This document shows positions 1 to 51,392 of a DNA stretch of 51,392 bases, one piece after another. Each line of letters starts with the position of its first letter. The first letter of the stretch is position 1. Source of the DNA: Candidatus Pacearchaeota archaeon CG1_02_32_21 (lineage in GTDB: Archaea > Nanobdellota > Nanobdellia > Pacearchaeales > GW2011-AR1); assembly GCA_001872185.1 (NCBI GenBank), contig MNVX01000036.1, positions 1 through 51,392 on the forward strand, read 5' to 3'. Under the pieces are notes generated by a model, which saw only the letters and a list, made by a program, of their open reading frames with translations, ran no database searches and was not told the origin of the DNA. The position numbers were made by a program, and so were the translations under genes.

Positions 1-7951: not shown

Positions 7952-8512
7952 ATGGAGCGCGGAATTGATAATAAGACTATTTTGGACAGGTTTGCACTTG
8001 ATTTTGTTAAAATTATAGAGAAACATTGTAAATATATTATTGTTTCTGGATTTGTAGCTATTGCTCATGGCAGGAGCAGGGGTACAGAAGATATAGACAT
8101 GATAATTGAGAGAGTTTCAAGAGATAAATTTGCTAAATTGCATAATGATTTAGTAAAAAATGGTTTTGAGTGCATGCAATCAGAAGACTCTGACGTTGTT
8201 TATGAATACTTAATCAATAAAACTAGTGTTAGATATACGTATAAAGAGGAATTTTTGCCGGAAATGGAAATCAAATTTGCAAAAGATGAAATTGATGATT
8301 TCCAGCTGAAGACTAGGAAAAAACTGCCACTTACAGGACTTGATGTCTATTTTTCTTCAATTGAAATGAATATTGCATTTAAGGAAGAATATTTAAGGTC
8401 TGATAAAGATCTTGAAGATGCAAGACATCTTAGAATTGTTTATAAAGGCAAAATTAATGAAAACGAAATAAATGAAATAAAAAAAATGATAAAAAAAGTC
8501 AGAAAAAAATGA
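7952..8512 (+). CDS. nucleotidyltransferase-fold protein
   Basis: SGFVAIAHGRSRGTEDIDMII fits the G[GS]...DxD minimal nucleotidyltransferase motif. Confidence 0.5.
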   Translation: MERGIDNKTILDRFALDFVKIIEKHCKYIIVSGFVAIAHGRSRGTEDIDMIIERVSRDKFAKLHNDLVKNGFECMQSEDSDVVYEYLINKTSVRYTYKEEFLPEMEIKFAKDEIDDFQLKTRKKLPLTGLDVYFSSIEMNIAFKEEYLRSDKDLEDARHLRIVYKGKINENEINEIKKMIKKVRKK

Positions 8513-8727
8513 AAAAAATAAAATATTCTATCAGGAAAGAGCATAAAGAACAGATTGAAAGGTGGGCAAATTATGTTAGAGATAATCCTCAAGAGTGGAA
8601 AGCTAAATTAAAACCATTTATTGACGGTCAGATAATTATGGCAAGAAGATTTTACAATAAACTTGCTGAAACTTCGGAAGGCAGAGAAAAGATAAAACTA
8701 ATAAAAAGCAATGTTAAGCTCGGTTAA
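8509..8727 (+). CDS. hypothetical helical protein, translationally coupled to 7952..8512
   Basis: ATGA start/stop overlap with the upstream gene. No recognisable motif. Confidence 0.4.
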   Translation: MKKIKYSIRKEHKEQIERWANYVRDNPQEWKAKLKPFIDGQIIMARRFYNKLAETSEGREKIKLIKSNVKLG

Positions 8728-8790
8728 GACATAAGCTTTATATATTTTAATTTCTTTAAAAAGAAATAATACATAAAAAAAGGGATAAAA

Positions 8791-9048
8791 ATGCAGAAAA
8801 TACCGGGTTATATTTTAATTGTTTTAGGAATAGTTGTTTTACTTGCAGGAGTTAAACCTACAAATACTTATTTTCAGAGTGTTATTCCCTTTTTAAGCTC
8901 AATTAATTATATTTTTGTAATAATTGCCGGAGCTGTGATTCTTATTATAGGAGTGTTTCTTTTGAGAAATTCTGGCGGTGGCAAGAGAAAGGTTAGTGAG
9001 GTTCCTATTTATCAAGGCAAGAATATAGTTGGTTATAGAAGAGGTTAG
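8791..9048 (+). CDS. small two-TM membrane protein
   Basis: Two hydrophobic helices followed by a basic C-terminal tail. Confidence 0.45.
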   Translation: MQKIPGYILIVLGIVVLLAGVKPTNTYFQSVIPFLSSINYIFVIIAGAVILIIGVFLLRNSGGGKRKVSEVPIYQGKNIVGYRRG

Positions 9049-9051
9049 TTT

Positions 9052-9855
9052 TTAATTTAATCTTGAGATTGCCTGTTGAATGCGTTTCTTTTCGTCCTGA
9101 AGTTTACCAGCTTCTTTAGAAGATAGTCCTGGATTTGCCAAAGCTCTATTTATAGCGTCAAGGTCTTTTTGCAAGTCATTCCTTAATAAAATTCTTTGAG
9201 TTTCATCGCCCTTTTTTATTGCAGAAACTATTAGCATTCTGTTTATTTTTCTTTCAAATATCAGTATTATAACTGAAACTATGGTTATTCCTATGTACAT
9301 CATAGCAAGGTTTTGCCACCATTGCCCGCCAATTGCAAAATCAGACCATCTTGAATATGCAAGCCCTAGATAAATAAATCCAAATGCTACCCATCCAACT
9401 TTTCTTAGAAAGCTGCTTCCAAGACTTTCTATGAAAAAGAAGTATATTATTAAAGGCAGCAGTGATGAAAGTAGAACTCCGAGAGCACCATAAGGAAGCC
9501 AGATAAGATTAATCATAGCTTCTGTTGTAAGATATCTTGCTGCAATTAGTGCAATTAATAAGGCAATAACTCTATTAACTCTTTCATTTTCTCCAATTGT
9601 CGGAACCTTTTTTAATGCAGAGATTAGTATAACAAGTGTTAGTAAAAATATCAAAAACTTGATAAAAAGCAGTTCTCCTGTAAAGATTTCATCCCCTCCA
9701 AGAATAAACATTAAAATTATCTGAAGATTTCTCCAAACACCTTCAGTCAGAAAATCAAATGAGCCTGAAAAACCAAATGGCTGAGCATAGATATTTGATG
9801 TAGTAAAAACAGCTATTAGCATTCCTAGTGCAATGAACAAAACTCTCTTTTTCAT
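9052..9855 (-). CDS. multi-pass membrane protein, PTIGEN-motif paralog family, C-terminal coiled coil
   Basis: Signal peptide (..TSNIYA|QP). Motif KKVPTIGENERVNRVIALLIALIAARYLTTEAMINLIWLPYGALGVLLSSLLPLIIYFFFIE is shared with 9919..10809. Confidence 0.6.
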   Translation of the reverse strand: MKKRVLFIALGMLIAVFTTSNIYAQPFGFSGSFDFLTEGVWRNLQIILMFILGGDEIFTGELLFIKFLIFLLTLVILISALKKVPTIGENERVNRVIALLIALIAARYLTTEAMINLIWLPYGALGVLLSSLLPLIIYFFFIESLGSSFLRKVGWVAFGFIYLGLAYSRWSDFAIGGQWWQNLAMMYIGITIVSVIILIFERKINRMLIVSAIKKGDETQRILLRNDLQKDLDAINRALANPGLSSKEAGKLQDEKKRIQQAISRLN

Positions 9856-9918
9856 TATTAGATAATTGCTAAGAAAGTTTATAAAGATTTAGGGAAGTTT
9901 AACTGTTAGCTTGTTATT

Positions 9919-10809
9919 TTATAATTTTGATATAGCTTCCATTAAACTATTTTTTTGCCTTTCTAGTTTTTTAGCTGTTTTGAGATCACCCCTAGTGGTA
10001 GCATTAGCTATTCCTTCTTCTAGTTCTTGGAGTCTCTCTCTCTTTTGAACTTTTAATAGTGAGTTAGATTCTAGTAATTCTGATTCTATCTTTGCTTTAT
10101 TAATTTTACTTCTTACTCTTGAATCGTAAATGAATATAAGCACTGCTAGTATTCCAATTATCATATATACCCAACTTAAGTTTAATATCCACGGTAACCA
10201 GTTATAACTCCCACCACCAAATATTGGTATATTTGCTATAGTTCCATAGTTTGTAGGGTTTAATTTAAGCTCATTCCATCTTAACAGGCCCATTAAAAAA
10301 TAGATAACTGCAAAAACCATCCAGCCTGTTTTTCTTATTAATGGTTCATTAAATCCTTCTATGAAAAAGAAGAAAATTATGAATGGAAGAATTGTTATAA
10401 GAGCTACTCCAAGAACACCTGTTGGAGTCCATAAGAAGTTTACCAAAGCATCAGTTGTAATTAATCTTACTGCCAGAAGACTCGCTATTATTGTTATTAC
10501 CCAAGATACTGCTTTGTTTTCTCCTATTGTTGGAGTGCGCTCAACTGCCCGGTATATTATTGCTATTAAAATTATTAAAAATAACACCTTTATGAATAAA
10601 ATTTCTGATGCTTTTGTCGTACTTGTAGAATCTGTGATGTCTCCAACAATATACTTTACTAGAGGTTCTAAGCTCTTAAGAATTTGGTCTATGTTGTTCA
10701 CAAGCACATTAGATGTTTGTGCTGAAACCATTAGTGCTGAGAATATAGAAAATATAACTAAAAAACCTATTAACAGCCCTACTTTTTTATTCATTTCAGT
10801 TAGAAGCAT
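9919..10809 (-). CDS. multi-pass membrane protein, PTIGEN-motif paralog family, C-terminal coiled coil
   Basis: ERTPTIGENKAVSWVITIIASLLAVRLITTDALVNFLWTPTGVLGVALITILPFIIFFFFIEG aligns residue by residue with the 9052..9855 product. Confidence 0.6.
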   Translation of the reverse strand: MLLTEMNKKVGLLIGFLVIFSIFSALMVSAQTSNVLVNNIDQILKSLEPLVKYIVGDITDSTSTTKASEILFIKVLFLIILIAIIYRAVERTPTIGENKAVSWVITIIASLLAVRLITTDALVNFLWTPTGVLGVALITILPFIIFFFFIEGFNEPLIRKTGWMVFAVIYFLMGLLRWNELKLNPTNYGTIANIPIFGGGSYNWLPWILNLSWVYMIIGILAVLIFIYDSRVRSKINKAKIESELLESNSLLKVQKRERLQELEEGIANATTRGDLKTAKKLERQKNSLMEAISKL

Positions 10810-10892
10810 GGTCTATTTTTAAACATTTCTTTATTTCAGTGCATTTATAGGTATAGGTAATCTTTAAAATCTAATTATACTTAAACTATAAT

Positions 10893-11582
10893 ATGAAGAA
10901 AGCCAAATTATTTTTATTGATTTTGACAGCTTTAATTTTTATTTTTTATCTGACCAATATTGCAGGTGCTACTGATGTTTTATCTCCTGATAAGGTAGTT
11001 GAAGGTGTAACTGGCATAGACTCTAATGATATTTCCCCAAATAGTGTTCAGTCTAGTGTAGAAGCCAAATGGCTGTATCTTAAGGAAGAATGGAAAAAGA
11101 TATTATTCAGAAATAAGCTTATATCTGGAGTTGATAGTATTCTTAAAAAATTAAATCCTGTTTTTGTTGTTTTATTCAAAGAAAGTTATGATCTTGTTTC
11201 TTTTAAGATGTGGATAATTATAATTCTCTGGTTTATTTCTTCAAGTATCTCTTTTGATCTTGTCAGGCTTTATGGACATCTTAAGATAGGGTGGAGTATT
11301 CTTGCGTCTTTAGTTATCAGTACAATTTTGGCACAAACTTATTTTCTTACTCTTATTTATGTTTTATTAGTAAAACTGGCAGGTTATCCAGAGTATTGGC
11401 CTGTCAGATTGATTTTATGGCTTGTTATTATAGTAGTTTTGTTTGTAGTTTATTATTTTGAAAAGTCATGGACACATTTTGTTAGACTTTCAAGAAAAGC
11501 ACAAAAGCATAGGTTGTTTGAAAGAAAGTACGAGAACTTTATGAGAATTTTTATAGATAAAGATAGTGGTTTAGGTGTTTAG
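10893..11582 (+). CDS. membrane protein with signal peptide (unknown function)
   Basis: Signal-like N-terminus (..TNIAGA|TD) and about 4 TM helices in the C-terminal half. Confidence 0.5.
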   Translation: MKKAKLFLLILTALIFIFYLTNIAGATDVLSPDKVVEGVTGIDSNDISPNSVQSSVEAKWLYLKEEWKKILFRNKLISGVDSILKKLNPVFVVLFKESYDLVSFKMWIIIILWFISSSISFDLVRLYGHLKIGWSILASLVISTILAQTYFLTLIYVLLVKLAGYPEYWPVRLILWLVIIVVLFVVYYFEKSWTHFVRLSRKAQKHRLFERKYENFMRIFIDKDSGLGV

Positions 11583-11586
11583 GTGT

Positions 11587-12204
11587 TTACCTTTTAGTTC
11601 CTGAAGATGCATCTGCTGTTTTAAGGAGATTTTTAAGTTTGCTTCCTAAAATAACTGCCTTTTCTTCTGATTTCTCTACACCCGATTTAACTCTTAATTG
11701 TTTTACCACATTTACTATTCCAAATACAAAAATTATTATTATGATTAGAGTTATAATCATCCTTAGTACCGAATTTTCTCCAAGTATTTTAAACGGAGTT
11801 AGGAAGTTAAATATTATTTCTGATAGTTTATTAAAAGTGCCATTAAAAGAAATAAGCCTGACTAAAACTATTGAAACAACTATTCTTACTATTGAGTTTT
11901 CATTTATTATTGAAGAAAATTTTACTATTTCATTCATCAAATAAATCATCATTAAAAACAGCACAAATGAAATAATAATTATATTCAGTGGCTGCTGATC
12001 TTTTATTCCTGTTAGAGCCAAAATTGTTGGACCTGAAGAAAATGTAAGTGGTTCTGTTGATGTTAGAGTTTCAAAGAAATTTTCCAAGCCTTCTGGCAGG
12101 TAGTCATTTATAATTATAGTATTGTTTAAGTCGCTAATATTCTGAGAGTATGCTAATGAAATAAGAAGTATTGTGATTATTGCACTAAAGATTATTTTTT
12201 TCAT
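11587..12204 (-). CDS. membrane protein, distant member of the PTIGEN-motif family
   Basis: Signal peptide. IINENSIVRIVVSIVLVRLIS parallels TIGENxxVxxVIxxxxAxRLIT of the two neighbours. Charged C-terminal tail. Confidence 0.5.
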   Translation of the reverse strand: MKKIIFSAIITILLISLAYSQNISDLNNTIIINDYLPEGLENFFETLTSTEPLTFSSGPTILALTGIKDQQPLNIIIISFVLFLMMIYLMNEIVKFSSIINENSIVRIVVSIVLVRLISFNGTFNKLSEIIFNFLTPFKILGENSVLRMIITLIIIIIFVFGIVNVVKQLRVKSGVEKSEEKAVILGSKLKNLLKTADASSGTKR

Positions 12205-12249
12205 TAACCCTTATGTTAAGTATAATTTATAATTGTTATGATTTGCAAT

Positions 12250-13096
12250 TTATGGTCCTCTAGCCCAACTTGGCATTTGGTAAAATGTTGATTTTCCGCT
12301 TTTTGCAATTTCTTTCATAGCTTCAATTTTTACTAATTCTATGGTAGTTGGATTTCTACTTATTTCTGTAGCAGCTTCAGCTAACTTTTGAGCTCTGTAT
12401 ACTTCTGCGTCAGCTATTTCTCTTATTCCTGCAGCTTCAGCTGAGGCTGTTGCAGCTCTTGCAAGCTGTTCCTCTAATGCGTCTGGGAGGTCAAGATTTG
12501 TAATATATAGGCCTTCCATTTTTTGTCCCTATGTCTTCAAGTTCTTTGAACTGGTATTTACCTTCCCCATTTATAGCTAAATTTTTTTCTTGTATATCTT
12601 CTGTATCTAAGAAGTCTTTTAACGTATGGTTTGATACAGTGTTCCTTACTCTTGCCATGGCAATAGCAAAAGTTGTCTCTCTGTAATCATCTACTGCAGT
12701 CATTGCTTTTAGAGGGTTTAATACTCTATAGTTAAGAATAGCATTTACTGCTGGTAGATCAACTCCATCTTGAGTTGTTACCTGTTGCATTCTTAGATCT
12801 TGAGTTTGAAGTTGAGTATTGACAACATAAGAACTTTTAATTAATCCATAAAGTCCCCAAATAAATCTCAATCCAGGATTTTTTGTTCTTGGTTTATTTG
12901 CAGAACCACCCCATCTAAGATTTGTGACATGATATCCTTTCGGTACAGTAAACCACTTGGGCAATAGTTTTGTAGTAAATTCCTCTTCTAAAGGATAGTC
13001 TCTTAATATACTTCCTTCTAAATCTGGAAAATCTTTTATATTCCTTTCTCTTGCTTTTTTTGCTTCAATTTTTACTAATTCTTGATCTGAAACCAT
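12250..13096 (-). pseudogene. SPFH/band-7 (stomatin/prohibitin-like) gene split by a frameshift at an A6 run
   Basis: ORFs 12491..13096 (SPFH core) and 12250..12519 (ITNLDLPDALEEQLARAATASAEAAGIREIADAEVYRAQKLAEAA, the typical SPFH C-terminal helix) overlap by 29 nt. The frames switch at A6 on the coding strand (12519-12524). Confidence 0.6.
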
Positions 13097-13161
13097 AAAT
13101 TCTTAACATTTGGTATATTTATAAATCTTTCTACTTTGTTACGACTAAATAGTGATTAATC

Positions 13162-13434
13162 CTAGAAACCTATTCTTCTGAAGTCAATTATTTCAGCTGA
13201 GCTTACCTGGGCAACTTTCCTTAAAGCATCAAGCAATGGGTCTTGTTCAAAGTTTTCATCTATACTAAGAGTTATTATTACTGCCTTTAAACCAAAAGCT
13301 ATTGGTTCTTGTTCTATAGATGCAACTTTTCCACCTTTATCTGTTATTATCTCCTTTGCATTTCCCTCTATTTCTGCTAAATCTGCATCAGGGGCATCTG
13401 GCATTATTTTAATTTTAATAGCTGCATGACTCAT
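13162..13434 (-). CDS. ef1b: translation elongation factor aEF-1 beta
   Basis: 90 aa. IKIMPDAPDADL...EQEPIAFGLKAVIITL...EIIDFRRI matches the archaeal EF-1beta pattern. Confidence 0.85.
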   Translation of the reverse strand: MSHAAIKIKIMPDAPDADLAEIEGNAKEIITDKGGKVASIEQEPIAFGLKAVIITLSIDENFEQDPLLDALRKVAQVSSAEIIDFRRIGF

Positions 13435-13539
13435 AATTTTGTTTAGGTAGGAGTGTTTTTAAAAGTTGTTGTTTATCTGACATAATACTTAAAAACAACC
13501 TTTTTGTAAAAGGATTAGACAAAATATTAAAAGAGGAAA

Positions 13540-14472
13540 ATGACAAATTACAATCAGCTTGTTGAGAAAATATCTAAGTCATCTGGGCTTTCTGTTGAAG
13601 AAATTAATAGAATGGTCGAAACCAAATGCGCCAAATTATCTGGTCTAATAAGCAAAGAGGGAAGTGCCCAGATTGTAGCTTCTGAACTAGGAATTAGTTT
13701 TGATAAAGATAAGTTAAAGATTAATGAACTGATGTCTGGAATGAAGAAGGTGAATCTTATTGGCAAGGTAATAAGCATTGCTCCGATAAGGAACTTTACA
13801 ACTAAAAGCGGAGTTGAAAGCAAGGTTATGGCTATGACTCTTGCAGATGAAACAGGAAATGTCAGGACTGTTTTATGGGATACTAACCACATATCTTTAT
13901 TTGAAACTAATAAAATAAAAGAAGGAGAGGTTATTGAGATAAGCAATGGAAGTATAAGAAACGATGAACTTCATTTAGGCAGTTTTTCTGATATAAAGGT
14001 GAGTAAAGAACAGATAGCTAATGTGAAAACAGAGAGTTTTAGTCCTGAAAGAACTCTCGAATCTGTTAAAGCTGGTCAAAACATAAAGAATAGGGCATTT
14101 ATTGTACAGGTTTTTGAGCCAAGATTTTTTGAGATTTGCCCGCAGTGTAATAAAAAAGCTGTAAGTAATACATGTGTAGAACATGGCGTAATTGTTGCCC
14201 TGAAAAGAGCTTTACTTACTTTAGTGTTGGATGATGGCAGTGAAAATATGCGGGGAGTTTTATTTAGTGAAGGAATTAAAGGGCTTGGAATTGAAGATGG
14301 TGAGCTAGAAAATAAAGAATTGTTTGAAAAAAGAAAAAATGACCTGCTTGGAGAGGAATTTTTATTTGAGGGAAGTGTGAGGAGCAATAATGTTTTTAAT
14401 ACCAGCGAATTGATTATTAATAAAGTCAGTAAAGTTGAAATAGATCCTTTAATCGAGCAATTGAGAGTATAA
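13540..14472 (+). CDS. rpa: replication protein A-like ssDNA-binding protein (OB folds plus zinc finger)
   Basis: OB-fold signature VNLIGKVISIAPIRNFTTKSGVESKVMAMTLADETGNVRTVLWD and the Zn motif CPQCNKK...CVEHG. Confidence 0.7.
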   Translation: MTNYNQLVEKISKSSGLSVEEINRMVETKCAKLSGLISKEGSAQIVASELGISFDKDKLKINELMSGMKKVNLIGKVISIAPIRNFTTKSGVESKVMAMTLADETGNVRTVLWDTNHISLFETNKIKEGEVIEISNGSIRNDELHLGSFSDIKVSKEQIANVKTESFSPERTLESVKAGQNIKNRAFIVQVFEPRFFEICPQCNKKAVSNTCVEHGVIVALKRALLTLVLDDGSENMRGVLFSEGIKGLGIEDGELENKELFEKRKNDLLGEEFLFEGSVRSNNVFNTSELIINKVSKVEIDPLIEQLRV

Positions 14473-14573
14473 TTTGAAATAGATTTAGTACTGAAATAAT
14501 CTTTATATATAGTAATCTTTTGGAAAGATTAGACAAACCAGAGTTTTTATATAAATAAATTTTTTGAGATAAA

Positions 14574-15581
14574 ATGACAGACAAAGAAGAGGCAAAAAAA
14601 ATCAAAGGTGCAGTTGAAGAAGAAGCTAAGATAAGTGATCTTCCAGGAATAGGTGTAGCTGCAGTTGCCAAGCTTGAATCTGCAGGTATTTTTGATTTAA
14701 TGGGTGTTGCTACTTTATCACCTCCTGTCTTATCAGAATTGACTGGTATTGGAGAAGCTGTTTGTAGAAAAGCTATTCAGGCATCTAGAAAGATGCTAAA
14801 TCTTGGATTTATGGATGCCTTTGAGTATGGGAAAAAGAGAGAAGATATTAATTATATTCCTACTGGAAGCAAGAATATTGATAACCTCTTGGGGGGGAAA
14901 GGAGTTGAAAGCAAGGCCATTACTGAAGTTTTTGGTGCATTTGGCAGTGGAAAGACGCAGTTGGCATTATCTCTTGCAGTTAATGTACAGTTGCCTAAGG
15001 AAAAAGGAGGACCAAGTGGCAAAGCAGTTTATATTGATACAGAGGGAACATTCAGGCCTGAAAGAGTTAAACAATTTGCTGAAGGTATGGGAGCAAATCC
15101 TGAAAAAGTGTTAAAAAATATTTTTGTTGCAAGAGCTTTTAATAGCGATCACCAGATTCTTTTAGTTGAAAAGATAGGCGAGATGATTAAAAATGGCGAG
15201 CCAATAAAACTTGTTATAATAGATTCTTTAACAGCTCATTTCAGAGCAGAGTATGCTGGAAGAGGACAGCTAGCTGACAGACAGCAAAGACTTAACAAGT
15301 ATTTACATGATTTAATGAAACTGGCAGAGCAGAGAAATTTAGCTGTTTTTGTTACAAATCAGGTAATGGCTAATCCTGCAATGATGTTTGGAGACCCTAC
15401 AACTGCTATTGGTGGAAATATTGTTGGTCATGCTTCGACATATAGAATGTACTTAAGAAGAGGAAAGAAGGACACAAGAGTTGCCAAGCTTATTGATAGT
15501 CCTAATTTGCCAGATAACGAAACTGTGTTTATGGTTACAACTGATGGCTTGAAGGATGTTATTTTGAAGGGAGAGGATTAA
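14574..15581 (+). CDS. radA: DNA repair and recombination protein RadA
   Basis: N-terminal HhH region ([17 protein letters not shown]), Walker [10 protein letters not shown], and [14 protein letters not shown]. Confidence 0.95.
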
Positions 15582-15631
15582 CTAAATCTTTTTATATTAT
15601 TATCCTATTGTTTTTTTATAAGAGGTGAACT

Positions 15632-16855
15632 ATGGAGATTATTGCAGATTTACAAATACATTCTAAGTATGCAAGAGCAACTTCTAAAGATTTAAGCTTT
15701 GAAAATTTGGAGAAATATGCAAGGATGAAAGGCATTAATCTTCTTGGCGTTGGAGATTTTCAGCATCCGGAACATAGAGAAGAGATAACAAAGAAATTGA
15801 AAGAAGATGATAAAGGGATTTTATGGACAAAAACTGGATTTGCTTTTTTATGGCAGACTGAAATTAGTTTAATGTATTCTGAAAATGGAAAAAGAAGAGC
15901 TGTTCATTTGCTTGTTTTTGCACCAAATGGAAAAATTGCTGATAAAATAATCTTATATTTGGGGAGCAAGGGAAGATTAGATTATGATGGAAGGCCTATA
16001 TTTGGGATTACATGCAGAGATGCTGTTAAAGATTTAAAGGAAATAGATGATAGAATTGAAATAATTCCTGCACATTGCATGACTCCTTGGTTTGGCTTGT
16101 TTGGAAGCAAGTCTGGATTTGATTCCCTGAAAGAGTGTTTTGGAGAGCAGTTGGATAAAATACATGCAATAGAGTCTGGCATGTCTGCAGATCCCTCAAT
16201 GCTCTGGAGATTTGAAGAAGTGGCTAATGGCAAAGTAAGGGTTGTTAGTTTTAGTGATGCACATAGTTTTTGGCCATGGAGAATTGGAAGGGAGGCAACA
16301 ATATTTGATATTGAAGAGCTAAGTTATGATAATATAATAAAAGCTATAAGAACTGGACAGGGTTTAAAGGGAACAATTGAAACTCCTCCTGAATATGGAA
16401 GATATCACTGGGATGGGCATAGAAACTGTAATTTTTCATGTGGTCCTGAAGAAACGAAAAAATTAAATAGAATATGCCCTAAGTGCGGAGGTAAACTAAT
16501 TATTGGAGTTGAGTATAGGGTTGAAGAACTGGCTAAGAAAAATAAAGGATTTACCCCTAAAAATTCTGTGCAATTTCATAAGTTACTTCCTTTGCATGAG
16601 TTGCTTGTTTTACATACTGGTTCAGGGATTGCAAGTAAGGGAAACTGGGAAATGTATAATAGTTTAATTGAAAAGTTTGGAAATGAATTTAATATTTTGC
16701 TTAGGGTTAACAAGGAAGATTTAATTTCTAAAGAAGTTAAGCTAAAGCTTATTGATTTGATTATAAGGAATAGGGAAGGTAAAATAAAAATCAAGCCTGG
16801 ATATGACGGAGAGTATGGCGTTGCAATGCTTGAAGAGCAGAAGAAGCTGTTTTAA
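15632..16855 (+). CDS. PHP-domain endonuclease, EndoQ-like
   Basis: DLQIHSKYARATS at the N-terminus, PAHCMTPWFG, SFSDAHS, zinc ribbon CPKCGGKL and C-terminal PGYDGEYG, laid out as in archaeal endonuclease Q. Confidence 0.7.
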   Translation: MEIIADLQIHSKYARATSKDLSFENLEKYARMKGINLLGVGDFQHPEHREEITKKLKEDDKGILWTKTGFAFLWQTEISLMYSENGKRRAVHLLVFAPNGKIADKIILYLGSKGRLDYDGRPIFGITCRDAVKDLKEIDDRIEIIPAHCMTPWFGLFGSKSGFDSLKECFGEQLDKIHAIESGMSADPSMLWRFEEVANGKVRVVSFSDAHSFWPWRIGREATIFDIEELSYDNIIKAIRTGQGLKGTIETPPEYGRYHWDGHRNCNFSCGPEETKKLNRICPKCGGKLIIGVEYRVEELAKKNKGFTPKNSVQFHKLLPLHELLVLHTGSGIASKGNWEMYNSLIEKFGNEFNILLRVNKEDLISKEVKLKLIDLIIRNREGKIKIKPGYDGEYGVAMLEEQKKLF

Positions 16856-16877
16856 TTAAACCCCACAAATGAGATAG

Positions 16878-17012
16878 TTAACTATTTCTTTCTTTAACAA
16901 ACCTCTCCCTGAATTTCAAACCCGCAGGTTTTGTCTCTGAATTGCATTTTGGGCATTTGTCTTTAAATGTGTATGAATTACAGCTTTTGTTTGGGCATTT
17001 TTTTAATAACAT
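16878..17012 (-). CDS. nop10: Nop10-like zinc-ribbon protein (H/ACA RNP), 44 aa, not in ORF track
   Basis: MLLKKCPNKSCNSYTFKDKCPKCNSETKPAGLKFRERFVKERNS has two Cys knuckles. It lies 8 nt downstream of aIF2-alpha, the conserved archaeal eIF2a-nop10 order. Confidence 0.5.
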   Translation of the reverse strand: MLLKKCPNKSCNSYTFKDKCPKCNSETKPAGLKFRERFVKERNS

Positions 17013-17020
17013 TTTATTTT

Positions 17021-17713
17021 TTACTTTTTTAGAATAAAGTTGCACTTTGATTTTTCAGCGTTTTCTTCTATTGTTTTTAGTATTTCTCTTATTTCCTGAT
17101 CAGCTTTTTTTGGGTCATGCGATTTTTTTATTATTACATACATTGAATTTCCTAAGTATTTTATTCCGTCATATTTTCCAAGTACATTTTTTATTATTTC
17201 TATTCCATTTGGAGAAATACAGTTTAGAGAGAATTCTTTTTTTAATTCTTTTTCTTTTTCTTTTTTAGAAACAAGTATTTTCTCTATTTTCTCAGATTCC
17301 TCTTCTGAGAAAAATTCTTTTAGTATTTCAGGGTTTTCTTTAGAATTATCCAAGAACTCCCTTAGAGAGTATTTTTCAGATATTTTTTTTATTAGCACTT
17401 CTGCATTTTTTGATATTGTTTTTATTATTCCTTCATAACTTTTCTCCTTTTTAAAATCCTCGAGCACTTCTTTTTGTTCGCTTAATTTAACTCTTCTTAA
17501 ACTTAGGAACAGGTGATTATCTTTAACCTGTAAAACCTTACAAACAATTACTTTATTCGGAACCACATAGTCTCTTATATTCCTTATTCTTCCGGGAGCT
17601 ATTTCACTCATCACAATGCTTCCCTTTATTCCATCAAAAGTTTCCACAAACACAGTTGTTTTAACTATGCCCATTACTCTACAAATTATTATTTCTCCTT
17701 CTTGATAGTCCAT
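17021..17713 (-). CDS. eif2a: translation initiation factor aIF2 alpha subunit (short form)
   Basis: N-terminal S1 domain EGEIIICRVMGIVKTTVFVETFDGIKGSIVMSEIAPGRIRNIRDYVVPNKVIVCKVLQV. A Nop10-like gene lies immediately downstream. Confidence 0.75.
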   Translation of the reverse strand: MDYQEGEIIICRVMGIVKTTVFVETFDGIKGSIVMSEIAPGRIRNIRDYVVPNKVIVCKVLQVKDNHLFLSLRRVKLSEQKEVLEDFKKEKSYEGIIKTISKNAEVLIKKISEKYSLREFLDNSKENPEILKEFFSEEESEKIEKILVSKKEKEKELKKEFSLNCISPNGIEIIKNVLGKYDGIKYLGNSMYVIIKKSHDPKKADQEIREILKTIEENAEKSKCNFILKK

Positions 17714-17752
17714 TAAAAGACACCTCTGGTTTCTTTTAGAAACTTCCTTTTA
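17714..17752 (-). promoter_or_regulatory. TATA-like box plus dyad module upstream of aIF2-alpha
   Basis: Minus-strand sense: AAAGGAAGTTTCTAAAAGAAACC-AGA-GGTGTCTTTTA-ATG. Nearly identical to the module upstream of rps3ae (28378-28415). Confidence 0.5.
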
Positions 17753-17845
17753 ATAGCCAGTGTTTCTATGCGTCCAGCAACCATTACTTTATTTTCCATT
17801 ATAATAGAATAAAAGATGTCTTTAAAAGTCTTTTTGGCACTAGAA

Positions 17846-19162
17846 TTATACTTTAACTAACTCAATTTCCAGTTTCTTTTTCAATTCTTCTAAAAATTCA
17901 CTTTCTTTTTCCTTTGTTATTAAACAGCCTGCAGCAGCATGATGTCCTCCAACCTCTCCCCCAACTATTTCAATTACCGAGTTCAACAGTTCCCTGATAT
18001 TTCTTTCTGATTTTCCAACCATTCTTGCAGATACTTTTATTTTATCTTCATTGTAAGCCATTGCTATTATTGCCTTTCCCTGAGGGTACTCTTTTGAGTT
18101 GGAGATAATGCTTGCTATAGTTCCTATTAAAGTGTCTTTTATTTTATCTTCTGCATTAATAATAAGATAGTTTTCTCTTTCTATTCTTTTTAGTATCGGC
18201 AGTGAGTTTAAAGCTTTCACTATATTCTGCTTGTGCTTTGTGTAAATACTATCTACTTTTTCTTTAGAATTTCTTTTTTGCAGGCAAAAAGAGATGGCTG
18301 TTGCACTTTCCCCAAGACGGCTGCATGAGTTTATCATCGCGCTAATTTGTCTTGCATCTTCCAAACGACTGAAGAAACTAATTAAGAATATGTTTCCTAT
18401 AAGATCTTCTATTGATCCCTTGTCTGTTCTGTGAACTGTTATAGCAGTTATTAACTTTGATGTTTCTTCCTCATTTAGTTCTATAATACTTTTATATTTC
18501 CCATTAATTGTTCCTATTCCAATTTCTCTTAAAAATACAGCAGCTCCTTCTGAAGAGCCTGTTACTTCTGGAATAAATATATCTGAACTATACTCAAGTA
18601 TTTTATTTAATGGTCTTGTGGCAGGGTATAGTGTAATTCCTTTCTTTACATCAATACTGGCATCTTTTAGAATTTGGTTGTATATTTTACCAATATTCTT
18701 GTCCATTTGATCTCCAACCATTCCAATTATTGCAAGGTAAGCTAAATCTGTATTTTCTTCGCTAAGTTCTTTGGCAAATAAGTATGCAAGTCCTGCTCCA
18801 CTTATCTCTTCTTCGTTAAACAAATGCGGATTTATTATAGTAACATTTTCTGGAATTTCAGAAATTAGTTCGTGATGATCTAAAATGAAAACTTTTGTTT
18901 TTAATTCCTTTAAATAATTAAAACTGTTAGAAGCTAGGTCTATAAATAGAATAATATGGTCTTCTGGCAACCCTTTTATTGTTGATTCTTCAAGTTGCTT
19001 AACAACTGTCAAGGAAAATTCTTTATCAAGTCTTTGTAAAGCCATTGTAATTATTGATGCTGAGGTTATTCCGTCGGTATCGTGGTGACTTATGACTTTT
19101 ATCGGACTATTTTCAGTTTCCTTGAGGAATTGGTAAGCAAAGTCTTTTATTGCTTTTAACAT
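17846..19162 (-). CDS. RecJ-like DHH/DHHA1 phosphoesterase (GAN/Cdc45-like)
   Basis: DHH motifs SHHDTDGITS, FIDLAS and ILDHHE, plus DHHA1 GGHHAAAG. Adjacent to rps15, as in many archaea. Confidence 0.8.
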   Translation of the reverse strand: MLKAIKDFAYQFLKETENSPIKVISHHDTDGITSASIITMALQRLDKEFSLTVVKQLEESTIKGLPEDHIILFIDLASNSFNYLKELKTKVFILDHHELISEIPENVTIINPHLFNEEEISGAGLAYLFAKELSEENTDLAYLAIIGMVGDQMDKNIGKIYNQILKDASIDVKKGITLYPATRPLNKILEYSSDIFIPEVTGSSEGAAVFLREIGIGTINGKYKSIIELNEEETSKLITAITVHRTDKGSIEDLIGNIFLISFFSRLEDARQISAMINSCSRLGESATAISFCLQKRNSKEKVDSIYTKHKQNIVKALNSLPILKRIERENYLIINAEDKIKDTLIGTIASIISNSKEYPQGKAIIAMAYNEDKIKVSARMVGKSERNIRELLNSVIEIVGGEVGGHHAAAGCLITKEKESEFLEELKKKLEIELVKV

Positions 19163-19179
19163 CCTCTCTTTTCTTTATT

Positions 19180-19542
19180 TTAATTGTTTTTTGATTGATA
19201 GATTTCTAGCTTTCTTCTTAGACCAACAAACTTCACAAGCTCTCTTTTAGCTCTCTTGTCCTGTTTGTTTTTGCTTAAGTGTTTTTCCAAGGTAGATATT
19301 TTTTTGCCAACAATCTTTAAATCATTATCATAGTTAACTTTATTTTTATCAAGTATTGCAGTTATGCTTATTCCAAGAGTCTTTATTTTATCAACTCCAT
19401 AATTCTTTTTTAGTTCAATGCCTATTTTAGATGGAGTTAAACCCTTTTTACCCAAGTCTACAACTGTTTTTTCTATATCTTCCAGTTTAGCTCTTTCTGT
19501 TGTTTTTTTGCCAACATCTTTGCTTGTTTTTTTCTTTGCCAT
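19180..19542 (-). CDS. rps15: 30S ribosomal protein S15 (uS15)
   Basis: LGKKGLTPSKIGIELKKNYGV...LEKHLSKNKQDKRAKRELVKFVGLRRKLEIY fits the S15P/S13e pattern. Confidence 0.85.
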   Translation of the reverse strand: MAKKKTSKDVGKKTTERAKLEDIEKTVVDLGKKGLTPSKIGIELKKNYGVDKIKTLGISITAILDKNKVNYDNDLKIVGKKISTLEKHLSKNKQDKRAKRELVKFVGLRRKLEIYQSKNN

Positions 19543-19625
19543 CTTATACTCTTCTTTCTTTTTCTTGGTTTTTAAAGATTTGGTTTTTGGCTGTTTTTAG
19601 CTTCTAAAACCTATAGGAAAGTTTT

Positions 19626-20339
19626 TTAATACTTTAAATTTAAGTTGTGATATAGCCCTGTAGGATAGCGGTCAAGTCTACGAGCCTTTGGAGCTTGTGA
19701 CCCAGGTTCGAATCCTGGCAGGGCTATTTCTCTTCTTTTAATAGCATTTTTAATTAATTGGCTTGTAACACTTTCTAAACTTTCAATTGCCAAGTTATAT
19801 GCTTCAGGACCGTTGAAATAATCTCCTTTATATTTCCCATTTTTATTGAAGAAAGTTACAGCAGCATTTACATTTGTTGCAGGGTTTTCTCCAAGTCTGA
19901 AATCTGACCTAATACCAAACACTGGACCATGTACAGAGGCAAAGTAAGCTACTTCTGAGCTTAATCCGTCATCAACTCCATGGCTTCCATCATAGAGAGC
20001 TATCATTATTTTTGAATGAGGCATTAAACACCCATAATTTACCTCACCTATTGATTGGTTAAACTCTCCCCATAGTCTTTTATTTTCTTCTACAGGTAAC
20101 CTTTCATCAAATACTGCCTGATTCAAAAATTCTTCGCAAGCCTGGAAAGGACATAATGCAAGTATACTTATCTGAGATAGTTGTTGATAGAATCTTTGAA
20201 GAAATTGTCTTCCAGGAACATTAAATCCCATTTGGCTTCCTACATATGCAGGAACCATAAGTCCAGAATCGGTTTCCACAAGTTTATCTTCACTAAAAGT
20301 GTTATTTCTTATTATAGAAGGAACTTTTCTTGAGTCCAT
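19626..20339 (-). CDS. nucleoside 2-deoxyribosyltransferase-like protein; 3' end runs antisense through tRNA-Gln
   Basis: IMIALYDGSHGVDDGLSSEVAYFASVHGPVFGIRSDFR resembles the NDT-family core. The last ~34 codons (EIALPGFEPGSQAPKARRLDRYPTGL...) are the reverse complement of the tRNA gene. Confidence 0.45.
   Translation of the reverse strand: MDSRKVPSIIRNNTFSEDKLVETDSGLMVPAYVGSQMGFNVPGRQFLQRFYQQLSQISILALCPFQACEEFLNQAVFDERLPVEENKRLWGEFNQSIGEVNYGCLMPHSKIMIALYDGSHGVDDGLSSEVAYFASVHGPVFGIRSDFRLGENPATNVNAAVTFFNKNGKYKGDYFNGPEAYNLAIESLESVTSQLIKNAIKRREIALPGFEPGSQAPKARRLDRYPTGLYHNLNLKY
19654..19726 (+). tRNA. tRNA-Gln (anticodon TTG)
   Basis: Cloverleaf readable by eye: acceptor AGCCCTG/CAGGGCT, anticodon arm CGAGC-CTTTGGA-GCTTG, T arm CCAGG-TTCGAAT-CCTGG, discriminator A. 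Confidence 0.9.
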
Positions 20340-20386
20340 TTTATTGGCAATTTTATAATGCTTAAAAGTATTTCTGTGGTCTATTT

Positions 20387-21007
20387 TTAATATTTATCTT
20401 TGTATCTTCCTCTAGACTCTACTTTTTTTAGCTGTTCAAAAATTTTTGAGTAATCTTTTGAGGTTTTATAGCCCAATTCAATATTTTTCCAGTATTCCTG
20501 CCAATTTTTGAAATGCTTTGCTTCTAATGCTTGTTTTATTAAATGCAAATCTACTGCTTTATCTTCTATTCTTAGAGAGATAAATCCTAAACCAAAATCA
20601 ATAAACCAGACTTCATTATTTTTATCTAATATCATATTTGAAGTTGTTAAGTCTCCATGAATGATATTATTGTTGTGAAGTTTCGCTATTGATTCTCCTA
20701 TTTTTTTACATGTTTCTTTTGCTATTTTTTTATTTAAATTATCCAGATGTTCAGATAGCTTTTTACCCCTAATATAACCAAGAGTAATTTTTGATTCTTC
20801 AATTTTTTTTAATTTTGGTACGTTAATTATTTTAGAGGCTGTTGCCAGTAGTTTGGCTTCTTTTCTTGTTCTTTTAACCCTTATTTTATTGTCTAATTCG
20901 GGCAAGCGATATTTTTTCACAATTCTATCTTTTATTATTTCATTTCCCCTTTTTATTATGACTGCTTCTGCACCCTGCTGGATTATTTTAAGTTTTTCAG
21001 GTTTCAT
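20387..21007 (-). CDS. bud32: Bud32/PRPK-type Kae1-associated kinase (KEOPS)
   Basis: GAEAVIIK, KRTRKEAKLLA, IIHGDLTTSNMIL and FIDFGLG motifs in a ~200-aa atypical kinase. Confidence 0.85.
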   Translation of the reverse strand: MKPEKLKIIQQGAEAVIIKRGNEIIKDRIVKKYRLPELDNKIRVKRTRKEAKLLATASKIINVPKLKKIEESKITLGYIRGKKLSEHLDNLNKKIAKETCKKIGESIAKLHNNNIIHGDLTTSNMILDKNNEVWFIDFGLGFISLRIEDKAVDLHLIKQALEAKHFKNWQEYWKNIELGYKTSKDYSKIFEQLKKVESRGRYKDKY

Positions 21008-21021
21008 TTTAGAATTATTAG

Positions 21022-21240
21022 TTAAGAAAAAAGTTCTTCAGAAGTTAGTTCTGCTGATTTAATTATTTGGTGTAAAGTTCCTAATTTAAGGTTTGGATGG
21101 TTTGGAACTGTTATTTTTATTGTTTTATTTTCTAAATTTTTTTCTAACCTTATATGAGAACCTTTTTGCCTTGTAACAACGAAACCAAATTTTCTGAGTT
21201 TTTTAATTAATTCTTTGCCAGAAATTTGGGGTAATTTCAT
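21022..21240 (-). CDS. hicA: HicA-family toxin (mRNA interferase)
   Basis: ISGKELIKKLRKFGFVVTRQKGSHIRLEK is the HicA signature. 4-nt overlap with the upstream HicB-like gene. Confidence 0.85.
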   Translation of the reverse strand: MKLPQISGKELIKKLRKFGFVVTRQKGSHIRLEKNLENKTIKITVPNHPNLKLGTLHQIIKSAELTSEELFS

Positions 21241-21452
21241 ATTTCAATGACTTTTTCCTTTATGTTATCCTTATAGATAACTATTTCATTTTCATCGGCT
21301 TCTAAATACAATCCTATTGCTTCTTTTATGTTAGCTATAGCTTCATCTACTGTTTCTCCTTGAGAGATACATCCGGGAAGTGAAGGAACATATACTGTAT
21401 ACCCCCCTTCTTTCTGTTCTTCTAACATAATTTTAATTTCCATTATTTCCAT
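21237..21452 (-). CDS. hicB: HicB-family antitoxin (UPF0150)
   Basis: EGGYTVYVPSLPGCISQGETVDEAIANIKEAIGLYLE is the HicB N-terminal domain pattern. Confidence 0.8.
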   Translation of the reverse strand: MEIMEIKIMLEEQKEGGYTVYVPSLPGCISQGETVDEAIANIKEAIGLYLEADENEIVIYKDNIKEKVIEI

Positions 21453-21564
21453 AGTTTGACATTGTTTATAAATTTTGCTTCTGCACCTTGCTGGATTATT
21501 TCCTGTTTCATTGTATATTTTTTAGTTCTATAATACTTAAATAGCCTTTTATAATTTTTTTGTA

Positions 21565-22218
21565 ATGGAAATTCCAAGAGGAAATTTAATTATGAGAACA
21601 AGAGAGAATTTGGATTATTTAGTTGACAAACTGGTAGTTGATAGATTGGTTAGAGAAGGGATGATTACTACAGGGGGTTTAAGACTATTAAAACCAGATT
21701 ACTGTTCAATTCCAGAGGTTAAATTTTCTTTTTTGTCAGATAAAAGATTTTTTGATTCTAGATATTATAAAGAATTTGAAAGTTTTATGCCTAATGGATT
21801 CAGTATAGTCGGAGAGCCTAAAGATGAAAGTGCTTTTGTTTATGTATTAAGAGAAACAGGACTTGCAAGAAATGGAATGAGAAATATCCATAGTGCTAAT
21901 TTTTTAGATATTATTGGGAAGGGGGGATTTAAATCTGTTAATTCTTTGTCTCCGGTTAAAGAAGATATTGTCCTGTATTCTCCTGTTAAAGATGATATTA
22001 TCCTATATTCTCCCTTTGAAGCTGATTTTACAGGTTATAATCATGCTGGAATTTATAATGGAGATGATAAAGTCAGGTCCAGATGGGGGTTTGGAAGTCC
22101 TGTAATTGAACATCCTTTAAAAGATTATATAGGAAATATCATAAAAGTTGGTTGTGGGGAGCATGAAGAATTTATGAATGGACAGACTATTTTTTATCGA
22201 AAATCAAAAGCGGCATAA
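21565..22218 (+). CDS. hypothetical protein with internal 10-aa tandem repeat; possible papain-like/NlpC-P60-like C-terminal motif
   Basis: SPVKEDIVLY-SPVKDDIILY-SPFEADF followed by NHAGIYNGDDKV, which resembles the HxGIY segment of NlpC/P60-type hydrolases. Weak evidence. Confidence 0.35.
   Translation: MEIPRGNLIMRTRENLDYLVDKLVVDRLVREGMITTGGLRLLKPDYCSIPEVKFSFLSDKRFFDSRYYKEFESFMPNGFSIVGEPKDESAFVYVLRETGLARNGMRNIHSANFLDIIGKGGFKSVNSLSPVKEDIVLYSPVKDDIILYSPFEADFTGYNHAGIYNGDDKVRSRWGFGSPVIEHPLKDYIGNIIKVGCGEHEEFMNGQTIFYRKSKAA
21949..22008 (+). repeat. 2 x 30-nt in-frame tandem duplication (partial third copy follows)
   Basis: tctccggttaaagaagatattgtcctgtat / tctcctgttaaagatgatattatcctatat. Confidence 0.85.
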
Positions 22219-22343
22219 TGTCAAGAACTCTGCGCTAAATCACCTCGTGCCCGGATTTTTGTTATGCTTAAAAATGCCTCTGCTTTTTTTGGACTAAAAT
22301 CACAAAGTGTGTGAAAAGAGCATTTTTAATTATTCTTTTTTTC

Positions 22344-23723
22344 TTACTTAAATTTCATGAACTTTTTCTTCCCAAATTTCTTGGCTAGTTTCATCATGTC
22401 TTTTTGAGACATTTGAGATGGGTCCAATATATCACCAAGACCTTTAGCTCCTTTTGCTAAGTCTTTAATCATTTTGAATTGTTTTATTAACTGACGGATA
22501 TCACCAGTAGTTGTGCCAGATCCCTTTGAAATTCTGCTTAAACGAGATGTCTGCTTTTCAAGGAGGTCTGGATTTTCTTTTTCTTCCAAGGTCATTGAGT
22601 CTATTGCATGTTTCCATTTTTTTAATTTTTCTTCCTGTGCCCCAAGAAGTTCATCTGGAATTTTTGCTTTTCCAAATCCAGGAATTAATTCTTTAATTTT
22701 GCTTAAAGAACCCATAGACTGCATAGAGTTTAGTTGTTCGTAAAAGTCATTTAGTGTAAACTTTCCCTCTTCTAAATTTTGCAGAGTTTTTTTCTGTGCT
22801 TTTTCGTCTGTTACTGAGCGAACTTTTTCCAACAAACTTTCAAGATCTCCCATTCCCAAAAGTCTTGAAACAAATGTTTTAGGATTAAACAGTTCTACAT
22901 CACCAGTGTGTTCCCCTGTTCCTATAAAATAAACAGGCGCGTTTACTTCATGGCAGGCTGTAAGTGCTCCTCCTGCTTTTGCACTTGAGTCCATTCTGGT
23001 TATTATTACTCCATCTACTTTAGCAGATTCTTTAAATTTTTGAGCTTGAATTTTAGCTGCCTGACCTATGTCTGCAGCAATAATCAAAATAGTATGTGTT
23101 GGGCTTATTTTTTTAGAAAGCAATTGTATTTCTTTTGTTAAAGACTCTTCCAGAGCATCTCTTCCAGCCGTGTCTATTAGTATCAGGTCATATTTTTCCA
23201 GTTTATTTTCATGCTTTTCATATATTGAAGTTGGGTTTTTTGTTTCTTTATCTATGAAAACTGGAACATCAATTTTTTTCCCTAACTGCTCAAGTTGTTC
23301 ACTTGCAGCTGGACGATGGACATCTAAACCTAAGATAGCAACGCTTCTTCCTCTTTTTTTATAATAGGCTGCCAGCTTTGCAATTGTTGTTGTTTTTCCA
23401 GTTCCATAAAGACCTACAAACATAATTTTTTCCTTTTTTCCTAAAATGAGCTCTTTTTTATCTCCACCCAAAATATTTGTTATTTCATCATTCAGCAGTT
23501 TTATGAGATGTTCCTTTTTCTCAACACCTTTAGTGTATTTTTCTCCTTCTTTCTTAATCTTATCTGATATTTCCTTAACTAAAGAGAGATTTACATCTGC
23601 TGTAATCAGCGATCTTTGTAAGTCTTTTGCAATTGATTCGACAAGAGTTTTATCTACAAAAATGGCAGAGCTAATCTTATCTACACTTTTTCTTAGTACA
23701 TTCCCTAATCCTTCCAGTACCAT
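22344..23723 (-). CDS. srp54: signal recognition particle protein SRP54
   Basis: NG domain with GLYGTGKTTTIAKLA, DTAGR and TRMD, plus a Met-rich C-terminal M domain. Confidence 0.95.
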   Translation of the reverse strand: MVLEGLGNVLRKSVDKISSAIFVDKTLVESIAKDLQRSLITADVNLSLVKEISDKIKKEGEKYTKGVEKKEHLIKLLNDEITNILGGDKKELILGKKEKIMFVGLYGTGKTTTIAKLAAYYKKRGRSVAILGLDVHRPAASEQLEQLGKKIDVPVFIDKETKNPTSIYEKHENKLEKYDLILIDTAGRDALEESLTKEIQLLSKKISPTHTILIIAADIGQAAKIQAQKFKESAKVDGVIITRMDSSAKAGGALTACHEVNAPVYFIGTGEHTGDVELFNPKTFVSRLLGMGDLESLLEKVRSVTDEKAQKKTLQNLEEGKFTLNDFYEQLNSMQSMGSLSKIKELIPGFGKAKIPDELLGAQEEKLKKWKHAIDSMTLEEKENPDLLEKQTSRLSRISKGSGTTTGDIRQLIKQFKMIKDLAKGAKGLGDILDPSQMSQKDMMKLAKKFGKKKFMKFK

Positions 23724-23769
23724 GTAAAAATGAGCTAAATTAAGGTTAATAAAGTTGCGGTTTAGTGTT

Positions 23770-24963
23770 TTAATCTAAGCCTAAATTAGATATTATTTCT
23801 TCTTCTGAAAATACTTCAAGGTCTTCATAATTTTGGCCAACTCCCAGCATTAGTATGGGCTTTCCAGTTACAAATCCCACAGATATAGCTGTTCCGCCCT
23901 TTTCATCTACATCTGCCTTTGTGAGTATTGTGCCGTCTATGTCAAAATTTTCATCGAATGTTTTTGCCTGTTCTGTTGCATCGTTTCCTGTAATAGCTTC
24001 TGCGACAAATATTTTCAAATCAGGCTTAGTAACCCTGATTATTTTTTCCATTTCTTTTAGCAAATTGTCTTTAGTATGCATCCTTCCAGCTGTGTCTATT
24101 AGCACTACTTTAATTCCATGAGACTTGGCGTATTTTATCGCGTCAAAAGCCACTGCTGTAGGATCTGCGCCATAATCCTGACTTATTACTTTAATTCCAA
24201 TTTTCTCTCCATGTTTGTTTAATTGCTCTATTGAAGCTGCTCTAAAAGTGTCTCCTGCTGCCAGAACGCATGAGAGGTTGTTTTTCTTAAGTTTATGGGC
24301 CAGTTTTGCAATTGTTGTTGTTTTTCCGCTGCCATTTATTCCAAAAAATAGTATTACAAAAGGCTCGTCTTCTTTATCCTTTATTTTTTCAATAATATCA
24401 AAAGGATTTACGAGTATTCTTTGTATAGAGTTTTTCAGAGATTTTTTTACCTCTTCTTCTATATCGCTTTTTTTTATTTCAATATTAATCAGGTCTTTCC
24501 CCATGTCTTCTTTTATTTTGTCTACTACTGACAGGGCAACATTGTTTTCTAATAAAATCTGTTCAAGTTTTTCGAAGAATTCATTAAATGTTTCATGATC
24601 TAGCTTAGAAGTAAATTTTTTCTTAAACTTTGAAAAAAACCCAATCTTTTCTTCAGAATCAGGCTTTTCCATTTCTTCTGCTTTTTCTTCTATTTCCTGT
24701 TCTAGCCTATTGATTTCTTTCTCTTTTTTAAGTCCAGTTTCTGTAATGTAGTCTATTTTTTCTTGATTTTCTTCCTTATTCTCTTGCTTTTCTAATGTAG
24801 CTGATTCTTCCTTCTCTTTTTTCTTGATTTTTTCTTTTTTTGCCCTTTCTAAACTTTTCTTTTCTTTTTTCAGTGATTTTGCTTCTTTAGTTTCCTCTAT
24901 GTCTTTGGTCTCTTTGCTACCCTTTATTAAACTACTTAACTTTTCTTTTAAGAACTTAAACAT
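23770..24963 (-). CDS. ftsY: SRP receptor FtsY
   Basis: Lys/Glu-rich N-terminal region, then an NG domain with GINGSGKTTTIAKLA, DTAGR and TKAD. Confidence 0.95.
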   Translation of the reverse strand: MFKFLKEKLSSLIKGSKETKDIEETKEAKSLKKEKKSLERAKKEKIKKKEKEESATLEKQENKEENQEKIDYITETGLKKEKEINRLEQEIEEKAEEMEKPDSEEKIGFFSKFKKKFTSKLDHETFNEFFEKLEQILLENNVALSVVDKIKEDMGKDLINIEIKKSDIEEEVKKSLKNSIQRILVNPFDIIEKIKDKEDEPFVILFFGINGSGKTTTIAKLAHKLKKNNLSCVLAAGDTFRAASIEQLNKHGEKIGIKVISQDYGADPTAVAFDAIKYAKSHGIKVVLIDTAGRMHTKDNLLKEMEKIIRVTKPDLKIFVAEAITGNDATEQAKTFDENFDIDGTILTKADVDEKGGTAISVGFVTGKPILMLGVGQNYEDLEVFSEEEIISNLGLD

Positions 24964-25054
24964 GTAATTATAATAAATAGATGACTTATAAATTTTGTTT
25001 TATCTATCACTCCATAACCATAATGGTTTTAAATTTTCCAAAACTAGGATAATC

Positions 25055-25621
25055 ATGGTTAGCTATAATGATATATATGAATGCCTGAGAAAAGAGAGAT
25101 ACAGCGAGCAGCTGCAGCCATTGCCAGCGAAATTTGTCAGCCAGACAGCTGAGTATATTCAAGAAAAGAAGAAACTTGCAAGCCAATCTGGAGATCTGTT
25201 TTCTGATGAGATTGTAAAAACCAAGAAGCAACTTGAGAATGCAATATCTATATTTAAAGAGCTTATTCTAATAAGGAAGAAGAAGCTTCTTGGTCTTGTC
25301 TTTGTTGCCTCTGAAACTGGAATAAGCAAGAGAGACTTTGAAAATATGCTTCCGTTTGAGAAAGAGCTTTTTGACAATGTTATGATTTCTATAGAGCAGG
25401 CTGAAAAAGTTGTATCAAGGGAGTTCAGCAACGGCAATGGTGTTTCAAATGAAGAAAGAGAATTAAAGTTAGTTTTATTTCTTGAAGATATGGAGAAATT
25501 TGTTGGTTTAGATGGCAGAGATTTTGGACCATATAAAAAAGGAGACATTGTGAATATTCATAAAAAAATAGCAGAAATACTTATTGGAAGCGATAAAGCT
25601 GAGTTAGTCATAGACGAGTAA
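25055..25621 (+). CDS. GINS complex subunit-like protein (Gins51/Gins15 type)
   Basis: ATG 25055; the track ORF from 24995 is an upstream extension. N-terminus YECLRKERYSEQLQPLPAKFVSQTAEYI and C-terminus GPYKKGDIVNIHKKIAEILIGSDKAELV resemble the archaeal GINS A and B domains. Confidence 0.5.
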   Translation: MVSYNDIYECLRKERYSEQLQPLPAKFVSQTAEYIQEKKKLASQSGDLFSDEIVKTKKQLENAISIFKELILIRKKKLLGLVFVASETGISKRDFENMLPFEKELFDNVMISIEQAEKVVSREFSNGNGVSNEERELKLVLFLEDMEKFVGLDGRDFGPYKKGDIVNIHKKIAEILIGSDKAELVIDE

Positions 25622-25651
25622 GTTTATTAACTCTGCACAAGTTTATTTATT

Positions 25652-25846
25652 ATGGATACTGCCAGAGTAACTAGTGGAATTATTCTGCTAATTGCAGGAA
25701 TTAGTTTATGTATAGCTGGTTTTTTTAGCCATTGGTTTTTTATATATGGAGCAATTTTAATTATTGTAGGAATTTTACTTTTAATTGATATTGGAAAAGA
25801 GAATAAAATTGAACAAATAACTTATGGAAAGAGAAAAGTTAAATAG
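25652..25846 (+). CDS. small two-TM membrane protein
   Basis: Two hydrophobic helices and a basic tail. Confidence 0.4.
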   Translation: MDTARVTSGIILLIAGISLCIAGFFSHWFFIYGAILIIVGILLLIDIGKENKIEQITYGKRKVK

Positions 25847-25866
25847 CAAGAATTATTTGATTTAAC

Positions 25867-26196
25867 ATGGCGAAAGGAAAAATTATTGTTACAAATGCAT
25901 TTGAAATTCCTGGTAAAAAGATAGTTGAAAATTTAGGGGTTGTCAAAGGCAATACAGTTAGGGCTAGAAATATTGGAAGAGATATTGCAGCTACATTAAA
26001 AAATGTTGTTGGCGGAGAGATTAAGACTTATACTGAGTTAATAAGCCAGGCAAGAGATGAAGCTTATAATAGGATGGTTAACGAAGCTATTAAGCTTGGT
26101 GCTGATGCAGTAATAAGCGTTAGGTTTACTACTTCTCCAATAATGCAAGGAGCTAGTGAAATGCTTGTTTATGGCACTGCTGTAAAGCTTAGGTAA
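25867..26196 (+). CDS. YbjQ/UPF0145 family protein
   Basis: GVVKGNTVRARNIGRDIAATLKNVVGGEIKTYTELISQARDEAYNRMVNEAIKLGADAVISVRF matches the family along its whole length. Confidence 0.8.
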   Translation: MAKGKIIVTNAFEIPGKKIVENLGVVKGNTVRARNIGRDIAATLKNVVGGEIKTYTELISQARDEAYNRMVNEAIKLGADAVISVRFTTSPIMQGASEMLVYGTAVKLR

Positions 26197-26339
26197 TTAT
26201 TTTCTTTCAAATCTTTTGTTATTTCTTTGTATAATTCTTCCAATTATTTTCATTAATTTTTAGTAGTAATTATCTGTGCCAATGTTGTATCAAAAAGTAG
26301 TAGTAAATATTTATATACAAAGTTCATTACCTTTAATTG

Positions 26340-26942
26340 ATGAAAAAACTACTATTAGTTATTTCAGTGTTTGCAATGCTGGTAGTTGGAGTCTATGCTT
26401 TTCATGATTCAACCCCTATTTTTGTTAAAATTAACAATGTAGGATATACTAACGGAGATTTTTTAATTAGGTATACGGATTTTAATCTTGAAGAAGTAAA
26501 TTTATATGTTAATGATGAAAAAACTGAAAGTTTTGATTATTGTGATTCTGGCAGGAATGTAGAATGTGATATATGGGCTGATTTGCCTGATTTTGATGAA
26601 CAGAAAATAGAATATTTTTTTGAACTTATTGATGAAGATGAAAATATCCAGTATTCTAATATTTATTCTGCTTTTGTAGATATTAGTGATCCTACTATTA
26701 GCAAGAGTAGTATTAGTATTTCTGGCAGAAGCATGACTTTCAATTTTCAAGTGGAAGATGATAACCCCTTAAAGATTGAATATAGCGACAATGGAAAACC
26801 CTGGAAAACTTTATGCTCTGGAAATTTAGTTATAAACTGTAATAAGAAAAGATATTTTAGCAAAGGTTATCATGATATTTTAGTAAGAGTAAGTGATAAA
26901 GCTGGCAATTATGCTGAAGAAAGTTTTCTTGTAGATGTTTAG
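26340..26942 (+). CDS. secreted protein of unknown function
   Basis: Signal peptide MKKLLLVISVFAMLVVGVYA|F. The remainder is predicted beta-rich. Confidence 0.45.
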   Translation: MKKLLLVISVFAMLVVGVYAFHDSTPIFVKINNVGYTNGDFLIRYTDFNLEEVNLYVNDEKTESFDYCDSGRNVECDIWADLPDFDEQKIEYFFELIDEDENIQYSNIYSAFVDISDPTISKSSISISGRSMTFNFQVEDDNPLKIEYSDNGKPWKTLCSGNLVINCNKKRYFSKGYHDILVRVSDKAGNYAEESFLVDV

Positions 26943-27001
26943 ATATAAAAAAAGCCTCTAGGATAAAGGAAGTATTCTTTATCAACCCTCAGAACTTTAA
27001 A

Positions 27002-27073
27002 AGCCTCCAGAGGGGATTGAACCCTCAACCTACAGTTTACAAAACTGCCGCTCTACCATTGAGCTATGGAGGC
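27002..27073 (-). tRNA. tRNA-Thr (anticodon TGT)
   Basis: Reverse complement reads GCCTCCA-TA-GCTC-AATGGTA-GAGC-G-GCAGT-TTTGTAA-ACTGT-AGGTT-GAGGG-TTCAATC-CCCTC-TGGAGGC-T. Confidence 0.9.
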
Positions 27074-27111
27074 ATAAGAACACCAAAGGTTTTCTTATCA
27101 ACTTTCCTTTA
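27074..27111 (-). promoter_or_regulatory. TATA-like box plus dyad module upstream of tRNA-Thr
   Basis: Minus-strand sense: TAAAGGAAAGTTGATAAGAAAACC-TTT-GGTGTTCTTAT, then the tRNA 5' end. The box TAAAGGAAAGTTGATA recurs 46 nt further upstream (27142-27157). Confidence 0.5.
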
Positions 27112-27259
27112 CGACTATTTTCTTATAAACTTTTTTTAGCCTATCAACTTTCCTTTAGTGACTTAAATTTCTTAATAAATTGTGGTTTAAAAGGTTTTGT
27201 AGAATGAAATAATTAATAAATATGCTTTTCGTGGCTTAATTTGTAATCATGTATTTCAT

Positions 27260-27703
27260 CTATTGAAAACCATAAAGCCAGCTCTTTTTTTTTGTATCTT
27301 CTTCATTTTCAGATGCATGAATTAGATTATGTCCCTGGTTATTTTTCTTAACATAATCCTTGGATGCATGAGCATAATCCCCTCTTATTGTCCCTATGTC
27401 TGCTTCTCCAGGATATGTTGCACCAACTATTTTTCTAACAATTGAAGTTGCATTACTTCCCCGGATTACTATGGCAATTGCGGGCTCGCTTGTTAAGTAA
27501 CTCGTAAGATAGTCTCTAACATGCTTTCCATGCTTTTCAACAATTGACTCGTCATAATGCTTGCCAGCAAGTGATTTGTCAGCATGGACCATTTTCATTC
27601 CAATTAGTTTTAATCCACGCTGTTCAAATCTTTTTATTATATCGCCTATTAAACCTCTTTCAACTCCATCTGGTTTGATTAAAATAAGTGTTTGCTGTAT
27701 CAT
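27260..27703 (-). CDS. ndk: nucleoside diphosphate kinase
   Basis: QQTLILIKPDGVERGLIGDIIKRFEQRGLKL and NLIHASE (active-site His). ATG 27703 lies 1 nt after the rps3ae stop; the track start 27718 is a GTG extension. Confidence 0.9.
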   Translation of the reverse strand: MIQQTLILIKPDGVERGLIGDIIKRFEQRGLKLIGMKMVHADKSLAGKHYDESIVEKHGKHVRDYLTSYLTSEPAIAIVIRGSNATSIVRKIVGATYPGEADIGTIRGDYAHASKDYVKKNNQGHNLIHASENEEDTKKKSWLYGFQ

Positions 27704-27704
27704 T

Positions 27705-28358
27705 TTATTCCTCAGCACTCTTTTTCCTAGAAATTTTCTTTTTCACTAGTGTTTTTTCCTCAACTTCAACTTTTTCCTCAGCACTTTTGTGCTCTTTTTC
27801 ATAAATTTCGTGCTCTTTTAACTCTTCTATTCCAAAAAATCTTATTTCACATAAGCTTAAGGGATATATTTTTTTTAATTTAATATTAATTTCTCTTTGT
27901 ATTTTTCCATTAATTATCTCTACTATTAAATCATCAAATTTTTTATCTTTTACATAGTCAGTTATTTTTTCTTTGGCTGATTTTCTTAATCCATTTAGGA
28001 CTTTTTTAGTTACTCTTTTTCTTGTCACTAATAGAGGTTTAATTCTTACCCTTTGATCTTTTATTTGTGCTACAAATGAGTCTTCACAATAGTCTGTTCC
28101 TTTTCTTACTGCTCTTCTTACATAATAGCCTAAAAGCTGAATTTGTATTGCCTTTGCGTTAGCCTTGTTATTATCTACATTTATTTTTAATTTTAATTCC
28201 AAAGCTTTTCCTTTTAGTTGATTGGTCAGGTCAAGTTTTACATATCTATTGTCAAGTTCTCTTATTTCTCCTGCAAACAATCCAATTTCAGTGTTTGCAA
28301 TTGGTACTTCTACAGGAAAGAATTTCTTTTTCACTTGTTTTTTTAATTTTAATGCCAT
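27705..28358 (-). CDS. rps3ae: 30S ribosomal protein S3Ae (eS1)
   Basis: KKKFFPVEVPIANTEIGLFAGEIRELDNRYVKLDLTNQLKGK and overall length fit S3Ae. Confidence 0.9.
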   Translation of the reverse strand: MALKLKKQVKKKFFPVEVPIANTEIGLFAGEIRELDNRYVKLDLTNQLKGKALELKLKINVDNNKANAKAIQIQLLGYYVRRAVRKGTDYCEDSFVAQIKDQRVRIKPLLVTRKRVTKKVLNGLRKSAKEKITDYVKDKKFDDLIVEIINGKIQREINIKLKKIYPLSLCEIRFFGIEELKEHEIYEKEHKSAEEKVEVEEKTLVKKKISRKKSAEE

Positions 28359-28377
28359 TTTTACTAGTTATTCAAAT

Positions 28378-28440
28378 AAAAGACACCTACGGTTTCTTTT
28401 ATAAACTTCCCTTTCCGTTTTATCTTCCCTTTCCGTTTTA
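28378..28440 (-). promoter_or_regulatory. TATA box plus dyad module with duplicated upstream box, upstream of rps3ae
   Basis: Minus-strand sense: AAAACGGAAAGGGAAG x2 (28406-28422 and 28424-28440), then TTTATAAAAGAAACC-GTA-GGTGTCTTTTATTTG, about 20 nt before the ATG. Confidence 0.5.
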
Positions 28441-28458
28441 TTTAGATTAATCATTTTA

Positions 28459-28770
28459 TTATTCAAAGATCACCTTACTTGTTCTTAATCCTCTTCTAGA
28501 CTGATGTGCTTTTCCACATTCCTGACAAGTATAAATAAATACGGCTTTTTTTGTATTTTTGATTTTTCTCTTCCATTTGTTTATTGGGGGCTTACTTCCA
28601 TATCTTCCAAGATTACCATATCCTCTTCCTAATCCACGTTTTCTAGCCCTTGACATGCTACCACGAGTAAGAGTTCCTCTTTTAATTCCTGTTGATAATT
28701 GTTTTATTTTATGATTTGTCTTTTTCTTACAAAATGGGCAGTATCTATTGGCTGCTTTTGGTTTTTTCAT
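28459..28770 (-). CDS. rpl44e: 50S ribosomal protein L44e (eL42)
   Basis: YCPFCKKKTNHK...YTCQECGKAH zinc-ribbon pairs and the basic composition are typical of L44e. Confidence 0.9.
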   Translation of the reverse strand: MKKPKAANRYCPFCKKKTNHKIKQLSTGIKRGTLTRGSMSRARKRGLGRGYGNLGRYGSKPPINKWKRKIKNTKKAVFIYTCQECGKAHQSRRGLRTSKVIFE

Positions 28771-28838
28771 ACTTCTTTATTTCTAAAAGGGTTTTTAAAT
28801 CTTTACAGTTCTTTTATTATGCAGTTATGCAAAGCTAT

Positions 28839-28974
28839 GGCCTTGTCGTCCAACGGCTAAGACACATCTTTGACGATGTGGGACAACCTATGGTTTTCCT
28901 GACACTACCTTTCCACTTTGAAAGAGAGTAACATCAAACTGGATGGGACCCAGGTTCAACTCCTGGCAGGGCCA
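28839..28974 (+). tRNA. tRNA-Val (anticodon GAC) with 64-nt canonical 37/38 intron (28876..28939)
   Basis: Exon 1 is 37 nt (GGCCTTG...CATCT-TTGACG); exon 2 is 35 nt (T-GGATG-GGAC-CCAGG-TTCAACT-CCTGG-CAGGGCC-A). BHB motif: outer helix CATCT/GGATG, central helix TTGA/TCAA, 3-nt bulges CGA and ACT, inner helix TGT/ACA. Confidence 0.75.
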
Positions 28975-29152
28975 TAAAAACCACCTCCGGGTTTTATAAT
29001 CCTGGACCCAGCCCTACATGATTGCAGGGCCATTTTTTATTATTTAATGACTCTTAATTATATTAGTTAGTTACTAACTTACTTAGTAACTTAATAAGAA
29101 ACATTTATATATTATTCCTATTTTAGTTGTATGTTTTAAAAGAGAAGCTCTG

Positions 29153-29287
29153 ATGAAAAAATATCTTTTGCTTATTGAGGATGAGAAATTGTGGGAAAGA
29201 TTTAAGGATTCTATTAGAAATGACATAAATAGTGAAATAATTGAACTAATCAGAAAAAAGATTAGCTCGGGAGGTAAAAAAGAATGA
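29153..29287 (+). CDS. small ribbon-helix-helix-like protein, 44 aa (not in ORF track)
   Basis: MKKYLLLIEDEKLWERFKDSIRNDINSEIIELIRKKISSGGKKE has a beta-strand then two helices, as in CopG/Arc folds. Its stop overlaps the next ATG (ATGA at 29284-29287). Confidence 0.4.
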   Translation: MKKYLLLIEDEKLWERFKDSIRNDINSEIIELIRKKISSGGKKE

Positions 29288-31224
29288 ATGATTTGAATAA
29301 TAAGGCTGGAAAAAAGGCAACTCGCACTTTGACTTTCAGTTTTAATGATAATCTTGTAAAGTCAAAGCGCTCACAAATTACCTTATTTGTTATTATAGCT
29401 ATTATTATTGTTGCTGCAGTAATAGGTATATTTGTTTTTAGAGATAAGTTATTTACTATTGGAGGTAGTAGCGAATTTCAAGAAGTTTATACTTATTTTG
29501 ATTCCTGTGTTGAGAGTGTTACTTTGGATGGAATTCAAATTGCCGGAAGCCAAGGAGGATATATAGAAATCCCTGAATTTGAACCCGGAAGCGAGTATGC
29601 TCCTTTTTCAAATCAGCTGGAGTTTTTGGGGCAACCTGTGCCGTATTGGTATTATATTTCCGGAAACGGGGTTGCTAAGGAGCAGATACCTTCAAAAAAA
29701 GAAATAGAAAAACAACTCAGAGAGTATATAGAAAAAAATATCGCTACCTGTGATTTTTCAGCTCTAAGAAATAAGGGTTATGAAATAAATGTTAGTGCTC
29801 CAAAAGCAGATGTTTCTATAAGCAAGAATGTTGTAGGAGTTAATGTTAATATGCCTCTTAGTGTGAGTAAAAATGAAAAATCAGAGATAAAATCAAGGCA
29901 TGATGTCAGTGTTTTCAGCAAATTAGGAAAATTTTATGATCTGGCAAATGAAATATACAATAAGGAAAAAGAAGAATCATTTTTAGAAAATTATTCAGTA
30001 GATGCTCTTTATAATTATGCCCCTGTTACAGATATTGAAATATCTTGTGCCCCTAAATTCTGGAATGCTGAGGATGTTGCAAATGACCTTAAGTCCGGGT
30101 TAAGTGCAAATATTGGAGCGATTAAATTAAACGGGGAGTATTATTCTTTGAGCAAAAAAGAAAACAATTATTTTGTTTTGCCTATTGAAACAGATGAAAG
30201 CGCCAGTTTTGTTTATGATACAAGATGGCCGAGCAGAGTTGAAATCTGGCCAGCGGAAAATAACCTTTTAATTGCACAACCAGTTGGTTTAGAAGAAGGT
30301 TTAGGAATATTAGGATTTTGTTATATACCTTATCATTTTGTTTATGATGTTTATTATCCAGTACTTGTACAAATCTATGATGATAATGAAATATTCCAAT
30401 TTCCTGTAGCTGTTATTATTGATAAAAGCAATCCAAGGAAATCTTTAGAAACTACAGATAGTGCTATTGATGAAATAGGCATATGTAACTACCCAACAAC
30501 TTCAATAGATGTTTATACATTTGATTCTCAGTTACAACCAGTTGAAGCTGATATTGAGTTTCAATGCTTTAGTGATTTGTGCAATATTGGAAGTACAGTT
30601 GTTGAAGGAACTGATGCACACATACAAGAAACTTTCCCTTCGTGCATTAATGGAAAGATAACTGCAAAAGCAGAAGGTTATGTCAGCCAAGATTATATTA
30701 TATCAACAAATGCCCCTGGTGTTGCGAATATTTTAATAGACAAGCTTTACGATTTAGATGTAGAAGTTGTTGCTGGAGGTCTGGATGTTAAAGACAGGAA
30801 AGGACAGGCTTTGATAAATTTCCAGGGAGAAAGATATTCTACCAGCTTGTTTTATCCAGAGCAAACAAGCATTAAGCTAGCTGAAGGATTTTATAATGTA
30901 AGTGTACAGGTATTTTCAGAAAGCTCTTTAACGATTCCTGCTAGTACCTCAAGTAATTGTGTTCAAGTGCCAAAGCCAGGAATATTTGGATTTTTTGGAT
31001 CAATAAGTGAACAGTGTTTTAGTGTTGATATCCCTTCCCAGAATTTGGGAAGCGCCTTAAGTGCTGGCGGTAAAAGCAGTGAATTTATTTTGGAAACTAA
31101 CTTAAAAAATTCTAATAACATGAAGATTAGTGTTCCGAACTTGCCTTCGGTTACGAGCTTGGATCAGTTACAGGCTAATTATCAGTTAATAGACTATCAA
31201 AATATTGCTTTGGAGTTCACATGA
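29284..31224 (+). CDS. 646-aa N-terminally anchored extracellular protein of unknown function
   Basis: Single N-terminal hydrophobic helix after KSKRS|QITLFVIIAIIIVAAVIGIFVF, a class III signal-like layout. No recognisable domain. ATGA overlap with the giant ORF. Confidence 0.6.
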   Translation: MNDLNNKAGKKATRTLTFSFNDNLVKSKRSQITLFVIIAIIIVAAVIGIFVFRDKLFTIGGSSEFQEVYTYFDSCVESVTLDGIQIAGSQGGYIEIPEFEPGSEYAPFSNQLEFLGQPVPYWYYISGNGVAKEQIPSKKEIEKQLREYIEKNIATCDFSALRNKGYEINVSAPKADVSISKNVVGVNVNMPLSVSKNEKSEIKSRHDVSVFSKLGKFYDLANEIYNKEKEESFLENYSVDALYNYAPVTDIEISCAPKFWNAEDVANDLKSGLSANIGAIKLNGEYYSLSKKENNYFVLPIETDESASFVYDTRWPSRVEIWPAENNLLIAQPVGLEEGLGILGFCYIPYHFVYDVYYPVLVQIYDDNEIFQFPVAVIIDKSNPRKSLETTDSAIDEIGICNYPTTSIDVYTFDSQLQPVEADIEFQCFSDLCNIGSTVVEGTDAHIQETFPSCINGKITAKAEGYVSQDYIISTNAPGVANILIDKLYDLDVEVVAGGLDVKDRKGQALINFQGERYSTSLFYPEQTSIKLAEGFYNVSVQVFSESSLTIPASTSSNCVQVPKPGIFGFFGSISEQCFSVDIPSQNLGSALSAGGKSSEFILETNLKNSNNMKISVPNLPSVTSLDQLQANYQLIDYQNIALEFT

Positions 31225-34200
31225 GAATAATTTTTTTGAAAAAGATTAGACAAAGCCAGGAAATGAAAAATTTAGCTGTAATTTTAATTTTTGGAATTTT
31301 AATTAATTTGAATTTTGTTTTTGCGCAGAATTTTGGAGGAAGCGGCACAATGGGACAAAGTTTTTCTTCATATGGAAGCGCCAGTTTTACAAATGTTCAG
31401 TATTTCAGTCCTGGTTATTTTCCAGGTGCTAGTTCTGGACTTGGAGCTTATAGCGGGGTTTCAATAGAAGAATTCAATGAGGTATGTAGAAACAGACAGG
31501 ATTTTGTTATTCAGATAGCTCCTGGAAGTTGCACACCAGCTGTTGTAAGAAGTGATTTATTAGCAGAGCAAAATGTACCTGTTTTTTGCCAGTTAACTGC
31601 TACTCAGGTAAATCCTCTGATAAATACCCAAAATATAAGGAGCATAAGACTAGTCAGTAACGGAAATGTTTCCCAAGATATTATTGGAGTTAGTTATTAC
31701 AGGCCACAGAGAGAAATATTTGCTAAAAAAGACAGTAATGGGTTTTTGAGTTTCAGCAATATTGGATATGCAATAATAATATTAAAAAGACAGCCAAATG
31801 AGAACTTACAACCAGACTTTATATACGGCAATTTAACTGCTTATTTGAGTTATGGCACCTCCGGACAGTTAGGAGCACAGTTAAATGAAAAATTGATTCC
31901 TGTACTAAATGATGAAGATTGGAATTCTTATTACCAAGAGTATTCTTTCCTTGACGGAAGGGGATTTTTTAGAGTAGAAGATTTATCTGGAGATAGGGCA
32001 AAAATAAGTGTTTATCGTGATGCTAATACAAAAGTTGATTCTTTTATAATTGAAAAAGGGCAAAAAAGCAATGAAAGATATTTAGCCGGAGGATATTGTA
32101 ATGCAGGATATAATATTGAATTTTTAGATAGTGTTCAAACCCAGGAGAAAGCAAGTATTTTATTAGATGGGGATGAGTATGAGGTTTTTGAGGGAGGAAA
32201 GTTTGGAGATAATTGTGCAGTAAGAAAATTATATGATACAGGTTTTGGCACTGGTAAAGTTGATGTAAAGTGCCTTGGAACTAAAGATTTCTCTCTTGAA
32301 ATTAAACATAAACCAGTGAAATTAAACTTTGACAGTTCAGACAAAAATTTTGAAATCGGGGAAAAATTATATGCAACTGAAAATAGTAGTGCATATCTTG
32401 GAGCGATCAACAAGAAGGTTAGTGAAGGCGGAAAATTTTTTATTGTTTTAGTTGATGCTAAGGAGTTTACAAACAGTCTTAAGGGAAATATAAATAAATT
32501 TAGTTCTGAAATTGCCTTAGGTACAGAAGAAAATGTTGCAAAGGAAAAATATCTTAAGGATAATACAATAGCAGTGGTGTATAAGGGAAATAAAGGAAAC
32601 ATTGGAGGCAAGGAAGTTAGTTTTATTGATTTCACAGATATTGAGAATGTAGAAACTCAAAGTGCTGAGTTTGAAAAATATTTTGGGGCATCTGTTGATT
32701 CTTATAAAAATTTAGAAGAGCAGTATGGAGAGTATGATTATCCAGAAGATACAACTCTTCCAGATCAAGCTAAGTATAACAAGTACGGTGAAGTTGCTGT
32801 TTCTCGAGCAACTGATCTAGCTAAAACAAGAGGGGAGGTTGGAACTGAGATGGAATTTGCAAAAATAGGTGAGGATAATTATGGCCTTTTGTTAAGCGAT
32901 AAACTTTCCTCAATTGAATTTTTTAATTATCAGGATGCCAGTTATGAGTTTGAAATAGATGGAATTACTCATAGAATATCTCTGGAAAAGATAACTAGTG
33001 TTGATTTAGATAAAATTAAGGTTATTATTTCTGTTAATGGAGATAAAAAAGTATTACATAGATTTGGAGAGTATCTTATTCCTCCAGATGGTACAAAAAG
33101 CATTACATTAAAATCATTTGATGACGATTCTGTTAGTTTGGAAGCTGATTGCGGCAGTAAAACTACAGAAACAATTTCTCTTGGTAAAAGAGCACCAGTT
33201 TGTAGTATGGATATTTATGTTAAAGAAATTAAAACAGAAAAATTGGCTAAGTTTAGAATAACGCCTGTGCAAAGAACTAGTGATGGAGTTGCTAATTTAA
33301 GTTATGGTATTGGAGTTGAAAAAAGAGCCTTTCCTTTAAGTCCTGAAAAATCTCTCGAGAGGATAAACAGGCTAAATGAAAGCATAGAAAAGTGGAAGAA
33401 TATTAATGAAAATCTTGGTAAACTTGTTAAGGCTGGAAAGGCGGCATGTTTTGGAACAAGTGCTGCCCTTCAGGTTAAAAATTTATTATCTGGTATGGGT
33501 GGTAAAGCAATTGCCAGAGAAGTTGTAATGAAAAACGATGGCGGTTGGGATAGCATTTGTCAAGCAGAAGTTGCAGAAGGAAAATATTCTAGCCTAGACG
33601 CATGTTTTAGGTCAAATGCTGATAAAATTGAGGAAGATGTCAGTTCAGTTACCAATATTGTTAAAGAGCAAGATGCTGAAAATAAGGAAATAGATAATGC
33701 AAATAAAATTGAAGGATCTGGCATGTTTTCTAATGGAATTGACGGAGATGAAGCTTACACGGATTATCTTTCATCAATTAAATCAAGATATTCTAGTTCA
33801 GATAGTATTGTTAAAAATGAAAAAGGAGATAAACAAATAAATATTGGAGAGGTAGTGTCTGGATTAGAATCTGGAAGCGCCAGTAGGGAAGATTTAAGAG
33901 AAATAGATTTGCATATGAGAATATTAAAAGAAAGTGACAGTGATTCACTTAAAGCAATTGCAGAAAAATCTCTTTATGATAAACTACAGCCTATTCAGCA
34001 AGAGTCTTTAGATAACAAAGATAAAAGCAGTTATGTTTCCAATCTTGAAGCTAAAGGGGTTGTAAATGTAGGTAATGTTGAGGTAATTTCTTCTAATAAG
34101 AGATCTAAGATAGGAGAATATAATGGGGAGGTTACTTCTGAAGCTATTGGCTCTATTGTTAAAGGTTCTAATATAAAACCAATTATTTTTGATGGAAAGA

Positions 34201-37064
34201 AATATCTGCTTAAACTAGATTCTGTTGACGATACGAAGTTTACAATTAGCAGGGTAGATGATGTGCCTCAGGTATTTGATGAAAATGGTAATCTAATTGG
34301 TGATAAAGAAGAAGCTGAATTAGTTGCAAGTTATTTTACTCAGTTTGTTAAGTATAATACTGATAGTTATAGAAATGGATATGATAGTCCTTTAGTTAGA
34401 TATTATGAGCATGACCCTTACAAAGGAATGCCAGCAATTGTTCCTTTTGATACCCAGAATGGCTGGTATGCTGGAACTAAGCAGACTCTTGCTACTTTTA
34501 ATAATATAGCTTCATATGATGAAAGCGGAAGAATATCTAGCTTTTGGTTATGCAATGTTGGAACCAATCATAGGGAAGAGTTCACAACAGGATTTGGAGA
34601 TGATATTTGCCAGCAGTTTAATCTTAATACTGGTCAGCCATTAGATCAATTTCCAGGATTAAATGAAGAAGAGGCAGTGAAACTTGTTAAAAATGCTATT
34701 CAATCTTTAGAACAAGCTTCTCAACAATATAGTACAGGAGTTCGTAAGGTAAAAATTCTTGGTAAAACTTATGATGTTGGAACCCCAGCTGTTTCAACAC
34801 CTAGCGCCCAGTGTCAGGATTTCATGAGCCCTAAGGATTGCCAGTTGATGTTTAATGTTTGTGATCCTGTTATTTGTCCAAGTAGCAGATGTAATCTTGG
34901 AGGAAAATATCAAGTAGATGATGTTGTACAAACAGGAATTGTTGGAAGTATTTTAATGTGTTTACCAAATGCAAAAGAGGGAATTGTTGTTCCGATTTGT
35001 TTAACAGGAGTAAATGCCGGTATTGAGAACTTTGTTTCAATACTTGAAGCTTCGAGAGATTGTTTGCAGGAGAGTGTAGACAGTGGAACATATGTAGGAA
35101 TATGCGACGAAATTACTGCTGTTTATAAGTGTGAATTTTTCTGGAACCAGGTTTCTCCGGCATTAAATGTTATGCTTCCGAAATTACTTGAGAGAGTTTC
35201 TGGACAGGGAGTCAGAGGTGGTGGAGAGTATGCAGGTGTAAGCGCTGCCTGGCAAAATATGCAGAACTCAATTGATTATTTTAAGAATCAATATAGCATA
35301 AATGCACTTAAGGCGTTTAGAGTTCGTTCTACTCAAGAAGTTGGAACTCCCATATGTAAGGCATTTGTATCTGCAAGATTTGCTAATAAATTTAGTTCTT
35401 TAATAGAACCAGACTCTCCTTATCAGTTTAGCGCATGGTTTGATGAAATTCTTTTTACAACTGCTACAACTCCAAGTTTAAGCCAGTATAAAGTATTTTA
35501 TCATATCTATGCTGGTAATGATCAGGGCATTTATTATAGTGTATATTTGAAAGAGCCGACTGGAAGTTCATTTATTCAGTCAACAGGAGTAGTTGTTGTA
35601 GATACAGGATTTGTTGGAAGAGGAGAGTACAATAGTCAGGCTAAAGATTTCACAGCCCCTTCTGGATTTAAACAACTTTGTGTAAGAATAAATGGAGAAG
35701 AAAAGTGCGGGTTTAAGCAAGTAAGCACAAGTTTTGCTGTTAACTATGTTAGGGATAAATATGTACAAGATCAGTTAAATCAGACTAATATTAAATCAGA
35801 GAGAGAATGTATTTCTGGTTCTCCAGGTGCTTTAGCTTTGGTCAATCCTAACTTAGAATCAGGTGTTGAAGATGCTACACTTCCTCAAATTTATGAAAGA
35901 GGAATTGTAAGAGTTTGTTCAAGTGGAAATCCTGGAAGTGCAGTTGATCCTTCAAGGTGGGTTGAAGTAGGGTATTGTGATGATAAAAGTATTAGCTGCT
36001 GGTTAGACAGAGAGAGTGTTGACAGAGCTATTAGTTCTGAAAACATTGGCGTAAAAAATCAGACAAAGGCTGATTTGAATGCTTTAGCAGATAGGATTGC
36101 TGAAAGAGATAAAACAGGATTGTTGATAGAAGATTCTGGTGGAAATATTATCTTTGAGGATTTTGAAAAAGAGATAGACTCTTTGTCATCTTCAAGCCTT
36201 AGTTTTTCAGATGCAGAAACTAATTCAAAAATTATACTTGCAAAAATAAATGAAGTTGAAGATAAATACCAGTTATTGGATAAAGATTACGCAAGATTAT
36301 TTTTTGATAGGGCATGGACTTATGAAATGCTTGCCAGAAAATCCCCTTATCCTGAAAAAGAGGTTCCTGTTAGTGAACCTAATGAAACTGTGGATAGTGG
36401 TGCAGGTGGTAGTGAAGGTGAAGAAACTCCAACAGATCATGGAACAGCTGGAGAGACAGGTGTTTTAAGCAGCGAGGTTCCTGCAATTCTTCAGGGAATT
36501 TTTATTGAAGCTTCTGATGCTACAGGTACTCCTGCTTCGCTTATAGCAGCTATTTCCTACCAAGAGTGTGGAGATTTGTGGAATGATGCTAAAAGGGATG
36601 AACCAAAAATTAAGAGTTTAATAGAAAATAATGGAATTCCAAGAGTTGGTGATTTATGTAATTCAAATAACGGATATAATGTTTTTGGTCCAATGCAGTT
36701 TCAGATAGGAATTGACTATCTTGCTGAAAATGGTTTTGATAATAGAATAAGAACAATTAATCCAAAAGGAATAGCATTGCCAAGAGAGGGGACATGGGAG
36801 GACTATGATGATAGTGCAGCTTCTTTATTGAAGGTAAGTGTAGATGAAATAAGTCCGTTAGTTATTAGACACGCAGTTTATGCTGCTGCTATTAAACTTA
36901 ACAAAGATGCTGGTGATCCTTCTGTTTGGACAGATGAAGATATTAGAAATGCTGCAAAAGGATATTTTGGAGCTTGTGATGATACTCAGGTTATTGGAGG
37001 AGATGAAGTTGTTGTGCATTATTGTGATGATATTATTTCTAAGTATAATAAATATAAGGCTTAG
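31221..37064 (+). CDS. 1947-aa secreted giant protein with Cys-rich core and C-terminal lytic-transglycosylase (SLT/lysozyme-like) domain
   Basis: Uninterrupted 5.8-kb ORF. Signal peptide MKNLAVILIFGILINLNFVFA|QN (alternative ATG 31263). C-terminal motifs LIAAISYQECG, FGPMQFQ and AAKGYFG parallel the SLT motifs ES, GLMQ and AYNxG. Confidence 0.7.
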   Translation: MRIIFLKKIRQSQEMKNLAVILIFGILINLNFVFAQNFGGSGTMGQSFSSYGSASFTNVQYFSPGYFPGASSGLGAYSGVSIEEFNEVCRNRQDFVIQIAPGSCTPAVVRSDLLAEQNVPVFCQLTATQVNPLINTQNIRSIRLVSNGNVSQDIIGVSYYRPQREIFAKKDSNGFLSFSNIGYAIIILKRQPNENLQPDFIYGNLTAYLSYGTSGQLGAQLNEKLIPVLNDEDWNSYYQEYSFLDGRGFFRVEDLSGDRAKISVYRDANTKVDSFIIEKGQKSNERYLAGGYCNAGYNIEFLDSVQTQEKASILLDGDEYEVFEGGKFGDNCAVRKLYDTGFGTGKVDVKCLGTKDFSLEIKHKPVKLNFDSSDKNFEIGEKLYATENSSAYLGAINKKVSEGGKFFIVLVDAKEFTNSLKGNINKFSSEIALGTEENVAKEKYLKDNTIAVVYKGNKGNIGGKEVSFIDFTDIENVETQSAEFEKYFGASVDSYKNLEEQYGEYDYPEDTTLPDQAKYNKYGEVAVSRATDLAKTRGEVGTEMEFAKIGEDNYGLLLSDKLSSIEFFNYQDASYEFEIDGITHRISLEKITSVDLDKIKVIISVNGDKKVLHRFGEYLIPPDGTKSITLKSFDDDSVSLEADCGSKTTETISLGKRAPVCSMDIYVKEIKTEKLAKFRITPVQRTSDGVANLSYGIGVEKRAFPLSPEKSLERINRLNESIEKWKNINENLGKLVKAGKAACFGTSAALQVKNLLSGMGGKAIAREVVMKNDGGWDSICQAEVAEGKYSSLDACFRSNADKIEEDVSSVTNIVKEQDAENKEIDNANKIEGSGMFSNGIDGDEAYTDYLSSIKSRYSSSDSIVKNEKGDKQINIGEVVSGLESGSASREDLREIDLHMRILKESDSDSLKAIAEKSLYDKLQPIQQESLDNKDKSSYVSNLEAKGVVNVGNVEVISSNKRSKIGEYNGEVTSEAIGSIVKGSNIKPIIFDGKKYLLKLDSVDDTKFTISRVDDVPQVFDENGNLIGDKEEAELVASYFTQFVKYNTDSYRNGYDSPLVRYYEHDPYKGMPAIVPFDTQNGWYAGTKQTLATFNNIASYDESGRISSFWLCNVGTNHREEFTTGFGDDICQQFNLNTGQPLDQFPGLNEEEAVKLVKNAIQSLEQASQQYSTGVRKVKILGKTYDVGTPAVSTPSAQCQDFMSPKDCQLMFNVCDPVICPSSRCNLGGKYQVDDVVQTGIVGSILMCLPNAKEGIVVPICLTGVNAGIENFVSILEASRDCLQESVDSGTYVGICDEITAVYKCEFFWNQVSPALNVMLPKLLERVSGQGVRGGGEYAGVSAAWQNMQNSIDYFKNQYSINALKAFRVRSTQEVGTPICKAFVSARFANKFSSLIEPDSPYQFSAWFDEILFTTATTPSLSQYKVFYHIYAGNDQGIYYSVYLKEPTGSSFIQSTGVVVVDTGFVGRGEYNSQAKDFTAPSGFKQLCVRINGEEKCGFKQVSTSFAVNYVRDKYVQDQLNQTNIKSERECISGSPGALALVNPNLESGVEDATLPQIYERGIVRVCSSGNPGSAVDPSRWVEVGYCDDKSISCWLDRESVDRAISSENIGVKNQTKADLNALADRIAERDKTGLLIEDSGGNIIFEDFEKEIDSLSSSSLSFSDAETNSKIILAKINEVEDKYQLLDKDYARLFFDRAWTYEMLARKSPYPEKEVPVSEPNETVDSGAGGSEGEETPTDHGTAGETGVLSSEVPAILQGIFIEASDATGTPASLIAAISYQECGDLWNDAKRDEPKIKSLIENNGIPRVGDLCNSNNGYNVFGPMQFQIGIDYLAENGFDNRIRTINPKGIALPREGTWEDYDDSAASLLKVSVDEISPLVIRHAVYAAAIKLNKDAGDPSVWTDEDIRNAAKGYFGACDDTQVIGGDEVVVHYCDDIISKYNKYKA

Positions 37065-37108
37065 TGCAACCACAAATCCTTTCCTTATGTAATTTTTAGT
37101 TATATCTA

Positions 37109-37192
37109 TGCGAGAGACAGGATTCGAACCTGTGAACTCACTAAGAGACGAGATTTTGAGTCTCGCGCGTTTGACCACTTCGCTACCCTCGC
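37109..37192 (-). tRNA. tRNA-Leu (anticodon CAA), class II with long variable arm
   Basis: Reverse complement: GCGAGGG...CGAGA-CTCAAAA-TCTCG, variable arm TCTCTTAGTGAGTTC, ACAGG-TTCGAAT-CCTGT, CTCTCGC-A. Confidence 0.9.
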
Positions 37193-37944
37193 TTATATAA
37201 ATTATATGGGTTAAGTTTGTTTTTAAGGATATCTTTCCTTTGACTTATTGTTGTGTGTGGTGGGCAAAATCCAAACCTTTTCCATACATCATATCTTGTT
37301 ATGTGTTTTAGATTTTCTGGGCTAATTTCTTCCATAAATCTTTTTATATTGGGTATTCTATTTATTTCTAATATATTTACATCATGGTTGTTTCTCCTGT
37401 TACTGTAACCTCTTTTTATGGTCCTTGTCACGCATCTATAATTTAACTCTTTTAGTATTTTAGATGTTTCATTAATTAATAAATGAGAAATACTTGTTAG
37501 CCTAATTCTGATTTTTGTATGATAATATGAATTAAATCTATCCGCATATTTTGTATAATCTTTTTGGCAAGATATACTTCCATCGGTATCAAATAAACCT
37601 CTTATGAAAGACCTCTTTACCTCTTCATTTGAATTTTTTATCCAACTAGGTATTTTAGCTGTAAGAGCTTTATTTCCCTTTGGCAAACCAAAATTTAATA
37701 ATTTCTGAATATTTTCTTTTCCATGGATTGAAACTCCATAAACTTTCCAATATGGGAATTCTTTTGTTTCCACCTTTTTAATAGTTTTACTTATTAATTT
37801 TGATAAATATAAGTCGTAATATTCTTTGTCCTCTATAGGGTCTCCTGCTATGAAACAACTTTTCTCGTTTGATTGTATCCATCCGTCACCAATTATTGCT
37901 CCACATAACTCAGCCACTATTTTTTTGTCTTGAATCTCACCCAT
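37183..37944 (-). CDS. free-standing double-motif LAGLIDADG homing endonuclease
   Basis: Two LAGLIDADG motifs: AELCGAIIGDGW and SFIRGLFDTDGSIS. The last 10 nt, including the stop TAG, overlap the 5' end of tRNA-Leu. Confidence 0.75.
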   Translation of the reverse strand: MGEIQDKKIVAELCGAIIGDGWIQSNEKSCFIAGDPIEDKEYYDLYLSKLISKTIKKVETKEFPYWKVYGVSIHGKENIQKLLNFGLPKGNKALTAKIPSWIKNSNEEVKRSFIRGLFDTDGSISCQKDYTKYADRFNSYYHTKIRIRLTSISHLLINETSKILKELNYRCVTRTIKRGYSNRRNNHDVNILEINRIPNIKRFMEEISPENLKHITRYDVWKRFGFCPPHTTISQRKDILKNKLNPYNLYKRG

Positions 37945-38052
37945 TATTATTTATGTACTTTTTGATATAAAAATATACGTTTTAATTTTTAAGTGGTTCA
38001 ACTTAGTACTTAAAAATTCTTATTTCTCAAAAATTTTAGTTGAGATTTGCGA

Positions 38053-38493
38053 TTAGTGACTATTTCTTAGAAAAACAAGGATTATAAGTATTAAAGTTAT
38101 TATAATTAAGATTATTAACACAAGCAAAACGAGGATTGAATAATTGGTTTGACTATTTTGGCCTTCAGAGCTAACTCCACACAGTCCGCCATATTCTATT
38201 TCCTCTATACCCTGAACAATATTTGTTCTTTGCAGTTTATTATTTACGCAAGTCCATTCACCATATTTTGTATCATAAAATTCATTTTCTGCTTCTATGT
38301 CTTTAATTAATTGCGGGTCATTGAATATATTACAGTTATCATTGTTTTCATCTTCTCCATTATTATTTCCGTTATCATTTCCTGTTGTGAATTGAACTGT
38401 TGTTGGTAATGACCAGGATATTTCTGCTGAAGCTAGCGATATAGAATTAAACATGATTAGTGCAAGTATTGAAAGTGTTATTAGCTTATTCAT
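38053..38493 (-). CDS. secreted, C-terminally anchored protein with Asn/Asp-rich low-complexity segment
   Basis: Signal peptide (..SLASA|EI), a GNDNGNNNGEDENNDN stretch, and C-terminal TM ILVLLVLIILIIITLILIILVFL. Confidence 0.5.
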   Translation of the reverse strand: MNKLITLSILALIMFNSISLASAEISWSLPTTVQFTTGNDNGNNNGEDENNDNCNIFNDPQLIKDIEAENEFYDTKYGEWTCVNNKLQRTNIVQGIEEIEYGGLCGVSSEGQNSQTNYSILVLLVLIILIIITLILIILVFLRNSH

Positions 38494-38623
38494 TTCTTTC
38501 TCCCGATTCTGTAGAATAATCTTCTTTAACCTGATCTTTGTCTTCTTTTGGTATATATGATTTTAAATTTTCATATACTTCATACATTCTTTCTTCTTGT
38601 TCAGGTGTAGGTATGTATTCCAT
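38486..38623 (-). CDS. candidate small acidic protein, 45 aa (not in ORF track)
   Basis: MEYIPTPEQEERMYEVYENLKSYIPKEDKDQVKEDYSTESGERNE. Its stop overlaps the downstream start by 8 nt. Confidence 0.25.
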   Translation of the reverse strand: MEYIPTPEQEERMYEVYENLKSYIPKEDKDQVKEDYSTESGERNE

Positions 38624-38708
38624 GGGTTTTGGATTAAGGAGTAGTATTTAAAGGTTTCTATTTATTGTAATCTAATAGTGACAACATAATATAAGTTATT
38701 CTAGAGAA

Positions 38709-39638
38709 TTATTTCTTGTTAACTTTTTTCTCAGCTTCCTGGAGCTTCATTTTTTCTTCTAGTCCAAGTTTGTCTATCAACTCTTTATAGCGATTTCTTA
38801 TTGTTACCTCTGTTATTCCCGCAACATCTGCAACTTCTCTTTGAGTTTTCTTTTCATCGTTTAGCAATGCAGCTACATACAAGGCTGCTGCTGCAATTCC
38901 TGCAGGTCCTCTTCCACTTGTAAGCTCTTCATCACTTGCTCTTTTTAAGATTTTTAGAGCATGATTCTGTGTTTTTGGAGATAGTTTCAAAATGCTTGAG
39001 AATCTTGATATGTAATCATTTGGAGAGCTTGGAGTTATCTTTATTGTCATTCTTCTAATAATAAATCTGTATGTTCTCCCGATTTCTTTTCTTTCAATAT
39101 CTGAGGCATGGGCAATTTCATCAAGTGTTCTTGGAATATTATAGCTTCTGCATGCTGCATAAATACATGCTGCAATCACAGATTCCATACTTCTTCCACG
39201 CACAAATCCTCTTTGCAGGATATAATTGTATAATCTGGCAGCTTCATCTCCTACAACTGTTGGCAAGTTTAGATATGCTGAAACTCTTCTAAGCTCTGCC
39301 ATTGCCAGTCTTAAATTTCTTTCAATACTTGTTGAAACTCTTTCCTGCCATTTTTTTAGTCTTAAGAATTTACGGGTTTGTTTAGTATCTAGCTTGTATA
39401 TATCAGAAATTTCTCCTACATTTGTTGTTAGCCCTTTGTCGAATTTCTGCATGCTCATTGGAGCACCACTACGACCCTTTTTTTCAGATTTATCAAATTT
39501 ACCAGAAAGATCAATTCCAGTGTCCACCATCTTTTCCTCGATGATAAGTCCACAATCGTTACATATTACCTCTCCTTTTTCTTCATCATATGTAAGATTT
39601 ACACTGTTACATTCCGGACATCTTTGAACACTAACCAT
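38709..39638 (-). CDS. tfb: transcription initiation factor B (TFB/TFIIB)
   Basis: N-terminal zinc ribbon CPECNS...CNDCG followed by two cyclin-like repeats and a C-terminal HTH (REVADVAGITEVTIRNRYKEL). Confidence 0.95.
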   Translation of the reverse strand: MVSVQRCPECNSVNLTYDEEKGEVICNDCGLIIEEKMVDTGIDLSGKFDKSEKKGRSGAPMSMQKFDKGLTTNVGEISDIYKLDTKQTRKFLRLKKWQERVSTSIERNLRLAMAELRRVSAYLNLPTVVGDEAARLYNYILQRGFVRGRSMESVIAACIYAACRSYNIPRTLDEIAHASDIERKEIGRTYRFIIRRMTIKITPSSPNDYISRFSSILKLSPKTQNHALKILKRASDEELTSGRGPAGIAAAALYVAALLNDEKKTQREVADVAGITEVTIRNRYKELIDKLGLEEKMKLQEAEKKVNKK

Positions 39639-39702
39639 TTTAAAATAAGTTTATAAACTTAACTAAGAAAGCTTTAAAAATGTTTTGGTAACAAAACAGT
39701 TA

Positions 39703-40095
39703 TTATTCAATTAGTATTCCCTGAACAGAACCTTCTTGCCCTGGACGGTTTGTTATTCTTGCTTTTCCAGCTTCTGTTTGTACAATTGCACCCTTTGTCA
39801 AAACATTTTGCCTTGCCAAGAATCTATTTGAAGGTGTTTCCAGTACATTTAGAATTTTAACAGTTTTAGCCTTTTTAGCCTTTTTGTCAAATAGGTTAAT
39901 TGTGTTAGAACTAAGCAAAACTACTTTTTTATTTCCTCCTCTAACTCCAAGAAGCTTATTTTTTGTTTCTTTTAACTTTACTATTCTTGCTTGGTGACCT
40001 GACTGGTGCCTTTTTTTCTTACTTCCTTTTTTATACTTTCCACCAGTAATTTTTCTTCCTAAACTTCTTCTTTTTCTATTTTTCTTTTCAGCCAT
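39703..40095 (-). CDS. rps8e: 30S ribosomal protein S8e
   Basis: GRKITGGKYKKGSKKKRHQSG...NRFLARQNVLTKGAIVQTEAGKARITNRPGQEGSVQGILI fits S8e. Confidence 0.9.
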   Translation of the reverse strand: MAEKKNRKRRSLGRKITGGKYKKGSKKKRHQSGHQARIVKLKETKNKLLGVRGGNKKVVLLSSNTINLFDKKAKKAKTVKILNVLETPSNRFLARQNVLTKGAIVQTEAGKARITNRPGQEGSVQGILIE

Positions 40096-40269
40096 TAAGT
40101 AAATCTACTGAAAATGGTTTAAATACCTTTCTGAAAGATATTTTAATTTGCAATGGTTCTTTTAACATGGAACTTTTAAAATAGTGTAATTAATTTTATT
40201 CATTTGCATAAGGTTTTACTCTGAATTTAAAATATAAAGATTTAAAAACTTAGTTTTAGAAATGAGTTT

Positions 40270-40524
40270 ATGGTTAACGGTATTGAGAGACCACTTGACC
40301 TTTTGAATCAATCAAAAGGGAAGGAAATCTTAGTGCAGTTGAAAAGCGATAAGCAATTAGTGGGAACATTGCTTGCATTTGATATCCATATAAACATTGT
40401 CTTAGACAATGCTAAGGAAATGCAAAACAATGAAGTTAAAAGAAACATTGGTTTAACCTTTCTAAGAGGAGATACAATTGTTTTCATATCTCCTGCATCA
40501 ACTGCTCTTAAAGAGGAAAAGTAG
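40270..40524 (+). CDS. Sm-like archaeal protein (SmAP/LSm)
   Basis: Sm1 motif ILVQLKSDKQLVGTLLAFDIHINIVLDNA and Sm2 motif LRGDTIVFISP. Confidence 0.9.
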   Translation: MVNGIERPLDLLNQSKGKEILVQLKSDKQLVGTLLAFDIHINIVLDNAKEMQNNEVKRNIGLTFLRGDTIVFISPASTALKEEK

Positions 40525-40668
40525 TCCAGTTTTTTTATTTGTTTCATGGGCACCGAATTCTTATGGTGTCATGAGGTACTGGTAAGTCTAATACCTTTGC
40601 TAAATTTTAAGTAAAAAAGTAATTCTTAATTTACTTAATTATTTAAACTAAATTTCATTAGTTCTTTT

Positions 40669-41562
40669 ATGGTAGAAGTTGTTTTTTTAGGAACAGGAAG
40701 TGCAGTGCCAACTGTCAAGAGAAATCATCCGGGAATACTTTTAAAATATAAAACTGAGAGTATTTTGTTTGATTGCGGCGAAGGAATACAGAGACAGTTT
40801 AGGATAGCTAAAGAAAATCCATGTAAACTGACAAGATTATTTATAACTCACTGGCATGGAGATCATGTCCTTGGTATTCCCGGCCTGTTTCAGACACTAG
40901 CACTTAATGGGTATGATAAGACTTTAGAAGTCTATGGTCCAAAAGGGACTAAAATATATGTGTCGAAAATATTAAGTTTATTTGCTAATGTTAACAAAAT
41001 TAAATTTAACATTAAAGAGGTTTCTTCTGGAAAAATTATTGATAGTGAAGACTTTTTTGTAGAGAGCTTTATGATGGAGCACAACACACATTGTTTGGCT
41101 TATAGGTTTGTTGAAAAAGACAAGCTTAGGATTGATAAAAAGAAGCTTGAGAAGCTAAAAGTTGGCCATGATCCAAAGTTAGCTTTGATAAAAAAAGGGA
41201 AAGACATAACAATTAATGGTAAAAAGATTAGGGCTAAGGATATAACTTATCTTGAAAAAGGTAAAAAAATAGGTATTGTTCTCGATACTAGAGAAAATAA
41301 AAATATCTATAAGGTTGCTAAAGATTGTGATTTGTTTATATGCGAGTCTACTTTTATTAATGAAAGTGATATTGCTAAAAAATATTTCCATTTAACTGCT
41401 GAACAATCTGCTAAAATATCTAAAAAATCAAAAGTGGGCAAACTTGCCTTAATGCATTTAAGCCAGAGATATGAAAAGAAGGAAAATGAAGTGCTTAATA
41501 TTGCAAGAGGAATTTTTAAAAATACAGAACTTGCTAGAGATTTTATGAGATTTGAAATATAG
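40669..41562 (+). CDS. rnz: ribonuclease Z (tRNA 3' endonuclease)
   Basis: FLGTGSAVPT, FDCGEG, and the metallo-beta-lactamase motif ITHWHGDHVLGIPGL. Confidence 0.9.
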   Translation: MVEVVFLGTGSAVPTVKRNHPGILLKYKTESILFDCGEGIQRQFRIAKENPCKLTRLFITHWHGDHVLGIPGLFQTLALNGYDKTLEVYGPKGTKIYVSKILSLFANVNKIKFNIKEVSSGKIIDSEDFFVESFMMEHNTHCLAYRFVEKDKLRIDKKKLEKLKVGHDPKLALIKKGKDITINGKKIRAKDITYLEKGKKIGIVLDTRENKNIYKVAKDCDLFICESTFINESDIAKKYFHLTAEQSAKISKKSKVGKLALMHLSQRYEKKENEVLNIARGIFKNTELARDFMRFEI

Positions 41563-41595
41563 AAATTGTTATAAATGTTAATTTATTAATTTTAT

Positions 41596-41814
41596 ATGTT
41601 AAGTCAGACAAGTTATGGGGTTGCTCCTTATTTAAACAATGGGATTTTTTATTCTCCTGATGGAAAGAATGATGGAGAAAGAATAATTTTTGGCCCTGTA
41701 ACTTCTGAAGAGATTATGGCACTAAAAAACATTGTTGATGATGAATATGTTCAAGAAGTTATAAGTGCAAGAGGAGTTACTAGGGAACAGTTAGAAAAGG
41801 AGATTAATAGATAA
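41596..41814 (+). CDS. hypothetical protein
   Basis: ORF only, with no recognisable motif. 1-nt spacing to the next ORF. Confidence 0.35.
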   Translation: MLSQTSYGVAPYLNNGIFYSPDGKNDGERIIFGPVTSEEIMALKNIVDDEYVQEVISARGVTREQLEKEINR

Positions 41815-41815
41815 T

Positions 41816-42109
41816 ATGACAGAAAGTTCAAGGAATTCTACTTCTAATGATGTGATTATGATAAAAGGAAAGCCCTCGCAATTTTTTCCTGAAAGAGCTA
41901 TTAAACATTTTAAGGAAATGGGAAGAAAGAGTGAGGAATGTAAAGAGAGGGGAGGTCATATTCCTTCTGGTAGATTTGTAGATACAAGAGATGTTCATAG
42001 AGTAACAGAGTATTGTGCTCATTGTGGTTTTGAATATGAAAGGCATAGACAAACAGGAGATCCTAGAAGTTATCCTACGTATGAAGATTTGCAAAGAGAA
42101 GTTATATGA
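41816..42109 (+). CDS. hypothetical protein
   Basis: ORF only. Contains CAHCGFEYERH. Confidence 0.35.
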   Translation: MTESSRNSTSNDVIMIKGKPSQFFPERAIKHFKEMGRKSEECKERGGHIPSGRFVDTRDVHRVTEYCAHCGFEYERHRQTGDPRSYPTYEDLQREVI

Positions 42110-42205
42110 ACTAATTTTAATTAGGGTAATTTTAAACACTATTATTATTGAATATTAATTTAAGATAGAAACATTTTAAATAGAACTTTCTCTTGATTTT
42201 ATGAA

Positions 42206-42280
42206 GCTCCTGTAGCTCAGCCTGGATAGAGCACTAGCCTTCTAAGCTAGGGGTCGCAGGTTCAAATCCTGTCGGGAGCG
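42206..42280 (+). tRNA. tRNA-Arg (anticodon TCT)
   Basis: GCTCCTG-TA-GCTC-AGCCTGGATA-GAGC-A-CTAGC-CTTCTAA-GCTAG-GGGTC-GCAGG-TTCAAAT-CCTGT-CGGGAGC-G. Confidence 0.9.
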
Positions 42281-42289
42281 TGTATTTAA

Positions 42290-42597
42290 ATGAAAACTTA
42301 TGAGAGAGAACAAAAAGAAGAGAAAGTACATAGAGAAAAAATAGAAATAACTAAAAATATCTTTTAGGTTTTGGAAAATTAGGTTTTCCTTATGGGGAGT
42401 GTGTTGCTTCTGTTGAAAGAAGTAGAGCTGATTCTAGAGATTATGTGAACTATGCATTGAGCAATGGTGTTAATCAAGAAGAGCTGACAACTTTATTGAC
42501 TTTTCATTATCTGACTTGGAATGATTCTAAATGGGCATTGGATTTTTTAAACAAGCATCTTAGAGAAATTTTATCTAGACCAACTATGGAATCTTGA
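42290..42597 (+). pseudogene. frameshift-split ORF (25-aa head plus ~75-aa start-less tail)
   Basis: MKTYEREQKEEKVHREKIEITKNIF* is followed, in another frame, by an open reading ..LGFGKLGFPYGECVASVERSRADSRDYVNYALSNGVNQEELTTLLTFHYLTWNDSKWALDFLNKHLREILSRPTMES*, which has no start codon near its beginning. Confidence 0.3.
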
Positions 42598-42788
42598 GCA
42601 GTTTATTATAATTTATAAATAATCAATACTTTATTTACTAATGGATCATGAAATAAAAAAAGGGAGGTATGAATTAAACCCCATTATTACTGAAAAACGG
42701 GTTTGGAATCAGAAGAATATACTGATTGCTATTTTAAGCAGTATTTTTTGTTGTAATATTTGAATTTGTTGCTGTTTTTTTCGTAGGC

Positions 42789-43214
42789 TTGTTAAGGCCA
42801 TATGCTCTTTTTTTGGGATTTGTTCTTATAATTATTTATGCAATATTTCTATTTTTTCTTTTAGAGCCTAAACTCATGAGAGAAATAATAAGAACTGAGG
42901 TTATTAGTGTAGAGAGGCCGGTTATTAAAGAGATTGTTAAAGAAGTTCCTAGGGATATTGTGAGAGAGGTTCAAAAACCTGTTACTCAAACACTAACTAA
43001 GACTGTTTATGTCCCTATTCCTAGAAAAAAATTAGAAATCCCGAAATATGATTATGTAGGAAGCAGTGAAACAAAAACTTTTCATACTAGAAATTGCAGG
43101 TTTGGTAAACTGATTAAAAGGAAGTATAAGGTTAGTAATAATTCAAAAGTTTACTTTACAGGAAGAAAATATGCTCCGTGTAAAGTTTGTATTCTTAAAC
43201 AGAAAAAGGTATAA
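42789..43214 (+). CDS. membrane-anchored protein with C-terminal Ada-type zinc-binding domain; probably the 3' part of a frameshifted gene starting at 42641
   Basis: C-terminus YVGSSETKTFHTRNCRFGKLIKRKYKVSNNSKVYFTGRKYAPCKVC fits the Ada metal-binding domain pattern. The track start is TTG. The upstream ORF 42641-42763 continues into this frame across a T6 run. Confidence 0.5.
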   Translation: MLRPYALFLGFVLIIIYAIFLFFLLEPKLMREIIRTEVISVERPVIKEIVKEVPRDIVREVQKPVTQTLTKTVYVPIPRKKLEIPKYDYVGSSETKTFHTRNCRFGKLIKRKYKVSNNSKVYFTGRKYAPCKVCILKQKKV

Positions 43215-43276
43215 CATTAAGTGTTAATACAAGAAGCTTTAAATAAAGTTGTTTTTTCGTACTTTTAGTATTCTGT

Positions 43277-43349
43277 GCGGGGATGGCACAGTGGCTACTG
43301 CGTTCGCCTGCAGAGCGAATTTTCCCGGGTTCGAATCCCGGTCCCCGCT
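43277..43349 (+). tRNA. tRNA-Cys (anticodon GCA)
   Basis: GCGGGGA...TTCGC-CTGCAGA-GCGAA...CCGGG-TTCGAAT-CCCGG-TCCCCGC-T. Confidence 0.9.
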
Positions 43350-43421
43350 TATAATTTATTTTGAAAGTTTTGCCATACACTTTATAAATTTAGCTTGTTT
43401 TGCATTAAAGAAAAGAATAAA

Positions 43422-44486
43422 ATGAAAATACTTTTTGGAGTTTTAGATTGGGGGTTAGGACATGCTACAAGAGACATTCCACTTATAGAAGGTCTGCTTG
43501 GTATAGGACATAGCGTTGATATTATTTCAAATGGAAGAGCACTTAAAATTCTGAAGGAAAAGTTTGGAGGAAGATGTAACTATTATGATATTTCTGGCCT
43601 TTATGTCCCACAGATGTATTCTAGCTATTTTATTTTAGCATGTGCCATGAATTTGCATAAAATGGCTGCTTCTATTCTTAAATCTAGGAAAAAAATAAAT
43701 AAAATCATAAAAAATGGGAAGTACAATTGGATTATAAGCGACAACAGGTTTGAACTTTATGATAGACCATCAAATTCTATTATGATTATACATACTCTTA
43801 ACTTTAATAGTCATTTATTAAAATACCCTATTACAAAGCTTATGGAATTTATTACAAAACCATATGGAATACTTATTGTCCCTGACTTTCCAAAAAAAGG
43901 TATTGCAGGGATTATGGGTCAGAATAAGAATATACTTAACAAGGAAGTGCACTATATAGGTGTTCTTTCTCAAATAAGAAAAAAACATTATAAAAAGAAT
44001 ATAGATTATTTCATTTCTCTTTCTGGTCCAGAGCCACAGAGAACTATTCTTGAGAATAAACTTATAAAACAATGCCACAAGTTGAAAGGGAATATTGTTA
44101 TAGCAGGGGCTAATCCTGATGTAAATCAAACTAAAACAATTGGAAAAAATATCAAACTTTATAGTTTTTTAAACACTCAGTATCAAGAAGAAATGATGAA
44201 CAGGGCAAAATTTATCATTACAAGAAGCGGATTTACAACTACTGCAAATATGATTGAACTTGGGAAAAAAAGAGCTTTACTTATTCCTATGCCTGGCCAA
44301 CCTGAACAGGAATTTCTTGCTGATTTATATGAGAGAAAAAAATACTTTCACCACGTGCATCAGGATGATATTAATTTAGAAAAAGATATTAAAGTTGCAA
44401 TGAAAGGATTTAGAGGATTTAGACCTCAGTGGAGAACTAAAAGATCTGTCAAGAAATTTTTAAAAATCATAGAAAAGAAGAGATAA
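43422..44486 (+). CDS. glycosyltransferase (GT1/GT28-like, MurG/UDP-glycosyltransferase fold)
   Basis: N-terminus MKILFGVLDWGLGHATRDIPLIEGLLGIGHSVDIIS and C-terminal TRSGFTTTANMIELGKKRALLIPMPGQPEQ are typical of this fold. ATG 43422; the track start 43395 is TTG. Confidence 0.6.
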   Translation: MKILFGVLDWGLGHATRDIPLIEGLLGIGHSVDIISNGRALKILKEKFGGRCNYYDISGLYVPQMYSSYFILACAMNLHKMAASILKSRKKINKIIKNGKYNWIISDNRFELYDRPSNSIMIIHTLNFNSHLLKYPITKLMEFITKPYGILIVPDFPKKGIAGIMGQNKNILNKEVHYIGVLSQIRKKHYKKNIDYFISLSGPEPQRTILENKLIKQCHKLKGNIVIAGANPDVNQTKTIGKNIKLYSFLNTQYQEEMMNRAKFIITRSGFTTTANMIELGKKRALLIPMPGQPEQEFLADLYERKKYFHHVHQDDINLEKDIKVAMKGFRGFRPQWRTKRSVKKFLKIIEKKR

Positions 44487-44503
44487 TCTTTAAATAATCA
44501 GTA

Positions 44504-46201
44504 GTGTGTAATTCTTGTATGTTTATTGTTAAAAAGACAATTAATGGCAGAGATTATTTTTATATTAGGGCAAGTGTCAGGAAAGATGGCAAGGTTATAA
44601 GCAAGAATGTAGCTTATGGCGGTAAAACTAAGGAAGATGCTGAAAAAAAGATTTTAAGTTTGAAAAATGATAGTGTAAGAAATAATAAAAAGCCTGATTT
44701 TGAGAATGAAAGTATGGTTGAGGATAAAAAAGAAATAGGCATAGAAGAGCTTGCTAATTTTTGCAAAGCTAAGGGATTTGTTTTTCCATCTAGTCTTATT
44801 TATGGGGGATTAGCAGGATTTTGGGATTTTGGGCCTTTAGGAGTTGAATTATTTAATAATATTAAGAATGAGTGGTGGAATTTTTTTGTCAGGAAAAGAG
44901 ATAATATAGTTGGAATGGAAGGAAGTATTATTTCTCATCCACGAACTTGGAAAGCTTCAGGGCATTTAGATAATTTTAATGTTAATGATTATCTTGTTGT
45001 ATGCACTAAATGCAAAAAGTCTAGCAAAATTGACAGGCCTAACTTGGGAAAAATAAAATGCGATAGCTGTGAAGGAGAATATGACTGGCAAAATGCTAAA
45101 ATGATTGAGCAGATGTTTAAGACTTCTATTGGAGCTTTAAATCCAATGGAGGCTTATTTAAGAGGAGAAACAGCTCAAGGTATGTTTTTGGATTTTAAGT
45201 TGATACAGCAAACTTCCAGAATGCAGTTGCCGTTTGGAATTGCACAACTTGGAAGATGTTTTAGGAATGAGATTGCTCCAAGAGATTTTCTTTTCAGAAG
45301 CAGAGAGTTCCATATAGGAGAGTTTGAATTTTTTATTCATCCAGACGAAAAAAAGTGTGATTTGCTTAACGACGAGCATTTGAATACTAAGTTTATGTTT
45401 TTAGATGAAGAAACCCAGAAATCTGGAAGTGACAAATTAAAAGAAGTTAGTATGAAAGAATTGCTTCAAAAAAAGAAACTTGAAGAGTGGCATGCTTATT
45501 GGCTGGCTGAACAGATAAAATGGTTTTATTCTATTGGCTTGAGTAAAATTAAAATAAGGGAGCATACTAAAGATGAGTTGAGCCATTATTCGAGTGCAAC
45601 TTTTGATATAGACTATTTATTTCCGTTTGGAAGTTTAGAAATGGCAGGTAATGCCAGTCGTGGGCAGTATGATTTAACACAGCATGAAAAAGAGAGCAAA
45701 GAAGATATGTCTATATTTGACGAAAAAACTAAGACTAAAATAATTCCAAGAGTAATTGAACCTACATTTGGGATGGAAAGGGTTTTTCTTGCAGTATTAA
45801 CCAAAGCATATAGTTATGATAAAGACAGAGATAATATTGTCCTGAGAATTCCAGCTAAGCTTTCACCTATAAAGGCAGCTGTTTTTCCAATCATAAAAAA
45901 TGAAGAATATGAGAGAATAGCTCAGAAAATTGTTGATAATCTGAGAGAAGACTATAATATTGTGTATGATAGATCTGGAAGTATTGGTAGAAGATATGCC
46001 AGGAATGATGAGATTGGAACTCCTATGTGCATAACTGTTGATGAAAAAACTCCTGAAGATGAGAGTGTTACAATAAGAGATAGAGACAGCACAGAACAGA
46101 TAAGAGTTAAAATTAAAGATTTGAATGATGTTATTAAAAAAATTATCAACGGAGAGAATTTATTGAAGTTAGGGAAAGTTGTTGATACACGAGTTAAATA
46201 A
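44504..46201 (+). CDS. glyS: glycyl-tRNA synthetase (archaeal/eukaryotic type); start uncertain (GTG 44504, ATG 44519 or ATG 44714)
   Basis: AKGFVFPSSLIYGGLAGFWDFGPLGVELFNNIKNEWW, class II motifs (FRNEIAPR, GMERV), and a C-terminal anticodon-binding domain. Confidence 0.9.
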   Translation: MCNSCMFIVKKTINGRDYFYIRASVRKDGKVISKNVAYGGKTKEDAEKKILSLKNDSVRNNKKPDFENESMVEDKKEIGIEELANFCKAKGFVFPSSLIYGGLAGFWDFGPLGVELFNNIKNEWWNFFVRKRDNIVGMEGSIISHPRTWKASGHLDNFNVNDYLVVCTKCKKSSKIDRPNLGKIKCDSCEGEYDWQNAKMIEQMFKTSIGALNPMEAYLRGETAQGMFLDFKLIQQTSRMQLPFGIAQLGRCFRNEIAPRDFLFRSREFHIGEFEFFIHPDEKKCDLLNDEHLNTKFMFLDEETQKSGSDKLKEVSMKELLQKKKLEEWHAYWLAEQIKWFYSIGLSKIKIREHTKDELSHYSSATFDIDYLFPFGSLEMAGNASRGQYDLTQHEKESKEDMSIFDEKTKTKIIPRVIEPTFGMERVFLAVLTKAYSYDKDRDNIVLRIPAKLSPIKAAVFPIIKNEEYERIAQKIVDNLREDYNIVYDRSGSIGRRYARNDEIGTPMCITVDEKTPEDESVTIRDRDSTEQIRVKIKDLNDVIKKIINGENLLKLGKVVDTRVK

Positions 46202-46232
46202 TATTTATAAACCTAAAATTGATTAAATTAAA

Positions 46233-46679
46233 ATGGCTGAAAAAAATGTGATTAATATAATTATGGAAGGGGCTAATCATGACAGCCCATCTGTCTTAGG
46301 TTATGTAAAATTACCTTCAGACTTAGTTAGTATAGACGAAAATGTACGCGCTTTTCATTATCTAAGTAACAAGTTTTTACTGTATGCTACAACCAAAAAT
46401 TTTAAGAATATTGAATTAAAAGATGTGAATCCTAATGTTGAAGCTGGATTTTCTTTAAATCCTCCTTTATGTTTGTGGGTCATACTTGAAGCTCAAAGGT
46501 CTTTCATTACAAGAGATGGAAGAGTTTATGTTGATTCTGACTATTTAAGAGATGGTTGGAGGTGGTATTTAGATGCAATGCCAAGTATAATTGAGGATTC
46601 TCGAAGATTATTTAATGGAGAAATCAGTGAGAATGATATTAATTTACACCCTAGAAGCGTATTTGTTAAAGAAAAATAA
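46233..46679 (+). CDS. hypothetical protein
   Basis: ORF only. No recognisable motif. Confidence 0.4.
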   Translation: MAEKNVINIIMEGANHDSPSVLGYVKLPSDLVSIDENVRAFHYLSNKFLLYATTKNFKNIELKDVNPNVEAGFSLNPPLCLWVILEAQRSFITRDGRVYVDSDYLRDGWRWYLDAMPSIIEDSRRLFNGEISENDINLHPRSVFVKEK

Positions 46680-46707
46680 AAGAGAATTAGTAAATTAAAA
46701 ATAGAAA

Positions 46708-46905
46708 TTATTTTCTTTTCTTTTTATTCTCTACTGGACTTGGATTTTTATTTTTCACCCAACTGTGCTTGTGCCAGAGTTCATGTATTATAAGCAATAC
46801 TGAAGCTATTACTACAATCCATTTTGAATACGCAGTTTGCCATAATGCGAAAACCAAGATTATTATGCCCAGCAAAATGTTACCTATACTGCAATTACAC
46901 TTCAT
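46708..46905 (-). CDS. small two-TM membrane protein
   Basis: Perfect SD GGAGGTGA lies 5 nt upstream of the ATG. Translation MKCNCSIGNILLGIIILVFALWQTAYSKWIVVIASVLLII... Confidence 0.5.
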   Translation of the reverse strand: MKCNCSIGNILLGIIILVFALWQTAYSKWIVVIASVLLIIHELWHKHSWVKNKNPSPVENKKKRK

Positions 46906-46986
46906 TTTTCACCTCCTTTTTGTATTTTTATTAAGCGATTTTTTGATTATAAAATAAATATTAAAAGTAAAAATAATTTTTAGTTG

Positions 46987-47025
46987 TTATCTCTTTTTTG
47001 CTTTTTTCTTTTTTTTAGCAGCCAT
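46987..47025 (-). CDS. candidate 12-aa Lys-rich micropeptide
   Basis: AGGAGGTGAAAAAC-ATG: a perfect SD with ~6-nt spacer, nearly identical to the initiation region of the next gene. Translation MAAKKKKKAKKR. Confidence 0.25.
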   Translation of the reverse strand: MAAKKKKKAKKR

Positions 47026-47176
47026 GTTTTTCACCTCCTTTGGAAACAAGTACACATTAACAATTAAAATGAGTTACTTAGAAAATTATTTTTGTTTTCC
47101 TGAACCTCCTTTCATAACTAACTGGTTTAAGTTTATAAATTTATGTAATTTTTTATTTTTAATAATGTTTTTATTA

Positions 47177-47249
47177 TGGACCCATCGGGAATTGAACCCG
47201 AATTTCTCGACTGCCAGCCGAATGTAATAAACCGTTATACGATGGGCCC
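47177..47249 (-). tRNA. tRNA-Ala (anticodon GGC)
   Basis: Reverse complement: GGGCCCA...TTCGG-CTGGCAG-TCGAG...TCGGG-TTCAATT-CCCGA-TGGGTCC-A. The G3:U70 identity pair is present. Confidence 0.85.
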
Positions 47250-47332
47250 TAATCTCTCGAGTAGAGAGTTGTAGAGTTTGTTTAAAATGCACACTAATAA
47301 AAGTTATAAACTTAGTTATTCTTTAGTTTTTT

Positions 47333-47683
47333 ATGCCAGAAGATTGTATATTTTGTAAGTTTGTTAGTGGAAAGATAAAAGTTGACTTTATTTATGAGAG
47401 TGATAATTTTTTTGCATTTGCTGATGCAAATCCTAAAGTTAAAGGGCATACTTTAATTATTCCTAAAAAGCATTTTGTTAATTCTATGGATTTTCCTGAT
47501 AGTCTTGCAAGTGAACTTTTTGAGGCAATTAAAGCTGTAGCTAAAATAAGACTAAAAGAGGGTTTTGAAGGGTTTAATCTTGTTCAAAATAATTTTGAAG
47601 CAGCAGGGCAAAAAGTAATGCATACTCATTTTCATATTTTGCCTAGAAAAAAAGGCGATGGTTTTAGGTTAAACGGATTATAA
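47333..47683 (+). CDS. HIT family hydrolase (HinT-like)
   Basis: CIFCKF, ADANPKVKGHTLIIPKKH, and the histidine triad HTHFHILPR. Confidence 0.9.
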   Translation: MPEDCIFCKFVSGKIKVDFIYESDNFFAFADANPKVKGHTLIIPKKHFVNSMDFPDSLASELFEAIKAVAKIRLKEGFEGFNLVQNNFEAAGQKVMHTHFHILPRKKGDGFRLNGL

Positions 47684-47684
47684 A

Positions 47685-47756
47685 TGGCTATACCGAGAGT
47701 CGAACTCGGAGCCTCCTGCTTATGAGACAGGCGTTCTACCGCTGAACTATATAGCC
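47685..47756 (-). tRNA. tRNA with CAT anticodon (elongator Met or Ile2)
   Basis: Reverse complement: GGCTATA-TA-GTTC-AGCGGTA-GAAC-G-CCTGT-CTCATAA-GCAGG...CCGAG-TTCGACT-CTCGG-TATAGCC-A. G1:C72 and the anticodon stem argue against an initiator. Confidence 0.85.
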
Positions 47757-47840
47757 ATAATCATTCAAACTTTATACCATTTAAAAAAGTATCTTGGAAG
47801 TATTTTTAAATTACATTATCCTTATTTGAGCTGTAGTACA

Positions 47841-48077
47841 ATGGTATTTATGCAGGTGATTAGTGCTGTTGATAGTTTAGGAGAGAGTTTTGATAGCTTA
47901 GCAAGGATATTGCAAATTTTAGGTGGAATTGCAGGAGTTTATCTTATATTATGGATTATCGGAACTATCCTTAACCTGAGGAGAACTAAACTTTTGAAAG
48001 AAGTTATCAATAAACTTGATGAGAACAATAAGAAGCTTGATAAATTATTAGGGTCAGGTAAAAAGAAAAGGAATTAA
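47841..48077 (+). CDS. small single-TM protein with charged C-terminal helix
   Basis: ATG 47841; the track start 47826 is TTG. TM GGIAGVYLILWIIGTILNL. Confidence 0.4.
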   Translation: MVFMQVISAVDSLGESFDSLARILQILGGIAGVYLILWIIGTILNLRRTKLLKEVINKLDENNKKLDKLLGSGKKKRN

Positions 48078-48382
48078 TTTCTGTTTAAGGATATGTCAAT
48101 TGTTGAAACATTGATTTGTTTTTCTTCTTCATTTTTAAATGCATCTGTGCCTATTATAATTCCCTGAGATAAGTCTGTACCGTCTTTTTCTTTAACTCTT
48201 TTTTTAACAACTTCTGCAACATCAACTCCCCTTGAAATAAACTTCCCACGAGCCTTAATTATTGCAGAGCCATTTTTTTCAAGCTGCATTATTGTAGCTA
48301 TTACATATTTCATAAACGGTTTGCTACCAATAAAAATCTCGTTTGTTTCACGCCTTTCTTTGTCCTTTTTGTTGTCCATCAT
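48074..48382 (-). CDS. albA: DNA/RNA-binding protein Alba
   Basis: NEIFIGSKPFMKYVIATIMQLEKNGSAIIKARGKFISRGVDVAEVVKKR fits Alba. Confidence 0.85.
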   Translation of the reverse strand: MMDNKKDKERRETNEIFIGSKPFMKYVIATIMQLEKNGSAIIKARGKFISRGVDVAEVVKKRVKEKDGTDLSQGIIIGTDAFKNEEEKQINVSTIDISLNRN

Positions 48383-48590
48383 TTTCCTTTATGCCTCTTG
48401 GCTTAGGTATATCTCCAGCTTTTTTAAGCCTTGTTATATGTCCTGCAATCTTATTTCTTGTTCCTTTATCCGGTAAGGTATAGTCTTTTAGGACCTCTTT
48501 ATTTTTGTCAAAATCTGTGGTGAAATTAGAGTTGTCTCTCATTAAATTCTTCGCAGCTCTTTTAATCTGTAGCGATTTTATTCTTCCCAT
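48348..48590 (-). CDS. rps17e: 30S ribosomal protein S17e
   Basis: MGRIKSLQIKRAAKNLMRDNSNFTTDFDKNKEVLKDYT..KGTRNKIAGHITRLKK fits S17e. Its 3' end overlaps the Alba start by 35 nt. Confidence 0.85.
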   Translation of the reverse strand: MGRIKSLQIKRAAKNLMRDNSNFTTDFDKNKEVLKDYTLPDKGTRNKIAGHITRLKKAGDIPKPRGIKENDGQQKGQRKA

Positions 48591-48666
48591 TTATATGAAT
48601 TTTTAGGGTAGTATTTAAAGTTTTTGTTGAGCAAATGTTTAAATAATTTATTCTATTACTACTAAA

Positions 48667-49227
48667 ATGAATAGAAAAAAGATTACTAAAAGCACCAAGG
48701 TAAAAAACAGCAAAGAAATTAAGGTAGTTTTATCAGATGGAGAGATAACCAGTGCGTCTAAGGATGCTTTGGACCTTTATAGCAACAGGTTATTTGGAGA
48801 GTACTCTGAAAAAAGAGTTAGATATTCTCTAAGTGAAGCAATTTATCTAGTAGACAAAGGTAAAATTAGTGTTTACAAGAAAACTAAAAAGCTAAGTTTA
48901 AATCAGTTAATTGACGAATGTAAAAAAATCGATAAAAAAACTTATGTTAAATTCCTTGTCTTTAAGGATTTAAGAGATAAAGGATATATACTAAAAACAG
49001 CCTTGAAATTCGGAGCAGACTTTAGGGTTTATGACAAGGGTTCTAAACCTGGTAAAGAGCATGCTAAATGGATTTTGTACCCTATTTCAGAGTCTCAGGA
49101 AATGACCTGGCATGATTTTTCTGCTAAGAATAGAGTTGCTCATAGCACTAAGAAAAATTTGTTAATAGCTATTGTTGACAGCGAAGGAGATATTACTTAT
49201 TATGAAATTTCCTGGGTTAGACCTTAA
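48667..49227 (+). CDS. endA: tRNA-splicing endonuclease EndA
   Basis: FKDLRDKGYILKTALKFGADFRVYDKG...EHAKWILYP...AHSTKKNLLIAIVD contains the Tyr/His/Lys catalytic positions of archaeal EndA. Confidence 0.9.
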   Translation: MNRKKITKSTKVKNSKEIKVVLSDGEITSASKDALDLYSNRLFGEYSEKRVRYSLSEAIYLVDKGKISVYKKTKKLSLNQLIDECKKIDKKTYVKFLVFKDLRDKGYILKTALKFGADFRVYDKGSKPGKEHAKWILYPISESQEMTWHDFSAKNRVAHSTKKNLLIAIVDSEGDITYYEISWVRP

Positions 49228-49412
49228 ACATTACCTTTCTTTTTAACTGTAAAGAAGGATTTGCTCGCTACTGGTACTTGAAATATCTGGCCACAGTTTT
49301 CACATTGTGCTGTTACAATAGTTGTCATAGCAGTTAGTATTTTAGCTCCTTTAGAAACTATTCTTGCTCCCAGTTTTATTTCAAATTCGTGTCCGCATTT
49401 TGAGCACTTCAT
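49224..49412 (-). CDS. small zinc-ribbon protein
   Basis: MKCSKCGHEF...AQCENCGQIF carries two CxxC pairs. ATG 49412; the track start 49418 is TTG. Confidence 0.5.
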   Translation of the reverse strand: MKCSKCGHEFEIKLGARIVSKGAKILTAMTTIVTAQCENCGQIFQVPVASKSFFTVKKKGNV

Positions 49413-49452
49413 TAACAAACCTCCAGCGGGTTTCTTAGAGTTCCAGCAACCA
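49412..49452 (-). repeat. 41-nt element identical to 6245..6285, overlapping a start codon
   Basis: Exact plus-strand match ttaacaaacctccagcgggtttcttagagttccagcaacca. A degenerate second unit lies at 49459-49495. Confidence 0.9.
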
Positions 49453-49575
49453 CAGATTTTAACAAACCTGTATTGTTTACAGTTCCAGCAACCATTTTCA
49501 TTCTAATGATATTGGACAATAGTTATTAAGGTTTACTATAACAAAATTTATAATCATTGCCTATTTTGAGTTATA

Positions 49576-50574
49576 ATGGAAAGAGGTAATAGTATTCTTG
49601 ATCAGAGGGAAAAGATTATCAGTTTTATTAAAATAAGGGGTCCTAGTTTGCCTATCCATATTTCTCAACATCTTAAAGTTGATACATTGCTGGCTAGTGC
49701 AATGCTCGCTGAACTATTATCTGATAAAAGACTAAAACTGAGTAATTTAAGGGTCGGAAATTCTCCAGTTTATTATTTAGTCGGACAGGAATTTCAGCTT
49801 GAAAATTTTTATCAATATTTGCCTGATAAGGAAAAAGAAACTTTTGAGCTGTTACGGAGTAAACAGATTTTAAAAGATAGTGACCAGTTACCTGCTGTTA
49901 GGGTTGCTCTCAGAAGCATAAGGGATTTTGCCTTTTCGTTTCAATATAATGACCAGCTTTATTGGAGGTTTATTAAAGTGAACGAAGAAAATGCGTCAGA
50001 ACTAATTCAGAAGACTCAGGCAACACAGGTTAAGCCTGTGCAAATTGAAATTCCAGTGGTTAAAAAAATTTTGCTGGAGCATATTCAGAAAGCAAAAGAG
50101 TTATCAATTTCCAAGAATGTACAAAACGAGACAGTTCAAGATGCAACTCCTGCTGAACCAATTGTTATTAAAGAAAAACAAAAACTAGTGTCTTTAATAC
50201 CTGAGAGAAAGGCTCAGGAGTCTATATTTAAAACACCAGTTAAAACTAAAAAGGAAAAAGGTAAATCAGAATTTGTTTCAAAAGTTTATGAATTTTTTGA
50301 GAGTAATAATCTTAAACTTGTAAAGGAAATAAGTTCTAAGAAAAAGGAGTTTATGGGGATAATTAATGTTGAGAATAATGGCAAGTTTGACAGCTATATT
50401 TGTATTGCTAAAGAGAAAAAAAGTGTGAGTGATAAAGACTTGATGAAGCACCTCCAGACTGGACAGAAAGAAAATCTTCCTGTATTATTCCTTTCCAATG
50501 GAGAGACGAGTAAAAAGGCTGTTGAGTGGCTGGATTATCTAGGCAATATAATAATTTACAGAAAATTAGAATAG
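49576..50574 (+). CDS. hypothetical protein with N-terminal winged-helix-like repeats
   Basis: ISFIKIRGPSLPIHISQHLKVDTLLASAMLAELLSDKRLKLSNLRVGNSPVYYL looks like a wHTH; a second similar segment follows. Function unknown. Confidence 0.35.
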   Translation: MERGNSILDQREKIISFIKIRGPSLPIHISQHLKVDTLLASAMLAELLSDKRLKLSNLRVGNSPVYYLVGQEFQLENFYQYLPDKEKETFELLRSKQILKDSDQLPAVRVALRSIRDFAFSFQYNDQLYWRFIKVNEENASELIQKTQATQVKPVQIEIPVVKKILLEHIQKAKELSISKNVQNETVQDATPAEPIVIKEKQKLVSLIPERKAQESIFKTPVKTKKEKGKSEFVSKVYEFFESNNLKLVKEISSKKKEFMGIINVENNGKFDSYICIAKEKKSVSDKDLMKHLQTGQKENLPVLFLSNGETSKKAVEWLDYLGNIIIYRKLE

Positions 50575-50609
50575 AAATACTTATAAATAAGTATAACTAT
50601 AAGTTATAC

Positions 50610-50825
50610 ATGGTAATTCAAACTAAAGTTAAGGTTAAAGAGTGGGGAAATTCTCTTGGATTAATTATACCTAGTGATATTGTTAATAAAGAAAATATAG
50701 TTGCAAATGAAGAAATAACTATAACAATTTCAAAAAAAGATAGTTTGGAAGATTTTTTTGGGAAGGCAAAAATTAAAAAATCAGCACAGGAACTTAAAGA
50801 TGAATCAAGAAAAGGTTGGGAATAA
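50610..50825 (+). CDS. vapB: AbrB/SpoVT-type antitoxin (VapB/MazE-like)
   Basis: KVKVKEWGNSLGLIIPSDIV is the swapped-hairpin AbrB motif. ATG 50610. Overlaps the downstream PIN gene. Confidence 0.75.
   Translation: MVIQTKVKVKEWGNSLGLIIPSDIVNKENIVANEEITITISKKDSLEDFFGKAKIKKSAQELKDESRKGWE

Positions 50826-51392: not shown

Follow-up and report, generated by a model that had tools for sequence, protein, structure and literature searches.

The window analysed here, a 51,392-nt stretch of DNA from Candidatus Pacearchaeota archaeon CG1_02_32_21, contains a module of three plus-strand ORFs encoding proteins of 44, 646 and 1947 aa, which lies between a tRNA-Val and a tRNA-Leu gene (Table 1). As an earlier note on this DNA had described, the ORFs are joined by ATGA start/stop overlaps at 29284-29287 and 31221-31224, and such 4-nt overlaps between module genes are frequent among the loci of relatives. 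Both flanking tRNAs reported in that note are present, and the tRNA-Val was missed by default ARAGORN because of its 64-nt intron. The outer neighbours also agree with the note, with rpS3Ae and rpL44e forming the upstream flank and a LAGLIDADG_3 ORF, TFB and rpS8e lying downstream. Given their homolog counts and their identity across loci, the giant, 646-aa and 44-aa ORFs are real genes rather than chance ORFs.

Table 1 Features of the module and related features elsewhere in the window.
Feature	Position	Strand	Evidence and details
Type IV prepilin peptidase (Peptidase_A24)	6347..7252	+	PF01478, E=3e-14; downstream of seven pilin-like ORFs at 18-4866
tRNA-Val(GAC)	28838..28975	+	Rfam RF00005, 38.6 bits; aragorn -i: Val(gac), 64-nt intron at position 39
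Operator-like element	29063..29103	.	Array of T(T/A)A(C/G) units forming an inverted repeat; abuts TATA box directly
Putative archaeal TATA box TTTATATA	29104..29111	+	Preceded by AAGAAACA; 49 nt before start of 44-aa ORF
44-aa protein (MKKYLLLIEDEKLWERFK...), cytoplasmic	29153..29287	+	Proposed DNA-binding autoregulator; strand-helix-helix pattern
646-aa prepilin-like surface protein	29284..31224	+	Leader 1-30; predicted cleavage S30|Q31; hydrophobic helix 31-52 (29374-29439)
Giant secreted protein, 1947 aa	31221..37064	+	Sec signal peptide ending ...FVFA|QN; alternative start 31263 = Met15
N-terminal beta-rich domain, residues ~85-360	31473..32300	+	Conservation profile; invariant C89, C104, C123, RSD110-112
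Most conserved core, residues ~1050-1600	34368..36020	+	51-65% identity, 1071 cluster representatives; block conservation 0.63-0.82
Acidic Gly/Thr/Pro-rich flexible linker, residues ~1710-1749	36348..36467	+	Tail-exchange breakpoint; low pLDDT
Tail domain (residues 1750-1947), candidate for a divergent lytic transglycosylase of SLT/GH23-like type	36468..37061	+	hhalign and motifs
tRNA-Leu(CAA)	37109..37192	-	

Position and inheritance of the module

The earlier note had proposed that the module is an island acquired at a tRNA locus, a reading favoured by the tRNA genes on either side, the adjoining LAGLIDADG ORF, a fragment repeating part of the 3′ end of tRNA-Val 58 nt downstream of that gene, and a tetranucleotide deviation of up to z=3 over 33-37 kb. 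However, placement between rpS3Ae/rpL44e/tRNA-Val and tRNA-Leu/TFB/rpS8e is common to the relatives, and no presence/absence polymorphism appeared among loci L001-L005, all of which carry the module at the identical position with a giant protein only 36-45% identical to the one studied here. The same tRNA genes accompany it in these distant relatives, with tRNA-Val(gac) upstream in L001, L002 and L003, and tRNA-Leu at the same position in L002 and L003. The gene for the 646-aa protein, hereafter the anchor gene, adjoins the giant gene in 84 of 85 loci and was detected in 513 GTDB species genomes.

The composition of the module is likewise close to that of its surroundings, with a GC content of 0.31-0.37 against a window mean of ~0.32 and a GC3 of 0.20-0.27 that lies inside the flanking-gene range (0.18-0.26) or just beside it; the deviant tetranucleotide window is confined to one gene with unusual amino-acid content. 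No integrase domain was found in the module flanks and no att direct repeats bracket the module, the sole tRNA-fragment repeat being the tRNA-Val copy, which lies upstream of it; nor were relatives found on viral contigs. With the same site and the same tRNAs in distant relatives, no empty site among the loci compared and flank-like GC3, we rejected a tRNA-locus genomic island, which we regard as extremely improbable; the shared position and the flank-like GC3 are the very points on which the island proposal had been made to depend. The module is a chromosomal, vertically inherited Pacearchaeota operon, with tRNA-Val as its ancestral upstream neighbour rather than an integration site and tRNA-Leu as its ancestral downstream neighbour.

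The 44-aa ORF and the prepilin-like protein

The 44-aa ORF lies immediately upstream of the anchor gene in 40 of 85 loci and is extremely conserved: 30 orthologs share 14 invariant positions, and identity across loci is 61-88%. The protein has no NCBI accession, and neither it nor its 30-sequence profile matched Pfam, NCBIfam, PHROG or PDB sequences. Upstream of the ORF, the two 15-nt arms of the inverted repeat (29063-29077 and 29083-29097) are 87% complementary and separated by a 5-nt spacer, and the consensus of the operator-like element is kept in 35 aligned loci. The loci also have the motif AAGAAAcATTTATATA in common, the median distance from TATA to the start being 50 nt, and TTTATATA probably works as a TATA box. 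A position weight matrix (PWM) of the element matched 41 of 41 loci with the 44-aa ORF and 0 of 45 loci without it, and found no second site within the window. This strict co-occurrence suggests that the 44-aa protein is an autoregulator with predicted DNA binding and that the inverted-repeat element is its operator, although ORF and element could instead be paired through joint inheritance of one DNA segment.

The size and hydrophobic pattern of the 44-aa protein (KKYLLLI / DEKLWERFKDSI / INSEIIELIRKKI) fit a ribbon-helix-helix protein, as judged by eye only. The ribbon-helix-helix likeness put forward in the earlier note was such a pattern guess, which gained no support from sequence searches but is indirectly supported by the co-occurring DNA element. 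The lack of detectable similarity to ribbon-helix-helix families counts against the surface-complex model proposed below.

The N-terminal region of the 646-aa protein contains KSKRS|QITLFVIIAIIIVAAVIGIFVF, as described previously, and is a classic example of the archaeal class III (prepilin) signal layout [KR][KR]-[G/S/A]|Q-hydrophobic. Across 53 homologs, position −1 of the cleavage site is occupied by G (26), S (14) or A (13), positions −2 and −3 by K or R, and position +1 by Q in 51, a conserved +1 Gln being characteristic of EppA-type prepilin substrates (PMC4371748). The ectodomain comprises ~590 aa, and all 10 of the protein's Cys are invariant among homologs; at least 1128 homologs were found, and no Pfam, NCBIfam or PDB sequence match. 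The ORFs at 18-4866 have N-termini with a [KR][GA] plus hydrophobic pattern, and the Peptidase_A24 encoded downstream of them is likely to be the processing enzyme of the 646-aa protein, for which cleavage by a prepilin peptidase is predicted. No pilus-assembly ATPase or platform gene lies within the window, an observation that also counts against the model proposed below.

The giant protein and its exchangeable tail

Apart from one hydrophobic stretch near the N-terminus (residues 14-40), the giant protein has no segment of TM grade, and 19 of its 34 Cys fall within residues 1111-1593, which confirms the signal peptide and Cys-rich core described in the earlier note. Because alignments to homologs start only with residue 15, whose ATG (31263) follows an AGGA at a distance of 4 nt, the true start of the gene may be this ATG rather than the overlapping one. 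Two database entries annotated as hypothetical proteins, PIN95357.1 and OIO40998.1, are 100% identical to it, and it has at least 434 homologs; its core matches 1071 clusters at 50% identity. The family forms a closed set of ~1,000 sequence clusters occurring only in Pace-/Woesearchaeota-labelled genomes. The claim of a long body with no recognisable domain also stood, as ~1,700 residues matched no Pfam family or solved structure, and comparison with PHROGs and BFVD revealed no resemblance of the body to phage proteins in either sequence or fold.

In the AF2 model, the N-terminal half of the protein is rich in beta-sandwiches, and its N-terminal beta-rich domain (pLDDT about 80-90) has no Foldseek match. 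The core contains a Cys-rich, moderately hydrophobic stretch at residues 1192-1400 (34794-35420; pLDDT <45), followed at residues 1400-1600 by Ig-like beta-sandwiches whose Foldseek matches are weak and E-set/ApaG-like only. About 30 Cys are invariant in the family, and the two most conserved segments, residues ~735-760 and ~1192-1400, are Gly/Ala/Cys-rich and moderately hydrophobic, with low AF2 confidence. The core identity of 51-65% is unusually high for a host-contact protein under arms-race pressure and counts against the model proposed below.

Relative to the homolog P0003, identity is 82% up to residue ~1730 and 4-32% beyond, which in the alignment is an abrupt tail swap. The type of C-terminal domain found here is restricted to 4 distinct sequences. 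Its motifs QEC (1781-1783), which includes the putative catalytic Glu1782 (codon 36564-36566), GPMQ (1823-1826) and AAKGYFG (~1911-1917) line up, in register, with the ES/GLMQ/AYNwG motifs in SLT tails of homologs (hhalign P=2e-4, probability 46%), a weak match for which the comparison of SLT with PF18013 (P=7e-5) gives the scale. The isolated tail matched no Pfam family even at E<=10, hence not SLT (PF01464), and no PDB sequence. It is modelled as mainly helical (pLDDT about 80-90), and the top 50 Foldseek matches for the whole 907-residue model that includes the tail contain neither a lysozyme nor an SLT structure. The lysozyme-like C-terminus of the earlier note, itself a pattern guess, thus gains weak profile support but no Pfam, PDB or Foldseek match, which counts against the model proposed below, and from this profile match and the motifs we treat the tail of this copy as a candidate hydrolase.

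Among 57 species-level tails, Pfam identified SLT in 12, Phage_lysozyme2 in 4, Amidase_3 in 3, DUF2272 and Glucosaminidase in 2 each, and GH3, M15_4, M23 and SLT_2 in 1 each. Tails are therefore swapped among species across nine Pfam families, eight of which are established murein hydrolases. A recognisable hydrolase is present in at most 27 of the 57 (a per-family sum, with some tails two-domain), and 11 of the 57 are shorter than 300 aa. As many tails are short or without a recognisable hydrolase, the conserved function of the body is not murein cleavage itself, a further point against the model proposed below.

These tails bear on the possibility that the giant protein is a free or loosely bound scavenging enzyme that digests the murein of dead bacteria for amino sugars and amino acids, without host contact. 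The tails span a wide range of murein bonds (glycan, amidase, endopeptidase and carboxypeptidase), and Pacearchaeota have been reported to encode murein-peptide carboxypeptidases, with feeding on dead-cell peptidoglycan suggested (PMC11537232). However, a strictly conserved, non-enzymatic body of ~1,700 residues and a conserved pilin-like partner are hard to justify for a simple digestive enzyme, and many family members are without a recognisable hydrolase, which makes this reading very unlikely in our judgement.

The 646-aa and giant proteins could alternatively form a two-component surface layer like SlaA/SlaB of Sulfolobales, to which some species would have added hydrolase tails as accessories. 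The pair occurs universally and in synteny with ribosomal-protein genes, also where a hydrolase tail is lacking, the N-terminal half of the giant protein is rich in beta-sandwiches, and a large secreted protein shares an operon with a smaller membrane-anchored partner, as in slaA/slaB (PMC5744192). By contrast, neither an S-layer Pfam match nor SlaA or another S-layer structure among the top 50 Foldseek matches was found, similarity of the module proteins to archaeal S-layers being absent from Pfam, NCBIfam, PDB and Foldseek alike. S-layer proteins are usually fast-diverging, whereas the core here is 51-65% identical family-wide and keeps its roughly 30 invariant Cys; in addition, the anchor is a prepilin signal rather than a C-terminal helix, and a dedicated repressor-like element is present in about half of the species. 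We consider a surface layer unlikely.

Proposed surface complex and comparison with known systems

The surface or host-interaction role suggested in the earlier note is supported by the Sec signal, the class III signal and the murein-hydrolase tails of relatives, while its island half is refuted. Starting from what is established, namely the order and conservation of the genes, the signal types, the exchange of tails and the pairing of operator with ORF, we propose with moderate confidence that a vertically inherited three-gene operon builds an autoregulated surface complex, in which a giant body anchored by the 646-aa protein presents an exchangeable murein-hydrolase tail to bacterial walls. 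The TATA box at 29104 would be flanked by an inverted-repeat operator that is probably bound by the 44-aa product, acting as autoregulator. The 646-aa protein would be exported through its class III signal and cut by the in-window A24 peptidase between Ser30 and Gln31, and the hydrophobic helix at its new N-terminus would then keep it in place, either in the membrane or as part of a pilus-like fibre, in the manner of the Sulfolobales bindosome proteins. The giant protein would be exported by Sec without an anchor of its own and may be retained by the 646-aa protein, a physical link that we infer from gene adjacency and translational coupling. Its ~1,700-residue body, predicted to consist of beta-sandwich arrays, helical hairpins and a Cys-rich hydrophobic core, would present an exchangeable peptidoglycan-hydrolase warhead on a flexible linker, here a divergent lytic-transglycosylase-like domain with Glu1782 as its putative catalytic residue. 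The apparatus may contact the bacterial murein wall and make local cuts in it that serve attachment, access or scavenging, and the operon is a prime candidate for how these tiny Pacearchaeota engage bacteria.

We also speculate that the body might be a new envelope-breaching machine on a pilin-like subunit, with segments ~735-760 and ~1192-1400 inserting into or opening the partner membrane after the tail has cut the murein. This extension is quite unlikely; if true, it would give metabolically minimal archaea a conduit into bacteria, an archaeon-on-bacterium parasitism apparatus without a characterised counterpart.

The giant family is known from genome surveys and uncharacterised, with its proposed function resting on prediction. 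Castelle et al. (2021) noted "large murein transglycosylase-like proteins" (PMC8204110), and a role in binding the walls of bacteria and degrading them has been proposed for large proteins with a murein-transglycosylase domain that are specific to Pace-/Woesearchaeota (PMC8204110; PMC9723730, Vigneron et al. 2022). The giant family is very probably the same, matched by description rather than accession, as the reported proteins come from the same lineages, are of the same size class (about 1,700-3,800 aa), are predicted to be extracellular and in many cases carry an SLT domain; likewise by description, it fits a fam00969-type family (~2-3 kaa, Pace-/Woesearchaeota-restricted, extracellular, murein hydrolase in members). 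The novelty of the giant protein is weakened by these surveys. As far as their accounts of the family go, the earlier reports centred on the SLT domain, whereas the conserved unit here is a ~1,700-residue body plus its pilin-like partner. The hydrolase, where there is one, is an exchangeable tail belonging to one of nine Pfam families, and Pfam SLT does not detect the tail of this copy; the structure of the operon, its regulator or operator, and its synteny do not feature in those accounts (PMC8204110, PMC9723730). New here are the high conservation of the 44-aa ORF and its constant pairing with an inverted-repeat element at the TATA box.

Other systems resemble the module in part. SPEARE of Nanohaloarchaeota is reportedly a giant extracellular multi-domain surface protein proposed to breach the envelope of a partner. 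The Archaeovorins of Omnitrophota, also giant extracellular multi-domain proteins proposed to breach a partner envelope, sometimes carry SLT domains and are encoded near class III signal-peptide genes (bioRxiv 10.1101/2023.11.21.568195). By description, both differ from the giant protein in domain sets and are much larger, and homology is not expected. Phage tail-associated lysins and tape-measure proteins share the plan of a large structural body with an exchangeable C-terminal murein-hydrolase domain, and some relatives of the giant protein carry PF18013 'phage tail lysozyme'; the giant gene, by contrast, is chromosomal and cellular, encodes a Sec signal, lies off viral contigs and has a body unlike phage proteins. 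SlaA and SlaB (PMC5744192) are likewise a large outer and a smaller membrane-anchored protein encoded by neighbouring genes, but they showed no homology to the pair described here, in which the anchor gene comes first rather than second, anchoring is by an N-terminal, prepilin-type signal, and sequences are far more strongly conserved. The bindosome (GlcS/AraS with BasEF) comprises large class III signal-peptide proteins of archaea (bioRxiv 10.64898/2026.04.22.720090) that share with the 646-aa protein a prepilin-type leader and hydrophobic helix followed by a large globular ectodomain, as well as A24 processing, which is predicted for the latter. Bindosome proteins bind sugars and are tied to ABC transporters and BasEF, whereas the 646-aa protein matches no solute-binding family, is adjoined by no BasEF-like genes and is coupled to a giant secreted protein.

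Conserved position of the three-gene module

The contig, with a low GC content of ~32%, carries three co-directional ORFs encoding proteins of 44, 646 and 1947 aa, joined, as the earlier note had described, by two ATGA overlaps. Both large proteins have identical counterparts annotated as hypothetical, AUJ62_03745 and AUJ62_03750 of Candidatus Pacearchaeota archaeon CG1_02_32_21, and the 44-aa ORF is absent from the NCBI annotation. The flanks also agreed with that description: tRNA-Val(GAC) lies to the left, which default ARAGORN missed because of its 64-nt intron, tRNA-Leu(CAA) lies between the module and the right flank, and housekeeping genes stand on both sides (NDK, rpS3Ae and rpL44e on one; TFB and rpS8e, together with a LAGLIDADG_3 ORF, on the other). 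All close homologs of the giant 1947-aa protein align from its residue 15 onward and an AGGA stands 5′ of a second ATG of its gene, so that the overlapping ATG may not be the real start, which would possibly be the second ATG.

Positions of features in the window and in loci of relatives
Locus	Feature	Position	Strand	Remark
Window	Seven consecutive pilin-like ORFs	18-4866		
Window	Peptidase_A24 prepilin peptidase gene	6347-7252		
Window	tRNA-Val(GAC)	28838-28975		
Window	Genuine tRNA-Val 3′ end	28946-28974		
Window	Partial duplicate of tRNA-Val 3′ end	29004-29032		29 nt; 58 nt downstream of genuine copy
Window	Operator-like block	29063-29103		
Window	Inverted-repeat arms of block	29063-29077, 29083-29097		
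Window	Putative TATA box	29104-29111		TTTATATA
Window	44-aa ORF	29153-29287	+	
Window	646-aa anchor gene	29284-31224	+	
Window	Leader of 646-aa protein	29284-29373	+	30 residues, long
Window	1947-aa giant gene	31221-37064	+	
Window	Second ATG of giant gene	31263	+	
Window	tRNA-Leu(CAA)	37109-37192		
Window	LAGLIDADG_3 ORF	37183-37944	-	Free-standing; overlaps tRNA-Leu 5′ end by 10 nt
Window	Glycosyltransferase gene	43395-44486		Glyco_tran_28_C (MurG/Alg13-like) C-terminal domain
L002	Very large surface-type protein	23701-26321		<10 kb from module
L003	Two additional genes	14253-16996		Directly after tRNA-Leu
L005	Very large surface-type proteins	1-810, 19134-22442		<10 kb from module
L005	Second LAGLIDADG_3 ORF	5964-6944		Upstream of module

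We compared the genomic context of five giant-protein homologs (80, 45, 43, 41 and 36% identity). The module was located upstream of TFB, rpS8e, LSM and RNase Z in all five, with rpS3Ae and rpL44e on the upstream side in four (L001-L004), the small ORF before the anchor gene in four (missing from L005), tRNA-Val(gac) upstream in three and tRNA-Leu(caa) downstream in two. With one genome scanned per GTDB species, the 646-aa protein turned up in 513 places, and the records concerned were nearly always labelled Pacearchaeota, Woesearchaeota, Nanoarchaeota or plain 'archaeon'. In 84 of 85 loci the giant gene directly followed the 646-aa gene, the sole exception stopping at a contig edge. GC3 was 0.20-0.27 for the three module genes and 0.18-0.26 for neighbouring housekeeping genes, within or next to the same range; the giant gene itself held the sole compositional signal, a tetranucleotide deviation reaching z=3. 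Scanning 2.9 million viral contigs with the 646-aa family yielded no relative. The earlier proposal of an island acquired at a tRNA locus is refuted, because the module keeps its place in relatives and has a flank-like composition; it does not testify to horizontal acquisition.

Two loci with this archaeal module carry discordant labels, L015 (DAOTCN010000002.1, 'Candidatus Paceibacterota bacterium') and L013 (DYHK01000005.1, 'Candidatus Aenigmarchaeum sp.'), their anchors being 51-53% identical; both bins are probably Pacearchaeota-like and taxonomically mislabelled. The partial duplicate of the tRNA-Val 3′ end, preceded by a short hairpin (AAAACC/GGTTTT), retains GGACCCAG...GCAGGGCCA with unchanged internal spacing and a divergent middle; L028 has a duplicated tRNA 3′ end of similar kind and L003 a related trailer, and the duplicate could be left over from an old att site or act in processing or as a terminator. 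The LAGLIDADG_3 ORFs in the window and in L005, a distant relative, suggest that homing-endonuclease genes repeatedly visit the locus. In L003, the closest distinct relative, two genes encode a 273-aa protein and a 641-aa Peptidase_M23 protein, the latter being another murein endopeptidase adjoining the module, 3′ of the giant gene. The very large surface-type proteins near the module in L002 and L005 carry Laminin_G_3/Toxin_R_bind_N, dockerin-like and Big_13 domains. The glycosyltransferase in the window of this murein-less archaeon, of which L003 also has one, probably serves protein or lipid glycosylation and not murein synthesis.

The small ORF and its upstream element

The 44-aa ORF is a genuine gene: 30 orthologs share 14 invariant positions at 61-88% identity, above both large proteins, and in 40 of 85 loci the anchor gene comes directly after it. 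Pfam, PDB and PHROG searches detected no family, and a signal peptide is absent. The ribbon-helix-helix (RHH) likeness noticed earlier found no family match; judged by size and pattern, such a fold is plausible.

A DNA alignment of 35 loci revealed a conserved non-coding block upstream of the small ORF, TTAcTTA.TaACTaAcTTAcTtAgTAA.TTA.TAAGAAAcATTTATATA, a series of T(T/A)A(C/G) units reaching directly into a TATA box ~50 nt 5′ of the start codon. Besides its inverted-repeat symmetry, the window's copy has a 4-nt periodicity, with the unit occurring ~10 times, which is unusual for a protein-binding site. A weight matrix built from the 41 nt preceding the TATA box, scanned over both strands of all loci, scored 14-52 in 41 of 41 loci with the small ORF, some of them outside the training set, always just upstream of the ORF, and below 10 in 45 of 45 loci lacking it, where tRNA-Val often adjoins the anchor gene; the 99.99th percentile of the background was 15, and the window held no second site. 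A sigma-70 promoter scan, not applicable to an archaeon, gave no enrichment. The co-occurrence could alternatively reflect joint inheritance of ORF and element as a single DNA block. Since a tiny conserved cytoplasmic protein strictly accompanied by a palindromic promoter element resembles an autoregulator and its operator, the 44-aa protein looks like a candidate autoregulator and the block like its putative operator.

A prepilin-type anchor and a giant protein with exchangeable tails

At least 1128 homologs of the 646-aa protein were found, at 42-79% identity; neither Pfam, NCBIfam nor PDB sequences matched it, nor did the PDB match its family profile. Its N-terminal anchor is a class III (prepilin) signal and not a generic one. 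In all of 53 homologs, the residue ahead of the hydrophobic stretch is G (26), S (14) or A (13), with two K/R residues before it and, in 51, Gln directly after it; [VI][TAS][IVL]F[IV]II-A follows. A conserved +1 Gln is described as marking EppA-type prepilin substrates of methanogens (PMC4371748), and class III signals ahead of large globular proteins are described for the Sulfolobales bindosome and, lately, more widely (bioRxiv 10.64898/2026.04.22.720090). The window encodes a Peptidase_A24 prepilin peptidase and no pilus assembly ATPase or platform gene. All ten ectodomain cysteines are invariant, which fits the expectation for an extracellular disulfide-bonded protein, and profile-profile comparison found no relation to the giant family. 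Some homologs keep the leader extension R.L.F....N.L.KSKRS and others begin at M.KRGQ; either alternative starts are used or the extension is functional. Elsewhere in the window, seven ORFs without Pfam match have prepilin-like N-termini ([KR][GA] then a hydrophobic helix) and are followed by an AI-2E transporter gene and the Peptidase_A24 gene.

The giant protein begins with a Sec-type signal (...FVFA|QN), bearing out the signal peptide predicted earlier, and this is its sole TM-grade hydrophobic segment. A word-indexed search returned at least 434 homologs, and phmmer, run exhaustively on 1.84 billion cluster representatives with residues 1041-1640 (the core) as query, returned 1071 matches at E<=1e-3, of which 929 reached E<=1e-30 and 51 were weak (1e-10 < E <= 1e-3). 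The best 150 of the 1071 were 51-88% identical and all giant proteins or their fragments, and among the matches listed the core lay at ~position 1000-1700 in full-length proteins; the family is closed and restricted to this lineage. Conservation was high at residues 85-360 and 690-810, peaked at 1050-1600, where ~20 cysteines are invariant, was low between conserved blocks, and was nil past ~residue 1730.

AlphaFold2 modelled residues 40-1040 (mean pLDDT 77) as beta-sandwich arrays and long helical hairpins, and residues 1041-1947 at mean pLDDT 63, with beta-sandwiches at 1400-1600 and a helical tail domain modelled well and the most conserved, Cys-rich, moderately hydrophobic residues 1192-1400 below 45. 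Foldseek found nothing at E<=1e-3 for either model, with TM-scores <0.15 for the first and weak Ig-like/E-set (PDB) matches and noise (BFVD) for the second, the best matches being generic E-set/ApaG-like sandwiches. The three module proteins and their fragments gave nothing above noise against Pfam, NCBIfam and PHROGs, and PDB sequence searches were empty for the giant protein, its family profile, the tail, the tail profile and the small-ORF profile. The body, in which the earlier reader had recognised no domain over ~1750 residues, is thus without recognisable relative in sequence or predicted fold.

The tail following the body differs among relatives. For 57 species-level giant proteins, the part beyond the conserved CWLD motif was taken as the tail and compared with Pfam, which assigned SLT (12), Phage_lysozyme2 (4), Amidase_3 (3), DUF2272 (2), Glucosaminidase (2), and GH3, Peptidase_M15_4, Peptidase_M23 and SLT_2 (1 each), plus a tenth family unrelated to murein, GXGXG (1). 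Eight of the first nine are established bacterial-murein enzymes, DUF2272 being uncharacterised. At least 30 of the 57 tails, the present one among them, match none of the nine, 11 are shorter than 300 aa, too short for much besides a stalk, and single-linkage clustering merged most types via the shared stalk. Because many members have no hydrolase tail, the main function of the conserved body must lie elsewhere, in adhesion, scaffolding or membrane interaction.

P0003, the giant protein of the closest distinct relative, is 82% identical across residues 15-1730; similarity falls to background within an acidic Gly/Thr-rich linker, beyond which P0003 has PF18013 and the present protein a different domain, marking a sharp and recent exchange. 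That domain (residues 1750-1947) was found in four distinct sequences only. The lysozyme-like C-terminus proposed earlier had no Pfam, PDB or Foldseek match and survives weakly: profile-profile comparison with SLT tails of homologs gave P=2e-4 with a 24-residue insertion (SLT versus PF18013, P=7e-5), placing QEC, GPMQ and AAKGYFG on the SLT signatures ES, GLMQ and AYNxG. Comparison with PF18013 tails showed no relation (P=0.6). The tail may be a divergent lytic-transglycosylase-like domain with Glu1782 as candidate catalytic residue.

A candidate surface apparatus and its known counterparts

Pacearchaeota and Woesearchaeota are abundant and uncultured, with minimal metabolism; to our knowledge, their partners and mode of contact are not established. 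The Sec and prepilin signals, together with murein-enzyme tails in relatives, support the cell-surface or host-interaction apparatus suggested in the earlier note. We propose that the 44-aa protein would control the module's promoter, that anchor and giant protein would be made by translationally coupled synthesis, and that the A24 peptidase would cleave the anchor at S30|Q31, its hydrophobic helix holding it in the membrane or a pilus-like fibre. The giant protein, exported by Sec and retained by the anchor, would then confront bacterial cell walls with a murein-cleaving tail borne on a flexible linker. Of this model, the architecture, signals, conservation, synteny, tail exchange and operator co-occurrence were observed, and each biochemical step is inferred. 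The main rival, an S-layer-like two-component envelope analogous to SlaA/SlaB, is ranked below this surface apparatus because sequence conservation is unusually high and no S-layer similarity was found. The tail type encoded in a genome could indicate which kind of bacterial wall each lineage meets, and antibodies, cryo-ET labelling and structural studies can be aimed at the conserved core.

Prior literature, in the passages bearing on these proteins, holds only the remark that some Pacearchaeota and Woesearchaeota have 'large transglycosylase-like proteins' (Castelle et al. 2021, PMC8204110), a point repeated by Vigneron et al. 2022 (PMC9723730) and others. Compared by description, the present giant protein very probably belongs to that family, which is known from genome surveys yet uncharacterised; neither its label fam00969 nor the locus tags were found in the supplements of Castelle et al. 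2021. The passages on the family in these papers do not mention a prepilin-type partner or a body without any known fold, nor describe a conserved syntenic operon, a regulator/operator pair, or the breadth and sharpness of tail exchange, and we consider the novelty moderate. What was a remark in the literature is now a defined testable unit. Its promoter carries a putative operator and its 44-aa product is a candidate regulator; a cleavage site is predicted in the prepilin-type anchor; and in the giant protein the linker is mapped, the murein-hydrolase tail is exchangeable and one Glu is the catalytic candidate. DPANN-bacterium contact thereby becomes experimentally addressable.

Follow-up and report, generated by a model that had tools for sequence, protein, structure and literature searches.

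The locus described here raises the question of what a domain resembling enzymes of bacterial wall cleavage does at the end of a giant archaeal protein. The window (the whole stretch of DNA analyzed, 51,392 nucleotides) encodes a predicted secreted Pacearchaeota (DPANN) protein of 1,947 amino acids, the last ~195 residues of which form a divergent lysozyme-like domain. The reading that we favor, with moderate confidence, is that this domain is: (i) a glycosidase of the GH23/SLT clan with Glu1782 as the acid catalyst, (ii) directed at bacterial peptidoglycan, (iii) derived from a bacterial type IV secretion system (T4SS), and (iv) carried as an interchangeable cassette on a secreted giant.

The giant gene and its locus

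The giant gene (31221..37064, forward strand) is a single open reading frame (ORF) closed by a TAG stop codon at 37062-64. Its product consists of a hydrophobic N-terminal signal-like segment, a Cys-rich conserved core of ~1,700 residues, a linker and the C-terminal lysozyme-like domain. At the 3' end, the only overlapping ORF is antisense (36858-37178, minus strand) and crosses the lysozyme-like domain and the adjacent tRNA-Leu(CAA) (37109..37192, minus strand). This tRNA gene begins 45 nt past the stop codon and forms a conserved 3' flank, where homology with an orthologous locus picks up. The other neighbors include ribosomal-protein genes, tRNAs and TFB. That the host is an archaeon, as the preliminary description presumed, is borne out by the archaeal genes of the window (RadA, TFB, SRP54, FtsY, a GAN/RecJ-like DHH protein, Gins51, the tRNA-splicing endonuclease and an intron-containing tRNA) and by a protein 100% identical to the giant, annotated as a 'hypothetical protein' of Candidatus Pacearchaeota archaeon CG10_big_fil_rev_8_21_14_0_.... 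More than 380 giant homologs of 1,700-2,600 aa (1,717-2,597 aa) are found, and all of the source names that bear an organism read Pacearchaeota, Nanoarchaeota or 'archaeon'. A GT28-C-like glycosyltransferase of the window (43395-44486), the one lead toward wall synthesis, falls well short of the MurG cutoff (18.7 against 250 bits) and fits the MJ1255 family best.

Residues 14-40 of the giant protein (31260..31340, forward strand; …NLAVILIFGILINLNFVFA followed by QNF) are its sole strongly hydrophobic stretch in a Kyte-Doolittle scan and are predicted to serve as a Sec signal peptide or N-terminal anchor. Export and surface display of the giant are both predicted from this one segment. The giant gene overlaps by 4 nt with an upstream partner gene (29284..31224, forward strand) of 646 aa, the N-terminus of which, KSKRSQITLFVIIAIIIVAAVIGIF, has the appearance of a pilin-type signal or a membrane anchor. 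A family search with the partner gave no match. The synteny is conserved: in each of four further Pacearchaeota loci (L004, L005, L006 and L009), a gene of 620-646 aa precedes the giant gene in the same way.

The most conserved part of the core, residues 1045-1605 (34353..36035, forward strand), has column identities of 55-77% over 120 homologs and 26 invariant cysteines. An Ig-like beta-sandwich is the one fold element recognized in this part, and AF2 yields no usable fold model for the core (pLDDT 56.7). The dN/dS of residues 1045-1605 is 0.08, and values in the core range over 0.08-0.15. A Thr-, Gly-, Asp- and Glu-rich linker (residues 1701-1752; 36321..36476, forward strand) joins the core to the enzyme domain and has a recombination breakpoint inside it, at ~36384.

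Motifs and conservation of the C-terminal domain

The lysozyme-like domain (residues 1753-1947; 36477..37061, forward strand) has four cysteines at family-conserved positions. Translation of 36480-37064 (forward strand) returns LIAAISYQECG, FGPMQFQ and AAKGYFG exactly as first reported. The candidate catalytic acid, Glu1782 (GAG, 36564..36566, forward strand), lies in the motif S-x-Q-E-C at the C-terminal end of model helix 34-44. Conservation of this residue, on which the preliminary description depended, is complete: among the 147 aligned homologs, all 142 that cover the column have Glu. In the hhalign comparison with canonical SLT domains, Glu1782 falls on the Glu of their 'ES' motif, and a weak alignment also pairs it with the Glu of 'ES' in goose lysozyme; the residue that follows is Cys, Gly or Ser in the family versus the Ser of the canonical E-S motif. 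The counterpart of the SLT GLMQ motif is GPMQF (G1823-F1827; 36687..36701, forward strand), which hhalign pairs with GLMQI and in which G1823 and Q1826 are invariant (147/147) and M1825 nearly so (131/147). The Y-F-G within AAKGYFG (residues 1915-1917; 36963..36971, forward strand) belongs to a conserved A-A-x-x-Y-x-G (Y1915 in 143 and G1917 in 134 of the 147). The hhalign alignment stops before this region, and the Y-x-G may be equivalent to the SLT AYNxG by position, that is, by order and approximate spacing only.

Of the earlier claim that the order and spacing of the motifs match those of SLT enzymes, the order stands and the spacing does not: the distance from Glu to GxMQ is 41 residues in the window domain (family median 37) compared to 13-24 in the canonical SLT domains of orthologous giants. 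As judged from database comparison, the motif match is far beyond chance. Searched against 5.8 billion proteins, the domain retrieves homologs at E = 5.5e-26, and a profile built from four sequences retrieves 262 cluster representatives at E <= 1e-3 from 1.84 billion.

One position departs from the family. At residue 1884 (CAC, 36870..36872, forward strand) the window copy has His, where 141 of 147 homologs (96%) have Asp. The domain also has a dN/dS of 0.45 relative to an 83%-identical ortholog (P0154), which is 3-5 times the core value and compatible with relaxed constraint. Both features would suit a catalytically weakened domain that acts mainly as a glycan-binding adhesin, tethering the archaeon to a bacterial wall. 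This we consider improbable, as Glu1782, GPMQ, YxG and all four conserved cysteines are kept, and the dN/dS is still well below 1, so the domain by this measure remains under constraint. P0165, from another archaeal lineage, likewise has His at this position, and the closest ortholog, P0154, and the archaeal giant P0010 have Asp; the exchange thus looks like tolerated variation, not decay.

Fold and family assignment

Sequence searches with the window domain against Pfam, NCBIfam, PHROG and PDB bring up no match above a curated threshold, and the Pfam SLT comparison proposed in the preliminary description, run on this single sequence, finds no match even at E <= 1, formally the outcome that the description had named as refuting. 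The relatives fare better: Pfam SLT (PF01464) is matched by 8 of 40 (best E 3.4e-5; one score given is 19.6 against a cutoff of 21.3 bits), SLT_2 (PF13406) by 5 of 40 (best E 5.9e-8), and one or the other by 13 of 40. Comparison with canonical SLT domains by hhalign (E 5e-5, probability 67%) covers the N-terminal half only and places Glu and GPMQ in register with ES and GLMQ. The assignment to the SLT/lysozyme fold is thus supported at the level of the family, through the Pfam matches of relatives, hhalign and the AF2 model, and not for the window sequence taken alone. Standard annotation passes over some of these domains, as the window protein, annotated as 'hypothetical' and lacking a Pfam match, illustrates; counts taken from GH23 or PF01464 surveys are therefore too low.

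The AF2 model of the domain is of high confidence (pLDDT 94.5, pTM 0.90) and, when set against known structures as the preliminary description had advised, resembles lysozyme-type folds alone. The meaningful Foldseek matches are only to GH23/GH103/GEWL-type enzymes and are weak to moderate (prob up to 1.0, E >= 0.009, TM 0.44-0.60), which supports a lysozyme-like helical fold at the family level. The matches include MltF, MltC, Slt, SltB1 and phage GEWL-like or LT proteins. The best is to the GH23 chitinase Ra-ChiC (3w6b/3w6f; prob 1.0, TM 0.57-0.60 on target), a chitinase and not a murein enzyme.

The same fold may serve another chemistry or substrate. The domain could be a hydrolase (a muramidase or chitinase-like enzyme), perhaps acting on chitin or on an archaeal or eukaryotic partner glycan with beta-1,4 GlcNAc, in keeping with Ra-ChiC as the source of the top PDB matches. 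The nearly invariant Asp of the family, a median of 86 residues past Glu, could act as a general base, the role such a residue has in GH23 hydrolases of the inverting type; in Ra-ChiC, Glu141 and Asp226 lie 85 residues apart. In the related T4SS hydrolase PrgK, moreover, the domain predicted as 'SLT' turned out to be a muramidase (PMC11323569), so transglycosylase chemistry, with 1,6-anhydro-MurNAc ends, cannot be assumed for the window domain. We regard this hydrolase as a possible but doubtful alternative, as the window copy has His in place of the Asp and the genomic associations of the family all lie with peptidoglycan machinery.

Relatives in bacterial type IV secretion clusters

These associations are with T4SS clusters, with CHAP and GH3, and with further cassettes of murein hydrolases, and it is from them that a bacterial wall is proposed as the target. 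The closest sequence relatives of the domain (35-41% identity, E 1e-22 to 1e-26) are single-domain proteins with an N-terminal membrane anchor. The four closest free-standing homologs examined (P0001, P0003, P0006 and P0007) are all encoded directly after PrgI, TraC-like and VirB4 genes, and in monoderm-type bacterial T4SS clusters it is the VirB1-like wall hydrolase that occupies the position directly downstream of VirB4. The VirB4 of these relatives is 39% identical to the CD1110-family conjugation ATPases of Bacillota, in whose clusters the wall hydrolase comes after VirB4 (PMC12102498). The nearest sister with a readable genomic context (P0015) is in a bacterial genome. The archaeal copies form a clade of their own, with an insertion after GPMQF. 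In more distant bacterial relatives the domain is fused to CHAP, and in the archaeal giant P0010 it is fused to GH3.

Of the two sources suggested at the outset, bacterial or phage, the former is thus supported by the VirB4-adjacent relatives and the bacterial P0015. A phage origin is not: the domain has no PHROG match and no tblastn match in 50,697 phage records, and the structural matches to phage proteins are weak. The domain is proposed to descend from a VirB1-like wall hydrolase of a monoderm-type T4SS and to have been captured by Pacearchaeota long ago, with a base composition that by now is like that of the host. No T4SS gene is found among the scanned ORFs of the window; unlike its relatives, the giant gene is flanked by ribosomal-protein genes, tRNAs and TFB. 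As the nearest relatives are T4SS wall hydrolases, they name a definite donor lineage and offer an analogy for the function, which is one of controlled local opening of the sacculus and not of bulk lysis.

An exchangeable 3' cassette

The domain, part of the linker and the stop codon together form an exchangeable 3' cassette (36385..37064, forward strand). Colinearity by blastn with the orthologous locus L004 (~80% DNA identity) ends at 36384 and restarts at 37065; in the place of the cassette, L004 has a 1,051-nt phage-tail-lysozyme (PF18013) module, as seen by both blastn and protein alignment. Orthologous giants have at the same position a canonical SLT domain (12), a phage-tail lysozyme (5), or an Amidase_3 or glucosaminidase module. 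The C-termini of the 120 giant homologs comprise at least five types of Pfam module. The window-type domain is found in only four of these giants, and 30 have short tails (<170 aa) and keep the core, which points to a function for the core itself. No earlier report of C-terminal modules exchanged as cassettes between near-identical loci was found in the searchable literature.

The tails bear on two further explanations. The enzyme may instead be for feeding, breaking down bacterial debris so that a metabolically poor archaeon can take up the amino sugars and muropeptides set free. Consistent with this, the domain is joined in P0010 to a GH3 (NagZ-like) module, which would carry murein catabolism one step further, and an abundance of muramoyl-tetrapeptide carboxypeptidase is reported for Pacearchaeota genomes (PMC11537232). 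To carry such an enzyme on a conserved structural core of 1,700 residues seems an unnecessary expense for scavenging, however; the core persists in the short-tailed orthologs, and the window ORFs examined include no adjacent uptake or catabolic genes. Feeding is therefore judged unlikely. Least probable, and very unlikely, is an autolysin that remodels a murein- or pseudomurein-like wall of the archaeon itself, for which no support was found. Close orthologs carry unrelated hydrolases or none, which would be unexpected of a housekeeping autolysin, and no wall-synthesis gene, Mur ligases included, is among the scanned ORFs of the window. Pseudomurein, for its part, lacks MurNAc and is linked by beta-1,3 bonds, and the action on pseudomurein-like glycan entertained in the preliminary description likewise gains no support.

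Proposed function

The favored reading, of a wall-cutting glycosidase borrowed from a T4SS, can be set out in four steps. The N-terminal signal would direct export of the giant protein; the Cys-rich core of ~1,700 residues would build a structure on the cell surface, perhaps with the 646-aa partner, which is co-transcribed with the giant, holding it in place; the flexible acidic Thr/Gly linker would hold the enzyme out at the far end; and the enzyme, with Glu1782 as the acid catalyst cutting the glycan strands of peptidoglycan, would locally open the sacculus of a neighboring bacterium, whether host, prey or competitor. The domain would be one of several interchangeable wall-degrading cassettes on a vertically inherited secreted core. 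With no such wall of its own, the archaeon would not need an immunity protein. Counted against a bacterial target is that the hosts of most cultivated DPANN are other archaea.

On a more tentative view, which we hold with less than even confidence, the giant is a conserved host-contact organelle of Pacearchaeota with a hot-swappable tip for breaching walls, matched to the bacterial host of each lineage, and the window cassette came from the T4SS of co-resident ultrasmall (Patescibacteria-like) bacteria. If so, bacteria are the hosts or the prey of such archaea, an episymbiosis across domains that is not yet demonstrated, and the type of cassette could predict the type of host. A cleanly exchangeable cassette on a vertically inherited core offers a natural experiment by which to link cassette type to the envelope type of the host. 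A direct enzymatic test is also practical, as the 195-residue domain is small, confidently predicted and disulfide-rich.

Comparison with known systems

Earlier publications already describe large murein-transglycosylase proteins in Pacearchaeota and Woesearchaeota (Castelle 2021, PMC8204110; Vigneron 2022, PMC9723730), and PMC8204110 cites still earlier accounts (Rinke 2013; Castelle 2015). With such DPANN proteins described since 2013-2021 (PMC8204110), the surprise first expressed at this domain was overstated, and the window protein is a new example, not a discovery. Interaction with bacteria by wall cleavage has likewise been proposed for the giant family (PMC8204110, PMC9723730), so to the main idea, that DPANN giants with murein-cleaving domains may interact with bacteria, little is added here. 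In other archaea, peptidoglycan hydrolases that kill bacteria have been demonstrated, as PMC12352652 reports. Compared by description, the giants of fam00969 (Castelle 2021; up to ~3,000 aa, Pacearchaeota/Woesearchaeota) share the size range, taxa and proposed role of the window protein, the 1,700-aa core of which is 42-45% identical to giants named by NCBI 'transglycosylase SLT domain-containing protein [Ca. Pacearchaeota]'. The published giants have a canonical PF01464 SLT domain, whereas that of the window is a distinct subfamily missed by Pfam and NCBIfam.

Polymorphic toxins are similar in having a long conserved N-terminal region and a sharply bounded, swappable C-terminal effector, with the breakpoint in a linker. 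By contrast, the giant gene is followed by tRNA-Leu and not by an immunity gene, its product has no detected trafficking domain (RHS, filamentous haemagglutinin, LXG and similar), and a quarter of the giant family is almost tailless.

The GH23 family 1 lytic transglycosylases and goose-type lysozymes (PF01464; Slt70, MltC, MltF, GEWL) share with the window domain the helical lysozyme-like fold, in which a Glu ends a helix and is followed by a small beta element bearing GxMQ; the later Y-x-G may be shared as well. The window domain differs in having 'EC' for 'ES', the Cys of which is probably disulfide-bonded, an insertion of ~20 residues between Glu and GxMQ, an added C-terminal beta-hairpin, helix and two conserved Cys pairs, and a sequence below the Pfam threshold. 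The GH103 family 3 enzymes (SLT_2, PF13406; MltB/Slt35, SltB1) give the best single Pfam E-value among the relatives and, in SltB1, a structural match, and the 'QF…TW..Y' stretch after Gly resembles the MltB motif. The window sequence itself does not match SLT_2, however, and its domain is much smaller than the catalytic domains of MltB.

Closest in sequence are the VirB1-like T4SS hydrolases (PrgK of pCF10, TraG of pIP501, CwlT of ICEBs1 and those of the Patescibacteria T4SS; PMC12102498, PMC11323569). PrgK and TraG have an added CHAP domain, as do the more distant relatives of the window domain. The window domain differs from these hydrolases in being fused to a giant archaeal protein instead of a short membrane anchor.

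The giant gene and its host

The giant gene is a single open reading frame (ORF) at 31221-37064 (+) that encodes 1,947 residues, with 36480-37064 as its 3' end and a stop codon at 37062-64. The preliminary description assigned the protein to an archaeon, correctly: the window (G+C ~32%) encodes RadA, TFB, SRP54, FtsY, a DHH/GAN-type protein, Gins51, RNase Z, a tRNA-splicing endonuclease and an intron-containing tRNA, and the giant protein matches 'hypothetical protein COU56_01925 [Candidatus Pacearchaeota archaeon CG10_big_fil_rev_8_21_14_0_…]' at 100% identity, which together identify the host as a DPANN archaeon. The tRNA (136 nt, 28839-28974 (+)) is detected by Rfam but not by ARAGORN. Of its length, 64 nt (28876-28939) are absent from the relative in the orthologous Pacearchaeota locus L004, which is ~80% identical in DNA; this segment is a tRNA intron of the window genome that is missing in the L004 relative. 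The tRNA-splicing endonuclease is encoded at 48667-49227.

The first 1,726 residues have more than 380 homologues of 1,717-2,597 aa, whose source names, where an organism is given, are all Pacearchaeota, Nanoarchaeota or 'archaeon'. Synteny is kept and runs from NDK, S3Ae and L44e (opposite strand) over a small ORF, a partner of 620-646 aa and the giant gene to TFB at some distance. The core can be aligned to about residue 1700 in all homologues, and the tails beyond it (90-840 aa) differ. Residues 14-40 (…ILIFGILINLNFVFA followed by QNF) form the sole strongly hydrophobic stretch; together with 34 cysteines, this would fit a secreted, disulfide-bonded protein, as judged from sequence. An AlphaFold2 model of core residues 1045-1605 (19-sequence alignment) has a pLDDT of 56.7, with ~30 in the most conserved Cys-rich stretch, and Foldseek relates it only to generic Ig-like beta-sandwiches (e.g., ApaG and GH2 accessory domains). 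The best-conserved stretch of the family, at 34794-35420 (aa ~1192-1400; up to 77% column identity in 120 homologues), has many invariant cysteines and long predicted helices of moderate hydrophobicity, which AlphaFold fails to model (pLDDT ~30).

The partner gene of the window (646 aa, 29284-31224 (+)) overlaps the start of the giant gene by 4 nt and occupies the same position in four other Pacearchaeota loci. The protein has no family match, and its N-terminus (KSKRSQ-ITLFVIIAIIIV…) looks like a membrane anchor or the pilin-type signal of archaea. It and the giant protein probably work together.

A divergent lysozyme-like domain

The motifs on which the SLT-like reading was founded (LIAAISYQECG, FGPMQFQ and AAKGYFG) are all present in the translation of 36480-37064 (+), where the Glu1782 codon (GAG) is at 36564-36566, GPMQF at 36687-36701 and Y-F-G at 36963-36971. 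Their order agrees with the SLT pattern, but their spacing, also said to match, does not: Glu and GxMQ are 41 residues apart in the window domain (family median 37), compared to 13-24 in canonical SLT tails.

Neither the domain nor the whole giant protein has a meaningful match in Pfam, NCBIfam, PHROGs or, by phmmer and a 4-sequence profile, the PDB; thus, the Pfam SLT-type hit proposed as a check is absent for the window sequence. A 40-sequence profile reaches only goose and T4 lysozyme in the PDB, below threshold (E 0.6-1.7). A word-indexed search of 5.8 billion proteins returned three matches to the domain (E 5.5e-26 to 2e-22, 35-41% identity), and an exhaustive profile search of 1.84 billion returned 262 representatives; the family, though small, is real. 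In an alignment of 147 domains, Glu1782, the candidate catalytic residue, is kept in all 142 sequences that cover the column, which bears out its expected conservation. G1823 and Q1826 are found in 147 of 147, and M1825 (131), Y1915 (143), G1917 (134), W1903 (140), K1892 (133) and three cysteine positions (128-138) are near-invariant.

It is at the level of the family that the lysozyme-like assignment holds, including: (i) matches of diverse members to Pfam SLT (8 of 40, best 3.4e-5) and SLT_2 (5 of 40, best 5.9e-8), (ii) an hhalign alignment to 12 canonical SLT domains from orthologous giant proteins (E 5e-5, probability 67%), which places QEC on QES and GPMQF on GLMQI, and (iii) an AlphaFold2 model from a 40-sequence alignment (pLDDT 94.5, pTM 0.90), in which Glu1782 ends the helix 34-44. 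The top Foldseek match of this model in the PDB is the GH23 chitinase Ra-ChiC (prob 1.0, E ~0.01, TM 0.57-0.60 on the target), followed by MltF, MltC, Slt and SltB1; among viral models, the matches are GEWL-like and lytic-transglycosylase proteins. As no structural E-value is strong, the domain is placed as a remote relative within the lysozyme-like clan.

The window domain is unusual at a second acidic position. A conserved Asp lies a median of 86 residues beyond the Glu; at this position, 1884, Asp is found in 141 of 147 family members, including the archaeal giant homologues P0154 and P0010, but the window domain and P0165, a Pacearchaeota giant, have His. Glu141 and Asp226 of Ra-ChiC, 85 residues apart, offer a lead only for the conserved Asp as the general base of a GH23 inverting mechanism. 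The 'SLT' domain of PrgK is a muramidase by experiment (PMC11323569) and, thus, the window domain is not committed here to transglycosylase chemistry. Overall, the SLT-like reading is supported for a divergent domain, with corrections: its spacing is non-canonical, the window sequence alone has no Pfam match, its origin is bacterial rather than phage, and its chemistry may be that of a transglycosylase or a muramidase.

An exchangeable C-terminal cassette

Tails were surveyed in the best 120 of the more than 380 giant homologues; grouping by single-linkage clustering was discarded, as unrelated modules were merged through shared linkers. Canonical SLT domains are found on 12 of the 120 (one also with glucosaminidase and one with GH3), phage-tail lysozyme (PF18013) on five (one also with Amidase_3), the window-type domain on four (one also with GH3) and DUF2272 on one, and 30 tails are shorter than 170 aa. 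A recognised wall hydrolase is carried by 18 of the 19 homologues nearest to the window core (>=42% identity); counting the uncharacterised DUF2272 tail of the homologue P0159 would make it all 19.

The exchange of the cassette between orthologous loci is sharp. The L004 locus, which encodes the giant homologue P0155, is colinear with the window over 28940-36384 at 79.6% DNA identity; homology is lost wholly after 36384 and is back from 37065, in a 3' flank with tRNA-Leu. Between these breakpoints, L004 has 1,051 nt that comprise a spacer and a phage-tail lysozyme, while the orthologous locus of P0154 (L009) retains the cassette of the window. Compared to the P0154 orthologue (83% identical), dN/dS reaches 0.45 in the domain, three to five times the core values of 0.08-0.15; the domain is constrained, though more loosely than the core. 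Synonymous divergence (dS) in the domain (0.39) is about half that in the core (0.77), a hint, from a small sample of 195 codons, that the common origin of the cassette is more recent than that of the core; the cassette may, consistent with these values, have spread more recently through recombination.

Other differences are noted in the 3' flank. A free-standing LAGLIDADG_3 homing-endonuclease-like ORF (253 aa, 37183-37944 (-)) abuts the tRNA-Leu(CAA) at 37109-37192, and a counterpart was not found in L004 by blastn. In L004, the tRNA-Leu flank is followed by a 273-aa gene, a 641-aa Peptidase_M23 protein (15071-16996 (+) of L004, ~1 kb downstream of the giant gene; without a counterpart in the window) and BtpA. 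Peptidase_M23 is the family of lysostaphin-type wall endopeptidases, and this protein is a second murein-directed enzyme at the L004 giant locus.

Bacterial relatives and origin of the domain

The nearest relatives of the domain are proteins of 232-446 aa with an N-terminal membrane helix. In all four readable loci of such free-standing relatives (L001, L002, L010 and L011), the domain gene directly follows PrgI, TraC-like and VirB4-like genes and precedes conserved genes of ~340 and ~390 aa. L010 also carries DciA and SMC and is therefore bacterial. The VirB4 encoded in L001 shares 39% identity with the 'VirB4-like conjugal transfer ATPase, CD1110 family' found on plasmids of Bacillota; on one or more of these plasmids, an annotated wall hydrolase adjoins the CD1110-family VirB4. 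In monoderm-type type IV secretion systems (T4SS), which occur in Patescibacteria too (PMC12102498), the VirB1-like wall hydrolase occupies this position after VirB4. Patescibacteria are the putative donors, to judge by the genes present (PilMNO, DciA and a monoderm-type T4SS).

A bacterial or phage origin had been proposed for the domain, and a domain tree suggested as the check. By neighbour joining, the four copies from archaea group in a single clade, with the domain relatives P0023, P0015 and P0020 as its nearest sisters, and P0015 is encoded beside PilMNO and two-component genes, a bacterial context. This and the T4SS loci favour the bacterial half of the proposal. The phage half finds no match, by tblastn of the domain against 50,697 phages or in PHROGs; tblastn against 72,556 plasmids is likewise without a match, and an origin from phages or plasmids of cultivated lineages was dropped on these grounds. 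A contig search with a narrow alignment found one locus only, from another Pacearchaeota. Recent horizontal transfer is ruled out by base composition: the GC (0.349) and GC3 (0.154) of the domain match the host gene (0.341 and 0.202), not the bacterial T4SS locus (GC ~0.49-0.59), and the transfer is therefore considered old.

Proposed role at the cell surface

The giant protein is proposed to be exported via its N-terminal signal, with the core forming a large Cys-rich surface structure, of which an Ig-like sandwich is the only modelled part, and the co-transcribed 646-aa partner possibly serving as an anchor. An acidic flexible linker would connect the core to a glycan-cleaving tip that may open the bacterial sacculus locally. 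Four kinds of association suggest peptidoglycan as the target: the position in T4SS clusters, fusions to CHAP, a fusion to GH3 and swaps with other murein hydrolases. Remodelling of the archaeon's own wall was rejected, as wall-synthesis genes were not found among the scanned ORFs of the window and a MurG-like match is far below cutoff.

Elsewhere in the window, seven consecutive small ORFs (151-368 aa; 18-4866 (+) and 6347-7252 (+)) have basic N-termini with a [KR]-[GAS]-Q-like site and a hydrophobic helix, which resemble the type IV pilin-type signal peptides of archaea. A nearby polytopic membrane protein matches FlaK/prepilin peptidase weakly (NF040695, E 2e-12), with a score far short of the cutoff. 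The region may encode a pilus or another surface appendage and, if so, could bear on host contact. Four adjacent genes at 9052-12204 (three minus, one plus) encode multi-pass membrane proteins of 267, 296, 229 and 205 aa with signal-like N-termini; the first two have similar motifs ('PTIGEN…', coiled tails at the C-terminus), which suggests a pair of paralogues.

Comparison with known systems

For large murein-transglycosylase proteins of Pacearchaeota and Woesearchaeota, attachment to and degradation of bacterial walls were proposed by Castelle et al. 2021 (PMC8204110), with Rinke 2013 and Castelle 2015 cited for prior observations. In Woesearchaeota, 'large lytic murein transglycosylase' genes were reported by Vigneron et al. 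2022, who argued for predation (PMC9723730), and a 2025 PLoS Biology report describes peptidoglycan hydrolases from archaea that kill bacteria (PMC12352652). In light of these reports, the finding rediscovers a published phenomenon. Within the literature searched, the features that may be new are the unannotated domain subfamily, the precise exchange of the cassette and the kinship of the domain to type IV secretion hydrolases, among which PrgK/TraG are likewise joined to CHAP, as are the more distant relatives of the domain.
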